The notes under the pieces are model-generated. The model was not told the DNA's origin. It saw only the letters and a list, made by a program, of their open reading frames with translations, and did not search any database. A DNA stretch of 63,815 nt, counting the filler, from Kipferlia bialata (Eukaryota): the NCBI GenBank assembly GCA_003568945.1. It is 4 parts of 4 records of this genome, joined end to end, with 100 filler letters (N's around TTAATTAATTAA, not from the genome) between each part and the next. Parts side by side here need not be neighbours in the genome. Positions count along the whole stretch, not along the records: positions 33,525 to 50,173 come from BDIP01000587.1; 3 more parts are not named here. One strand, written 5' to 3'. The translations under genes were made by a program, and so were the position numbers. Positions 1 through 63,815 of this stretch are shown one piece after another; position 1 is the stretch's first letter; every line of letters begins with the position of its first letter.

Positions 1-3
1 ATA

Positions 4-58
<55 letters not shown>

Positions 59-1963
59 ACAGGGCCACACACCAGTGTCAAGGAGATCAACATACAGGTA
101 CATATATGTGCTCGTTTTCTATTATTGTAGACTATATTCGTCTTCTTACCTCCCATCCCCTGTCTGTGGATGAGGTAACAGTCCTTAATAACTCTCTCTC
201 TCTCTATGTATATGTATATATATATAGAGAGAGAGAGAGAGAGTACTTACTTCTCTTCCTTACTCTGATACTAGCCTGTCTATGGATGAGGGTGCAGTCC
301 CTAATTACCCACTCACTATCTCTCTCTAGATTTATATATGAAAACAATTACAGTGTATACTCTATTATACCTTACCTAATACCAGCCCCTGTCTGTGGAT
401 GAGGGTGCAGTCCTGGTGCAGTCACTGCTGAGGCCAGGTATGTAGATCATCTATCTACATAGACCTCATTGTATATAATAGTATATCAGTGATACAGTAC
501 ACTTGTTGTAGTGCACTGTCACTGAGGCCACGTTTGTGTATACTACTCAAAGTCACATATTTCTTATATGCTTGTGACTCTTGCCTTACAGTCCCCCCTC
601 CCCTCTCTCTCCACTATCCACACCCAGGTCATCTCTCTTCTTAACTATCACTCTCTCCCTACACACGTCTAGGCCGTGTATTTCATCTCTATCTCTCTCT
701 CTCTCTCTACCCCCTTATTGTCTAGGTCGTGTTTCTGCCGAGGAGGCCCAGGAGATATCGACACTGTGCTCAGGCCTACCCCAGAGCATCAGGTACACAT
801 ATGTATTTACACACACACGCACACATGTATAAATATCAGGTTAATATTCTTCTACTGGTATGTATACTATAGTATCACTCTGCTCTGGCCTGCCCTAGAG
901 CATCAGGTATATAACTATACATATATATGTATATATACACCGGGAGAGAGTGTATGTATGTGCGTATATACGTGTTCTCACCCCTCAGGATTGTGTGCAC
1001 TGCCCTTGCTCAGAGGGACAGTCTGTCTGGGACCAAGGCCATAGCGTCATTGAGAGGTATACACTGTATATATACTATACACTATATATATATATATAGA
1101 GAGATCTACGGAGAGAGAGAGAGTCTATCAGGGACCAAGGTTGCAACATTGAGAGGTCAGTATATATAGAGAGATAGATAGATAGACATATAGAGAGAGA
1201 GAGAGAGAGAGACAGCGATGAAGGGATCATATGGTCACTCAGAGGTATATAGTATGTAGTATTTAGCTTATCAGCAAGAGGAGTTTTTAGTATATTCCTT
1301 TTCATGATGTGTTCTTCTCTATTGACTGACCCCAGGCCAGAGTGCCCGTGTGCGTATCATGGCCATAGCCAGAGAGATGATTGGGGTCTATGGGTCACTG
1401 CCCACACCTCTGAGCAGGTATATACTATATATATACTATCACATTTATGACTATGAAGCTATATTGATATAGGGACTCTTCATATAGAGGTATACTATAT
1501 CACAATTATGAATGCGCAGTCACAACTGTACTGTCAGTACGTCAATATATGGTAGATAGAGGTATATACATCACTGCCTACTCCTCTGAGAAGGTGGGTA
1601 GTCGTCTTTCTCTCTCTCTCTCTCTCCATCCCTAGGATCAGGGGATTCCTCCCTGTCTCTATCCCTCTCTCCCTCTACCCCCTTATTATAGGTCCCTGTC
1701 CCTTCTCTCCGTCCTCCCTGTCTCTCCTTCTCTCTCTCTCTACCCCCTTATAATAGGTCTTTGTCCCTCCTCTCCGTCCTCCCTGTCTCCTTCGACCATG
1801 TCCTGGCAGGAGTGGCACTAGGTGTGTGTATATCCTATAGTATGAATAGTATACTGCATATATATACTCAATTTACTTCGACCACGTGCTGGCTGGGGTG
1901 GCACTAGGTAATGTGTGGGTATATATACTGCCTCTTTTCTAAAGCTTGTCTCCTCACACCCTC

Positions 1964-1994
<31 letters not shown>

Positions 1995-4900
1995 TCTCTC
2001 TCCCTCTCTCTCTCTATGTATATGTATGTCTCTATTCTTACACCCAGGTGTCTCTTCTGACCAGGAGTTGGTTGTCCGTATCCTGTCAGAGCTGCTGGAG
2101 GAGACACTCCTCATGAGGTGTGGATGTATATATGTGTATACAAGTATATATGTATATAGAGCGATGTATTAGTTGTGTATTATATATATATATATACATA
2201 TATTTAACTGTCAGAGCTGCTAGAGGAGACACTCCTGATGAGGTGTATATATAGATAGAAGATGTATATCAGAGAATATACATGTTCTAATGTTCATTGA
2301 AATAACTGGCAACTAACAAACAGCGATGGGTCTCTCTTCTCCATGAACCATGTCGTGAGGGACACGGCCCTGGCATCACTCGAGGGCAGGGAGAGGTATG
2401 TCATATACTAAACACATATATTATCACCACATGTTTTAGAGCCGATATGCTAGATACACGTCCCGTAGGGTTGAGAGATTCATTCTTTCACAGACACAGT
2501 CCGTACTATACGCTCTTCTAATGATAGAGAGAGAGCCCAGGGCCGGATCCTCCTCTATGCACGCATCCTGAGCTCCACCTTGATTGAGCAGGTGTGATAA
2601 TGAGTATAGAATATACAATAATCATAGTTATAAGTATTACATATGTATGGGTCAGCACGCATTCTGAGCTCAACCCTCATAGAGCAGGTATGTCACGTAT
2701 TTTTCTAAGTGTATATATACACATATTTATGTTTTACATACTAACATGGCACCTATACATGTACACATATGATGGAGTGTGTTCAGGTGTTTACTGAGCT
2801 CCATTCCTCTTCAACCGGTTGGTATATATGTATATGTGTGTTCGCATATATATAGATATGTATGTGTGTGTAGGTATGGTATCATATATATGTGACGTGT
2901 GTGTGTGTGAAAATTCTTTTGTATTCTAAGCTACGCCCTTGGCACTGCATTCTACACTATTTCGCATTGACCATCTCCAATATATATATACGTGAGACGC
3001 CTTTCTCTCTTCCACACTACTATTCGCGTCAATCATCTCCCATGACTGTATCTCGCTGCCTAGCTATACTATACACTACTTTGCATTACGCACCTCACTA
3101 TAGTACCTAGCAGCCAAGCTGAACAACTCTCTCTCTTCCACACTATTTCGCGTTACGCACCTCACCCCAGTATCTCGCTGCCTATCTTTCCTTTACACTA
3201 CTTTGCATTACGCGCCTCACCCCAGTATCTCGCTGCCAAGCTGAACATCAAGCAGCAGAGGGGTGTAGAGAAGACAAGACAGAGAGAGCTGCAGAGAGAG
3301 AGGGAGGAGCATGAAGTGGTGGACTACAAGCTCATCAGGTATTATTGGACGCTCATACAATCCTTCTTATTATTTTTGTGATTAGGGAGTAGGGTTCAGG
3401 ATGTCCCTGAAAGAATTAGTATATATGTTTATGTATATGTTTATGTATATATATGTGTGTTTATATATGGACTATAAGCGCATTAGGTAAGCATGTGCAT
3501 GTGCTATTATGTTGAAATGGGTGTCTATTCTTCATAACTTTATGGCTATTCTCATTGACATTTTGCAAATACCAAGGTATATTCGTATGCCCCAGAAACG
3601 AGTGAGTAGTTATGTATATGTATATATATGTACTTATATATATTCATATATATTTATATATAGAATATATAGATGATATGTATGTATATTCCTGTTCTAA
3701 CCCCTAGGGAGCAGGGCACAGGGGGTATGGGCTCAGACACCCAGAGGGGGGTGTCACCAAATACCCATTATAGGTAAATACATATATATGTGTGTGTATT
3801 TGTATACTCTATCAGTTGTATACATATATGGTATTAGTGTATGGGCTCAGACACCCAGAGGGGGGTGTCACCCAACACACACTACAGGTATGTATAGCGT
3901 AAGAATATGTATATATGAATAGGGTAGCTGCAACATTGGGGTATTCGTACGTCTCTCTGCCTCTCTCTCTCACACACACAGACACACACAGATATACTTG
4001 TCTCTTGCTCTCTCTTACGCTCCAGAATGGCCGAGATTCTCCTCCACTTTGACATTACTCTCTCTCTCCCTCTCTCTATCTATATTCATCTATACTAGTA
4101 TTTCATCTATATACATACTTCTTACCCATTAGAATGGCAGAGATTCTCCTCCACTTTGACAACTCCCACCGGTTCTTCGAGTATGCACTCAACCTCATAT
4201 GCACGGAGCTTGATAAGGGTATGCATACAGTATAGTACATGTGTGTATAGAGTATATATCATATATATATATATATGTGTGTGTGTATATATATATATAT
4301 TGTATCTATTCTTCGAGTATGCCTTCAACCGCATATGCACGGAGCTGGAGAGAGGTATATAGTGTGTATGTGTAGTACATGTATACAGACATTGGCAGTA
4401 TTATGTAAATATATATATATAGATTGATATATAAAAAGGTGATGATGAGATGGCTGTATTTGGACATGCACTCAACCTCAAATGCACAGAGCTTGACAGA
4501 GGTATGAGGGTAAAGAGTATTGTCTTACTGTATTGGTGTAGAGTACAAACGTCCTGTCGCTTCCCTATACCAATGTGGCACCACTACCCTCTAACTACCA
4601 GTGTATTGGCATATGTATACAGTACAACACAAGTATCTCACTCTGATTCATGTCTTTGCTACTGGTGTTCATCGTACATGTATATAACAAAGTTCACATA
4701 CATGTACATATTAGTGATTGTTACTAACAATAGGTGTAACAACCATCTGCCTCCATACCGGTGGGGAGAGAGTATATTATCAAAACTATATGTATATACA
4801 TATTGTACATGTTCGTGTACATTTCCGCACCTAGTGTTGCCCATGTTAGCTCTTATGACAGGTGTCACCACCATCTGCCTCCAGACCGATGAGGAGAGGA

Positions 4901-7900
4901 TCAGGGAGAGGAGGGAGGAACTCAGCAGTGCGGAGAGAGAGGTGTGTATACACATACATTCTTGACCATCTCCAAAATATATACCATTCAGTGGATATGG
5001 ATATATATCTATATATATCTACACTGTATAGGTATTCATACGCAGTTCTGACCTGCGTTTTCGCCTCACTCAATAATTTTTTGCCATTCAGTGGACATGT
5101 ATGTGTGTAGATTTAACCTTATATGTATTCTTTCTATATACTGACATGTTTACCGTATACTTATACTTATGTATACTATATGTATGTATTGTATGTATTG
5201 CTTTTGTATGTATGTTTGTTCTTCTGATACTAGCCCATTAACGCTGCCATCGAGGTCGACTGGATTTATATATGTGTGTGTGTATGTGTGTGATATGCTA
5301 TAGTATACCCTGTGTCTATATATATACGTATATATATCATATTCTTGTATACTCACACCAGCCCACCGACGCTGCCTCTGAGGTCGAGTCGATGTATATA
5401 AGTCTATTTAAGTATATGGATGATATGCTTTAGTATGCCCCATCCCTATCTCTCTCTCTCTATATATATATATATGTATACACTCTAACACCAGCCCACT
5501 GACGCTGCCTCTGAGGTCGAGTGGAGCGAGAGGGAGGGCAGTGACAAGGAGAGACAGCTGGAGGGATTAGTTCCACCTGGAGGTATCATATATATATATA
5601 TATATATAGACAGAGACAGAGAGGGAGAGAGAGAAGGCAGTGACAAGGAGAGACAATCAGAAGGGCTGTTGCCCCCAGGAGGTATTCTGCATACACGTGT
5701 ATATACAGTTATAGACACAGAGAGAGAGAGAGAGGGGGGGGAGGGAGGGCAGTGACAAGGAGAGACAATTGGAGGGTCTCGTGCCCCCAGGAGGTATTAT
5801 GCATACACATATGTATTTATGTATAGAGAGAGAGAGAGAGAGAGAAGGAGAGAAGGAGGGTCTTGTGTCCTCAGGAGGTGTGTGTCTTAGTGGCCATAGT
5901 TGTACTGTGTGTGTATATTTGATATATGGAGTATATGGGTAATATCTATAGTGATATCTAAAGTGATATCTGTTCTGACATCCAGGTCTCTCCCAGCACA
6001 CCAGTGGCCGTAAGATCGGCATACCCACAGCACCCATATCCCTCACAGGTACTATCTCTCTCTCTCTCTCTCTTGACCCTCTTAGAAATGTTCATGTATC
6101 TCTTGTTGCACCCATATCCCTCACAGGTAGNNNNNNNTAGAAATGTTCATGTATCTCTTGTTGCACCCATATCCCTCACAGGTAGTCTTTTCGTGTAGTA
6201 ACTCTATCCTATAGTGCGACGCTTGTACACGCTTACCATCAGTGAGCTCCGAAAGGGTCCCAGTTGCTGATGAGGAGTATACACTCTGTATATATAGAGT
6301 AGATCACTTCTATACTTTTAGACCACTCACTCTCAGTGAGGTCCGAAACACTATAGTCCTCTACATATGCATAAGATATTAGTAACTAACATCAGTGAGC
6401 TCCGAAAGGGTCCCAGTTGCTGATGATGAAGTAGATGGGGAGGGAGAGGGAGAGGGAGAGACTGAGAGTGCCAGTTCTGTGGCAGCATCTGTAGTAGGGG
6501 AGGAGGAGGAGACAGAGGTATTATACTATGTATATACTAGAAAGATATATGTATATATATACTAGTATATTATAGTATAGTATAGTGTGCTACTAGTATA
6601 TTAGTATATGGTGCCAGTTCTGTGGCTGCATCTGTGGTGGGGGAGGAGGAGGAGACAGAGGTATATATATAAATATATGTATATATGTACTATTTACAGT
6701 GTAGTATAATATGAGTGTATATAGTGCCAGTTCTGTAGCAGCATCAGTGGTGGGGGAGGAGGAGGTATGGGATATCTACACAAATATATTATATATATAT
6801 ATATATATACATTTGTGGTATAGTGCCTCTGGTGTAGATGCATCAACTGCTATACACATACTCATAGCTAGGTCGACCTTCTGGATGCCGCTGCCTGCAT
6901 CTTTGCATCAGTATACACTCCTACTTCTATAGATAATACATGCTATATACACTATCAGTATACTAACGTTAGGTCGATCTCCTTGATGCCGCTGCATGCA
7001 TCGTTGCCTCTCTCAGACGCTTCAAGGACAGGTTCAGTGAGGGGCTGGAGAGTGTGTACACCAGGTATGATTGCATAGTATTAATATATATACAATGCCA
7101 GGACTGTGGTGTGTATGGTATATATATACATCATAGCTTCAAGGACAGGCTGTCTACATATAGAGAACTCACATAGACATTCTATATCGGACACTGTGAG
7201 GGCGCTGGAGACCTTGCACCTGATTCGATGAATGTTTCCATTGTACATTCGTTGATTGATTCGTTGATTGATTCCTTGATTGATCCCTTGATTGATCCCT
7301 TGATTGATCCCTTGATTGATCCCTTGATTGATTCCAGGGTCCGTGCCATGGTCAACTCCTCTGTGGCCATGACTGACACTGAGACAACGACAGAGTCTAC
7401 CCAGGATGAGGATAGCGACAGGGAGAGGGAGAGTATCCTATCCCCTAATGCAGGTTTGATAAGTGTGTCTCACAACTACTATCATACCTAGGTATTCAGT
7501 ACATATGTATGTGTAAACATATAGGGAGAGAGTCTACACAGGATGAGGATAACGACAGGGAGAGTATCCTATGACCCAACGCAAACATATTGATATTCAT
7601 GTGTGTAAGACATATTGTCTCTCTCTCTCTCTCTCTCTCTCTCTCCCCCTCTCTCTCTAGACCCTTATTTCCAGTGAGGTCCCCTGAGGAGACCCCCAAG
7701 ACTGGCTACATCAACCAGATGGCCATGATGTACATGCAGGTATACACTACACACACACACACACATATATATATATAGGTATAGTGAGACAGATGGTGAT
7801 AGGACACGGAGAGAGAGGGGAAGAGAGAGAGGGAACAGGTACAGGATGTATATGCAGGTATAGACGGGTATACCTCTCAGCTGATGTAGGTATTGATATG

Positions 7901-9646
7901 CATGTATACATATGTATCCTGACTGAAGGTGCCGGCGAGGGCAAGAGGAGGCGGAATTAGTAGTGTATAATAGCATACTGTAACTGTACATTCTCTCTCT
8001 CTGTATACATATGTATCCTAACTATCCCAGTCCAGTGCCGGCAAGGGCAAGAGGAGGCGGAATTAATAGTCTAGATTAGCATACGCACATTAGATATAGT
8101 ACTTGTATATACATGTATACATATGTATCCTAACTGACCCAGTCCGGTGCCGGCAAGGGCAAGAGGAGACAGAGACGGTCTGTGAAGAGGGGGAGCATTG
8201 ACCTGGTACGGTGTATAGTTATTGTATACAGACACTATCTTCAATACTGTGTTATTGTATTTGTTGTATATACACATATAGTAAACGGTCTGTGAAGAGG
8301 AAGCACTGATCTGGTACGTTGCCTCTAATAATCACTAATATTGAGTGTTTATGTGTGTAAGATGGGTGGATACCAACTATTAGGGCCGCATGTCCATTCT
8401 GTCTGACATGGGTATCTATATACCTATATATATATATATATATGTATATATGAGTATGCGTTTGTTAAGAATACCAGTCTTACCTTAGGGCCGCATGTCC
8501 ATTCTGTCTGACAAGGGTCTCTTCTTAAAGTATATATATCACTGTATATTAGTGTATGTATGGTACTGTGTGTTATGGTTGATAGATATATATTAACTAT
8601 TATGTATATATATATATATTGATATATACGTATACTAACTATCAGGGCCGCATGTCCATTCTGTCTGACAAGGGTGTCTCTCTCTCTCTCTCTCTGTATA
8701 TATATATATATACATATATATTAATATATATAGAATACTCTCTCTATATATATACTTATGTATGTCTATAGTATCTTACCCTTAATGTATGTATATACAT
8801 ACTTACCTTAGGGCCGCATGTCCATTCTGTCTGACAAGGGCGGTGAGGCACAGAAGAGGGCAGAGAGGGAGAAGGAGAGAGAGAGACTCGCCGAACTGGC
8901 CAAACTCGCACAGAAGGGTTCGTGGTACTACACTATGTAGTGTTGCCAATTCACTCTCAACCCTGTTCATTTCTGGAATTCATTTGTATAACTATTAGAA
9001 TTCTGTATTTCTTCATCACAGGGGATGAAAACCATTGTCTTTTTGCTTTGCTGCACCTCTCTCTATATGTCATTCAAATACTCAGTTGATTGCATATGTT
9101 CCTTATCCTGTTCTTACTCTTCCAGAAGGCGTCCCTTCTATTCTTTTGACTGTTCTCTTCTTTGTTCTATATAACCTTCAGAAGGTTCCCCCCAGTCACT
9201 CCTTATCCCTGAGAGAGAGGGAGAGAGAGAAGTGGAGAGCATCCAGGGCAGGAGGGGCAGGAGGCAGATGAGTATAGACCTCGGGGCAGGTATACCTATG
9301 TGTATTGATTTATACATATGTATATATATATATATCATTTGTGTTGTTTGATATGGGGGAGGAGAGAGAGAGGCAGGTCAGCGAAGACCTTGAAGCAAGT
9401 GGGGTATTCTTGTACTTTTAATTGTTGCGCGTCGTCTAATCTTGCAATGCTAGTGTATTGTGCATGTTCATCCACGTGAACACCCATAGATATAGATGTA
9501 CATCCATATAGACACTCTTACCGTCAGAGAGGCGTGACCGCGTCGACGAGAAGAGAGAAAGAGAGAGACGGATGGAGAGAGAGAGAGAGGACACCGAGTC
9601 CAGTGGGACCGACATCCCCATGCTGGACCCAGACTACGACTATTAG
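1..9646 (+). CDS. Large, very intron-rich hypothetical protein (5'-partial) with an acidic, Glu/Arg-rich C-terminal half
   Basis: Chain of short GC-richer exons bounded by YAG/GT, e.g. 726-792 GRVSAEEAQEISTLCSGLPQSIR, 2048-2118 VSSDQELVVRILSELLEETLLMR, ~3226-3338 YLAAKLNIKQQRGVEK..., ~4133-4218 MAEILLHFDNSHRFFEYALNLICTELDK. Last exon ...EDTESSGTDIPMLDPDYDY*, TAG 9644-9646. No family recognised. Confidence 0.6.
7252..7335 (+). repeat. Tandem array of 7 x 12-bp TTGATTGAT(C/T)C(C/G) ending directly at an AG acceptor
   Basis: Units start at 7252, 7264, 7276, 7288, 7300, 7312 and 7324. AG at 7336-7337 precedes the exon VRAMVNSS... Confidence 0.9.
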
Positions 9647-10378
9647 AGACCTTTGACCTTTAGAGACCCGTTGACCTTAAGGGACTCTCTGACTGATGGA
9701 ATTGAATGGGGTTACATACCTTAAGAGCGATCCCATAGTCTCAGTTTTGGGGTCTATACCAATAGATGTATTCAGTAATTCTTTCTATTTGCGCCTCGTG
9801 TAGAAATTGGGAAGACGTGATGTACTGTACTGACATAGCGACAATGAGGGTCCAACAAGACACTCCTAGGAAGACTACTACAATCGTAGATATTGATAGT
9901 ATTGTCTCGGGGAGAGATTACAGAGAGTCTCTATTTGACAATCCTCACTGACTCAGTGACACTGAGACTTCCTCAGAACTCTGCTGCTCTTGACTTACCG
10001 TCTGCACAATGGGCAGAGTACTATACTATATCTTCTGCTGGAGGTAATGATAAGCCTGAATCAGGCCCTGATGCTGCCTAACTATGGACTGGAGGGATAT
10101 GGTATATCCAACATCAATTGAATCGTGGTAAGCAATTACAGTGAGAATTAGAAGCGATTCTGTCACTGAAGGGCCAAGTGATGTAATTTCCAAACATGTC
10201 TCTCTCTTCAGGTCTTCAGCCCAAGTATATCTCTAATTCATACTGGATAAGTCAACTCTTGATTAGAAATCTCGGGTTACTAGTGCAAGAACAAGGTCAG
10301 TATCTAATAGATACTATCTATTCAGTGTTGGAGACCCCCTTACTCAACTGTCAGACTCAGTATCTTCCATCGAGGCAC

Positions 10379-12200
10379 CTATGGCCTTCTCTTGACTATT
10401 GGTGCCCCCTCACTCTCACTCTTGCTCTCGTTCTCTCTCTCCCTCTCCCTTCTCCTCGCCCTCGCCCTCTCAACCCTCCTCTCACCCTCCTTTCTCCTCT
10501 CCTCCTCCCTCTCCCTCTCCCTCTCCCACTCCTCCCTTTCATCCTCCCTCTCTCTCTCCGTCTCACCTTCGCTCGTGATTATCTTCAACAGCCACTTCAA
10601 GTCATCGGTTCCCAGGAGGGCCCTGACAAGAAAGCGAGTACTGGGGGATACCGAGTGTCCGAGGTCCATCTACAGTTATAGTACATATATACACACATAT
10701 ATCAATACATATGTATATAGTAGCCTATAGTAAACATGGGAGACATAGAGGATGTCAAGAACAATCCTGAATCACAGTGTGATAGAGGAATTTAGAGTCT
10801 ATGTTAGACAGGTATGGCTGCTAGTGAGTAACAGTACCCATAAAATGCTTCAAACATATACAACGACATAAGGTAGAGTATGTATAGTGTTTACTTAATC
10901 CTATCTCCTGTCAAATGAATACTACATAGAATATTGAGTTATATATATATATGTATATTGAATATATGTAATTGATTTTATGTATAGAATACCTTCTTTA
11001 GGTGGCGCATACCCAGGGCGGCGTTGATAAGGAGCTTAGCACCGGTGTGTTCACACATGGAAGCAGCATGGACAAGCAACTGACAATAAGAAGTGGAGAA
11101 TGAGAGGAGAAACGGACGGCTTACAATGTGTCTCTAGCTTTAGCACAAAGACCACTTGGGAATACATTACCTCACAAGAACGAGCAACGTTAGCAGCCCT
11201 GTGGTCCCTAGAGTGACTGTGACACTCACACGTATCGGTGATACGGTTCCCACTGAGATCGATCTAGGGTAAGGGAGGAGAGAAGGGAGAGGGTGTGTAA
11301 AGAAGAGACTGTATATCTCCTACTAGTATATAGACGGATATAGGGTTCAGTTCACTGAATCAGTAGGATAGGTGATTAGGAGTGGAGCGTCCAATTGTAG
11401 TACAAAAAGTACAGAGTAGTACAATAGGGGTCGTCTGGGGTGGCAGAGAGAGGTCAATATTATGAGAGAGAGAGAGAAAGAGAGAGAGAGAAGAGGAGGG
11501 AAGAGTTCAATTATTATCATAATAGTAATGTTGTTACATGTACCTCACAGAGGCCATTAATACTATAATAATCACTATATATATATATATATAGTAATAT
11601 ATACCATCAATATGATATATATATATATATAATATGTATAATACTATATTCAAAACTATATACCTCACGCAGACCATCTATCTTGGGTAGCGTCTCGGCC
11701 AGAAGACGTGCGGCTCTGTTGTCTAAGCCGCAGTTGCAGAGCTTGAGCTACAAGTGAGGTCATGGTGTATCCTACACGGTAGGTATATATAGGTTAGCAA
11801 CATATTTGACTTGGTATTGACTGTGAATGAATCAATGATTGAATCATTATGATTCCGACACCTCAGAACGATGAGATGAGACGTAATGAGAGAGTAGCCG
11901 GTAGTGTTTGTACCTCAGCAACACGAGTAATTGTCAATGAGTTATTGCATATGTACCTCAGCAACATGAGGCAGGATTGGGAGGATGCGGCAGAGCAAAT
12001 GAACCTCATCCATGCTAAGGGTGACGTCACAGATTGAGAACTGAATGTAAGTTATGAGTTATGGAACTACCACGTCCCTCTAACTATATGGCAGTGCTAC
12101 ACTCACTCACCTCCCCGTCACAAACGTCGACACAGTCCCGTACAGCGGCTGCAATGACGGCACTTGAGATTTTTCTCAGTCCATGTGTTGACAACCCTGT
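10379..12200 (-). CDS. RNI-like leucine-rich repeat protein with an ER-rich tail (5' end uncertain)
   Basis: Phase-0 exons of ~28-31 codons: FSICDVTLSMDEVHLLCRILPILPHVAE, LKLCNCGLDNRAARLLAETLPKIDGLRE, IDLSGNRITDT..., LLVHAASMCEHTGAKLLINAALGMRHLKK, then the terminal exon MDLGHS... (10379-10669). Confidence 0.75.
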
Positions 12201-12705
12201 AGGGTGCAAAGAGCCGAAACACTCTTGCTTTGACATGTGTAGGACACTAATACCACGCCTAGAGAGTCATTTCTTCGAAGTAGGTCTATTTACAGCTCGG
12301 TGTATAGATACGTTATAAACATTGTTTTCAATATACGGTTGGATTCTTTGCCTTCTTGGCAAAAGCTGTGGTATAGAGGGCCTCCATTCCCTCACCTGAG
12401 AAAGGCAAACACAGAATTGAAAAAGGGTCAGATCAAAAATGGTTTAAAAGGGTTAGAGAGTACTCGTTTCAAACGTCACTAAGGAGTTGACGATCCATTA
12501 TCCTATTCTTCGACGTTACGAACCAGTAAAGTATAGATGAACACATACTAGTACAGATACACAGTTAACTCTATTATGGGAACAGCTCCTCCTGAGGCGG
12601 CACTCATTTGAAGTGAGTCATTTCGTTGAGCTGAACCCTTTCTGTCGAAAAGACATAGAATGTTGAACTACTAAGCACGGTCTCTCTACTTCCACTTACT
12701 CTACA

Positions 12706-13348
12706 ATGGTACCCAAGTCAAAGAAGAAGCTGACTCGCAAACAGCGGCAGGCGCAGTGGCTGAAGAAGAAGGGGGCGCCCTGTGGTCTGTGGGTGCAATG
12801 GGGGTACTGTCCCAAGGTATAGTATATAGTATATGGTATATGGTATATAGTGTATAGTATAGTAGTACTAGGCATATCTAGTATATTATTATGTTTATTA
12901 TATAGTGTGTTATACACCCATGGGGTCTGTGGCTGCAATGGGGGTACTGTCCCAAGGTATAGTATAGTATAGTACAGTATACTATACATACACTATGTGT
13001 GTCGCACTATAGCAATACATACTTTCGCCATACTCTCAACTCTCAATTTAGGGCAAGTCGTGCCCTCTCAGCCACGATATCAGACATCCCAATAAACACC
13101 CTCCACGTTGGAAGGGTATCCCAGCCGGGGAGAGAGAGAGGCTGTACCGAGAGAAACACCCACTCCCACCCCCACGTACCAAGAAGAAAGAGAGAGGTAT
13201 GTTAACCAAAGCGGAGAAGGCGAAAGCACCAGAAGCAGATGGACAGAAAGAGGCAGAGAGTGAGGCAGAGAGAGAGAGAGAGAGAGCAGATCAGTGGCAC
13301 ACTGTACCAGTGGATAAGAGGCCAGAACACACTAGTGTGTGGGAGTAG
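12706..13348 (+). CDS. Small basic CCCH zinc-finger protein (2 exons: 12706-12816, 13052-13348)
   Basis: Splicing gives CGLWVQWGYCPK|GKSCPLSH, which is C-x8-C-x5-C-x3-H. Lys-rich N-terminus; TAG 13346-13348. Confidence 0.85.
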
Positions 13349-13676
13349 TAGGGGGAGTGGTACATGGGAGAGAATCCATGTATTTGACTATCATGCCTTC
13401 CCCTTGCTTCTGGACTCCCCCTAAACTCCACTCTGAGTGGAGTATCAGTCTCCTTCGTTCGAAGATTCATCAGTAGTGTGTCGCCAGGCGAGTAAGAGGT
13501 CGTATTTCACTAACCAATAGATACACAGAGGGTTGGAGTTTGACAGTGTCAAATTGACACCAGTGTCCAGAGTGCCGGTTCGAGACTGGTACTCTGTTGC
13601 ACCCCACTCTCTATATCACTCCTGTACATTGCTCTCCGTCCTCTGCCTCTGATCGACATTGTCACCCTTCCTGTGA

Positions 13677-25300: not shown

Positions 25301-28300
25301 ATCCTGCACCTTGTGGAGGAATGGAGTGGGGCCACCGGCTCCGACCACCCCCTGTGTGGCCATGTGTGTGACTATGCTCTGTGCCAGTCGTCACTGGAGG
25401 AGGTGTTCCTCAGACTCAGCCACTCACAGCATAGCAGGGTACATGGGGATGCACCGAAGCCCGACCCCCAAAGGGATTCCTTTGGCCTCTTGCATCCTTC
25501 TACACGGAAGCCTGCGACAGTGTCAGATGTGACATCTGATACTGTGAGAGAGGCAGTTAGAGAGTCCGAGGAGAGCTCGTTTGTGGCTCGCAATGACCCT
25601 TGGGGCAGTAGTGTGTCCCACTCTGACGACCGGTGGGTGAGTGAGAGTGGGGACGGCAACACCAAGACCACGCACCCTGACACAATGAGTGCACAGGAGG
25701 TGGACAGGGTGCTGCGCCCACCTACCAAGACTCCGCGAGTATTCAGAGGGCTACTGAGTAAGATGCTTGCATTGGAGCGTACCCAGTCTTCCCTTGGTGT
25801 TCTGGGTGTATTTGGGATGCCGTGTATCCTAATGGGTGTCTGTTTCCTGCTGATAGCCCTTGTCCTACCTACGGTCATCTCTATAGCCGAAGAGCAGCTG
25901 GACTCAGTGCTAGAGACGGCCCAGGTCATGTGTGACCTCTGCAACACACTTAGTACACGTAGTGAGCTATCCCTAGACTCCTATGTGGAGCCCTGCTACG
26001 GGTGGGACGGGATGGGCCGGCACTACATCTGCACCCAGCTGGAAGAGTACAATGGGGAGGAGATGGACCCGGGGGTGCTGTGGGTTGCCAACCCCGACCA
26101 GGCTATGTTCAATGCCTACCATGCACCCACGTGGGTGGTGCCCTGGGATCTGACAGGGGGTATGCACGGGAGCCTGCCACCAAACAACACGGTCCTGGCC
26201 ACATATGACCAGCCCCTACTCGACTACAACGGAGACCCTATGAGGGAGGAGACAGATGCTGTAGACAGCATGGTCAGAGACTGGTGGTCCCTGTCCCCAG
26301 ACTACTCCAACCCATACTATGTCCCACAGACTGGGGTCTTCAACTCGTTCAGACTGCCTGTCTCCGAGACCATGAGGTACTCTGACATCAGCACGGTGGA
26401 GGAGACCAGCCTAGTGTTCGCCATGCACCTCACCCCCCCAACCTTTGAGGGCCATCCTTTTACCTCAGAGGAGGAGCTGGCTGGGTGGCTGTTCTGGTGG
26501 CAGACGCAGGACAGGAGCACAAGTGTGTCCACTCACCAGTTTGACATGAACGTCAGGAGTGATGCACAGCTCTTAGTCAATGCAATGATACCGTCTGCGT
26601 CCATCACCATACCCGAGGACCAGGTCCCCGGGTCCCCTTCTCTGACACCCACCATTGCATCCTACTTGCCGCCTAGCCCAGGGTTGCACCCCTACCAGCG
26701 AGTGAGCCTAGGTGTGAGATGGAATGAGATCACAGATTTCACTGATTCCATTGGAATCAGCATTGACGGCCTAGACTCTCTCCTTACGGACAAGACTAAG
26801 TTCTCCCCCCCACCTAGTCAGGCGCAGCGGCTGTTTGCCCTACCAGATGTGGTGTTCCCCAATGCCATATCCAACTCGATGTACTCTGTGCTACACACCG
26901 AGTTGGCCCAGTCTACCATCCGGTCAGAGCTGGGCCTTACCCAGGACGAGGTCAACATCAGAGTGGGGATGAAGCCCTTCCCGTACACGTGGGGCTTCAT
27001 CGCCAAGTCAGCCGAGAGTCGACTCGAAGGGTTCATCTCTGTAACGTTCCTGATGATCACCATCTTTGCTCTCATACCATCCCACACATACGGTCCCGTG
27101 CTGGAGAGAATGCAGGGAGTGCGGGCAGCCTACCGTCTCAATGGCGTCAACTCGGTACAGTACTGGACCTCCCTTCTGCTGTACAACGTTGCCCTGTCTC
27201 TCTCTGTCCATGCCTTCCTGTACGTGATAGGGTACCATGTGCTGGACATGAGATACTTCACCAGACAGGGCCTGGTTGTGATGGCACCTGTCCTTGCCTG
27301 CAGTGCCCTCAGCACCGTGTGTGTGGGCCTCTTCATCTCAGTCTTCTTCAAGTCAACCAAGGTGGCCTCTCTGTTTGGGTATGTCTACTCGATGGGTATC
27401 GTCGTGTTCATCTGGCTGATGGTCGAGTCCCCAGCTGATGTCTTAGAGGACGAGGTCAGATGGTGGTACAGGCTAGGACCCTCAGTGTCGATGGCTGTCC
27501 TGATGTTCTACATCTCCAACAGAGCATTCGACCGCTGGGATGACTTTAGAGCGGACCCGATGTCTGACCTCCTTGTTTCCGCAGTCATCCAGTGTGTCGT
27601 CGTGTTCCTATTGACTGTACTCATTGACTCTCTCATGTCTCGCAGTACTTCGTTTAGGTCTCTATCTAAGCGTCTGTTCCGCAAGTGCCACCAGGACCAG
27701 TCACAGGTAGTTGTGCAAGAGACTGTGGGTCAGGGGACTCTAGATAGACAGGTGTCCCTAGACGCCCCCCACCTTCCTGTCCCTGAGAACGATGTGCCGC
27801 AACTGCGCCGTCTCATGATCCCCCCTGTGTCTGTCGACCTGACGCCTATGCCAAGTAGATCCTCTAAGGAGGCCGGGACTGCTCGTGAATTGGCCCTCAG
27901 GTCCTGTGACTCTATGATGGATGCTGACGTGCGTGCTGAGCGTGTACAGATGGCCTCTGGTCTGGAACCAGACACACCAGTCGTGGTGAGTAACGTGCAG
28001 AAATTCTATCCCCCTAGGTTCACTGCCGTGAGAGATGTGGCATTCCACATTCCGCAATCGAGTTGTTTTGCACTGCTTGGGCCGAACGGTGCCGGAAAGA
28101 GTACCACTATCGATATGTTGACCGGCAACACACATATGACCAGCGGCTCTGCCTGTATTCTCGGCCATGACGTCGGGACCGAGACTAGCGCTGTACATAA
28201 GTGTCTGGGGTATTGTCCCCAGCACGATGTATTTGTGCCCACTCTCACTGTGCGGCAGCACCTGGAGCTGTTCTGTCGTCTAAGGGGGGTCCAGAGGGAT

Positions 28301-29002
28301 GATGAGAAGGCGGTGTCGGAACGCCTTGCGGGCTTTGTCCAGTTAGACCCAGCCATTGACACCCAGGCCATGCGTCTGTCTGGGGGCATGAGGCGCCGGC
28401 TGTCTCTGGCCCTGGCTTTGATAGGGGCACCTCCCATTGTGGTCCTGGACGAACCCTCCACCGGGTTGGACCCCTTTACCAAGAGGGCGGTGTGGCAGAC
28501 AATCGACGCTGCCAAGGCGGGCAAGGCAATGCTGCTAACCACTCACTCTACCGAGGAGGCCAGTGCCTTGGCCCAAAGGATAGGCATCATGGTGGCTGGT
28601 CAGATGCGGTGCATAGGAACAGGGCAGCACCTCAAGAGGAAGTTTGGGTCTGGGTTCACTCTGAGAGTCCTGCACAGAGAGGGGTACCCTGTTGACACAC
28701 TGACAGAGCTGGTGGTGGGTGCCTGTCCCGCTGCTAGACTGACCCACAGTGACCCACAGCCTGTCGGGCACTGCGTCCTCAGTCGCTATGCCATACCGGG
28801 GGGCAGCCGGATAGGGCCCCTCTTCCAGACAATGCTGACAGCCAGAGACAGGGAGTCGAGAGAGAGAGAAGGCGACACCGCCGAGGATACCATGGTGGCT
28901 GAGTTCAGTGTAGACTTCTCCAGTCTGGAGCAGGTCATGCTGAAGGTGTGTGTTGCGGCAGAGCCCCCAGAGGAAGATGTCTTAGAGATGCTGCAGCTGT
29001 GA
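21935..29002 (+). CDS. Full-size ABC transporter, subfamily A (TMD-NBD-TMD-NBD); 5' exons uncertain
   Basis: NBD1 has Walker A GHNGCGKT in a small exon (~24200-24259), signature YSGGM and Walker B IVCDEPT. NBD2 has GPNGAGKST, LSGGM, VVLDEPS and TTHS. ABCA motifs GxCPQ(H), LKRxxGSG and SLEEVF are present, with two hydrophobic TM blocks. The last exon runs ~24423-29002. Confidence 0.95.
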
Positions 29003-29852
29003 GAAACCTGATATATAGTAAATACGTAGCTGTAATACAGCCTGTATTCGTTGTGCTTTGGGAGTATCCTGCTGATAGATCCAGTTAGAGCAGTGAGCAA
29101 TAGACATTGCTGATTAGTCTAGAATAGATATCAAAGTTGACACTTTAAGGTGAAAGTTTCAACCAATTGTTGAATCTACCTATACTGTCATTGGAACTCC
29201 ACTGCAGTTGAATGGTACAATGAATCTCTAGTAGAGATTCTCTAGTAGAGATCCAGTGGACATGGCAAAGAGACTTTCTACGGTTCTCTACACCATCTCC
29301 ATTGGACAGTCTAATGGGCACCGTGCCCAGCTTTAATTGTCGCATAGGATATTGAAGTATAATAGACAAGCTTACTCTAGTCAACAATTACGTGAGTAAG
29401 TAATAGTAGAGAGCCAAGAGGGAATGAAGATTCGTATTCTCACTCATAACAGTTGCTACATACTCTATTGGTGTAGGGAAACCATACGTACACGATATTT
29501 CTTGTGTAATTCAATCCTTACTAAGGATTCCTTAGTAAGAATAATGTTCCTAGATTCTAAGACTTAGAACCTGATTCTCGAGGAGATTACACTATTCGTT
29601 GGGGTCCTTAATGGATGAGAGTCACAAAACAATGTTTTGAAAACATCATGTGACTGTCATATTGTGACATGTTAGTCTAGCAGCATGAATCATGCCATGA
29701 TACTACACTGATGTCCCAAGAAAACGACCGTTAGAGTCAATACCGAGTGGTATAATATTTAGAGGGCCAGGGAAGGTGGGGCTGCATAACTCACACTAGA
29801 TCTAGTCCCTTGGGTTGAATGACAACTGTACACAGAGTTCTATTGCAAGGTT

Positions 29853-32800
29853 CTACTGCCGCTTCCTCAGCTGTTTGATAACACTTTCGTATGTCTCTAG
29901 ATCCTGCATCGTCTCGAGGTCTACAATTTCACAGACCTGGAAGTCCCCTGTCTCCTCTGAGAGGGGTACAGGGGCTGCCTTGTCACCCCGAGGGGCCTCT
30001 GTCTGTCTTGCTGCCTCAGACCACAGGGCAGACAGTGCCCCCACCTCCTTGCGGATGGCCTCGGTCTTGGCCGCCCTCTGGACATCTGCTGCCAGGGCTG
30101 CCAGGCCCATACTACACTGGTGCAGAGAGGCAGAGTAGATACGGTCCTTGTACACGCCAGACGTGGCAACATCAGCCTCGGGGGCATCATCTCCCTCCAC
30201 CCCCTCTTCTGTCTTAGTCTTGGTGTGACAGGCGGCAGTCTCTGCAACTAGGTCCTCAGGGGGGGAGAGAGCAGAAACGAGAGAGAGACTGTTCTGCCTC
30301 CCCACCGTGTAGTCCTTGCCCCCAGTGTCCAGCTCTGTCAGTACACCGACGGCCAGACCCACCTTGCCAAACCCACTCACTACGCTACCTGCGGCAGAGA
30401 CATACCGCATTGGAAGGGGGATATTGGCCTTGTTGAAGAGGTAGAGGGGGGTCAGGATCACGTGACAGGCAACGGATATGATGGAGGGCACTCCGGTGGC
30501 ACGCAGAAGCAGCACAATCTCGCTGAGTGCTGCAGCTAGGTACCCTCTGCACCCTGCCAGTTCAGGCCAACTGGCATGGGGCTGCACCCTTAAACAGGCA
30601 TCGAGTGTGGCCAGACACTGAATGGTGACGGCAATGATGGACCGGATGTCCTCGAGGTCCTCTATAGGCATGGTGGCAGAGACAGATGTACACATGGCGG
30701 CACATGCCCCGACACAGGCCGTGGATATGGATGCTATGAGGGAGGGCAGACACGTGGCCTCGATGCTGTGTGCATCAGCCACCCCCAGCTCCCTCACCAC
30801 AGTACGGGCCAGTCTGACGGTCAGGGGCGTGACTGTGTCAAACCATATGCCCCTTCCGGCCTCACCCCCTATCGAGCACACCCCATCCTGCACTGTGGGG
30901 CCAGCAGTCAGCACCACGGCTATCACTGCCTGTGCTATGTACCCCGCCCCCACCCTGCTCAGCCTCAGGAGGTTGATCAGTGACGTGGTGGCCTCCATCT
31001 CTGGGCACACCCGTCTGGAGTGCAAGAAGAGGGCCCCACATGTGGCAGCGACGTATGTGTCGATGGCGCCCTTCTGTACCGCCCCGACCAGGTAATGCGC
31101 TGTGTCTAGGAGGGCATCCTCAGAGGCAGGGCCCTCGGTGCCTGGGATGTCACACACAACACGCATCACAAGGGACACGCAAGGCGAGACCCGCTTGTCA
31201 CGGATTGTGTCAGTCACTATGTCCACAAACATGTCCCCCATGCCCACATTGGCTGCCAGCGCCATCCCGCCCCTCCCCAGGGTCACGGCGTGTGGCGCTG
31301 CATGACCACAGAGGGAGTGGCCCATGTCCTTCAGACAGAGAGAGACTGCGGCAGAGTCCAGGTCGTAGGGGGGGAGGCAGGCACATGCCACGAGTGCGTC
31401 ATGGGCCCCACAGAGGTCACTGCTCCTCTGCATCTGTCGGTCCCTAGTGACATGGCACAGGACACAGAGGGTGTCGGCCATGACCAGGTCGATGCCGTCC
31501 CCCCCTCCCTCCATGCACACCCTCAGTGCCGCAAACACATGACAGGGGGGGAGCAGGGTGGACTTGGCCTCACCCTGCTGTGCCACCTCTACCTTGGCAT
31601 CCCCTCCTGTCTCAAGTAGTGTCCGTGCCGTGTTTGATATGTATGTGAGTGCATCTTTGGCCAGAGACAGCACCAGCCCCCTGGCTGTACCCCCCATGGC
31701 ATGGAAGGTGGAGAGGAGAGAGAGACGGCGTCTGTCTGCCGTTGCTATGACATGGGGAGGGGACAAGCAGGGGTATGCCTTGGGGTTGACAGACTGGCGC
31801 AACACATCCAAGAGAAGGCTGTGGGTACCAGTCTCAGCCAGAGTCCTGTCATCACCTGACTCCTCTCCCTCCACCTCTGGCCCTATCATAGACACCAGGC
31901 TCTCCACACACTCAGTTGTGGCCTCCCTGACCTGTGCATCGGGTGATGCCATGCCCTGGCCTAGGTTGGCAGCTAGGTCAGCCAGGTGGTCCCTAGACAC
32001 ATGTCCCTGGGGGAGGGTGCCCAGGGCCTTGGGCAGGGCTCTAAAGGCTGCAGCCCGTATCTCAGAGGACGGGGCCACGGCTGAGTCGAGGGTGACCGAC
32101 AGCCGCACCCCCCCAGTTGGCATGACCCTCAATACCTTGAGGAGGGTGGCCTTGGGGGCGGTCTTGGCCTGACGCAGCACAATCAGGCAGAGCTGCAGTG
32201 CCTCCTCAGCACTGGAGGGCGACCCACCGTCGGTGACGTGGGGTAGGGTGCCCCAAGTGGCAATGGAGACAACGGCTGCACACCTCACACCCTGCACCTT
32301 GTCCTAAGAGTGAGACTAGGAAGTGGGTATATACGTAGAAACCGAGTGGGGAATGGAGTAGAATCAAGAACTGGGCTGAACTGCCACATGTCTCTCACCT
32401 CGGCTCTGATCTCAATGGCTGCCCCCAGATAGACAGAGGGGGACAGGAGGGCTGCCATCTCGCATGCCCTCTGCCTGACCTTCCAGGGCGTGGCCCCCAT
32501 GTCATGCACCACACACAGGGTGAGCACGTCCGTGGTGGGATCGGCCGCCTCCTGGGTCTCTAGGTCCACCCCCACCCCACTGGCATCCCTCACCGACACA
32601 CAGAGGGACACGATGCGGGTGGCCTGGGCCTTGGTCAGCTCTGTCTGCCTCAAGGCATGGTACATGACACGCTCCAGGGCACCACACAGATCTCCAGCGT
32701 CAGCCTTGTTAGCCCTCAAGGCCGTCTTCCATGTCTTTCCCACACCTGCAATGTGAGAAGAGAATACTGATACTGATGACTACCAACCACGCAGACTGAG

Positions 32801-32954
32801 GACAATGTGTCTCCTCGAGTATTGACACTACACCCATACCTTCGCCAAGGCTCACTGGGTTCAAACGTGGATGCGCCAGTAGGTTGCTACAAGCATTATA
32901 CAGGGCAGCACCCAGGTCTGACATCAGTGGGTGTAGATAGAGTCCCTTCTGCAC
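29853..32954 (-). CDS. HEAT/ARM-repeat-like alpha-helical protein
   Basis: 814-aa exon 29853-32297 plus upstream exons (~32745-32397, ~32950-32800). HEAT-like segments SSEIRAAAFRALPKAL, SPDAQVREATTECVESL and PWKVRQRACEMAALL. Confidence 0.65.
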
Positions 32955-33387
32955 CCGGCTCTGAGTCAGACCAAGCCAAACTGCTAAATTTCAAAAATTC
33001 TAGTTTAGCCAAGTAATCTCTCTCTAAGCTTAAGTCAGAGACAGTTTTACCGCCTGTGCCAGAGTCGGGTCTGAATTCTTGCTTCTCCTCTTACTAGCAC
33101 AATGGGGCTTCCGTCTGGACCTGCAAGGAATAGAAGCCGACCCCAGTCTACTCAATACGAAAACCCTATTCTTCTCGGTACATATATATACGTAGACGTC
33201 GTTGGATCTATGGGCGGCCGTATCACCCTCTCACTTCCAAAATGATCATTCCACTACTACTAATGTAGTAGTATACACCACAGATAGAATAATCAACAGG
33301 ATCATTTATACACCAGAGACTGAGTCTTCAGGACGGAAAACATCAAAAGCTATGATACAGAGTCTCGAGTGACAAGAGAGATCAGAC

Positions 33388-33424
33388 TTAGTAGTCCTCC
33401 TCCTCGTCCTCGTACTCGGCCTCG
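33388..33424 (-). CDS. 3' end of a gene ending EAEYEDEEEDY*, possibly a tubulin acidic tail
   Basis: 11 codons, all GC3, ending TAC TAA at the scaffold edge. Too short to assign firmly. Confidence 0.35.
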
Positions 33425-33524
33425 NNNNNNNNNNNNNNNNNNNNNNNNNNNNNNNNNNNNNNNNNNNNTTAATTAATTAANNNNNNNNNNNNNNNNNNNN
33501 NNNNNNNNNNNNNNNNNNNNNNNN
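33425..33524. other. Artificial scaffold-joining spacer
   Basis: N44-TTAATTAATTAA-N44. Confidence 0.97.
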
Positions 33525-36500
33525 TATACTGTATATATATACTGTGGTCACACAGCAGAGGGCAGTCATAGCGGTGAGTATGTATATGTATATATATATA
33601 TGTATATGTGTACATATGTATGTATATATGTATCTGTATATATATACTGTGGTCACACAGCAGAGGGCAGTCATAGCGGTGAGTTTCACAATTGTATCAG
33701 GATCAATATCAGTGTTAGTACCACGCACCCAGACCCACGCACATATCTATATATATCTATGTGTTCGTGTTCGTGGTATCATTGTATTTCCTCACCCCCA
33801 GGACCTGCGGTCTGCTGTGTCTGACCTCCCATCTATACTTTACATACACACACACATATATATATATACCTCTTTGTGTATATATACTATATCTAATGCT
33901 AACCAACTAGGACCTGCGGTCTGCTGTCTCCGACCTGACCCTGTCCCTATCGACAAAGGAGACAGAGAACAGGGGGCTGAGAAAGCAGGTAGGGGTTATG
34001 TGGTAGTATGTATATATTAATATATAGAGAGAGACAGAGGAAGCAGGTACATGTATATGAGTATGTATCTCTGCATATACATATAGCGACAGAGAACAGG
34101 GCACTCAGGAAGCAGGTGGGGAGCGTGGTATATACACATATATATAGAGAGAGAGACAGGGAGAGGTAGAGACACAGATTATAGTACTCAGGAAGCCGGT
34201 GCGGAGTGTCCCAATGACTGACATGGTATTCTTCATATGTGTTTGTATGTGTTTGTATGTGTTTGTATGTGTTTGTATGTGTTTGTATGTGTTTGGATGT
34301 GTATATGAGTGATTGTGTTCCTCCTCATCCCCAGCTGTCCCTTGTGACTGACATGATATATGTACTGATTGTATTATATGTATATATGAGTATGAGTATG
34401 TATGTATGTAAGTTTTGAGTTGTATCCCTTACCCCAGCTCTCTCTGGTCACAGACATGAGGAGTGCCCTACAGACAGTGCAGGAGGGGTGAGTGGATATA
34501 TGTAAATACATGCATGCATACCTATCAGTATCAGTATATATATATATATATAACCCCAACTCCACCACAATACACATCGTATCTGGCCTATCAGTATCAA
34601 TTTATTCATCTATAGTCAGTATACAAGTATGCATATATATGCACGTATCCATAGTCTCACCCCAGCTCCACCACCATCCTGTCCGGTCTGTCAGCCGAGG
34701 GCAGGGATGAGAGGGAGAGGGAGAGGGAGAGAGAGAGAGAGACGTGGCAGCAGGAGAGGGCCAAGCTGCTGGCAGTAATTGATAGTCAGGTATGCTCTTA
34801 TATACATAGTCTACCGCGTATACCCTCTCTCTATCACAATATTACCTGGTGTAGTCATTCATAGTCAGGTACGGGGTGTGTGCCATTATGTGAAGCATCT
34901 TCAGTACATATATGAATATGCAATCTTGTACATCTCCAACTCTCCCCCTCTCCCTCCCTTCTCTATCTAACCGTTCAGACCACCCTAGTCTCCACCCTAA
35001 CTACCCAGGCAGAGGAGAGAGAGAGGGTCAGAGAGGCAGGGCAGGTGTGTATGTGTATGTGTATAGATATATATATAGAGAGAGAGGGGGGGGGGGTCAG
35101 AGAGGCAGGGTAGGTACAAGAAGATGGTATATCGCAGCTGCATTTGATACTCTTGATACTGATACTGATAACTCTATTCCAATGCCTCTTACAGATAGGA
35201 CCAAGCTGAGCTTGAGAGATATATACAGACACACACACACACATATATATATATAGAGTTACACTAACTCAATTGTTCTATTGACCTTATTCTAATGAAT
35301 AGGACCAGGCTGAGCTTGAGAGGGGTCTGGCCCTGGCAGCAGAGTACACAAGGATGATGCAGGTTGGTGTATGTATATGTATATATATATGTTGCAATTA
35401 TAATGTAGATATATGACTGGTGTTTTTCTATATATATGAATGGCAGCAGAGGACAGTATCATATATATACACATGATGACATGATGTAGGTTGGTGAGTG
35501 GGTATATAGTTGATACTCTTTTCCTTTTTGTACTAGGTATCATTGTTATACATCTAGTAATCACTCCAGGAAGACGCCGAGAAGGAGAGAGAGAAGGAGG
35601 AAGAGAAGGAGAGAGAGAAGGAGAGACAGGAGCAGCTTGAGAGAGAGAGAGAGCAGGCTATTGAGGTGGAGAGGGAGAGAGAGGCTGAGATGCAAAGAGA
35701 GACAGAGGGTGAGAGCCTGACCCTGTTATCTAGGGATAGACCCCCATCTATTAGTGTAGAGGGTGAGGGGCATGAGAGTGAGGGTGAGGGAGAGGGGGAG
35801 GATGGGAGTGAGAGTGACTCTGGACTGGATGAGTGTGCTGAGGTGGAGATAGAAGAGGGGGAGGGAGAGGGGGAGAGAGAGATGGATGATATGGAGCCAA
35901 AGGTGAGTGTGGCGTGATGACTCTATATACTCATTGTTGGTATGGATATTTTTACTCTGCTGTGATATTCTCCCCTCCCTCTCTCTACCTCACCCACAGC
36001 TCTCGCCACCGTCCCCTACAATACTCTCTCTCTCTCTCTCTCTGTGTCTCTAACTCCAGCTGAGCCCTCTGGTCACCGTCCCAACCCCTCCCAATCTAAT
36101 CTCTCTCTCTCTGTCTCTCTCTCTCTCTAACTCTAGCTCTCCCCTCTTGCCACTGTCCCCTCCCCCCACCCCCAGTCCCAGACACAATACGGACAGGGGG
36201 AGAGGGAGAGAGAGAGAGAGTACCCCCAGATGGAGAGGAGGAGGCAGGGGGATAGGGCCACCGTGATTGACTCACCTGAGACATCCATCAACATGCTCAG
36301 AAGCATAGGTATGGCTATATTTGTAGTCTTTGTTTGTGTTTAGGTATCAGTTATATATGTATGTGTCTCACCGCCAGGCCTGCTGGTGTCAGACGAGCCC
36401 GACAGCACTCTGCTGGACTCCAACAGTGGCAGTGAGGCAGAGGGAGAGAGGGAGAGGGAGAGGGGGAGACAGCAGCCCCGCCCCCACCGTCTGAATGTGA

Positions 36501-36866
36501 GACACGACATTGCCTATGAAGATGATGATGAAGATGAGGGAGAGGTGGGAGGGAGGCAGAGGGTGAGGCCGCACAACAGGGCAGCTGTCAGGAGTGTGAT
36601 ACAGGGCATTAGGGAGAGGGCCCATGAGAGGGAGAAGGATAGGGAGAGAGAGAGGGAGAGAGAGAGAGCCAGGAACAGAGACAACAGGGGGGCACACAGG
36701 TGAGAGGTTGTGGGTGGGCGATACTGTGCCATCGACATAAGCATATGGTTGTCTTGTGTCTCTGTTGCCCAGCTCTAACATTAGGCAATCACACCATGAT
36801 AGGGATCCCATCTACTCCAGCGATGTGTACACCGACCCCATCTCTGGCAGGCAGTTCTTTGACTAG
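33525..36866 (+). CDS. Intron-rich hypothetical acidic/ER-rich protein (5'-partial)
   Basis: Exons include ~35570-35902 (EKEREKEEEK...MEPK), ~36378-36699 and a last exon QSHHDRDPIYSSDVYTDPISGRQFFD* (TAG 36864-36866). Confidence 0.6.
34237..34301 (+). repeat. Intronic tandem repeat, 10-bp unit ATGTGTTTGT x ~6
   Basis: Read directly from the sequence. Confidence 0.85.
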
Positions 36867-36878
36867 GGACTCTCTCTA
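36758..36878 (+). repeat. Direct repeat A (last exon of the upstream gene); second copy at 47288-47412
   Basis: gctctaac..aggcaatcacac...gatcccat.tactccag.gatgtgtacaccgaccc.atct...caggcagttctttgactagg.actctct is present at both positions. Confidence 0.9.
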
Positions 36879-37254
36879 TGTTTTTGAGAGACTAGGGATC
36901 TAGTTTGGCTAGAATAGGGGGGGGGGGGCTTCTGTGTTACAGACACCCTTCTATTGCTGATGGAGTGTTTGTATGAGTGTAGTATTTGTGTGTTTGTGTT
37001 GTCAGGGAGTGTAATAGACACTGAGGAAGTGTTTTGGGCCGCGTACAGTCACATAATTAAGCGATTGGAAGAGTTCAATTAGCGGTCATGACACACCCGA
37101 AGAGATACCTGCAACCGACTCAACAGTATGGAGTATTGGAAGCTCTCACTTGCATCCCCAGACAGTGTTTTTCCGTTGTCACTGTAATTGATGCCATCTC
37201 ATTGTCTCGGATATGACAGCAACATGACTAACTCTCTTACAACCCCATACTCAG

Positions 37255-40200
37255 ATGCCGGTAGGTGACCCAGTGGTAAGACCACTGGTTGTTCCTTCCC
37301 AGCCGCTGCTGTTGCCCAGAGATGAGACAGGACAACGTCTCTTAGGGACTGTGTATGACACCGTACCCTGTATTGTTCAACTTGATACAGGAGAGGTTCT
37401 CATGTCTGGTGGGTCTAGCAGTGATACCGTCTCGGATATTGCAGTATCAAGATCGGTGGGAGGCCTTGTAAGGTGCCAATTGGTTGATGCGGCGTCCACT
37501 AGTTCCACTATTGGGTATGTACGAGTACAGTGTGACTTACAGGACAGCGTGTATCGGGTGGATGTCTTAGAAGATGATGCAGAAGGATTAGCTGTCTACA
37601 GCTTAGCCAGACCCAGGAGAGGTCTTGAGTACCAATGGGTGTTGCACAAGACATCTATTACCTCTGCTTCTCTGCCTCTCGTGACGCATGCATGCTCCCT
37701 CTTCTCTCTTGGATCCAGTCTGGTGCTGGTAGGGGGAGGGCCAAACACTGATGGTGCGACATCTGATGCGTTCTGTTATGCTGTAGACACATCACTGTTC
37801 CATGACACATCCGATCAGCCACCCCAGTGGAGACAACGGGTCCCACCCCCTGTACGGGTAGAGTATGCGGGCTGTGTCGTAGTTGGATCCACCGCCCATC
37901 TACTAGGCGGGGTCACCAACAGGATGCACCTGACCTTCAGTCTAGACGGAGGGTGGGAGAGACTACCAGATATGCCACTCTCAGCAGTGTCTCCAGGTGT
38001 GTTGTCAGTTGGGGGGTACCTAGTGGTGATAGGGGGTCAGGGGCATGAAGGGCAGATACACGTGTATGAGAGAGAGACCTGTCTGTGGACCAAGGTGAAT
38101 GACGCAGGGTCCCGGGTCAGCCTGGTGAAGGCCTGTATGCTAGACGATACAACAGGTATATGACTCTGCATTTACCAACCAGTGGATACAGTTGTTAGAT
38201 ACATGAGAGGTATTGAATATCCAACTCAATTGAATCCTGACTACTTTGAGAACATTTGTTTGTTTCTCACAGCAGCTGTTGTGCACGGCACAGGGGGAAC
38301 AGTGACTCTCGATACCACATGGAAGTGTAGGATGGGACAAGCCATAGCTAGAGAGAGAGCAAGGAGGGTCCTGTCACTTCGTGTACCACTCTCTCCCCAA
38401 CATCCTGTCAGAGCTGCGCTACCCGTGCCAGTTACACACGTTGGTTGCATATTTCTGAACAGGGACAGAACTGGAGTATCTCTTCTGCTCAATTGTCAGA
38501 GAAGGCGTGAAGATGATACTGTGGTCCTCTCCCTAATGCAGGAGCAACTTCCACCTCATAGTCAACCACCATACACACAACTGATGACCATACTCCTGAG
38601 GAGTGGCTTTGGGGCCACACCACCACCTTCCGTCACACGATCCCTGCAGGCCACACAGCCTGTCACATCAGGACATCGCGTCATCTACAGTAGTCAGGCG
38701 ACAGCTTGGGTGGTTACTAGACTGACATCTATTCCCTCAGTGCCACATAAGACACATACCAACACCAGCCTGCAGTGGGTGTCGTTGGAGTCCCTTAGGG
38801 AGGTGGTATTGGGAAGCAGGGCGTCAACCACCAGCAGCATAGAGACATGGTCTGTGTATGGGACAAGCACTGCTAGAGTGAGCCAGTCTCTCTCCACCTG
38901 TATCCGTGACCCAACGGTCAGAGAGTGTCTCTCCAGAATCGGTCAGATATGTCCTATTACGTCACTGATTGATAAGGCAGCAGATCACATGTCTCATGTG
39001 ATTGGGACTGCTATGTCGGAAGCTAGAGAGATAGTATCCCTATCTCGTGACGAACTAGTTGTGCGGCTGTATGGTCCCAAGTGGACCCTTTCCCTGGCAG
39101 TGCCCGTCGTACCCCCACGTCCTCTGCTGCAGACAGTCACACCAGGTAGTATCCGGTACAGAGACATTGTAGCTTGCCTGCCAGAATGGCATCAGCAGAT
39201 ATATGGTGTCAGGGCTGTCATTGTTCCAGCTAGACAGGCAGTCTTTGAGCAGCAAAAACGACAGCTTACTGCTAACGGTGAGCTTCTTGGTGTGTATGAC
39301 CCCCTCTACCATGGTACTCCTGACGTGTGGAGGGCGACACAGATAGCACTGCATGGGTTTGATCGGTCTAAGGTTGTGCGTGGTAGTGGTATGTACACAA
39401 CAACTGATGTGAACACTGCACTAAGTTACACCCAGGGGTCCATACGTCCTAATACGTACGGATCTCTCACTATCCTCAAGGGACTACAGACAAATGATGT
39501 GGAACATGATAGTGCCACTATTCACATATTCCAAGACCCCGCAAACCTCCTATGTGTAGCCACCATCGACTTTGGAGAGGACACCTCCAACACAGACGCA
39601 GAGGAAGAGGCTGCGAGGGAGAGACTGATGCAGCACCAAAGGGAAATTGAGAGGGTAAACGAAGCAATAATGGCAGCTGAGAGACAGTTCAGAGTCAAGA
39701 CTATGCATCGTATGCGTGTTGCAACTGCGGGATACCTGTCAGTACTGGGCTCTCTACAAGACAGGCTCTCTTCAAACACTGTCCCACTCTCAGCAAGTGA
39801 GTTTGCTTCTATTAAGACGGCATTCATTAATGAGAAGAGTCAGTATGGGGGACACTTACCAATCTTCAACGACAAGACTGAAATCGTGAACAGGCTACGT
39901 ACTCACGACGTACTGCTTCTACACGCTCCCACTGGGACAGGCAAGAGCACACACCTACCCCAGTACATAGTAGATGAGGTGCTACCAGATGAGACTAGAC
40001 CAGTGGCCGTTCTCCAGCCAAAGCGTGTCAACTGTACCTCACTTGCATCCTATATAGCCACACAGAGAGGCACCCGGGTAGGTGGAGGGGTAGGATACAG
40101 ACTGGGAGGGGGTGTGCACAGAGTGAGTGAGCATACTCGCATTGAGTTTGTCACACATGGACTGTTTGCAAGACTGGCTCTGCATGGAGATATAGTGTCT

Positions 40201-43200
40201 CGTTACTGTGCTGTAATCGTAGATGAGGCACATGTAGAGGGGAGTGACGTGAATGAGTGCCTTGCTGCTCTAAGGAATGCTATGCGTGTCAATCACACAT
40301 CGCATTCCACTAGCACCTTCAAGGTGGTGGTTTGCAGTGCAACTCTCCTTCCTCAGAAACAAGAGACACTAGCCCATTATCTCTGTGGGGACGCTGTCAC
40401 TTACTCCTCTCTTTCCGTTACTGCAGCGGCATTTCCAGTTCACACAATATACCGGGATATACCGGATGTTCCAAGTGATGACACAGAGAGGGGTGGTATG
40501 ATGAATGACTCTCTTATGACTGCCACTGTAGAGTCGGCCCTTCAGTTTCTGTCAATTTCCGACACGGGAAGTGTCTTGGTATTCTTGCCAGGTGCCAAAG
40601 CACTCACAGATGCCATGCACTGTATAGTGGGCTTCATGGACAGTGACCCAGAGACCGAGGTAGGAGCATCTGGACTACGGTTTCAGATTGGAGATACTCG
40701 CATTGGTGTGCTGCCATTCCATGGAACACAGAGCAGGGAGGAGCGAGACATTGTCCTTCGCTACACATCCCACGGTTTGGACAGGGTAGTAGTCCTTGCC
40801 ACCAACCTTGCTGAGACGGGACTGACCATACCTGACATCCGGTGTGTCGTTGACACAGGACTGGAGAGAGTGGTGTCATGGGATACAGAGAGAAGGTGCG
40901 AGGTAATGACACTACAGTATGCCTCTGCGTCCAGTCTCGACCAGCGTAGGGGGAGGGCCGGTCGGACTGGCTCCGGTGTTTGTATACGTCTGTACTCGGA
41001 AGACACATACCACTCCACCACAAAGAGTATGGCCATGCAATGCAACCCAGAGGGTACTTGTCTTAGACAGCTAGCCATGCTGGATAACAGTAAGAGGTGG
41101 GAATTTCTCCATCCGATACCTGATAGGGACAGAGGCTATGCCTTAGATGTCCTAAAGAGAGTAGGAGCAGTCTCGCTTGATGGGCACATCACTCCCGCTG
41201 GTTCCCTGTTTGTGGCACTGGGTGTGTCTGCTAGAGTGGGTGCATTCCTATTAGAGTGTGACAACAGTGGGTGTCTGTGTAGTGGGTGTGTCATTGCTGC
41301 AGTCCTGACTGCTGGATCTCTGACTTTGCCACTCACTGTCCACAACCAGGAGTCCCCCCTGAACATGTACGTTCACCCAACTGGAGATCATCTCACCCTG
41401 CTGCAGCTGTATAATGCATACACAGGGGAGGTCAACAAACACCAGTGGTGCATTGATATTGGAATTGACATTGCACACTTTGCTTCGACACAGAGGGTGT
41501 TTGATGGGATGGTCAACACTCTGACCCACCATGGATACTCTGTTGCAGACAGCGATACCCTGTTAGAAGACACTGAGGAGTGTCACTGCCTTCTGCTCAA
41601 AGCACTCCGTGCAGCGTTTGCAGACCAACTGGCAACAGTAGGACCCACGCAATACTCCTTGCACCAGCTGACTCTCACGAGTCTGGGGGTCACCCTGTCC
41701 AGAGCTACGGTGTCCCTCACCAATACGTCAGTCCTATATGATTCAGTCTTCATCCATACTCAGTGCATCATGGTGTATCACTCCCGTCAACACCTAGACA
41801 CGATGGATGGACCTAGGGTGAGCATTGTGTCATACGTTCCAGACACCAGAGTCGCTGATGGACACACTACTGACTGGACACTTCCAACTCAACATGAGGA
41901 CGTAGAGTCCACTGAGTTGCTTGTAGAGAAGATACTTCTTCCAAAGAACCTAACGCAAATGTCAAGAAGACTGAGACGTATGGACCAGCAGATAACCATC
42001 ACTCAGCCGTCTGTTGCAAGTCGGTCCCACGCTGCACCTGAAGCAGAGGTAAAGGTGAGACTAACGGCACCAACTCACGCCTTTGTTGCAGCACATGACA
42101 GATTCTGGGACATAGTGTCAGAGAGTGTTACAGAGCATGTCAGCATTGCCGTTCCTAGGGGTCAGAACATGCAGAGGCTGGACACAGGACTGCAAGGCTT
42201 GGCCCGTCAAGTACAGGAGGAGTTACAGACCCTTAGGCAGGAGACTCACGGTTGGATCCTTAGACTGGACAGAGCACATTACAGAGTGGTGATGTCTTTA
42301 GGAGGTCCCGGCAAGTGTCACCTTCCATCGTACATAGCAAGGGTCAAGGAGTTAGTCAGAAGCAATGGAGGTATGTAGTATGACTCTATACAAAGCATAT
42401 GTCAGCCACCAACTATTTCCCAATTCTTCCACACTATTTCTTGTATCATTATACAATGACTCTGTCAAAGGTACTCGCGTCCACTCACTATAGGACTCAG
42501 GCAGGTGGTGTTGAATGTGCCAGGCTTCTCCGTCTCGACCCCTCTCGAGGCCGCTAACCCTCGACTACTGCAGCTGCTGAGACCTACACCACCTTCTACA
42601 CGGCACATGGATAGAGACCGTGCCATGTTGTGTCTAGCTCACCATCTAATCTGGCACTGTGACTGCAAGCTGTACGGAGGGTTTGTGAGAGACTATGTGG
42701 TAAGAGGGGAGCGAGCCCATGACCTGGATGCCCTGCTTCCTAGAGGGCAGGGTAGTTTAGAGGAGACTGGAGAGAGTGTCTCAAGCTCCCTAAGACAGTA
42801 CGCAGAAAGTATCAGCCTTGGTAGCTGCGATGTCCATACACAACGACACATCTACCGCCTGACCTTCCATTTCGCAGCAGGTGATATCACTGTAGAATTA
42901 GTCGACCCCTCTCTTCCAACACCCTCCCCTCATGCTGACTCGTCTCCTGGAAACATTGCCATATGTAGAGCAGGATTACAAAAGAAGAGCAACGCTGGAG
43001 GTGCCATCGTTCCTCTGTCGGCCTGTTTGGCCCACACACACGCCAAGCAGTTTGTGTGCTTTCTGGATTTTGACAACAGAGACAACAGACACAACTTGCA
43101 ACAGAGAGTGGTTAACAAGTATCTCAGTAGAGGGTGGGCCTTACTCAACAAGCTACCCCAACGCCAGATGCAAGAGCTTAGACAGAATCAGCATTATGAG

Positions 43201-43266
43201 GAATGGTCACAGCGCGGCCAGTTTGCCTTTGTATCTAGGTTCAACAAAGACTGGAAGAATGTTTAG
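37255..43266 (+). CDS. ~1923-aa multidomain protein: kelch-like propeller + degenerate NUDIX-like + PARP-type ADP-ribosyltransferase + DEAH-box RNA helicase + class II (CCA/polyA-pol-like) nucleotidyltransferase
   Basis: Exons 37255-38155, 38273-42370 and 42494-43266 join in frame via two phase-1 GT-AG introns (5772 nt). Motifs: LVLVGG/LLGG/VVIGG (kelch); LYHGT..GSGMYTT..ALSY (ART); APTGTGKST, QPKRV, DEAH, SAT, FLPG, ATNLAETGLT, QRRGRAGR (helicase); LYGGFVRDY..HDLD..VELVD (NTase). Confidence 0.88.
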
Positions 43267-43653
43267 TTCTGTGGACATTGCTAGTAGTGGTTTGGATAAA
43301 AGGCATATCCACTTACAGGTGGTAACCAATTGTGGCTGCCAGACAGCAAGTATTGTCTACGTTACAGTTAGATAGATGTGTCATGCCAATTGCTTTGGTA
43401 CTTGTTTCGTAAATAGTGATGGTTGTACCATTCAACCAACTGCATCTTAACACTTCTCATGCGCTGGCATAGCCAGCCTGGCTAGATCGTTGCATATATG
43501 CCACTTGCTCGTGTATTCTGCTATCTCAAGATGAACCCGTATTTGAACCACTGTAGTGCCACTCAAGTTGCCGAATGAAATGCGGGTTTCTTCCGACACT
43601 ATTTCCAAACTTGCCATACACGACTGCTCAATCACGCCCAGGTACATAGGTAC

Positions 43654-45200
43654 ATGTCCATGGACACGAGAGTAGCTGCCTACTGCCGCTCTCCGACTAG
43701 GGCTGTTGTATCCCAGTCTTCCATTGCCAATCAGCATGTCATGACACTTGTCAACAGTGACCATGTCGGCCTCTCAGTCAGCATCCCATGCCATGGGCTA
43801 CGGACTGTGGCTGACATCACTAGGAGACTGGAGCTCTCCGATCCCAAGCACCTCTACACTGTGCTTCTGGACGGTGTTGTCCAGAAGGCCAGTACTCCTA
43901 TCACACAGCTACTGATGTGCTGCGGGGTCTGGGGCTTCAGACGCAGACTCAAGGTGGACCCATCCACCCACTCTGGTCAGGTCCATGTACGTCTCCCATC
44001 TGGTGAGGTTGCTACCCTCGGTGTCTCCCCCAACACAACTGTCGACAGTATCTACAGGCAGCTAGCCCGTACACACGGACACATGTACAAGACCATGCGG
44101 CTGGTACACAATGGGCGCACACTTCGTCCTCACCACTCAGTCTACTACTACACCCAGGGTAGGCGCTGTGTGTTCTCTCTCTCTGCCCCGCTTCGGGGAG
44201 GCAACCCCCTGTCAGTGAGGTTTGTGGATGTGGAGAGGACCGATGACATCCTACCAGGCAGGTTCATTGACGACGCTCCACCTTGGCGTCAGTACTGCAA
44301 CGGGAGTAACCTTGAGGTGTGGGATATCATTTCATTAACACTATGTTTACGTATATACGTTGAGGTTTGATACGTCTTGTCAGAAGCTCTATTTCATTTT
44401 CATTATTCATGGCTAACTGGCAGGGAAAGTGTTCCAACCGCCATTGCGTTGCCTTCCACAAGTGGATTGTCTACAACATTGGGTTTGGCACCTTTGACCT
44501 TGTCCTTGACAATGCCTCCTGCGTGTGTCCCATGTGCCACGAGTATGTGAGACCTCGCACAATCGGGTTCACCAACTGCATCCTCAACATCACAGGTGGG
44601 TTACTGTAAACTACAGCCTGTATCAAAGTACATTACTTGTATCGAGGTGTAGGTGCGTGCTCTCATTACTGAGACATATGCAGGGTCTTACCCCAGGAGT
44701 CAAGACCGCTGCTGGCAACCGTGTACCCACAGCCTTTATTCTTCCCGCCCTATCCGCCAACAGTGACGGATACAAGTACTACGACCCCAAGAAGTCTGGC
44801 ACCTGTCAGTACGACTCACTCATGCTCCGAGCCACTAGACACCAGCCCCTCCCCCTCTGTCTGCTGTGTGGAGAGGCTGTTGAGCAGAGGGAGAGTGCTC
44901 TGTACATGGAGACAGTCGAGTGTAGACAGCACGGACACAAGGTGAGTACATAGGATAATATAGACTGACACTATTCTACACAGAGTGTACTCCTTACCAT
45001 ACCAGATCCATGACAGGTGCCAGGCAGCCTTCCACTCAGCCAACCCTACCCCACACGCAGTACAGGTGCGGGGTCGCTTCTCCGGCCCCAAGGCCTGCGC
45101 TGCCTGTGCCAGGGTGACCTGTGTGAGGAGAGGCAGGAACATAGCTGTGAGGAGGATTGTGGGTGGACTGGAGAGACTGGGACGGTATCTCTTCCACTAG
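43654..45200 (+). CDS. Tandem ubiquitin-like domain protein with internal LRGG, Cys-rich domain and RING-H2-like C-terminus
   Basis: Exons 43654-44316, 44424-44595, 44697-44941 and 45006-45200 splice in frame. Ubl GQVHVRLPSGEVATLGVSPNTTVDSI...MRLVHNGRTL...LRGG (44191-44202); APPWR..GSNLE|GKCSNRHC...CPMC...FTNC; CLLC...CRQHGHK|IHDRC...CAAC. Confidence 0.8.
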
Positions 45201-45399
45201 ACTCTAGTCGGACTTGAGATTACTCTTGTACGTATGGTGGCATATAGGTTCAGTGCATACGAAAACTGTTCTGATACTGGGGGATCGATATTGTTGATGC
45301 AAACACCCACTATAGACCCTTGGAGACTCAAGACTTGAAACACATTGCACATTCCTTTCTATTTGTCATTTCTGGAATTCAAGGAGAATATGATCAGCG

Positions 45400-47220
45400 G
45401 GAGTACTGATAATAGTGGCCGGGTGAGACCCTCATACAGTTAGTGATGGTGTCCCCAACTGTTGAACAGATATTGTTCAATATCGGAATTGAACGGATAT
45501 TGTTCAACACAGAGACCTTCCAAATTTTGAAGCCTTGGCAAGGAAGAGATCGTAAAGCACACAGACCTGAGGCTATTAGAAACAGTGATTCCCACCCTCT
45601 GTCCGACTTGACTACTGTACCGCTAGTCCTTGGGACCCTTGGAATGGCACCAATGAGGTGGTTCCTCAGCTGTAGAGAGATCAAAATAGGCTCCGGAGCA
45701 GACATGATACACGAAGTAGCCACCCTCTCTCACAACACTCTTCTGGCTGCTCGGGCAAGTGGGCGTGTAGACAGGTATGGAAGCCCCATCATCACTGATG
45801 TCTTTTCTGACCCTTCGCTATACAAAGAGTGTATTGTGGTAAGTCAAGTAGCATTTAGGAGGAGGAGTTTGTCTAAACACGCTGATCGTGTCTATCCAGT
45901 GCGTAGTCCTCCCACCTTCGGATGGCCACTCCCTCCATAACATCCAGGCTCACTGTAGACCCCACCACTGCGGAAGTCACTGAAGCAACAATGGTGGTTG
46001 GCCCACATCCCGACGAGAGGGACATTGTTCTGTCGACTCTGGTTAGTACCTACACCCAGACAGTTCAAGTAAGTACCACACTGGATATAGATGTACTTCC
46101 AAATGGGGACGAGAACTATTCTCCAACATCACTGCAAGTGCGTGTACTCTACGCTGATACTGGAGAAGTCGTAGAGATTGAGAACACAGGCGAGGGTAAG
46201 AGGCCATCCCCGAGGTTTGGCTGCAGTGTTGGGGTGGTCGATGGGACACTGCTTCTGGTGTCAGGATTCGGGGACACCAGCATAGAGAATTTCCTACCAC
46301 ACCATGATATGTGGTGTCTAGATCTCAGCAGAAATGACCCATCCCTAACATGGTCCCGTCACGTCATACCTCCCAAGGCAGCACGGCTCTTTTGTGTTCC
46401 GAGCCTTCAGCCGCTTAGAACATGCAACACAGGAGATAATCTCCTAGCGTTCAGTGCTTCACGTGTATACTGTCTGTCCAGAAGTGGTCAGGTACGGAGA
46501 GAGAAGGTCACATACGTAGGGACAACCCCTTCAGCTAGATCTATGAGACGTGAATTCATTCCTGTGGATGTGGGCCCGTTTGTGTGCCTCTTTAGACTGG
46601 AGGGTACAGAGGACGAGTAGAATGAAGGTGTATGCCGTATATACATGCATGACAGAGTGTCCGGTGACACCATTCTGGCTGAGCCTCTACCAATCTCCGA
46701 CGGCGTTTGCTCTGCTTGCATGCTCAACCCCACCACCATTGTAGTGGTACAACGTGACAGATATCTGCTGGTAGAGCTAGACCCAGAGCTCTTCAACATA
46801 TACAATGATGTAGACTGAAAGAGGGCAGTAGAGGGAGTTTTCTAGAGTAAGATACAGCTCAAAGATAGTTTTATGTCCATAATTCATTAGAGAACATCGT
46901 GTTTCTTTACAGTTGGAGTTAAGAGAGAAGTGAGCTGTTCTGTTCATTGTACACTCATTTCTATTTGACATTTATGGAATCAGGGGGAATACAACTAGCC
47001 AGATCCTCTACCCAAGCATCTGTTCAACATCCTCATCTGAAAAGAGATCCTCATCCTCCGCGGCCTCTCTGTTCCGCTTCTGTCTCTCTCTCTCCTTTTC
47101 TCTCTCTTGCCTCTCCCTCTCGCGGGTCTGCTTCGTCTGCCTCTCCTTCTCGATCTCCTTCTCTCTCTCCCTCTCTCCCTTTGTGCCCCTCTCCTTTCTC
47201 TCTTTCGCTGCAGCTGCCTT
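45400..47220 (+). repeat. Segmental duplication unit B (kelch-like gene plus last exon of a convergent gene); second copy ~47882-49695
   Basis: Collinear high similarity from gagtactg...gtgagaccctca..agttagtgatgg through the kelch CDS, its 3' region and the antisense ...EDEDLFSDEDVEQMLG exon. Confidence 0.92.
45644..46818 (+). pseudogene. Kelch-like beta-propeller gene, copy 1, probably pseudogenised
   Basis: MAPMRWFLSCREIKIG..., PSPRFGCSVGVVDGTLLLVSG, SACMLNPTT..LLVELDP. In-frame TAG at 46618-46620 where the paralogue has GAG, and TAG at 45904-45906 where the paralogue has TTG. Confidence 0.75.
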
Positions 47221-47287
47221 GAGGTAAGGGTATAGAGAGAGAGTAGACAGAACATAGAGAGTATCTACACTTAGTACTATCCATTCA

Positions 47288-47412
47288 GTCTCTATTGTCC
47301 CGCTCTAACCACAGGCAATCACACAACGACAGGGAGAGAGATCCCATATACTCCAGTGATGTGTACACCGACCCTATCTTTGCCAGGCAGTTCTTTGACT
47401 AGGCACTCTCTT
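47288..47412 (+). repeat. Direct repeat A' (orphan copy of the last exon from 36758-36878)
   Basis: Same sequence with substitutions and a 6-bp GA insertion; no upstream exons. Confidence 0.9.
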
Positions 47413-48131
47413 TAGGAGATCGAGGTATAGTCAGTCATTTGACTAGAGGTAGAGGGTTGGTGATATGAGAATCGGGCTTCCATCCGTAAGTAAGAGCGTA
47501 GTGTTTGTGTGTTAGTATTGTGGGGGACTGGAATAGATTGTGAGTGATTTGTTACAGTATATCTAAGAGCTGCTGCAGTATACGTATTCAGCATCAGAAG
47601 GTCGCTTCGTCCATCTCCTAGGCGGACAAAGCTCCTCTCTGCGTAGAATCGGGTTTGAAGAGCGAACGAATATGCACTATCCCATCCAGGAGAGCTCCAT
47701 TGTCGAAACTTGCCTGTCATCAGATCTACTCATTGACCAGTGGTCAACGACCACCCTCTGGCATAATAATGGCCAGTTTTGGAGTACCAGTGACCTGCAG
47801 CAAGAAACAAACCGACTGTAGATACTCGAATTCTATATACAATGTATATAATACACTGTGAAATGCTCAACGACAATCTTTGAGTACTGTATACAGTGGT
47901 CAGGTGAGACCCTCAATCAAGTTAGTGATGGTATCACCAACTGTAGAACAGGTTCTGTCTCGAAGAGACAAGCCACACAGTCTCTCTACCCTATCAACAC
48001 AGAGACCTTCGAGACTTAGAAGCCTTGGCAAGTAAGAGATCGTAGAGCACACAGACTTAAAGCTGTTTCCCCCCTTCTGTCCAAGTAGACTAGACTAGAC
48101 TACTGGAACTCTTGTCCTAGGGACACTTGAA

Positions 48132-49287
48132 ATGGCACCGATGAGGTGGTTCCTTAACTGTAGAGAGATCAGAATCGGAACCGAAGAAGACCCGATAATC
48201 GAAGTAGCTACACTCTCCCACAACACTATTCTGGCTGCAAGGGCAAGTGGGCGGGTTGACAGGTATTTAGAGGCTTTTTCGACCATTTGTTGAACAAAGA
48301 ATGTATTAGTGGTGATTTCTGTAACATTGCAGAGGTTATGTTTGTCTAAACACGCTGACCACGTCTGTACAGTGCCTTGTCCTCACTCTTTCGGATGGCC
48401 ACTCCATAACATCCAGGCTCACTGTAGACCCAACAACTGCAGAGGTCACTGAGGCTACAATAGTGGTTGGCCCACAAGTCGACGAGAGGTGTATTGTTCT
48501 GTCGTGTCTGGTTAGTACCTACACCCAGATAGTACAAGTAAGTACCACTCTGAATCTAGAGGCACCAAATGAGAACGAGAGATATACTCCAACACCGCTG
48601 GAAGTGCGTGTATTCTACGCTGACACTGGAGACATCGTAGAGATTGAGAACACTGGGGACGGTCGGTGGCCATCGCCAAGGCTTGGTAGCAGTATTGGGG
48701 TTATAAATGGGACCCTGCTTCTGGTGTCAGGATTCACTCCCACCAACATGAGAGAGAATATTCAACCACACCGTGACATTTGGTCTCTACATATCAACAG
48801 AGATGACCCACACGTAACATGGCACCCTCGTGTCATACCTCCCAAGGCAGTTCGGGGTTTTTGTACTAGGAGGTTTCAGCCACTTAGAACATGTAACACA
48901 GGACATAATCTCCTAGTGTTTAGGGCTTCACGAGCATACTGCCTGTCCAGAAGTGGCCAGTTACGAAGAGAAAAGGTCACATATGTTGGGACAGCCCCTG
49001 CAGCTAGATCTCAGAGACGTGAATTCATTCCGGTGGATGTGGGCCCATACATCTGCCTCTTTAGACTGGAGGAACTACTTGACGAAGAGATACAAGGTGT
49101 TTTACGTGTATACATGTATGACAAAGTGTCCGGTGACACCATTCTGGCTGATCCTCTACCAATCTCCGGTAGCGTATACTCTGCCTGCATGCTCAACCCC
49201 ACCACCATGGTAGTGGTACAACGTGACAGATATCTGCTGGTAGAGCTAGACCCAGAGCTATTCAACTTATACACCGATGCAGACTGA
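48132..49287 (+). CDS. Kelch-like beta-propeller gene, copy 2 (exons ~48132-48262, ~48373-49287; possible 4-bp deletion near 48404)
   Basis: WPSPRLGSSIGVINGTLLLVSG, YMYDKVSGD and SACMLNPTT motifs. The obvious splice is out of frame unless the 4 bp (ctcc) present in copy 1 are restored or another donor is used. Confidence 0.7.
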
Positions 49288-49481
49288 AGGATAGGAAGCC
49301 AAGAGGGAGTTTTCTAGAGCAAGATGCAGCGTAAAGACAGACATATGTCCATAATTCAATTAGACAACATCGGTTATCTTTAGTTGGAGTTGGGAAATAT
49401 ATGTAACCTGTTCTGTTCATTGTACAGTCATTTCTATTTGACATTAATGGAATCAGGGGGGAATACAACTAGCCAGCGCCT

Positions 49482-50135
49482 CTATCCTAGCATCTGTTCG
49501 ACATCCTCATCGGAGAAGAGATCCTCATCCTCCTCTGCCTCTCTGTTCCTCTCCTGTCTCTCTCTCTCCCTCTCCCTCTCTTGCCTCTCTCTCTCCCTGG
49601 TCTGCTTTGTCTGCCTCTCCTTCTCTCTCTCCATCTCTCGCTCCTTCTCCCTCTCAGTGCCCCTCTCCTCTCTCTCCATGGCGGCAGCAGCCTGGAAATA
49701 AGGGAAACTCCATCACTTGTACATTCTGCATACTACACACTCCACAGTACCTGTGGATACATGGCCATGTAGAACTCTTACACACTTTAGATATAGATTA
49801 AACACACATACATATATTCATACCTGTGGGGACATTGCCCCACACGTTCAAGTATCTACCAGCTCCACACTTAGACCTTAGAGAATGCACACTATACTAT
49901 ATATACAGTATGTGCATTACTGATACACATGTACCTGTGGGGACATTGCCACAGGCATTGCCATAAACATACAACATATACTATTATATACATCACCTAT
50001 ATATATGCACTTCTATAGTATTCTACCTATATCTATATCTATATCTATATATAGACATATGCACATGTACCTGTGGGGACATTGCCACAGACATGGCCTT
50101 GGCCGTTGCCCTGTCACCCTCGGTAGTGGCAGCTG
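49482..50135 (-). CDS. 3' part of an ER-rich hypothetical protein (5' truncated by scaffold end)
   Basis: Last exon AAAAMEREERGTERE...EDEDLFSDEDVEQMLG*. An upstream exon ends ...PCLWQCPHR|gt near 50070. Confidence 0.55.
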
Positions 50136-50173
50136 GGGGTGGGGGGGGGGGGGGGGTACGGACGGTTTTATTT

Positions 50174-50273
50174 NNNNNNNNNNNNNNNNNNNNNNNNNNN
50201 NNNNNNNNNNNNNNNNNTTAATTAATTAANNNNNNNNNNNNNNNNNNNNNNNNNNNNNNNNNNNNNNNNNNNN
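50174..50273. other. Artificial scaffold-joining spacer
   Basis: N44-TTAATTAATTAA-N44. Confidence 0.97.
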
Positions 50274-50281
50274 GGGGGGGG

Positions 50282-50327
<46 letters not shown>

Positions 50328-50734
50328 GGGAGAGACTGACACTCACAGTGGTTATGGGAGCAGGTATCCAACATGAGCAGCAGGGAATGGAGGGAGAGGA
50401 ACAATGGAATGACTGGCAAGTATTGGACTGTCACTCTCATTGACTTGATAGTCTCAACATCAATGTATAATGTATACACCCCATGAATATACCTTTCTGT
50501 TCACGAGCACATTCCTCAGCTCCACATGGCCACTCGTCAGAGACACGTTGAGGTCCTGGGGGTCAGGAGGTATGGTGGACACATGAGCATAGAGACGGTC
50601 ATAGGTACTGTTGATAACTCCAATATAGGGCAGTCCCTCTCCCGACAAGCTACAACCCGGCTCACCTTGCCGTCCACCTGCACAAAGTCCCCCAGGACCT
50701 TGGACAGCACACCGGCAATGGCATCCTCATACAT
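50274..50734 (-). CDS. N-terminus of a VPS13/ATG2-family (Chorein_N) lipid-transfer protein, truncated by scaffold end
   Basis: MYEDAIAGVLSKVLGDFVQVDGK|DLNVSLTSGHVELRNVLVNRK matches the Chorein_N pattern M.E......L...LG.(F/Y)V......L.......G.V.L.N..L. Confidence 0.8.
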
Positions 50735-51202
50735 ACTATCAAAGGGTATCTACCCGGCACAAGGTACTAGCCAGTATGAAGGCACCAGTCAGAGCACCAC
50801 ACTGGACACGTCTATACCCCACAGGGTATGACACTAGTGTCTCTTGGGTCTCTGATGAGTGGTGTGGGTGGGTTGGGTATGGGGTACCCGTGGAAGGGTA
50901 GATGAAGAGAGTGATATGAACACCGAGTAGACCACAGTGCACAATCCAATGAACCAATTGATCTTTAACACAGATCAATCGGGGTAGATCTAGATTCTGG
51001 CCTATAATGTCACCGATGTTGAAGTGGCTTAATGATGACTGGGTACTCATTTACCTGCAGAACTGGCACTCAATGCCCGATAACGCAAAGAGAACTGCTT
51101 TAGAATGGCCTTACTTACTACTAATTCACGTTGGCAATGAGAACAAAAAAGGCAATGAGAACAATATCAAACACTACTCCTCATCTATTCATGTCTCTCT
51201 CT

Positions 51203-52479
51203 CTACTTGATCCTCTTGCACTCAATGCGGAACATAAGGGTGGCGTTGGGGGGGATGGTGCCACGGATGCCAAACCTGGGGGGTGAGAGGTAGTAACCTA
51301 TGCCGAAGATCACGTTTCCTATACACATTGAATATTACAACCACATACAACAGCCATATGTATATGTGTATATATATACATATATACCAGGGTGACCCAC
51401 CTTCCGTATGCCAGGGCAGGGGGGATGATGACCTCACGCACCTCGTTCTGGGGTCAGGGGGGAATTAAAGGTGTGTGTCGTGCATAGAGTACTTATAGTG
51501 TGTGAAAATATGTACACCCACCTGTTTCATTCCTATGACACACTCATATATCGATAAATATATATGTATATGTAGCACCCACCTGCTTCATGCCCATGAC
51601 TCCTCTCTCTCTATATATATATATACATATATATACACATGTATTACATTTGTGTATATATATTACACCCATTTGCCTCATGCCCATGACACTTCTCTCT
51701 CACCATATATATTTATATATATATATATATATATATACATAATATACCCACCTGCTTCATGCCCATGACACCTCTCTCGAAGCCTGGGATCATCTCACCA
51801 GAGCCAAGGTTGATCACTATGCGCTGGAGGGTCAGATGGAGATGGAGAAAGAGTGGATGTGATACCGTGAATATTCAACCATGGTACCTTGTTTCTGTCG
51901 AACTCCTTGCCGGTCTCCAGCCTTCCCACATAGCCGATGGTAACCTTGTCGCCTGTCTCACAGACCCTGCCCTGTCCCTCGGCAATCACAGTGATCTCAC
52001 ACTCTGCGGTCAGAGAGAGAGAGGGCGCAAGAAGACGAGAGAGAGAGAAGGTATAATCATATACACACCAAGAGTAAAGAGAATACCTCATCTCACTGGA
52101 ATACTCTCACCCTTCTTATCATTCTCCTTCTACTAAGGCCTTAGGCCTAATAGAGATACACACAGGTAAATCAGCACACATACATTTTGTATCCTATCAC
52201 CACATCACTCACATGCCTTGCTATATCTCTTACTCTTCTCCTCCTCTAGTAATTGACATACACCTACATACCAACACACTTGCAGGATAGTGCATACATA
52301 TACTACCATTACTATCACCACTGACCTGGCTTCCTGTCTCTTTTCTTCTTCTCCTTCTCCTTCTTGCCCTTCTTGGTCTCCTTCTCCCTCTTGGCAGGGG
52401 CGGCCTTGACCTCCTCGGCCTCGGGCTCTCTCTGCCTCTTGGCGGCCTTCTCAGGCTAGATATGAATATGGGTGTTGAC

Positions 52480-52518
<39 letters not shown>

Positions 52519-52785
52519 TGGTACCTTGGCAGTCTCTACGGGGACAGCCTCAACCTCCATGGCCTCAGCCTCCTCTCCCTCCTCCTCCTCCTCCTCGCTC
52601 TCCTCAGTCTCGGGGAAGACTAGCACATCGTCAGCAGAGAGAGTCATGGTCTAGAATTAGAGGCAGAGATATATATAGAGAGAGAGACTAGCACACCATT
52701 GGCAGAGACAGTCATGGTCTAGTATTAGAGGGAGAGAGAGAGAGATACAGAGAGATACTAGCACACCATCGGCAGAGAGTGTCAT
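51203..52785 (-). CDS. FKBP-type peptidyl-prolyl isomerase with acidic/basic N-terminal extension (nuclear Fpr3/4-like layout)
   Basis: EGQGRVCETGDKVTIGYVGRLETGKEFD, LGSGEMIPGFERGVMGMK, VIIPPALAYG and IPPNATLMFRIE; TAG at 51203-51205. Start is at 52647 or 52785 because the start region is triplicated. Confidence 0.9.
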
Positions 52786-53027
52786 GGTCGGGGGTACAGT
52801 TGGGCAGAGAGAGATACAGAGAAAGAGAGAAAGAGAGAGTGTGACTGGGAAACGCTATTGAGTGAGTGGGGATGAGAAGTTCAAAAGCGCTGTACCTCTG
52901 GGAAGGATAGGGATCCATTGACGTGGAACACACAGTCAGAGTCACCAAAGCTAGAGGGTCAGGCACAGATCGAGATACACAGAGAGAGAGAAAGGAATGG
53001 GAAGGCGGGGAGGGGGAGGGGGAGAGA

Positions 53028-53168
53028 CTAAAGGCTACAGAACAGACTATCGTACACTGTGAATATGATGTCGAGTGTGTCCTCGCTGCTGGACCCGTTT
53101 CTGTACACTGTGTCGAGCTCGTGGACAGAGGGCATGGAAGTGGCAGAGGCACACACAGAGCCTAGGGT

Positions 53169-53218
<50 letters not shown>

Positions 53219-53853
53219 GGAACATCATATATGGATTCGATACACCACGTACCCAGTCCCAGCACCAGCATTGACATGGTCAGAATGGATGGAGACCTGT
53301 TGAAGAAGAGGATGACCAGGATGCCATAGGAGATGGGGAAGAAGACTGTGCCAAAGGAGAGACGCCTGGGGGTGGGGAGGGGGGGGGGGGGCACAGTACT
53401 CAGTGTACAGTATGAATATTCATAGTGATACAGTAGGAACACTACTATATACTCATATACCTGACTCCGTGCATGGCCTGCACCCCATTGGTAGTGAGTG
53501 CTATCATGTTGAGCATGGTGAAGATCAGGGCCAGGACCAGCAGAGACCCCATGTCCCTGGGGGTAAGAATGACCAGAGGTAATGATAGAGTCAATACAAA
53601 CACACACCTGAGTATGTATGGTGCTATTGACACCAGCAGAGCCACCAGCACATGGATGATCTGCCTGGATGCATCCTCCGTCAGACACAGCCTCTTCATC
53701 ACAAGGCTCACAAGGCCAACAATGCCTGGGGGTCAGGGGGGGAGAGACATATACAACAATGCATAGAGACACCCAGCCTGTACACCACTACCCAACCCAC
53801 CCACCTAGGATGATCATGACACATGCCCCTACTTGTAGCACAGGGGACAGCAT
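53028..53853 (-). CDS. Phytol/dolichol kinase-like (CTP-dependent polyprenol kinase family) membrane protein, apparently C-terminally incomplete
   Basis: MLSPVLQVGACVMIIL|GIVGLVSLVMKRLCLTEDASRQIIHVLVALL...|RLSFGTVFFPISYGILVILFF...MLVLGLG resembles the RKxxH and SxG..(F/Y)FP..LxLGxGD pattern. The GD and KSxEG signature region is missing. Confidence 0.55.
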
Positions 53854-54918
53854 GCCTCACACGTCAGGCAGACACTATCCCACAACCGGAAGAGATGATC
53901 CGCAAAGCTGACTCCATCTGTGTCCTTTCCTGGAAATATGTTTTAGGCCCCAAAGGTCTATAGGCCTTGGCCTAAGTATTACCAATAAGCTTACCTCGTG
54001 ACGAGGTCCTCGTCCAATTTACCACCAAGGTATCCGACACACCTATTTTTCAACCTTAAATCGAGGAAGGTACAGGGTACACTCCCCGGGATACTGATGT
54101 ATACATGCCACCCTCATTGGGCTGGAAATACCCGTCTCACTCTCCCATTGTCTCTCATCAAATTCCAACGCCCTCTGTACCCATACTATACCCTCTCTTT
54201 ACCCCTGTTTCAGTCTTTCCCCCGTGCGACACATGCCCTCTGTCCTTACCAGTAATACGCCTGCCTCTGTCCCCCCGCAGCCTCTGGCCTCACTCCAGGT
54301 TGAAGCCCAATTCACCCTGTTCCCTGCATTCATAGATTTAGGTACACACATCCATACTCAGTGTTACAGACGTGCCCTCTTTCCCGCTAGTGAGCTGACA
54401 CTCTCCTATCATCTCTGCCGTACTCCACTCCCCTCCAGTGCGATGCATACCTCTCTCCTCCCCCAACACATACCACCCTCCAGACCATTACTGGTTGCAG
54501 AGTACATCTCCTACTCTCGCCCTGGCATACACTGCTACAGCTGTCCAGCCACCATTAAAACCGAAGGTTCGTTCTTCCTTCTCAGGGCTCTCTCTTTATG
54601 TTCATATATCGGCCTAAGTTCCGGCTCCTCTGCGCTATACTCTCAGTATTGTGTTCACTCCACAATCATTATTCCAGTGATTGTACCGTGTCGTCTACAC
54701 TCCGCTCCCATTATACATAGGTGTATAGTATATACTATAATATACCGTATATCCTAGCGCTGCAATGCATGTCCACTTTATACACACCCTTCCACCCCTT
54801 ATCTCATTGGGTGGTCTATACACTTGGGCACCTGGCATGGTATGAGGTCTTTCATCTTCCTCTGGGCGGTCTTGACTCACTACCAGTCCCGTATCACTCC
54901 TATTTTTAAACGTCAGCT

Positions 54919-56193
54919 ATGTCAGCCATCATGTCTGGACAGAATATGATATATATGACCCGACCACCCTTACTAACACATAGGCATATGTCTCGAATAC
55001 TAGACCATATGAGTGAAGAATTAGGGGAAGACTGGGTAATTCCAACCTTGGTATTGCCCATAACAGCGTTCCTCGTCCTATTCGTTTTCATTGAGTGTGT
55101 AAGACATACACCGTACTTCCCATTTCCTGAGTCGACGACACAGGTCGATTATTCAGCGAAGGAGGCTGGCATTCGTGGGACCCCACTGTGTGAGAGTGAC
55201 TGGACTACCCATTCCAGAGTCCGTATGCAGCACTGCATCTTGGAGTGTCCCTGGGCTGGTCTACACACTGACATTGTCTACATTGGCCCACTTGACTCAG
55301 GTGGTGGCATTCCTGACTGCTTTCATCCCACAGAGAAGTATGAAGCACTGGTGATATCGACTTGGAGGGACAGCATAACCTGTAGAGTTGTGAGAGTCGA
55401 GCCAGTCACAAGAGAGGTGATTGTAGGAGATGAGATGGAGACACCTCTTTCCTCATATATGGGGGGTATGACTATTACTCGTGTAGGCGACGTAGTTATC
55501 CTCTTTGGCGGCGAATGCCCTGTTGGACCATGGGACGGGCCGTGATCGGCAGAGACTCGACACCTGGACACCCTCTTCTCCTTTGACATTCCCACTAGGG
55601 AGTGGCAGGCCATAGAGCGCAAGGGTGATTGGCCTTGCCAAAGATCATTCAGTGACTCATTTGCAATAGGGGGGAAGGTCCACGTGTTATACGGGCTGGT
55701 GTCCAATGTCTTAACTGGAGGAGTCCAGTCAGTGTATGACCACTGGGTGTATACACCTACCACACAGGACTGGCAGAGGATCAGCAACACACCATTCAGA
55801 TTTCCCAATGGCGGGGTAGTTATTAGGGACGTGTACCACTTGGTAGCTAGCACGAAGACTGAACATGGAGAGGAGAGATATGAGTGGCTTTGGACCTTCA
55901 CGGAGGGCGTTGGGTGGGAGAGGTGCCGGGAGCCTCTCAGGGAAGATATGGTACCTTCCCTTGGCCACACACTCCGTCTGAGAGGTACTGACCTGTGTCA
56001 CCCGGGTGATGTTGGAGTGGTGCACCTCTTTGACACTGTGAGTGAGACCTGGAGGGAGTCAGTTGCAGAGCAGGGCAACCCCACCGATAGGATTATGGTG
56101 AAGACAATGGTGGCCCCTTGCACCTCTCTCTCTCTGCAATACTCAGGTGATGGGGTAGAGAGCTCTACAGAGTGGAAGGAGTACGAGTGTTAG
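54919..56193 (+). pseudogene. Intronless kelch-like gene interrupted by an in-frame TGA (55543-55545)
   Basis: ORFs 54919-55545 and 55684-56193 share a frame. Reading through gives RVGDVVILFGG..*..LFSFDIPTREW..DWPCQRS..AIGGKVHVLYG..YTPTTQDW. Confidence 0.7.
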
Positions 56194-56517
56194 ACTGGAG
56201 GCGGATAGAGCTAGTGAATGTGAATGTAGAGGATCACACAAAAGGGTACTATTCTCTCTTGTCATGCTGGGCAGTCTCTGCCTACAAAAGCTGGAGGAGG
56301 TATACATATTTCCTCCTATATTGATGACTTTCAGTTCTACCTGGGGAAACACATATGGAAACCCAGGAACCACAAATCTAGAGGTGGCACTTCTTATTGC
56401 CATCAGCCTCAGATGGTAGTCACCCATAGAAGTGTGCCACTGAAATCAGAGGAAATATATTATATATTATATATACAATGTAATGGTTTCCGAATAATTC
56501 AATAGAACAAGAATCCA

Positions 56518-59500
56518 TTCTATTCGTGGATAGACCTGGACTCCGACTCTACCCACGTCTCGAGCACCGATGTGGTCGCGTACTGTGTTTCTGCCCAAGA
56601 CTCAGGCAGTATCCCAGGTAATGACTTGGACCATATCTGTGCCGAACACCCCAGCGGTCCCTTCGGATCCACAGAGTGCTCTGTATGTGGCCGTATCAAC
56701 TAATCTGTGTCCACACACGGTTCGACAGAGAGTAATCCGACTCCACCGTAACACGTACCACCACCGCTTAGGTTCGCAATTAGGTGACACCATGGGCACA
56801 CACAGTGTGTACCTCCCCTATCCCCATACTAGCGGAACACACTCACTCAAGAAGCACCAACTAGGACACGACTCTCTCCATATGATACTGGTAGTGCAGT
56901 ATATCGGCAGGAACTACAATCCGTGACCTAACTTGGTTCGCATACACCTCCACCGACCCTCCCTCCCCTCTATCCCACTGCAGAGGGTCAGTCAACGTCT
57001 TGGTCTACATACATGTCCATCAAGTGAATCTCACCCTGGTTAGACCAGCACACACCGGTATCAGGGGAGCACATGCAGAAGAGGCCACCTATAGGGTCAG
57101 TACACAAAAATACACTATGCTATACTATATATAATACACACTACAATGTCATACTACATATATACACCAGTGTCAGGTGAGCACATGCATAAGAGGCCAC
57201 AGCGTGATGAATACTTACGAATACACATACACATATCTATATCACTTGGGTCGGGGTTTGATCACATTCATAGAATACCCCTACAGATCTCTTGACACTC
57301 TTTGCTGGAAGGATTCATGAAGCAAATATCGTATATATACTCACGTGAGAGACGGCCTGGGGTTTCACACGAGAAGTCACTGAGCCAATCCATGGATACT
57401 GTGTCAAGCACAGAGACCTGGTGGATGAGTGATGTCAGGCCCGGATATACTGTAGGTAATCCTGGTATAATGGTGAAGCCCAACCTACATATACTCTTGC
57501 TGAGTACTATTTGTGGAGCGATCTAGTTAGCACCACAGTCTCGATACCGCTGCTCATGGCCAAATATGATACACATGTCTATGTAGTATACCCAAGTAAA
57601 TACCGAAATGTATGTGGGCATATACCTTTCTCTGCAGGTACTTGCCCCCAGTGACGAATACGTATCGGCCTGTTCTACTGGGGGTGGAGAGAGAAAGAGA
57701 GAGAGGGAGAGACACACAGAGAGAGAGAGGCCTGGTCTCTTGTGGGGAGTAGGGAAGGACAATTATCGTTAAATTAGCTAGAGCAGTGAAAGATGTACAC
57801 ACATCTGATTACAGCAAAAAGCAATGAGATGCCAAACGTACTCATATATGTATATATGTACCTAGCCACCGAGCAATAACTAGTCCTCTCATGTGATCCA
57901 AGGGACACAAACCCACCATCGAGGGAGAATGTATATGCTGCCGATCTGGGTGTGTATGAGTCATAGTCTGAGTCCTCACCCCCACAACCTGGTATGGGCG
58001 TGTATGGGGAATATGTTACAACTTGACACCACTGTACTTAGTGCTAGTGTCCCAATCTGTATTGATGGTCATCATTGATGATGGTCAGAGTCATCAACCC
58101 CACATCATAAACACAATGGCACTAGTACACACAGTTACACATAATGCTATACTAAAGAGTCCTACCCAACATCATGACTGTCTCTCCATCTCCCATGGGC
58201 ACTGTACATCCACTGGTCAGATTGGCAGGGCAGTTCGGTAGCCTGGACGGTAAGTGTGAGACATTTGGTACACATATCTGTGTGTATATACATGTATATC
58301 ACCGCTTAGTCACCTAGTCCATGCATCAGTGTCTGGGTCATATGCCCAGCAGTCCCTGAGGTGTCTGGGGTGAGGAGAGGGGGGGAGAGATGGAGAGAGT
58401 ATGGTTCGCTTTGTACAGTAGCGTGGCAGTGCCAAAGTATAGGCAAGTGTGCTGTAGTGACACACTAAAACCCCTTACTGATACAATGACACACCTGCTC
58501 CCCCCTATACATACTCTAACACAGTCACTGATGTACATGATACACTGTGTCCCAATTGAGAAGTAGTATCTAGTACATATATGTTATATGTACCTGCTCC
58601 CTATCCATGTCCCCACCCACCCCCCTGTGATCACTAGCCTGTCACCCACACACATGGCTAGGTGGTGGGTCCTGGGGTAAGACGGGAGAACATGATGACG
58701 TATACACATAAGTACTCGCATTCTTCACCTCTCACCAGGCCACTCTCTTCTAATTAGGCGTCCGAATGCACTCTGGGCAGGTTTAGTCACCTAGACGTCA
58801 GGAGAGGTATAACCAGAGTGTCGAGGGACAGCATCAGTATCCATATTTTACACACCTATAATCTAACTAAAACAACATTAGAGTATATATGTATCCCACC
58901 TGTCTCCACTTGAGTGTGTCCAGGGACAGTACCCACAGGTCAGACCCATACTCTGGGGTTAGGATACACCAGAATTGTGCATATACATACATATATATAT
59001 ATATATACATATAGTCAGAGAGCTACCGGTGTGTACAGTACACCCAGGTCACGGATACATATTTCGGATATTGTCAAATACACATATATTCTGGCCTTGG
59101 AACTTGTCTGATGATATCAATCCAAACAGACACACACACACATGTGAGCCCCCCAGTCTAATACAACGTATATGCATGCATCATGGTGTGAATCTTCACC
59201 ATATGATACTGCACCACACACAGACTTGATCCGTCTTACTACATCTCTGTCACATAACATATGGGGGTAACCCAGAGACTCTGTATCATACACAACCCAA
59301 CCCACCACTTGATATTGCACCGAATACACACACGTGTGAACCGACTCTGGTGTATGTTGGGCTCTGCATGTTGGGAGGGAGGGGACAGGGGAAGGACTGG
59401 GGTGAGCTGTACAACAGTACGTATATATATATGTATAGGTATGTATACAATAGTAGTGTATGCATGTTGGGGGGGAGGGGACAGGGGAATCACTGGGGTG

Positions 59501-60127
59501 GGTAACTATATTGGAGGGCAACCGAAGAGAGAGAGCGACAGACACAGAGAGACAGGTGTATATTGGTATATGTGGGGGAGGGTATATCGGAAATACTGGG
59601 GAGAGAGAAGGGGGGGGGGGGTTAACATCCACTGGCCAGTACTCCATGTGTAGTACCTCCTCGATATCGACTGAGTCCTGTCCCACCAGACACACCCAGC
59701 ACTGCAGGGTGTCTAGTGGACTCTGGTCACTGGCAGGGTGGAAGGTGAGGCACAGGACCCGGTTGTTGCCTATCATTGAGATGAGAGAGCCACATAGTGT
59801 ACCATGCATAGAGAGAGAGAATGGAATATCATGTACCACACACAGCTGTTGCTTGATGATGGGGAGTAGTGGAGGAAAGAGAAGTAGGGGACTAAAATAC
59901 TATGGGGCGGGAAGGGGGGGGGGGGATATGGTTACCATCAACGTACCTATGGGCACCACACATCTGACGTCGTACGGGGAGCCACGTGTGAAGAGGTTAA
60001 CTGACCGTAACAGGTCTAACTCCCCCTCCATCTTCCCATCCCTCTTCTGCTGTTGGTCCCTCCTCTCCTTGAAAGGGTCGTCCACCAGCCGGAATGACAG
60101 GCAGAGAGAGGTGCCACACTCACCCAT
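56518..60127 (-). CDS. Multi-exon kelch-like protein (model approximate; may be two genes)
   Basis: Exons MGECGTSLCLSFRLV..., IGNNRVLCLTFHP..., HHLAMCVGDRLVITGG (~58670-58600) and QVSVLDTVSMDW...ICFMNPS (~57480-57300). Confidence 0.5.
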
Positions 60128-61496
60128 GTCACACAGTACCCCTCTGATGCCCAGAAGGAATAGAGGAACTAAGCAAGAGTAGTCGATCTATCTGTGCACT
60201 GGAACAAACCCTTTAGAGCAAGTCATTCAAAAACTCTTATTACGCGTTGAAAACCTTGTGTAGATCTATATTACAAATACAGTAAAAAGGACGCATCAGA
60301 CATGTTATTTTACTCACACCCGGCGGCAAAGCCGGTTTCCGCAATACTTTCTTGTAAAGCGCTTCGTGGTTGGATTAGTCTCATCATTGGAAGCATTCGA
60401 ACTCGCGCTAGCCACTTACCAAGCCGTAAGTGTCTGTCCCAAGCCAAATTATCGTCACTCTGAAAAAAACACTCGCGGAGGAGTGGATTTATACATCGTT
60501 AGTAGGGTTGTGGTGGTGTCACAACAGCAAACCAGACCTGTACCGAGTGTGTATTGGTGCCAAAAACGTTACACCCCAATAGAAGAAAGGGTGCAGTAAT
60601 TGTTGTGACGGCGCAGAGGGGACGGTACAAGAGCGTCTATCTACGAGCACGTCTGCGGGGCGTGTCAATATACTGGTCACAGGGTGCAGGACACACACAC
60701 AGCCCTCTGGAAGTGGAGGGCACCGACCCACACCCACGAGTGCCTGCAAATCACCCCATACCAGGCGCTAGGGAGTACATCAATACACTGCGTGTTACAT
60801 GATGCCGGACCCACTACCTGTTGAGAAGGTGAGGGTCTCCCCCATATCCTTCTCCTGCGAGAGAGAGACAGAGAGAGTGTCCAGGGAGAGGAGTGTGTCT
60901 CGGAGGGTGAGGAGAGAGACACAGTCTTGCAGACATGAGCCATATACACGACACATCGTACACACCCACCCCTAGTCCCCCCACCCTGGCTGTGGGTTGA
61001 ACTCCAGTTCAACCAGGTCCCACTGACACCCCTCAGGGTCAGGCGAGGGTGTGCGTGCGAACCTGTGGTGGTGCTCCACCGACCCCATACACACTCTCTC
61101 CCACTCAGCCTCAGACCCAGCACACTGACTCAGAAGGTTGACGTGGTATAGTGTGGCGAGGCCTAGCTGGGGGGTCCAGCTTGGGTAAGTATGGTGAGGT
61201 ATATCTGAGTATAGTACATGATAGTATAGAGAAGTACTCAACTGTCTCCAGATGTGAATCGGGTCCACAGTAGAGTCAATTGGACCCTGCGATAAATAGC
61301 ACTAGCTTGTCTCTCAGCCTGTCACCCACCTGTTCTCCACCGTGTCATAGAGTCTGTACCCACTGTCCCTTCGGAACATATCTCCATCTGGCACCACAAT
61401 GTACCTAGGGTAAGGACAGAGCACGAGAGAGATACACCGACAGTTATTCTATATATATAAATATATACAAATGCATAGTATTGCCTCCCGTGCACT

Positions 61497-62143
61497 AGAG
61501 AGTAGCTCTTCTCTTTGGCAGGGCTACGGTGTATCGACACCCGACAAGGGATAACCAGGGGGCGGTGTTCCTCGAAATGCCGAGCGGTCACTGCGAAGTG
61601 TCCCATCCCCTCTTCCAGCTCCTGAAGAGGACTGGTTTCCACGTCAACGGCATCAAGAACATACCCGACTGGCTCCTGTCTATTTCTGTCGAGTCCAAGA
61701 GGCACTTTGTCGCCGGATGCATAGAGTCTGACGGAACCATTGAGCCCCCCGAGGGCCAGCACCGCACAACTAGTGGGAAATTCGCTAATACTAACTACCA
61801 GTTCGTGATTCCCTTCAGGCGCATTGCGGCTAGTCTTGGATACGGTGTACGTACGACTCTACATGTTCCCAAGAGTGAGAAGAGCAGTCCCGTTTACAAG
61901 GTTGGCATCACCCATCGTACCCTGTTGGGGGAGCTTCAAGACATCTGGAGGCTCCACCACAAGAATGAGGTAATAACTCTCCCTAGTCAGAAGGCAAACT
62001 CTCTATTGAGTGAGGGTGTAAGCGTTCTCCCCCTTGAGGGTCTCCGCCAGGGTCGGTCATTCACTTTCCTTGAGAGAGGTGACCCATACTTCGTCACACC
62101 TATGGGCTATGTGATGAAGGCGATGGAGGTAGAATAGATTTAT
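61497..62143 (+). mobile_element. 647-bp insertion flanked by a 6-bp direct repeat TGCACT (61491-61496 and 62144-62149)
   Basis: Removing the insert and one TGCACT restores the antisense kelch reading frame. The insert lacks microsatellites and introns. Confidence 0.8.
61499..62137 (+). CDS. 5'-truncated intein-type (DOD) LAGLIDADG homing endonuclease with degenerate Hint C-terminal blocks
   Basis: KNIPDWLLSISVESKRHFVAGCIESDGTI (block D/E), FANTNYQFVIPFRRIAASLG (block H) and GDPYFVTPMGYVMKAMEVE* (block F/G-like, no His-Asn). The frame is open from the insert boundary. Confidence 0.8.
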   Translation, partial: RVALLFGRATVYRHPTRDNQGAVFLEMPSGHCEVSHPLFQLLKRTGFHVNGIKNIPDWLLSISVESKRHFVAGCIESDGTIEPPEGQHRTTSGKFANTNYQFVIPFRRIAASLGYGVRTTLHVPKSEKSSPVYKVGITHRTLLGELQDIWRLHHKNEVITLPSQKANSLLSEGVSVLPLEGLRQGRSFTFLERGDPYFVTPMGYVMKAMEVE

Positions 62144-63815
62144 TGCACTGCCCATGTCCCTGCCCGACCCACACTCTCGGGCATATCCTCTGACCTCCAC
62201 TGACCCTTGCCCCCAAGCACATCGGGTGTGTACCACAGGTGTCTGTGGTCTGCGAGGATATGCAGTGCATTGTGGGTAGAGGCCACGACGTACTGGTCCC
62301 TCTTCATGGCCTTCGTCCCGCTGAAGCAGTTGGTGTGCCGTATCTTGGCCCTCCCCACCCACTGCTCTGTCTCAGGTATATACTCTTTGACGCGGGTGGG
62401 TGTGTGCTGATCACCGACACACACTAGAAACAGGGCATCCCCAACTGTCACTAGGTGGGTACGCTTCAGACTGTCAAAGGGTATGTCCATACCATGGCCA
62501 CGCAGGATGCCAGGCTTGGGGAGCTCAGTCCAGGGGGGAGGCAGACAGACTGGACAGACACACACACGTCTTGGCCGATAGTGACGACTTACATATTCGT
62601 AGTCATAGTTATAGAATTCCTCATCAGAACACTTCGGAGCATCTTTGGCATCCGCGACCTTTTTCTGGTATTCAGGCAGCCTACCCATATCCAGTGAATG
62701 CACGACAAACTGGAACTCGTCTCTAGAGGCGGGGTCTGACCTGGAAGGGAAGGCGGGACTGAGAGAGGGAGAGAGAGAGGGGGGGGGATTACCTACTGCC
62801 CAGGAGGATGTAGAGGTGACCCCCCAGCCTGGCCACGCTCTTGTTCAACCTAACCCACCACTCAGGGAGAGCGATACTCGACGGTGCCTTGTCTATCTCC
62901 CGGTTATTCACGATATACAGCTGGGGTCAGAGAGCCAAGCCGATACTTCACTGCTGATCTGGTCTCTTGGATACCTCTGCCTTGTCGGCCCACAGGCTGT
63001 CCCCTAGTCCTATGGAGGAGAGGGGTGTGGCATCTATCAGGGCAGGGTGGGGTCGGGGGAGAGAGGTGACACGGAGGAAGGGAGCCCTGTCTGGGGTCAG
63101 AGAGAGAGAGAGAGAGAGAGAGAGATACTGGGAGAGAGTCAGTGACGCTGGAACAAGCAGAGAGACCCAGAGGGGGAGGGATAAAGGGAAGGGGGGGGGG
63201 GGGGTAGGAGGGGTAAGAGAAAGTGTCACTGCTAGTCCAGAGGGATGTTGCGCCATTTCCAAGATACAGACATAGTCTCTTGCGTCACCACATCAGTTCA
63301 TCTGGGGGCTAACTAGAGGGATCCAACCCGTACCTGTACTACCCATGGGACACAAGGGGTTGTGGGTGAAGCATATATGCTTGGCCTTGTTCCTTATAGA
63401 GTGCTTGAAGCCTAGGAGGTGGAAGCCTTTGGAACTGGAAAACCTAGAGGGTAAGTGATGGGAGACAGATATAGAGAGAAAAAGGGAAGAGTCCAATACA
63501 ACCACACATCCATACATATTAGCAGAATGTGTTGACGCGAAAGAGACCAAAGAGCACTGCTCGAGAGGTAGATACGCAGACACCAGGAGCGGTGGGCAGA
63601 ATAGACCACCACACAGAGGAAAGACACACCCAGCATGTATTCTAATCTACATACATATAGTGCTGTGCGTGTATCATAGTGTCACTGTGTCATGGGGGGT
63701 TACAAACAAGGATAGACGTAGAGAGAGAGAGAGAACTCTGTGGGAAACGGAAATGTGCATGGGAGGGGGAGAGGGGGTGGGGGGGGGGGGGGGGGGGGGG
63801 GAAGGGGGAGGAAGA

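Follow-up and report, generated by a model that had tools for sequence, protein, structure and literature searches.

Gene structure of the locus

In the free-living flagellate Kipferlia bialata, a plus-strand region (37255-43266) with three separately listed open reading frames raises the question of whether these frames belong to one gene and, if so, what its product would do. The region lies in a window of 63,815 nt, that is, the whole stretch of DNA analyzed here, filler included. From the ATG at 37255 to the TAG at 43264-43266 a single frame is maintained that contains four in-frame stops. Three of them (38161, 42376 and 42457) lie inside two GT..AG gaps and the fourth (43264) is the terminal stop. 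The gaps have a GC content of 0.36-0.38 versus 0.51-0.54 in the exons, and outside these two AT-rich gaps 5.77 kb are free of stops and frameshifts. The first-pass annotation had spliced the three frames into one chain of about 1,923 residues. The common frame and the first joint stand, while the length had to be corrected: as the intron 1 acceptor is 38275 and not 38272, the chain comprises 1,922 residues. The second joint is predicted.

Table 1 Features of the Kipferlia locus (positions in the window).
Feature	Position	Strand	Description
Exon 1	37255..38155	+	300 codons; two candidate starts, ATG 37255 (the first) and annotated Met 37402
Kelch-like propeller	~37663-38112	+	Passes the Pfam Kelch_6 cut-off (E 2.7e-8)
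Intron 1	38156..38275	+	120 nt, GTATAT...CTCACAGCAG, contains in-frame stop 38161
Exon 2	38276..42370	+	Open frame; NUDIX remnant, ART, DEAH helicase, HA2/OB, KH-like
Decayed NUDIX remnant	38443..38802	+	Two fragments in family order, Nudix box lost
PARP-like ART	39127..39588	+	H646 (HGT), Y674, Y685; conserved Glu absent
DEAH/RHA helicase	39862..41844	+	RecA1-RecA2 39862-41001, then HA2/OB; Pfam DEAD, Helicase_C
KH-like region	41974..42357	+	Precedes NTase; GxxG loop of relatives lost
Intron 2 (predicted)	42371..42493	+	123 nt, GTATGT...CTCACTATAG, GC 0.38, contains stops 42376 and 42457
Exon 3	42494..43266	+	Class II-type nucleotidyltransferase (NTase), head and neck only

Intron 1 is skipped in a single contig (depth 3.1) from run X2, whose recorded type is 'RNA?', unlike in DNA run X1, which contains no such joint. 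The public gene model KIPB_003168 uses the same junction. Stop-codon readthrough at the first gap is ruled out by this RNA-type joint. An RNA check over both introns had been proposed; within the gene, the X2 contigs cover the intron 1 joint only and do not reach intron 2, a gap in cover that carries no weight either way. Scored against a profile of family junctions, the chosen splice pair for intron 2 came second among 35 options, ahead of the unspliced reading. The sole pair above it, 42375^42500 (+1.8 bits), was set aside because a motif count over the window shows no enrichment of its donor, GTAGTA (41 seen, 55 expected). By the same count, the branch-to-AG spacing of intron 2, which is that of the RNA-proven introns, is enriched; the donor of intron 2 is the canonical GTATGT. 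The junction is also collinear with the Kipferlia paralogs P0002 and P0003, and an intronless relative of 2,058 codons with the same domain order (metagenome locus L001, identical to L007) supports the joined chain. KIPB_003168 begins at residue 50 of the reconstructed chain (Met 37402) and ends at 42378, inside intron 2, so that the last domain is missing from the public model.

The three frames thus likely form one gene, with intron 1 spliced and intron 2 predicted. It is very unlikely, in our view, that the family is real but its Kipferlia member is decaying or split up, with intron 2 remaining unspliced, the helicase protein ending at 42378 and exon 3 being silent or a separate small gene. 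The end of the public model, the lack of an RNA joint across intron 2, the decay of the NUDIX, KH and ART-loop elements described below and the existence of short Kipferlia NTase models (P0001, P0003) would fit such a split; the long undisturbed frame, the splice signals, the collinear paralogs and the intact NTase carboxylates speak against it.

Domain architecture of the Kipferlia protein

Relatives of the C-terminal domain numbered 147. The order (Macro)-(NUDIX)-ART-DEAH-(KH)-NTase, here called type A, occurs in 22 of them, and eight have the order DEAH-RING/IBR-ART-WWE-NTase (type B). The kelch-like propeller proposed at the N-terminus is present. It has no counterpart in the 77 relatives scanned, and, judged from sequence, the kelch N-terminus is specific to the Kipferlia copy and outside the family architecture. 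The adjoining part, originally described as NUDIX-like, turned out to be a positional remnant. Relatives match Pfam NUDIX at this position, and a pattern for the Nudix box (G-x5-E-x7-RE-x2-EE-x-G) is present in 14 of 22 relatives and missing from the Kipferlia protein, which scores 0.8 bits against the relatives' profile (maximum of 200 shuffles, 1.2) and keeps two of ten conserved columns. The loss of the box weakens the case for NUDIX activity in this copy.

The ADP-ribosyltransferase (ART) core without a conserved glutamate was borne out, with its motifs at 39304 (LYHGT), 39382 (GSGMY) and 39418 (ALSY) and a score of 119.5 bits against a profile built from relatives only. The NAD+-binding set (HGT His, G-x-Y, downstream Tyr) aligns with PARP10, to which the best PDB matches belong (E 0.3), and with 21 relatives. 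In the register given by the alignment, none of the 22 aligned type A sequences has the conserved Glu after the second Tyr. Four type A relatives have Pfam PARP matches, and in P0029 this region is similar to PARP clusters of the Atlas (0.96), whereas the Pfam scan of the Kipferlia copy matched neither in the ART nor in exon 3. A word-indexed homolog search with the ART region, a nearly blind method, returned the annotated self only. The domain is thereby classed as PARP-type with an H-Y set, unlike the poly-ADP-ribosylating H-Y-E PARPs, and is predicted to perform mono-ADP-ribosyl transfer.

Helicase motifs I, II, III, V and VI were all found as annotated (GTGKST 39934, DEAH 40222, SAT 40336, QRRGRAGR 40942), and 81 of 95 conserved columns are kept. 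HA2 is weak in the Kipferlia copy (Pfam HA2_N E 0.04, HA2_C E 0.13) and stronger in relatives. Prp43 matches with E 8e-51 over an alignment extending to exon-2 residue 1130, and all matches to spliceosomal helicases and HrpA lie between E 1e-51 and 1e-32. Identity with a known housekeeping DEAH ortholog, which the first-pass annotation had wanted checked, is ruled out, as the helicase stays below every NCBIfam cut-off and is far from the spliceosomal and HrpA/B models; PADLOC gave generic helicase matches only. The KH-like region scores 14 bits (shuffle maximum 1.7), with KH Pfam matches in the relatives P0010 and P0028.

Taken as sequence, the Kipferlia copy is divergent: the Nudix box and the KH GxxG are lost, the ART donor loop is four residues shorter than in relatives, and DEAHER reads DEAHVE, replacing an Arg after DEAH that 21 of 21 relatives keep. 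The ART His and Tyr residues, the helicase motifs and the NTase carboxylates are retained.

The C-terminal nucleotidyltransferase

The class II assignment of exon 3 is supported by its motifs, GGFVRD (42676) and DLD (42721), and by its modelled fold. The carboxylates are D1742, D1744 and E1800 (D76, D78 and E134 in exon 3 numbering). Across 113 rows, R65 and D66 are invariant (113/113), D76 and D78 are kept in 112 and 111, respectively, and E134 is among the conserved columns (111-113 of 113 rows); the carboxylates align to CCA enzymes. An AlphaFold2 model from an 83-row alignment reached pLDDT 93 (single-sequence fold, 41). Its best fold matches were CCA-adding enzymes (Z 10.3-10.4, rmsd 3.7-4.2, about 170 residues aligned); 3h37 (Z 10.4, rmsd 3.9, 170 aligned) covers model residues 17-241, i.e., head and helical neck. 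Bacterial poly(A) polymerase (Z 9.3) and TENT5B (Z 8.7) followed, and the CD-NTase CdnG (Z 6.9, 92 aligned) and OAS2 (Z 6.1, 102 aligned) matched in the core only. An analogy drawn earlier with OAS and cGAS is weakened, because class II enzymes come out ahead in the ranking, with about 170 rather than about 100 residues aligned. What the family shares with OAS, cGAS and CD-NTases is a Pol-beta-fold NTase beside a putative RNA sensor; it differs from them in its class II signature. A word-indexed search gave no match for exon 3 and two for P0010, the method being nearly blind.

With CCA-adding enzymes, bacterial poly(A) polymerase and TENT5/FAM46 the domain has in common the GGxVRD...DxD signature plus third carboxylate and the head-and-neck fold (Z 8.7-10.4 over 170-190 residues). 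Identity is only 8-18%, however, and the Kipferlia NTase is fused to ART and helicase. Both CCA-adding enzymes and the poly(A) polymerase of bacteria carry tRNA-holding body and tail/leg domains, which the family lacks: the Kipferlia protein ends 37 residues past the NTase profile core, no more than 80 residues follow the core in 114 of 124 relatives, and the median among relatives is 31.5. RRD, the ribose-reading motif of CCA-adding/poly(A) enzymes, and EDxxR, their templating motif, are absent from the conserved columns, where the family has PGVDCDVGN and xRLxKY. RNA as the acceptor is putative, since there is no CCA-type body or tail. TENT5, described within a clade of 3'-end RNA polymerases, likewise lacks body and legs (PMC11646218).

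By language-model features and Foldseek, the nearest proteins are phage Gad2 and giant-virus class II-like NTases, which differ in standing alone. The nearest Atlas clusters of a family NTase are viral (score 0.95, 171-172 shared features) and carry Pfam Gad2 on 21-38% of members. Foldseek in BFVD gave 60 matches at E <= 0.001, including Tupanvirus (E 3.9e-7), and phrog_1614 was matched by 13 of 35 family members. The Pfam scan of the Kipferlia copy had no Gad2 (PF26128) match, though the Pfam copy used may lack that model. Given the viral clusters, the same sensor might use another chemistry: the helicase would sense RNA and activate the NTase, which would not tail RNA but nucleotidylate a protein or ADP-ribose, or make a diffusible nucleotide signal. 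The anti-Gabija protein Gad2 of phages is described as a predicted nucleotidyltransferase (bioRxiv 10.1101/2023.05.01.538930), and in P0091, P0006, P0026 and P0001 the NTase is combined with ART or WWE in the absence of a helicase. We nevertheless consider this rather unlikely: the best solved fold matches are RNA 3'-end polymerases, with core-only alignment of CdnG and OAS2, fewer than half of the cluster members bear the Gad2 label, and the helicase-less records may be fragments.

A protist family of variable architecture

The first-pass annotation did not recognize the combination of domains in one polypeptide, and in the literature searched we found no description of an ART-helicase-NTase family. 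It is not a one-off, as the 22 type A relatives and locus L001 show; we regard the Kipferlia protein as a member of a protist family that we could not find in print. Types A and B occur in fornicates and oomycetes, as well as in a chrysophyte and a cercozoan. The named range comes from 15 named proteins among 30 looked up of the 147, none of which has an animal, plant or fungal name. The search extended to viruses and prokaryotes yielded no family member among 47 candidates in viral contigs or nine in prokaryote genomes (pattern scans of low sensitivity), nor in annotated phages by tblastn (likewise of low sensitivity).

Among the 34 relatives in which 900 or more residues precede the NTase, an ADP-ribose-related domain is present in 32, a helicase in 31 and the two together in 30, according to architecture profiles built from these same proteins, with which Pfam agrees. 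As some NTases are joined to ART or WWE without a helicase, ADP-ribose domains appear to be the steadiest partners of this enzyme. Accessory domains vary and architectures are shuffled, with CCCH fingers in one relative. A quick NTase tree, built from the 119 rows that cover 140 or more profile positions after removal of two duplicates, interleaves types A and B with ten changes, two of them forced by strong branches, and unites five Kipferlia NTases in one clade (SH-aLRT 95), an expansion counted from protein records only.

PARP9/10/14/15 and ZAP/PARP12/13 are antiviral mono-ARTs with ADP-ribose readers. The family resembles them in its H-Y ART without conserved Glu and in the Macro, WWE, KH and, once, CCCH domains of relatives; the Kipferlia copy, however, lacks Macro, WWE and CCCH, and to our knowledge none of the antiviral mono-ARTs has a DEAH helicase or an NTase. 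Plant DEAH11/DEAH12 are helicase-RBR proteins with RING1-IBR-RING2 after the helicase. Type B is similar in that KH-like and RING-IBR modules come after the DEAH helicase, but has RING and IBR without RING2, then ART-WWE-WWE-NTase; the type A Kipferlia protein has no RING.

Strong conservation of catalytic motifs between distant protists, together with closest folds among tRNA-maturation enzymes, would suit housekeeping RNA-end repair or quality control, in which the chain mends or removes cellular RNA (tRNA, rRNA, snRNA) that is damaged or misprocessed and is not aimed at invaders in particular, and both ARTs and NTases are reported to serve RNA repair (PMC9503650). The patchy named range, the Kipferlia expansion, the variable accessory domains and a helicase remote from the housekeeping models make this reading unlikely.

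Proposed function

We put the probability at roughly 45% that the protein is a one-chain RNA-surveillance machine that would unwind RNA, tail it and ADP-ribosylate a target, marking foreign or faulty RNA for degradation, probably against viruses or other selfish RNA. The DEAH helicase and KH-like region would engage RNA at a single-stranded 3' end and translocate 3'-to-5', so that structure is opened or proteins are stripped off. The class II NTase would then add untemplated nucleotides to the 3'-OH, creating a landing pad and decay mark as with TRAMP or the poly(A) polymerase of bacteria, and the Glu-less ART may transfer a single ADP-ribose either onto a phosphorylated RNA end or onto a bound protein. 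In type A relatives, Macro and NUDIX could erase this mark; in type B, WWE and RING-IBR could read it and ubiquitylate. In the Kipferlia copy the eraser would have been lost; the kelch propeller that this copy acquired may recruit a protein target. PARP10/11/15 are described as ADP-ribosylating phosphorylated RNA ends, a modification reversed by macrodomains (PMC6582358).

The proposed surveillance machine resembles TRAMP and the poly(A) polymerase-degradosome of bacteria in the predicted coupling of an untemplated tailing enzyme to a 3'-to-5' helicase. In TRAMP (Trf4/5-Air1/2-Mtr4), a Ski2-like helicase and a class I poly(A) polymerase are separate subunits, whereas the Kipferlia protein is one chain with a DEAH helicase, a class II NTase and an extra ART arm.

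The defence role is what we infer from domain content, patchy range and the Kipferlia expansion; signs of conflict come from the Kipferlia NTase clade, the shuffled architectures and the giant-virus and phage look-alikes of the NTase. A further and distinctly unlikely possibility is a novel type of immune enzyme in protists whose ART and NTase act in series, the helicase sensing viral RNA, the ART laying down ADP-ribose and the virus-related NTase extending it with nucleotides to a hybrid mark or messenger, which Macro and NUDIX would erase and WWE and RING-IBR would read. The near-constant pairing of the NTase with ADP-ribose domains in two helicase frameworks fits this scheme.

Little is known about antiviral defence in microbial eukaryotes. 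In at least three eukaryotic supergroups, the family unites on one chain an ADP-ribose writer together with its erasers or readers, an RNA helicase and a tailing-type enzyme that is unclassified. The public Kipferlia gene model lacks the effector domain. The single open reading frame makes the family a directly testable candidate. If the surveillance reading is true, the module set of animal interferon-induced PARPs would have been assembled separately in protists, with an NTase nearest to viral look-alikes.

Gene structure

The candidate frame, from ATG 37255 to TAG 43264-66, contains four stops (38161, 42376, 42457 and 43264), and the other two frames over 37255-43266 contain 109 and 117. 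Stops 38161, 42376 and 42457 lie inside two GT..AG gaps with a GC content of 0.36-0.38, that of the exons being 0.51-0.54. One contig of X2, a run recorded as 'RNA?', skips 38156-38275 (depth 3.1); the DNA run X1 yielded no joint across this segment. The acceptor of intron 1 is thus 3 nt downstream of that chosen in the first-pass annotation, and the chain comprises 1,922 instead of about 1,923 amino acids. The in-frame splicing of three ORFs proposed there is borne out by the contig for intron 1, while intron 2, lying outside the RNA cover, is inferred from sequence. The public Kipferlia bialata protein KIPB_003168 (P0151, 1,618 aa) is 100% identical to the chain, corresponds to model residues 50-1666, shares the intron 1 junction and terminates at the stop within gap 2. 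For K. bialata, 124,912 GU-AG introns have been reported (PMC5874029).

Intron 2 begins with GTATGT and ends with CTCACTATAG; two nearby RNA-proven introns have the 3' ends CTCACAGCAG and CTCACCGCCAG. Over the whole window there are 43 and 45 instances of CTVAC separated from YAG by 2 and 3 bases, respectively; 21 and 22 would be expected, and none of 30 shuffles exceeded 32 and 30. The seven other spacings showed no enrichment. A fused branch point and 3' splice site is likewise described for diplomonads (PMC6679479). On a junction profile from relatives only, 34 splice pairs free of stops were scored together with the unspliced form, 35 readings in all; the chosen pair came second at 104.6 bits, with the best reading at 106.4 and the unspliced form at 98.0. 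Once spliced, the junction aligns collinearly with the paralog P0002, interrupted by just one gap of one residue, and P0003 also aligns straight through it.

In the segment 37088-37254, a pyrimidine-rich stretch ending in CTCAG directly precedes the first ATG. A GTATGG donor is present at 37126, downstream of ATG 37088, and joining it to CTCAG is out of frame. A 5' intron or upstream ORF may be located here, which leaves the protein's N-terminus uncertain.

Domains upstream of the nucleotidyltransferase

The helicase is of the DEAH/RHA type, as first proposed (Prp43 match, E 8e-51; 81 of 95 conserved columns retained). All 21 relatives compared have the Arg of DEAHxR, which the candidate replaces by Glu; several relatives are equally divergent, so that this helicase falls within the range of the family. 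The KH-like region scores 14 bits and has no GxxG. The ART scores 119.5 bits, keeps 27 of 33 conserved columns and retains H646, Y674 and Y685. No Glu is conserved in the aligned ARTs of the family, in agreement with the earlier description of an ART apparently devoid of the catalytic Glu. The donor loop is four residues shorter, the best PDB matches are weak ones to PARP10 (E 0.3), and the ART region of the relative P0029 resembles PARP clusters (Atlas, 0.96).

The 'NUDIX-like' domain of the first-pass annotation has to be reduced to a remnant in this copy, with 2 of 10 conserved columns and 0.8 bits, below the shuffle maximum of 1.2. The kelch assignment stands for the candidate (Pfam Kelch_6, E 2.7e-8) and fails for the family: no kelch was found in 77 relatives scanned, and the region matches solely its own record. 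That the candidate is a split or decaying copy appears improbable to us; the signs of decay speak for it, the intact NTase carboxylates and the collinear intron 2 junction against it.

Nucleotidyltransferase

Exon 3 carries GGFVRD, DLD and a Glu as the third carboxylate; of 113 aligned rows, 100 have Asp at this position and 11 have Glu. An AlphaFold2 model from 83 sequences (pLDDT 93, pTM 0.89) ranks CCA-adding enzymes first (Z 10.3-10.4, about 170 residues aligned), followed by bacterial poly(A) polymerase (9.3) and TENT5B (8.7), which argues for the class II assignment made previously. The analogy to OAS/cGAS is weakened: CdnG (6.9) and OAS2 (6.1) score below the class II matches with alignments confined to the core, and kinship looks unlikely judging from the predicted fold. 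Giant-virus proteins match the model with E down to 3.9e-7, and the nearest Atlas clusters of a family NTase are viral, labelled in part Gad2, a phage anti-defence protein and predicted NTase (bioRxiv 10.1101/2023.05.01.538930).

Family and distribution

A full-library search with exon 3 yielded 147 relatives, 81 of them with E <= 1e-10, and the NTase profile built here matches 146 of the 147. Among the 34 relatives with at least 900 residues upstream of the NTase, an ADP-ribose-related domain is present in 32, a helicase in 31 and the two together in 30. These 30 comprise 22 of type A, (Macro)-(NUDIX)-ART-DEAH-(KH)-NTase, and eight of type B, DEAH-RING/IBR-ART-WWE-NTase. The profiles were made from the very proteins counted, which renders the counts partly circular. 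Pfam independently places Macro, NUDIX, PARP, WWE, IBR and KH at matching positions, and the ARTs of both types match one another. In locus L001, NUDIX, ART, helicase, KH and NTase reside in one intronless ORF of 2,058 codons. The architecture recurs in 22 of the 147 relatives (type A) and extends to distant protists.

Organisms were looked up for 30 of the 147 relatives; 15 carried a name, representing 10 organisms: Kipferlia (4), Aphanomyces stellatus (both types), Lagenidium, Pedospumella, Paulinella, Chilomastix, Carpediemonas and three 'Eukaryota sp.' isolates, which we take to be metamonads. No animal, plant or fungal name was among these 15. Low-sensitivity searches of viral contigs, prokaryote genomes and phage records found no family member. 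In a quick tree, the five Kipferlia NTases group as a single clade (SH-aLRT 95).

Family genes are clustered locally at three loci: a type A gene and a WWE-NTase gene arranged head to head (L007:3-7020), two NTase genes tail to tail (L004:3-3603) and two genes in tandem (L013:2-4740). Kipferlia P0001 combines the same NTase with an ART tail and no helicase. Further NTase partners (P0069, P0056, P0032, P0129, P0114, P0091) are protein kinase, RRM, cold-shock, LRR, microbial PARG with WWE, and PARP with UIM; P0150, a Paulinella type B protein, has N-terminal CCCH fingers.

Other genes in the window

The kelch-like genes of the window form a likely source pool for the candidate's kelch N-terminus; those at 45907 and 48325 appear by eye to be close paralogs. 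Short stretches at 45644-45691 and 45925-45965 are repeated elsewhere in the genome, and three X1 contigs connect about 45683 with about 45925-45943, which means that in other copies about 250 nt are absent or divergent. The long open frame of the transporter is unusual for the intron-rich Kipferlia genome.

Further features of the window
Feature	Position	Strand	Remarks
RNA-proven intron, upstream gene	36309-36377		69 nt; begins GTATGG, ends CTCACCGCCAG
ABCA-type transporter	22850-29002	+	1,532-codon open frame; GC-rich block (0.56-0.60)
Ubiquitin-like-domain gene, then Cys-rich region with apparent introns	43579-44950	+	Pfam ubiquitin E 0.003; Cys-rich part without Pfam match
Divergent kelch-like gene	45907-46620		Pfam kelch
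Divergent kelch-like gene	48325-49287	+	no Pfam kelch
Divergent kelch-like gene	55546-56193	+	Pfam kelch
Divergent kelch-like gene	62140-62844	-	no Pfam kelch
ORF with weak LAGLIDADG-like match	61499-62137	+	E 0.0077; possible homing endonuclease or intein remnant in a nuclear protist genome

Proposed function

Starting from the observed frame, intron 1, domain order and conservation, we tentatively favor a role in RNA surveillance (probability about 0.45), with predicted helicase loading, tailing by the NTase and marking of the target by the ART. The helicase would load on a 3' single strand and then translocate, which is established behavior of DEAH helicases. The head-and-neck NTase would tail the RNA 3'-OH; class II enzymes tail RNA 3' ends and thereby mark RNA for decay (PMC11646218). 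It is rather unlikely that the NTase instead has a protein, ADP-ribose or a small molecule as its substrate. In RNA surveillance, the Glu-less ART would attach one ADP-ribose, possibly at a phosphorylated RNA end, as PARP10/11/15 ADP-ribosylate such ends and macrodomains reverse the modification (PMC6582358). Type A proteins carry predicted eraser domains, and type B proteins have predicted reader domains along with a RING-IBR module; in the candidate copy the predicted eraser is lost and a kelch module has been acquired. Against RNA surveillance count PADLOC, which returned generic helicase matches only, the apparent decay of the candidate copy and the strong motif conservation, which is also compatible with housekeeping RNA repair, an explanation we regard as unlikely.

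Judged by its domains, the candidate is a DEAH/RHA helicase plus a PARP-like mono-ART plus a class II-fold NTase. It is neither a CCA-adding enzyme nor a ZAP/PARP14-type protein, a helicase-RBR protein or a TRAMP subunit; if RNA surveillance is correct, its action would resemble that of TRAMP combined with the module set of PARP14-type proteins. Full-text searches, which covered mainly open papers, found no description of the combination, and passages of PMC9503650, PMC11646218 and PMC8195603 do not describe it; a published figure or table of domain architectures may already mention it. The protist family is real and apparently undescribed, and would be categorically new should its ART and NTase work one after the other.

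What the first reader, a model, noticed from the sequence alone, without database searches (positions are those of the whole stretch)
61491..62149. Intein-derived LAGLIDADG endonuclease fragment inserted with a 6-bp duplication, splitting a nuclear kelch gene
Seen: TGCACT flanks both ends of a 647-bp insert. Deleting it restores the antisense ...GTWAV-H-GR|YIVV...YDTVEN|SWT kelch frame. The insert ORF is open from its first bases (5'-truncated), holds the second LAGLIDADG motif (FVAGCIESDG), and ends in Hint block F/G-like sequence that lacks His-Asn and stops a few residues later with no extein. Known: intein endonucleases normally spread in frame by homing, without target duplications; non-splicing intein-derived nucleases exist in yeasts (HO, WHO). 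Inference: this is a trace of an unrecognised mobile element or viral gene with a domesticated intein nuclease, inserted by retroposition or break capture.
Basis: partly seen in the sequence, partly recalled or inferred. Interest (0 to 1): 0.78.

Follow-up and report, generated by a model that had tools for sequence, protein, structure and literature searches.

The report
Intein-type nuclease gene fragment splitting a gene
A single-copy, front-truncated piece of a gene for an intein-type LAGLIDADG DNA-cutting enzyme lies backwards inside a transcription-factor-like gene of the free-living protist Kipferlia bialata, where it was likely dropped in once by accident and cut the host reading frame short; it is an unusual relic, not a demonstrated new mobile element.

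Summary
The sequence features are there. TGCACT lies at 61491-61496 and 62144-62149 around 647 bp. That stretch holds a 212-codon + strand frame that is open from the first inserted base.

The frame is a relative of the second half of intein-type LAGLIDADG endonucleases. The closest is yeast PI-SceI/VDE (phmmer E 1e-4; structural Z 11.8, model 1-158 on PI-SceI 241-406). Phage intein nucleases also match. The N-terminal splicing domain and the first LAGLIDADG motif are absent from the whole window.

The 52-residue tail has the position and length of an intein C-terminal splicing part and lacks His-Asn. Its block F/G likeness is not significant (profile -1.7 bits; 2475 of 5000 shuffles score as high), and no structural alignment covers it.

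The window is Kipferlia bialata nuclear DNA. The interrupted minus-strand gene is KIPB_003205, which has an E2F/DP winged-helix domain. No Pfam kelch family matches it, so "kelch" rests on pattern only. Its annotated stop lies inside the insert. A spliced, probably RNA, contig ends 7 nt before the duplication.

Removing the insert continues the frame into two downstream segments with coding-like codon usage, but this needs one GC-AG intron.

No second copy (80% identity or more) is in the DNA run. No relative turned up among 1.84 billion protein representatives. A one-off ectopic insertion is likely. The route and the donor are unresolved, and a mobile-element family is unsupported.

The parts
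61491..61496 (.). Left copy of the 6-bp direct repeat TGCACT (putative target-site duplication)
   Evidence: No further identity beside the hexamer on either side.
61497..62143 (+). 647-bp inserted segment, single copy
   Evidence: Bounded by the two repeats. One DNA contig of run X1 spans both junctions, and no other X1 contig matches at 80% identity or more.
61499..62137 (+). 212-codon open frame (plus TAG) for the second half of an intein-type LAGLIDADG endonuclease. The first ATG is at 61577, which is the annotated 186-aa protein P0001.
   Evidence: Pfam LAGLIDADG_3 E 0.0077, below the curated cut-off. PI-SceI matches by phmmer at E 1e-4, by Foldseek at E 2e-6 and by VIA-align at Z 11.8. 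Atlas features 0.92 and TM 0.73. A profile of 36 viral inteins scores 61.9 bits.
61706..61735 (+). The only LAGLIDADG motif (FVAGCIESDG, residues 70-79). It corresponds to the second motif of PI-SceI. Asp78 and Lys53 (KNIP) are invariant in the alignment.
   Evidence: invariant K53, P56, G73, D78, G79.
61979..62134 (+). 52-residue tail (residues 161-212) in the place of an intein C-terminal splicing part. It has no His-Asn and no +1 nucleophile. Homology is not shown.
   Evidence: Colinear with inteins in alignments. The profile test is negative. pLDDT is 52-68 and no structural match covers it.
62144..62149 (.). Right copy of TGCACT
62139..62144 (-). AATAAA on the host-gene strand, formed across the insert/repeat junction. 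It contains the host gene's present stop codon TAA (62142-62140).
   Evidence: Read. P0004 ends ...GTWAVQ. Whether Kipferlia uses this signal was not tested.
62140..62739 (-). Last exon of the present gene KIPB_003205 (P0004 residues about 313-513), ending in a stop supplied by the insert
   Evidence: The X2 contig covers 62156-62739 and ends at 62156.
62792..63442 (-). Upstream exons of KIPB_003205 inside the window: 62792-62920, 62975-63089 and about 63334-63442. The introns are GT..AG on the minus strand. The E2F_TDP domain lies beyond the window end.
   Evidence: Joints and pieces of the X2 contig. tblastn of P0004. Intron ends.
61405..61484 (-). Putative former intron (80 nt, GC..AG, 36% G+C) between the interrupted exon and the next relic exon
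   Evidence: Inferred from the sequence. It is non-canonical and more A+T-rich than the three RNA-supported introns (54-63% G+C).
61330..61404 (-). Putative relic exon (…YIVVPDGDMFRRDSGYRLYDTVEN…)
   Evidence: Open frame with splice-like borders. Codon log-odds give no frame signal: 0.27, 0.30 and -0.20 per codon in the three frames. No Pfam match and no RNA contig.
60972..61179 (-). Putative relic last exon (SWTPQ…GWGD, then a stop) after a canonical GT..AG intron (61329-61180)
   Evidence: Codon log-odds are 0.296 per codon in the predicted frame against -0.07 and -0.25 in the others. Host genes give 0.21-0.36. No Pfam match.

Best explanation
The 647 bp at 61497-62143 are a single-copy, 5'-truncated fragment of a gene for an intein-type (PI-SceI-like) LAGLIDADG homing endonuclease, lying antisense in the 3' part of the Kipferlia bialata gene KIPB_003205. 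It was likely inserted once, ectopically, at a staggered break that was filled in to give the 6-bp TGCACT duplication.

Shown:
- the identity of the fragment
- its truncation
- its single copy
- its position inside the annotated gene, whose stop codon it supplies

Inferred:
- The host gene formerly ran on for about 95 more codons through two downstream exons.
- The fragment came from a free-standing, non-splicing, intein-derived gene or a cDNA of one, exogenous or since lost.
- The joining was done by alternative (Ku-independent) end joining.

The fragment is probably inert. It has one of the two LAGLIDADG motifs, though it keeps the motif's Asp and the KNIP Lys. No expression is shown.
For: Identity of the fragment:
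- phmmer against the PDB hits only PI-SceI/VMA1 chains, five sequences at E 9e-5 to 1.1e-4, query 33-91 on PI-SceI 281-339.
- Foldseek ranks 1-10 are all PI-SceI, E 2.3e-6 to 1.3e-4.
- VIA-align gives Z 11.8-10.2, 115-131 residues at 2.6-4.0 A, model 1-158 on PI-SceI 241-406. The model has mean pLDDT 73.6, and 87-96 over residues 41-140.
- The Atlas gives feature score 0.92 to LAGLIDADG_3 clusters and TM 0.73 to Hom_end/LAGLIDADG_3 clusters.
- tblastn hits 64 phage records. The 30 listed lie mostly under genes named terminase, exonuclease or RNA ligase, the rest under hypothetical proteins. The five I examined carry an intein.
- 44 viral loci match, and a 36-sequence profile scores 61.9 bits.

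Truncation:
- Alignments start about 25-30 residues after the WLGDG first motif of the relatives.
- No N-terminal half is found in the window.

Recent, undecayed insert:
- The frame has 212 codons without a stop and the repeat is a perfect 6/6.

Non-splicing source:
- K-A-M stands where 36 of 36 aligned viral inteins have H-N. Those 36 were chosen for ending in HN followed by Cys, Ser or Thr.

Single copy:
-.

Split host gene:
-.
- P0004 ends at a stop inside the insert.
- The spliced X2 contig ends at 62156.

Repair route:
- Passages of PMC8516963 state that metamonads lack Ku70-Ku80 and DNA-PKcs, and that alternative end joining is full or partial in the free-living ones.
Against: - The former gene model needs a GC-AG intron with a poor 5' site (AG|GCAATA), whereas the three RNA-supported introns of this gene start GTA. 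The K. bialata genome paper counts only GU-AG introns.
- No profile recognises the host C-terminus or the downstream segments as kelch or anything else.
- The hexamer is common in the window. A 6-bp match near two loosely defined borders is not rare by chance.
- A random captured fragment would not be expected to end 6 nt after its own stop codon.
- End joining does not by itself make a 6-bp duplication.
- Codon usage of the insert is not clearly foreign: GC3 is 0.62, and the RSCU correlation is 0.435 where host chunks give 0.34-0.88. Yet no donor copy is found in the genome run.
- The DNA run that spans the junctions may be the assembly's own source, so it is not independent.
Confidence: 0.55

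Rival explanations
1. The fragment is a processed pseudogene. An mRNA of a free-standing intein-derived nuclease gene would have been reverse-transcribed at a nick by a LINE-type enzyme. That would give an intact 3' end, 5' truncation and a short target duplication.
For: The anatomy fits. The frame is open at the 5' border, the stop codon is kept with only 6 nt after it, and a 6-bp duplication flanks the insert. The homologous part carries no intron.
Against: There is no A-run or other tail between the frame's end and the right repeat. No source gene or second copy exists in the DNA run or in the protein collections. No reverse-transcriptase family appeared among the 12 largest frames of the window that I scanned with Pfam, out of 68 frames of at least 130 aa. 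A 6-nt 3' UTR is very short.
Confidence: 0.15
2. The + strand frame is a separate, possibly functional small gene (annotated P0001) lying between two genes. On this reading KIPB_003205 ends natively at its present stop, and the TGCACT pair and the downstream frame continuity are coincidence.
For: Both gene models exist as annotated proteins. The frame is intact and keeps Asp78 and Lys53. Single-motif LAGLIDADG enzymes can act as homodimers (recalled knowledge, not tested). The hexamer is common. No profile supports the downstream exons.
Against: The protein starts in the middle of a domain and lacks the first motif and the whole N-terminal splicing and DNA-recognition part, so it is a fragment that had to arrive somehow. 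The host stop and AATAAA are formed exactly at the junction. The downstream segment 61179-60975 has host-like coding statistics in the predicted frame.
Confidence: 0.15
3. One reading: the insert is a trace of an unrecognised mobile element or virus that carries a domesticated, non-splicing intein nuclease (HO/WHO-like) and integrates with 6-bp duplications.
For: The fragment has no extein, no His-Asn and a stop right after the Hint-like tail. This resembles HO and WHO, which lack exteins and motif G (PMC7282813 section 6). A 6-bp duplication is typical of integrase-mediated insertion (recalled). An exogenous donor would explain the missing source copy.
Against: There is one copy only. The insert has no terminal inverted or long terminal repeats (read; no repeat tool was run). 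No relatives turned up in IMG/VR by a close-relative scan, and the 44 distant viral relatives are ordinary inteins ending in His-Asn. The fragment has no zinc finger and there is no duplicated host 3' end as in WHO elements.
Confidence: 0.08
4. The junctions are an assembly chimera, or the segment is contaminant DNA.
For: The only DNA run that holds the stretch may be the assembly's own source.
Against: One contig of 3215 nt with uniform word depth 458 covers 60600-63089 with no differences and no alternative joint. Composition is continuous with the flanks. The neighbouring gene is spliced eukaryotic DNA.
Confidence: 0.02

Closest known systems
PI-SceI / VDE, the VMA1 intein endonuclease of Saccharomyces cerevisiae
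   Same: It is the best sequence and structure match: phmmer E 1e-4, Foldseek E 2e-6, Z 11.8. The KNIP Lys, the second LAGLIDADG motif with its Asp and the following beta-sheet are colinear. The distance from the motif Asp to the end is 130 residues here and 128 in PI-SceI, counted from the alignment and the 454-residue chain.
   Different: Only PI-SceI residues 241-406 have a counterpart. Missing are the N-terminal splicing and DNA-recognition region, the first motif, His-Asn, any extein and any in-frame host. The fragment lies antisense in an unrelated gene.
HO and WHO elements of yeasts (PMC7282813, abstract and sections 6 and 10 read)
   Same: They are intein-derived LAGLIDADG proteins without exteins and without C-terminal motif G. 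They sit beside or inside a host gene whose 3' end they affect.
   Different: HO and WHO have a C-terminal zinc-finger domain and are full length. WHO homing replaces the host gene's 3' end with a functional copy and leaves a duplicated fragment. Here there is no zinc finger, no duplicated host 3' end, a truncated nuclease and a truncated host frame. The lineage is a metamonad, not a yeast.
LAGLIDADG_3/Hom_end inteins of phages and bacteria (for example the large-terminase inteins of Bacteroides phage B124-14 and Mycobacterium phage Omega)
   Same: Identity is 23-44% over 29-163 residues in 44 viral loci and 64 phage records. The fragment is colinear with them from just after the first motif to the intein end.
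   Different: All 36 aligned relatives end in T-H-N and continue into an extein. They were chosen for ending in HN followed by Cys, Ser or Thr. The fragment ends K-A-M-E-V-E and then a stop.
Nuclear inteins of Anaeramoeba (PMC10710043, abstract, sections 5 and 9 and passages read; two supplement files searched)
   Same: A metamonad nuclear genome with intein endonuclease DNA, including pseudogenised inteins and movement to non-homologous sites.
   Different: Those inteins are in frame in host proteins. The paper and the two supplement files held do not mention Kipferlia.

Membership tests
Intein-type LAGLIDADG endonuclease domain (Pfam LAGLIDADG_3 / Hom_end; PI-SceI domain II) | Sequence or profile match to the family | tested here: met
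   Pfam LAGLIDADG_3 alone is below its cut-off (16.9 against 22.5 bits, E 0.0077). Other tests agree: PI-SceI by phmmer at E 1e-4, tblastn to intein-bearing phage genes, a profile of 36 viral inteins at 61.9 bits (these were picked by similarity to the query, so the score is inflated), and Atlas features at 0.92.
Intein-type LAGLIDADG endonuclease domain (Pfam LAGLIDADG_3 / Hom_end; PI-SceI domain II) | LAGLIDADG alpha/beta fold | tested here: met
   Z 11.8-10.2 to seven PI-SceI entries, and Z 6-9 to I-DmoI, I-CreI and PI-PfuI. Foldseek probability is 1.00. The model core has pLDDT 87-96.
Intein-type LAGLIDADG endonuclease domain (Pfam LAGLIDADG_3 / Hom_end; PI-SceI domain II) | Two LAGLIDADG motifs in one chain (the monomeric intein type) | tested here: not met
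   Only the second motif is present (residues 70-79). The alignment starts after the relatives' WLGDG motif. No first half is found in the window.
Intein (protein-splicing element) | N-terminal splicing domain (blocks A and B) | tested here: not met
   tblastn with five full phage inteins finds only 61499-61927. Nothing matches their N-terminal halves at E below 0.3.
Intein (protein-splicing element) | C-terminal blocks F and G ending in His-Asn, followed by Cys, Ser or Thr | tested here: not met
   The tail ends ...GYVMKAMEVE and then a stop. K-A-M stands in the H-N plus nucleophile columns. The profile of the last 45 intein residues scores -1.7 bits, and 2475 of 5000 shuffles score as high or higher.
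Intein (protein-splicing element) | Inserted in frame in a host protein | tested here: not met
   A stop lies directly upstream (61496-61498) and the frame has its own stop at 62135-62137. The host gene is on the other strand.
HO / WHO intein-derived nucleases | C-terminal zinc-finger domain, and for WHO a duplicated 3' end of the host gene | tested here: not met
   The frame ends 4 residues after the tail. No second copy of the host exon exists in the window. The family features are taken from PMC7282813 sections 6 and 10.
Insertion with target-site duplication | Identical short direct repeats at both borders, and an empty site that restores a continuous target | tested here: inconclusive
   The 6/6 repeat is present. 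Removing the insert continues the frame and reaches coding-like segments. This needs a GC-AG intron. No empty allele or orthologue was available (one search shows no joint).
LINE-mediated processed pseudogene | Poly(A) or another 3' tail next to the downstream duplication | tested here: not met
   ATTTAT is followed directly by TGCACT.
   No kelch family matches at E up to 10 in P0004 or in the three downstream minus-strand frames scanned, nor at E up to 1 in the two flanking frames. There are only weak Atlas leads at 0.79 and a by-eye blade pattern.
E2F/DP winged-helix protein (the host gene) | E2F_TDP domain | tested here: met
   PF02319 at E 2.8e-10, 40.2 bits against a cut-off of 25.7, residues 110-173 of P0004. 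That part lies outside the window.

The most novel reading that the evidence does not exclude
Kipferlia, or a virus or symbiont that it meets, harbours a family of free-standing, non-splicing intein-derived LAGLIDADG nucleases. These would be a non-fungal counterpart of HO/WHO, spreading by ectopic, duplication-generating integration instead of homing. This fragment would be the first trace of that family.
Probability: 0.07. Interest if true: 0.8.

Novelty: new member of a known kind. Interest (0 to 1): 0.36.

Why it matters
Intein endonuclease DNA is rare in eukaryotic nuclei and normally moves only by in-frame homing. The library search for Kipferlia together with intein found no paper. The one metamonad report concerns in-frame inteins of Anaeramoeba (PMC10710043).

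This locus shows intein-type nuclease DNA landing outside any extein, antisense, in a fornicate gene. It has clean borders that could record how such DNA integrates in a lineage said to lack Ku-dependent end joining (PMC8516963, passages).

If a donor or more copies were found, the locus would bear on how free-standing nucleases such as HO arise from inteins. As it stands it is a single relic. Its value is as a lead, and as a correction to the annotation: KIPB_003205 is probably truncated, and the 186-aa protein is a gene fragment.

Tried and rejected
- **Whole genome.** None is held for this window, so copies elsewhere in the assembly could be sought only through run X1's contigs.
- **RNA.** No RNA holder is on record. 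X2 is only guessed to be RNA, and its CT..AC joints that match the annotated exons support the guess. No X2 contig lies on the insert or on 60600-62155 apart from three 18-22-nt pieces of one unrelated contig on mixed strands. I estimate that chance gives about 15 such 22-mers with up to two mismatches. This blank says nothing about expression.
- **Protein collection searches.** The insert frame hits only itself. The two other hits are repeat proteins that match by composition. The host exon gives nothing in the near-length range and only its own annotated protein among longer ones.
- **Other libraries.** NCBIfam gives nothing for the frame or for P0004.
- **The tail.** Pfam and PDB searches with the tail alone give only chance-level rows. 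A first five-sequence tail profile did not score the tail at all. Searches also suffered from a wrong hmmsearch option set, which was corrected.
- **Structure.** AlphaFold2 without an alignment was useless (pLDDT 37.8).
- **Close-relative scans.** Viral, metagenome and prokaryote contigs gave none.
- **Repeats within the host.** BLASTP of the relic exon against P0004 gives no alignment. P0004 against the window's Pfam-positive kelch frame gives E 0.3 or worse.
- **Codon usage.** It does not tell a foreign from a native origin.
- **Earlier findings of this scan.** Three look-ups returned nothing.
- **Alternative splice models.** Reading the insert as an intron of the host gene (GT at 62148, AG at 61497) leaves the frame shifted and closed. 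A single long intron to 61405 is also out of phase. Both were worked out by hand.
- **WHO-type homing.** No duplicated host 3' end exists.


Full report
**1. What is in the sequence**

TGCACT lies at 61491-61496 and again at 62144-62149, with 647 bp between the copies. Identity does not extend beyond the six bases on either side. The hexamer is not rare: the window has 33 copies and chance would give 43.5. So the pair means something only together with the other evidence.

Inside the 647 bp, one + strand frame runs from 61499 to a TAG at 62135-62137, which is 212 codons. The stop that closes it upstream (61496-61498) overlaps the last base of the left repeat, so the frame is open from the third inserted base. 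It ends 6 nt before the right repeat. The first ATG is codon 27. From there the frame is the 186-aa protein P0001, which a public annotation already holds.

**2. What the frame encodes**

Several independent tests agree.

- Pfam gives only a sub-threshold LAGLIDADG_3 match (E 0.0077, 16.9 bits against a cut-off of 22.5).
- phmmer against all PDB sequences returns five sequences at E about 1e-4. All are PI-SceI or the VMA1 precursor. Query 33-91 aligns with PI-SceI 281-339, which is the KNIP lysine and the second LAGLIDADG motif.
- The ESM Atlas holds P0001. By features it sits among LAGLIDADG_3 clusters (0.92, 171 shared features). By structure it matches Hom_end/LAGLIDADG_3 clusters at TM 0.63-0.73. 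Several of these are intein-bearing RNR, SufB, DnaB and terminase proteins.
- tblastn against 50,697 phage records hits 64 records. The 30 listed lie mostly under genes named terminase, exonuclease or RNA ligase, and the rest under hypothetical proteins. The best E is 1e-3.
- In the five records I fetched, the match is the second half of an intein nuclease that ends in His-Asn followed by Ser or Thr.
- Using an alignment of these as a probe, 44 IMG/VR loci encode relatives at 23-44% identity.
- A profile of the 36 loci that end in His-Asn scores the frame at 61.9 bits, aligned over residues 30-169. This score is inflated, because the 36 were chosen by similarity to the query.

With that alignment, AlphaFold2 gives mean pLDDT 73.6, and 87-96 over residues 41-140. 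Without an alignment it gave 37.8. Foldseek's ten best PDB chains are all PI-SceI (E 2.3e-6 to 1.3e-4). VIA-align gives Z 11.8-10.2 for seven PI-SceI entries, with model residues 1-158 lying on PI-SceI 241-406. Other LAGLIDADG enzymes follow at Z 9 and below.

**3. What is missing from it**

- The alignments begin some 25-30 residues after the first LAGLIDADG motif (WLGDG) of the relatives.
- tblastn with five complete phage inteins finds nothing for their N-terminal halves anywhere in the 63.8-kb window.
About 240 residues of a PI-SceI-sized protein are absent.

The last 52 residues (161-212) stand where the C-terminal splicing part of an intein would be. The distance from the motif Asp to the end is 130 residues, against 128 in PI-SceI. 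MAFFT places the tail colinear with blocks F and G of the relatives. Homology of the tail is not shown:

- A profile of the last 45 residues of the 36 inteins gives -1.7 bits, and 2475 of 5000 shuffles do as well or better.
- Pfam and PDB searches with the tail give chance rows.
- The tail has pLDDT 52-68, and no structural alignment reaches past residue 166.

What can be said is that the tail lacks T-x-x... His-Asn and a +1 nucleophile. K-A-M stands there, and a stop follows four residues later. The frame shows no decay at all, and turning His-Asn into Lys-Ala needs at least four base changes. I therefore infer that the donor already lacked them. On that reading the donor was a non-splicing, free-standing derivative rather than an active intein.

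**4. The surroundings**

The minus-strand exon just right of the insert is 100% identical to residues 313-513 of P0004. This is the 513-aa "hypothetical protein KIPB_003205 [Kipferlia bialata]". So the window is nuclear DNA of this free-living fornicate. Its genome is 51 Mb with 49.4% G+C and 124,912 GU-AG introns (PMC5874029, passages).

P0004's only Pfam family is E2F_TDP (E 2.8e-10, residues 110-173). That part lies beyond the window's end. No kelch family matches P0004 or the three downstream minus-strand frames at E up to 10, nor the two flanking frames at E up to 1. The Atlas gives weak kelch, NanM and RAG2 propeller leads at 0.79. By eye the C-terminal 250 residues show a blade-like period. 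"Kelch gene" is thus a pattern reading, not a tested fact.

P0004 ends ...GTWAVQ. The Gln codon is completed by the insert's last base, the TAA stop (62142-62140) lies inside the insert, and the junction forms AATAAA on that strand.

**5. Reads**

Two coded runs of one sample hold the stretch.

- In X1 (DNA, possibly the assembly's source), one 3215-nt contig of word depth 458 covers 60600-63089 without a difference. No joint skips the insert. No other contig matches the insert at 80% identity or more. So there is one copy and no visible empty allele.
- In X2 (guessed to be RNA), a 1128-nt contig covers 62156-62739, 62792-62920, 62975-63089 and 63334 onward. The skipped parts are GT..AG on the minus strand and match P0004's exon borders.
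- That contig ends at 62156, which is 7 nt before the right repeat, with no loose end. This is consistent with a transcript ending at or just inside the insert. A contig end is not a mapped 3' end.

**6. Was a gene split?**

Leaving out the 647 bp plus one repeat continues the host frame with H-G-R. The next steps are:

- A GC..AG intron (61484-61405, 80 nt, 36% G+C) would lead to ...YIVVPDGDMFRRDSGYRLYDTVEN.
- A canonical GT..AG intron (61329-61180) would then lead to SWTPQ... and a stop at 60974-60972.
- That last segment has codon log-odds of 0.296 per codon in the predicted frame, against -0.07 and -0.25 in the other two. Host genes give 0.21-0.36.
- The short middle exon gives no frame signal: 0.27, 0.30 and -0.20 per codon in its three frames.
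- The stretch across the junction (…R-A-G-T-W-A-V-H-G-R-Y-I-V-V-P-D-G…) resembles the strand order seen in the window's own Pfam-positive kelch frame (…G-V-L-S-V-G-G-Y-L-V-V-I-G-G…). That alignment has E 4.

Against the split, the GC-AG site is poor and unlike the three supported introns. No profile or orthologue supports the downstream exons. I put the split-gene reading at about 0.65.

**7. How it got there**

The fragment had to arrive by some non-homing route. It is antisense, out of any extein and truncated.

- The anatomy is a 5' truncation, a native-looking 3' end and a 6-bp duplication. This resembles target-primed reverse transcription, but there is no tail and no source gene.
- I see no terminal inverted repeats or LTR-like ends in the sequence. 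No repeat tool was run on the insert.
- Metamonads are reported to lack Ku70-Ku80 and DNA-PKcs, with alternative end joining full or partial in free-living members (PMC8516963, passages).
- I therefore favour capture of a DNA or cDNA fragment at a staggered break by alternative end joining (about 0.45 of the total), then retroposition (0.15).
- One of the two hexamers could be donor sequence used as microhomology. The left one cannot be coding donor sequence, because it creates the in-frame TAG.

Codon usage does not separate a foreign from a native origin. No donor was found in 1.84 billion protein representatives. Close-relative scans of viral, metagenome and prokaryote contigs also found none.

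**8. Comparison with known systems**

- **PI-SceI.** It shares fold and motifs with the fragment. The fragment fails every feature that defines an intein.
- **HO and WHO.** They share "no extein, no motif G". They also have a zinc finger, and WHO duplicates the host 3' end (PMC7282813 sections 6 and 10). Neither feature is present here. A 2026 preprint on WHO elements was seen only in a search listing.
- **Anaeramoeba.** This metamonad has 45-103 in-frame nuclear inteins and some pseudogenised ones (PMC10710043, abstract and sections 5 and 9). The paper and its two held supplement files do not mention Kipferlia.
- **Literature.** The library search for Kipferlia with intein found no paper.

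**9. Verdict**

It is best filed as a new, lineage-unexpected member of a known kind: a relic fragment of an intein-type homing-endonuclease gene, in an unusual ectopic position. The bolder idea of an unrecognised element family has no support beyond this one copy. Interest is moderate at 0.36.

Noticed in passing
window 22850-29002 (+): A 1532-codon uninterrupted frame (24404-29002) carries two ABC_tran domains and ABC2_membrane_3. It is preceded by a 445-codon frame (22850-24187) with ABC2_membrane_3. Together they look like one ABCA-type transporter gene with very long exons, in a genome otherwise said to be intron-rich.
   Followed up: no
window 37228-42378 (+): A 311-codon frame with Pfam kelch matches (Kelch_6, E 3.6e-8) abuts a 1404-codon DEAD/Helicase_C frame that starts at the next base (38164). 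They may be one kelch-helicase gene separated by a stop or a short intron.
   Followed up: no
window 29853-32303 (-): An 816-codon open frame has no Pfam family at E 0.001 or below but shows strong host-like codon statistics, 0.36 bits per codon.
   Followed up: no
L004:2393-3700 (Staphylococcus phage Alsa_4, annotated 'RNA ligase'): The annotated CDS starts inside an intein. It has only the second LAGLIDADG half plus the C-terminal splicing part (…VTHN|T) and then the extein, and a short 'terminase' CDS lies just upstream. This is a natural example of the same half-nuclease layout, or a mis-annotated or decayed intein.
   Followed up: partly
window 62139-62144 (-): The insertion junction itself creates AATAAA and the TAA stop on the host-gene strand. 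The truncated gene therefore gained a stop, and possibly a 3'-end signal, from the insert.
   Followed up: partly
window 62754-62791 and 63090-63138: G/A-rich low-complexity tracts inside the introns of KIPB_003205 were skipped as repeats by the read tool. They attract many short contigs from elsewhere in the genome.
   Followed up: no
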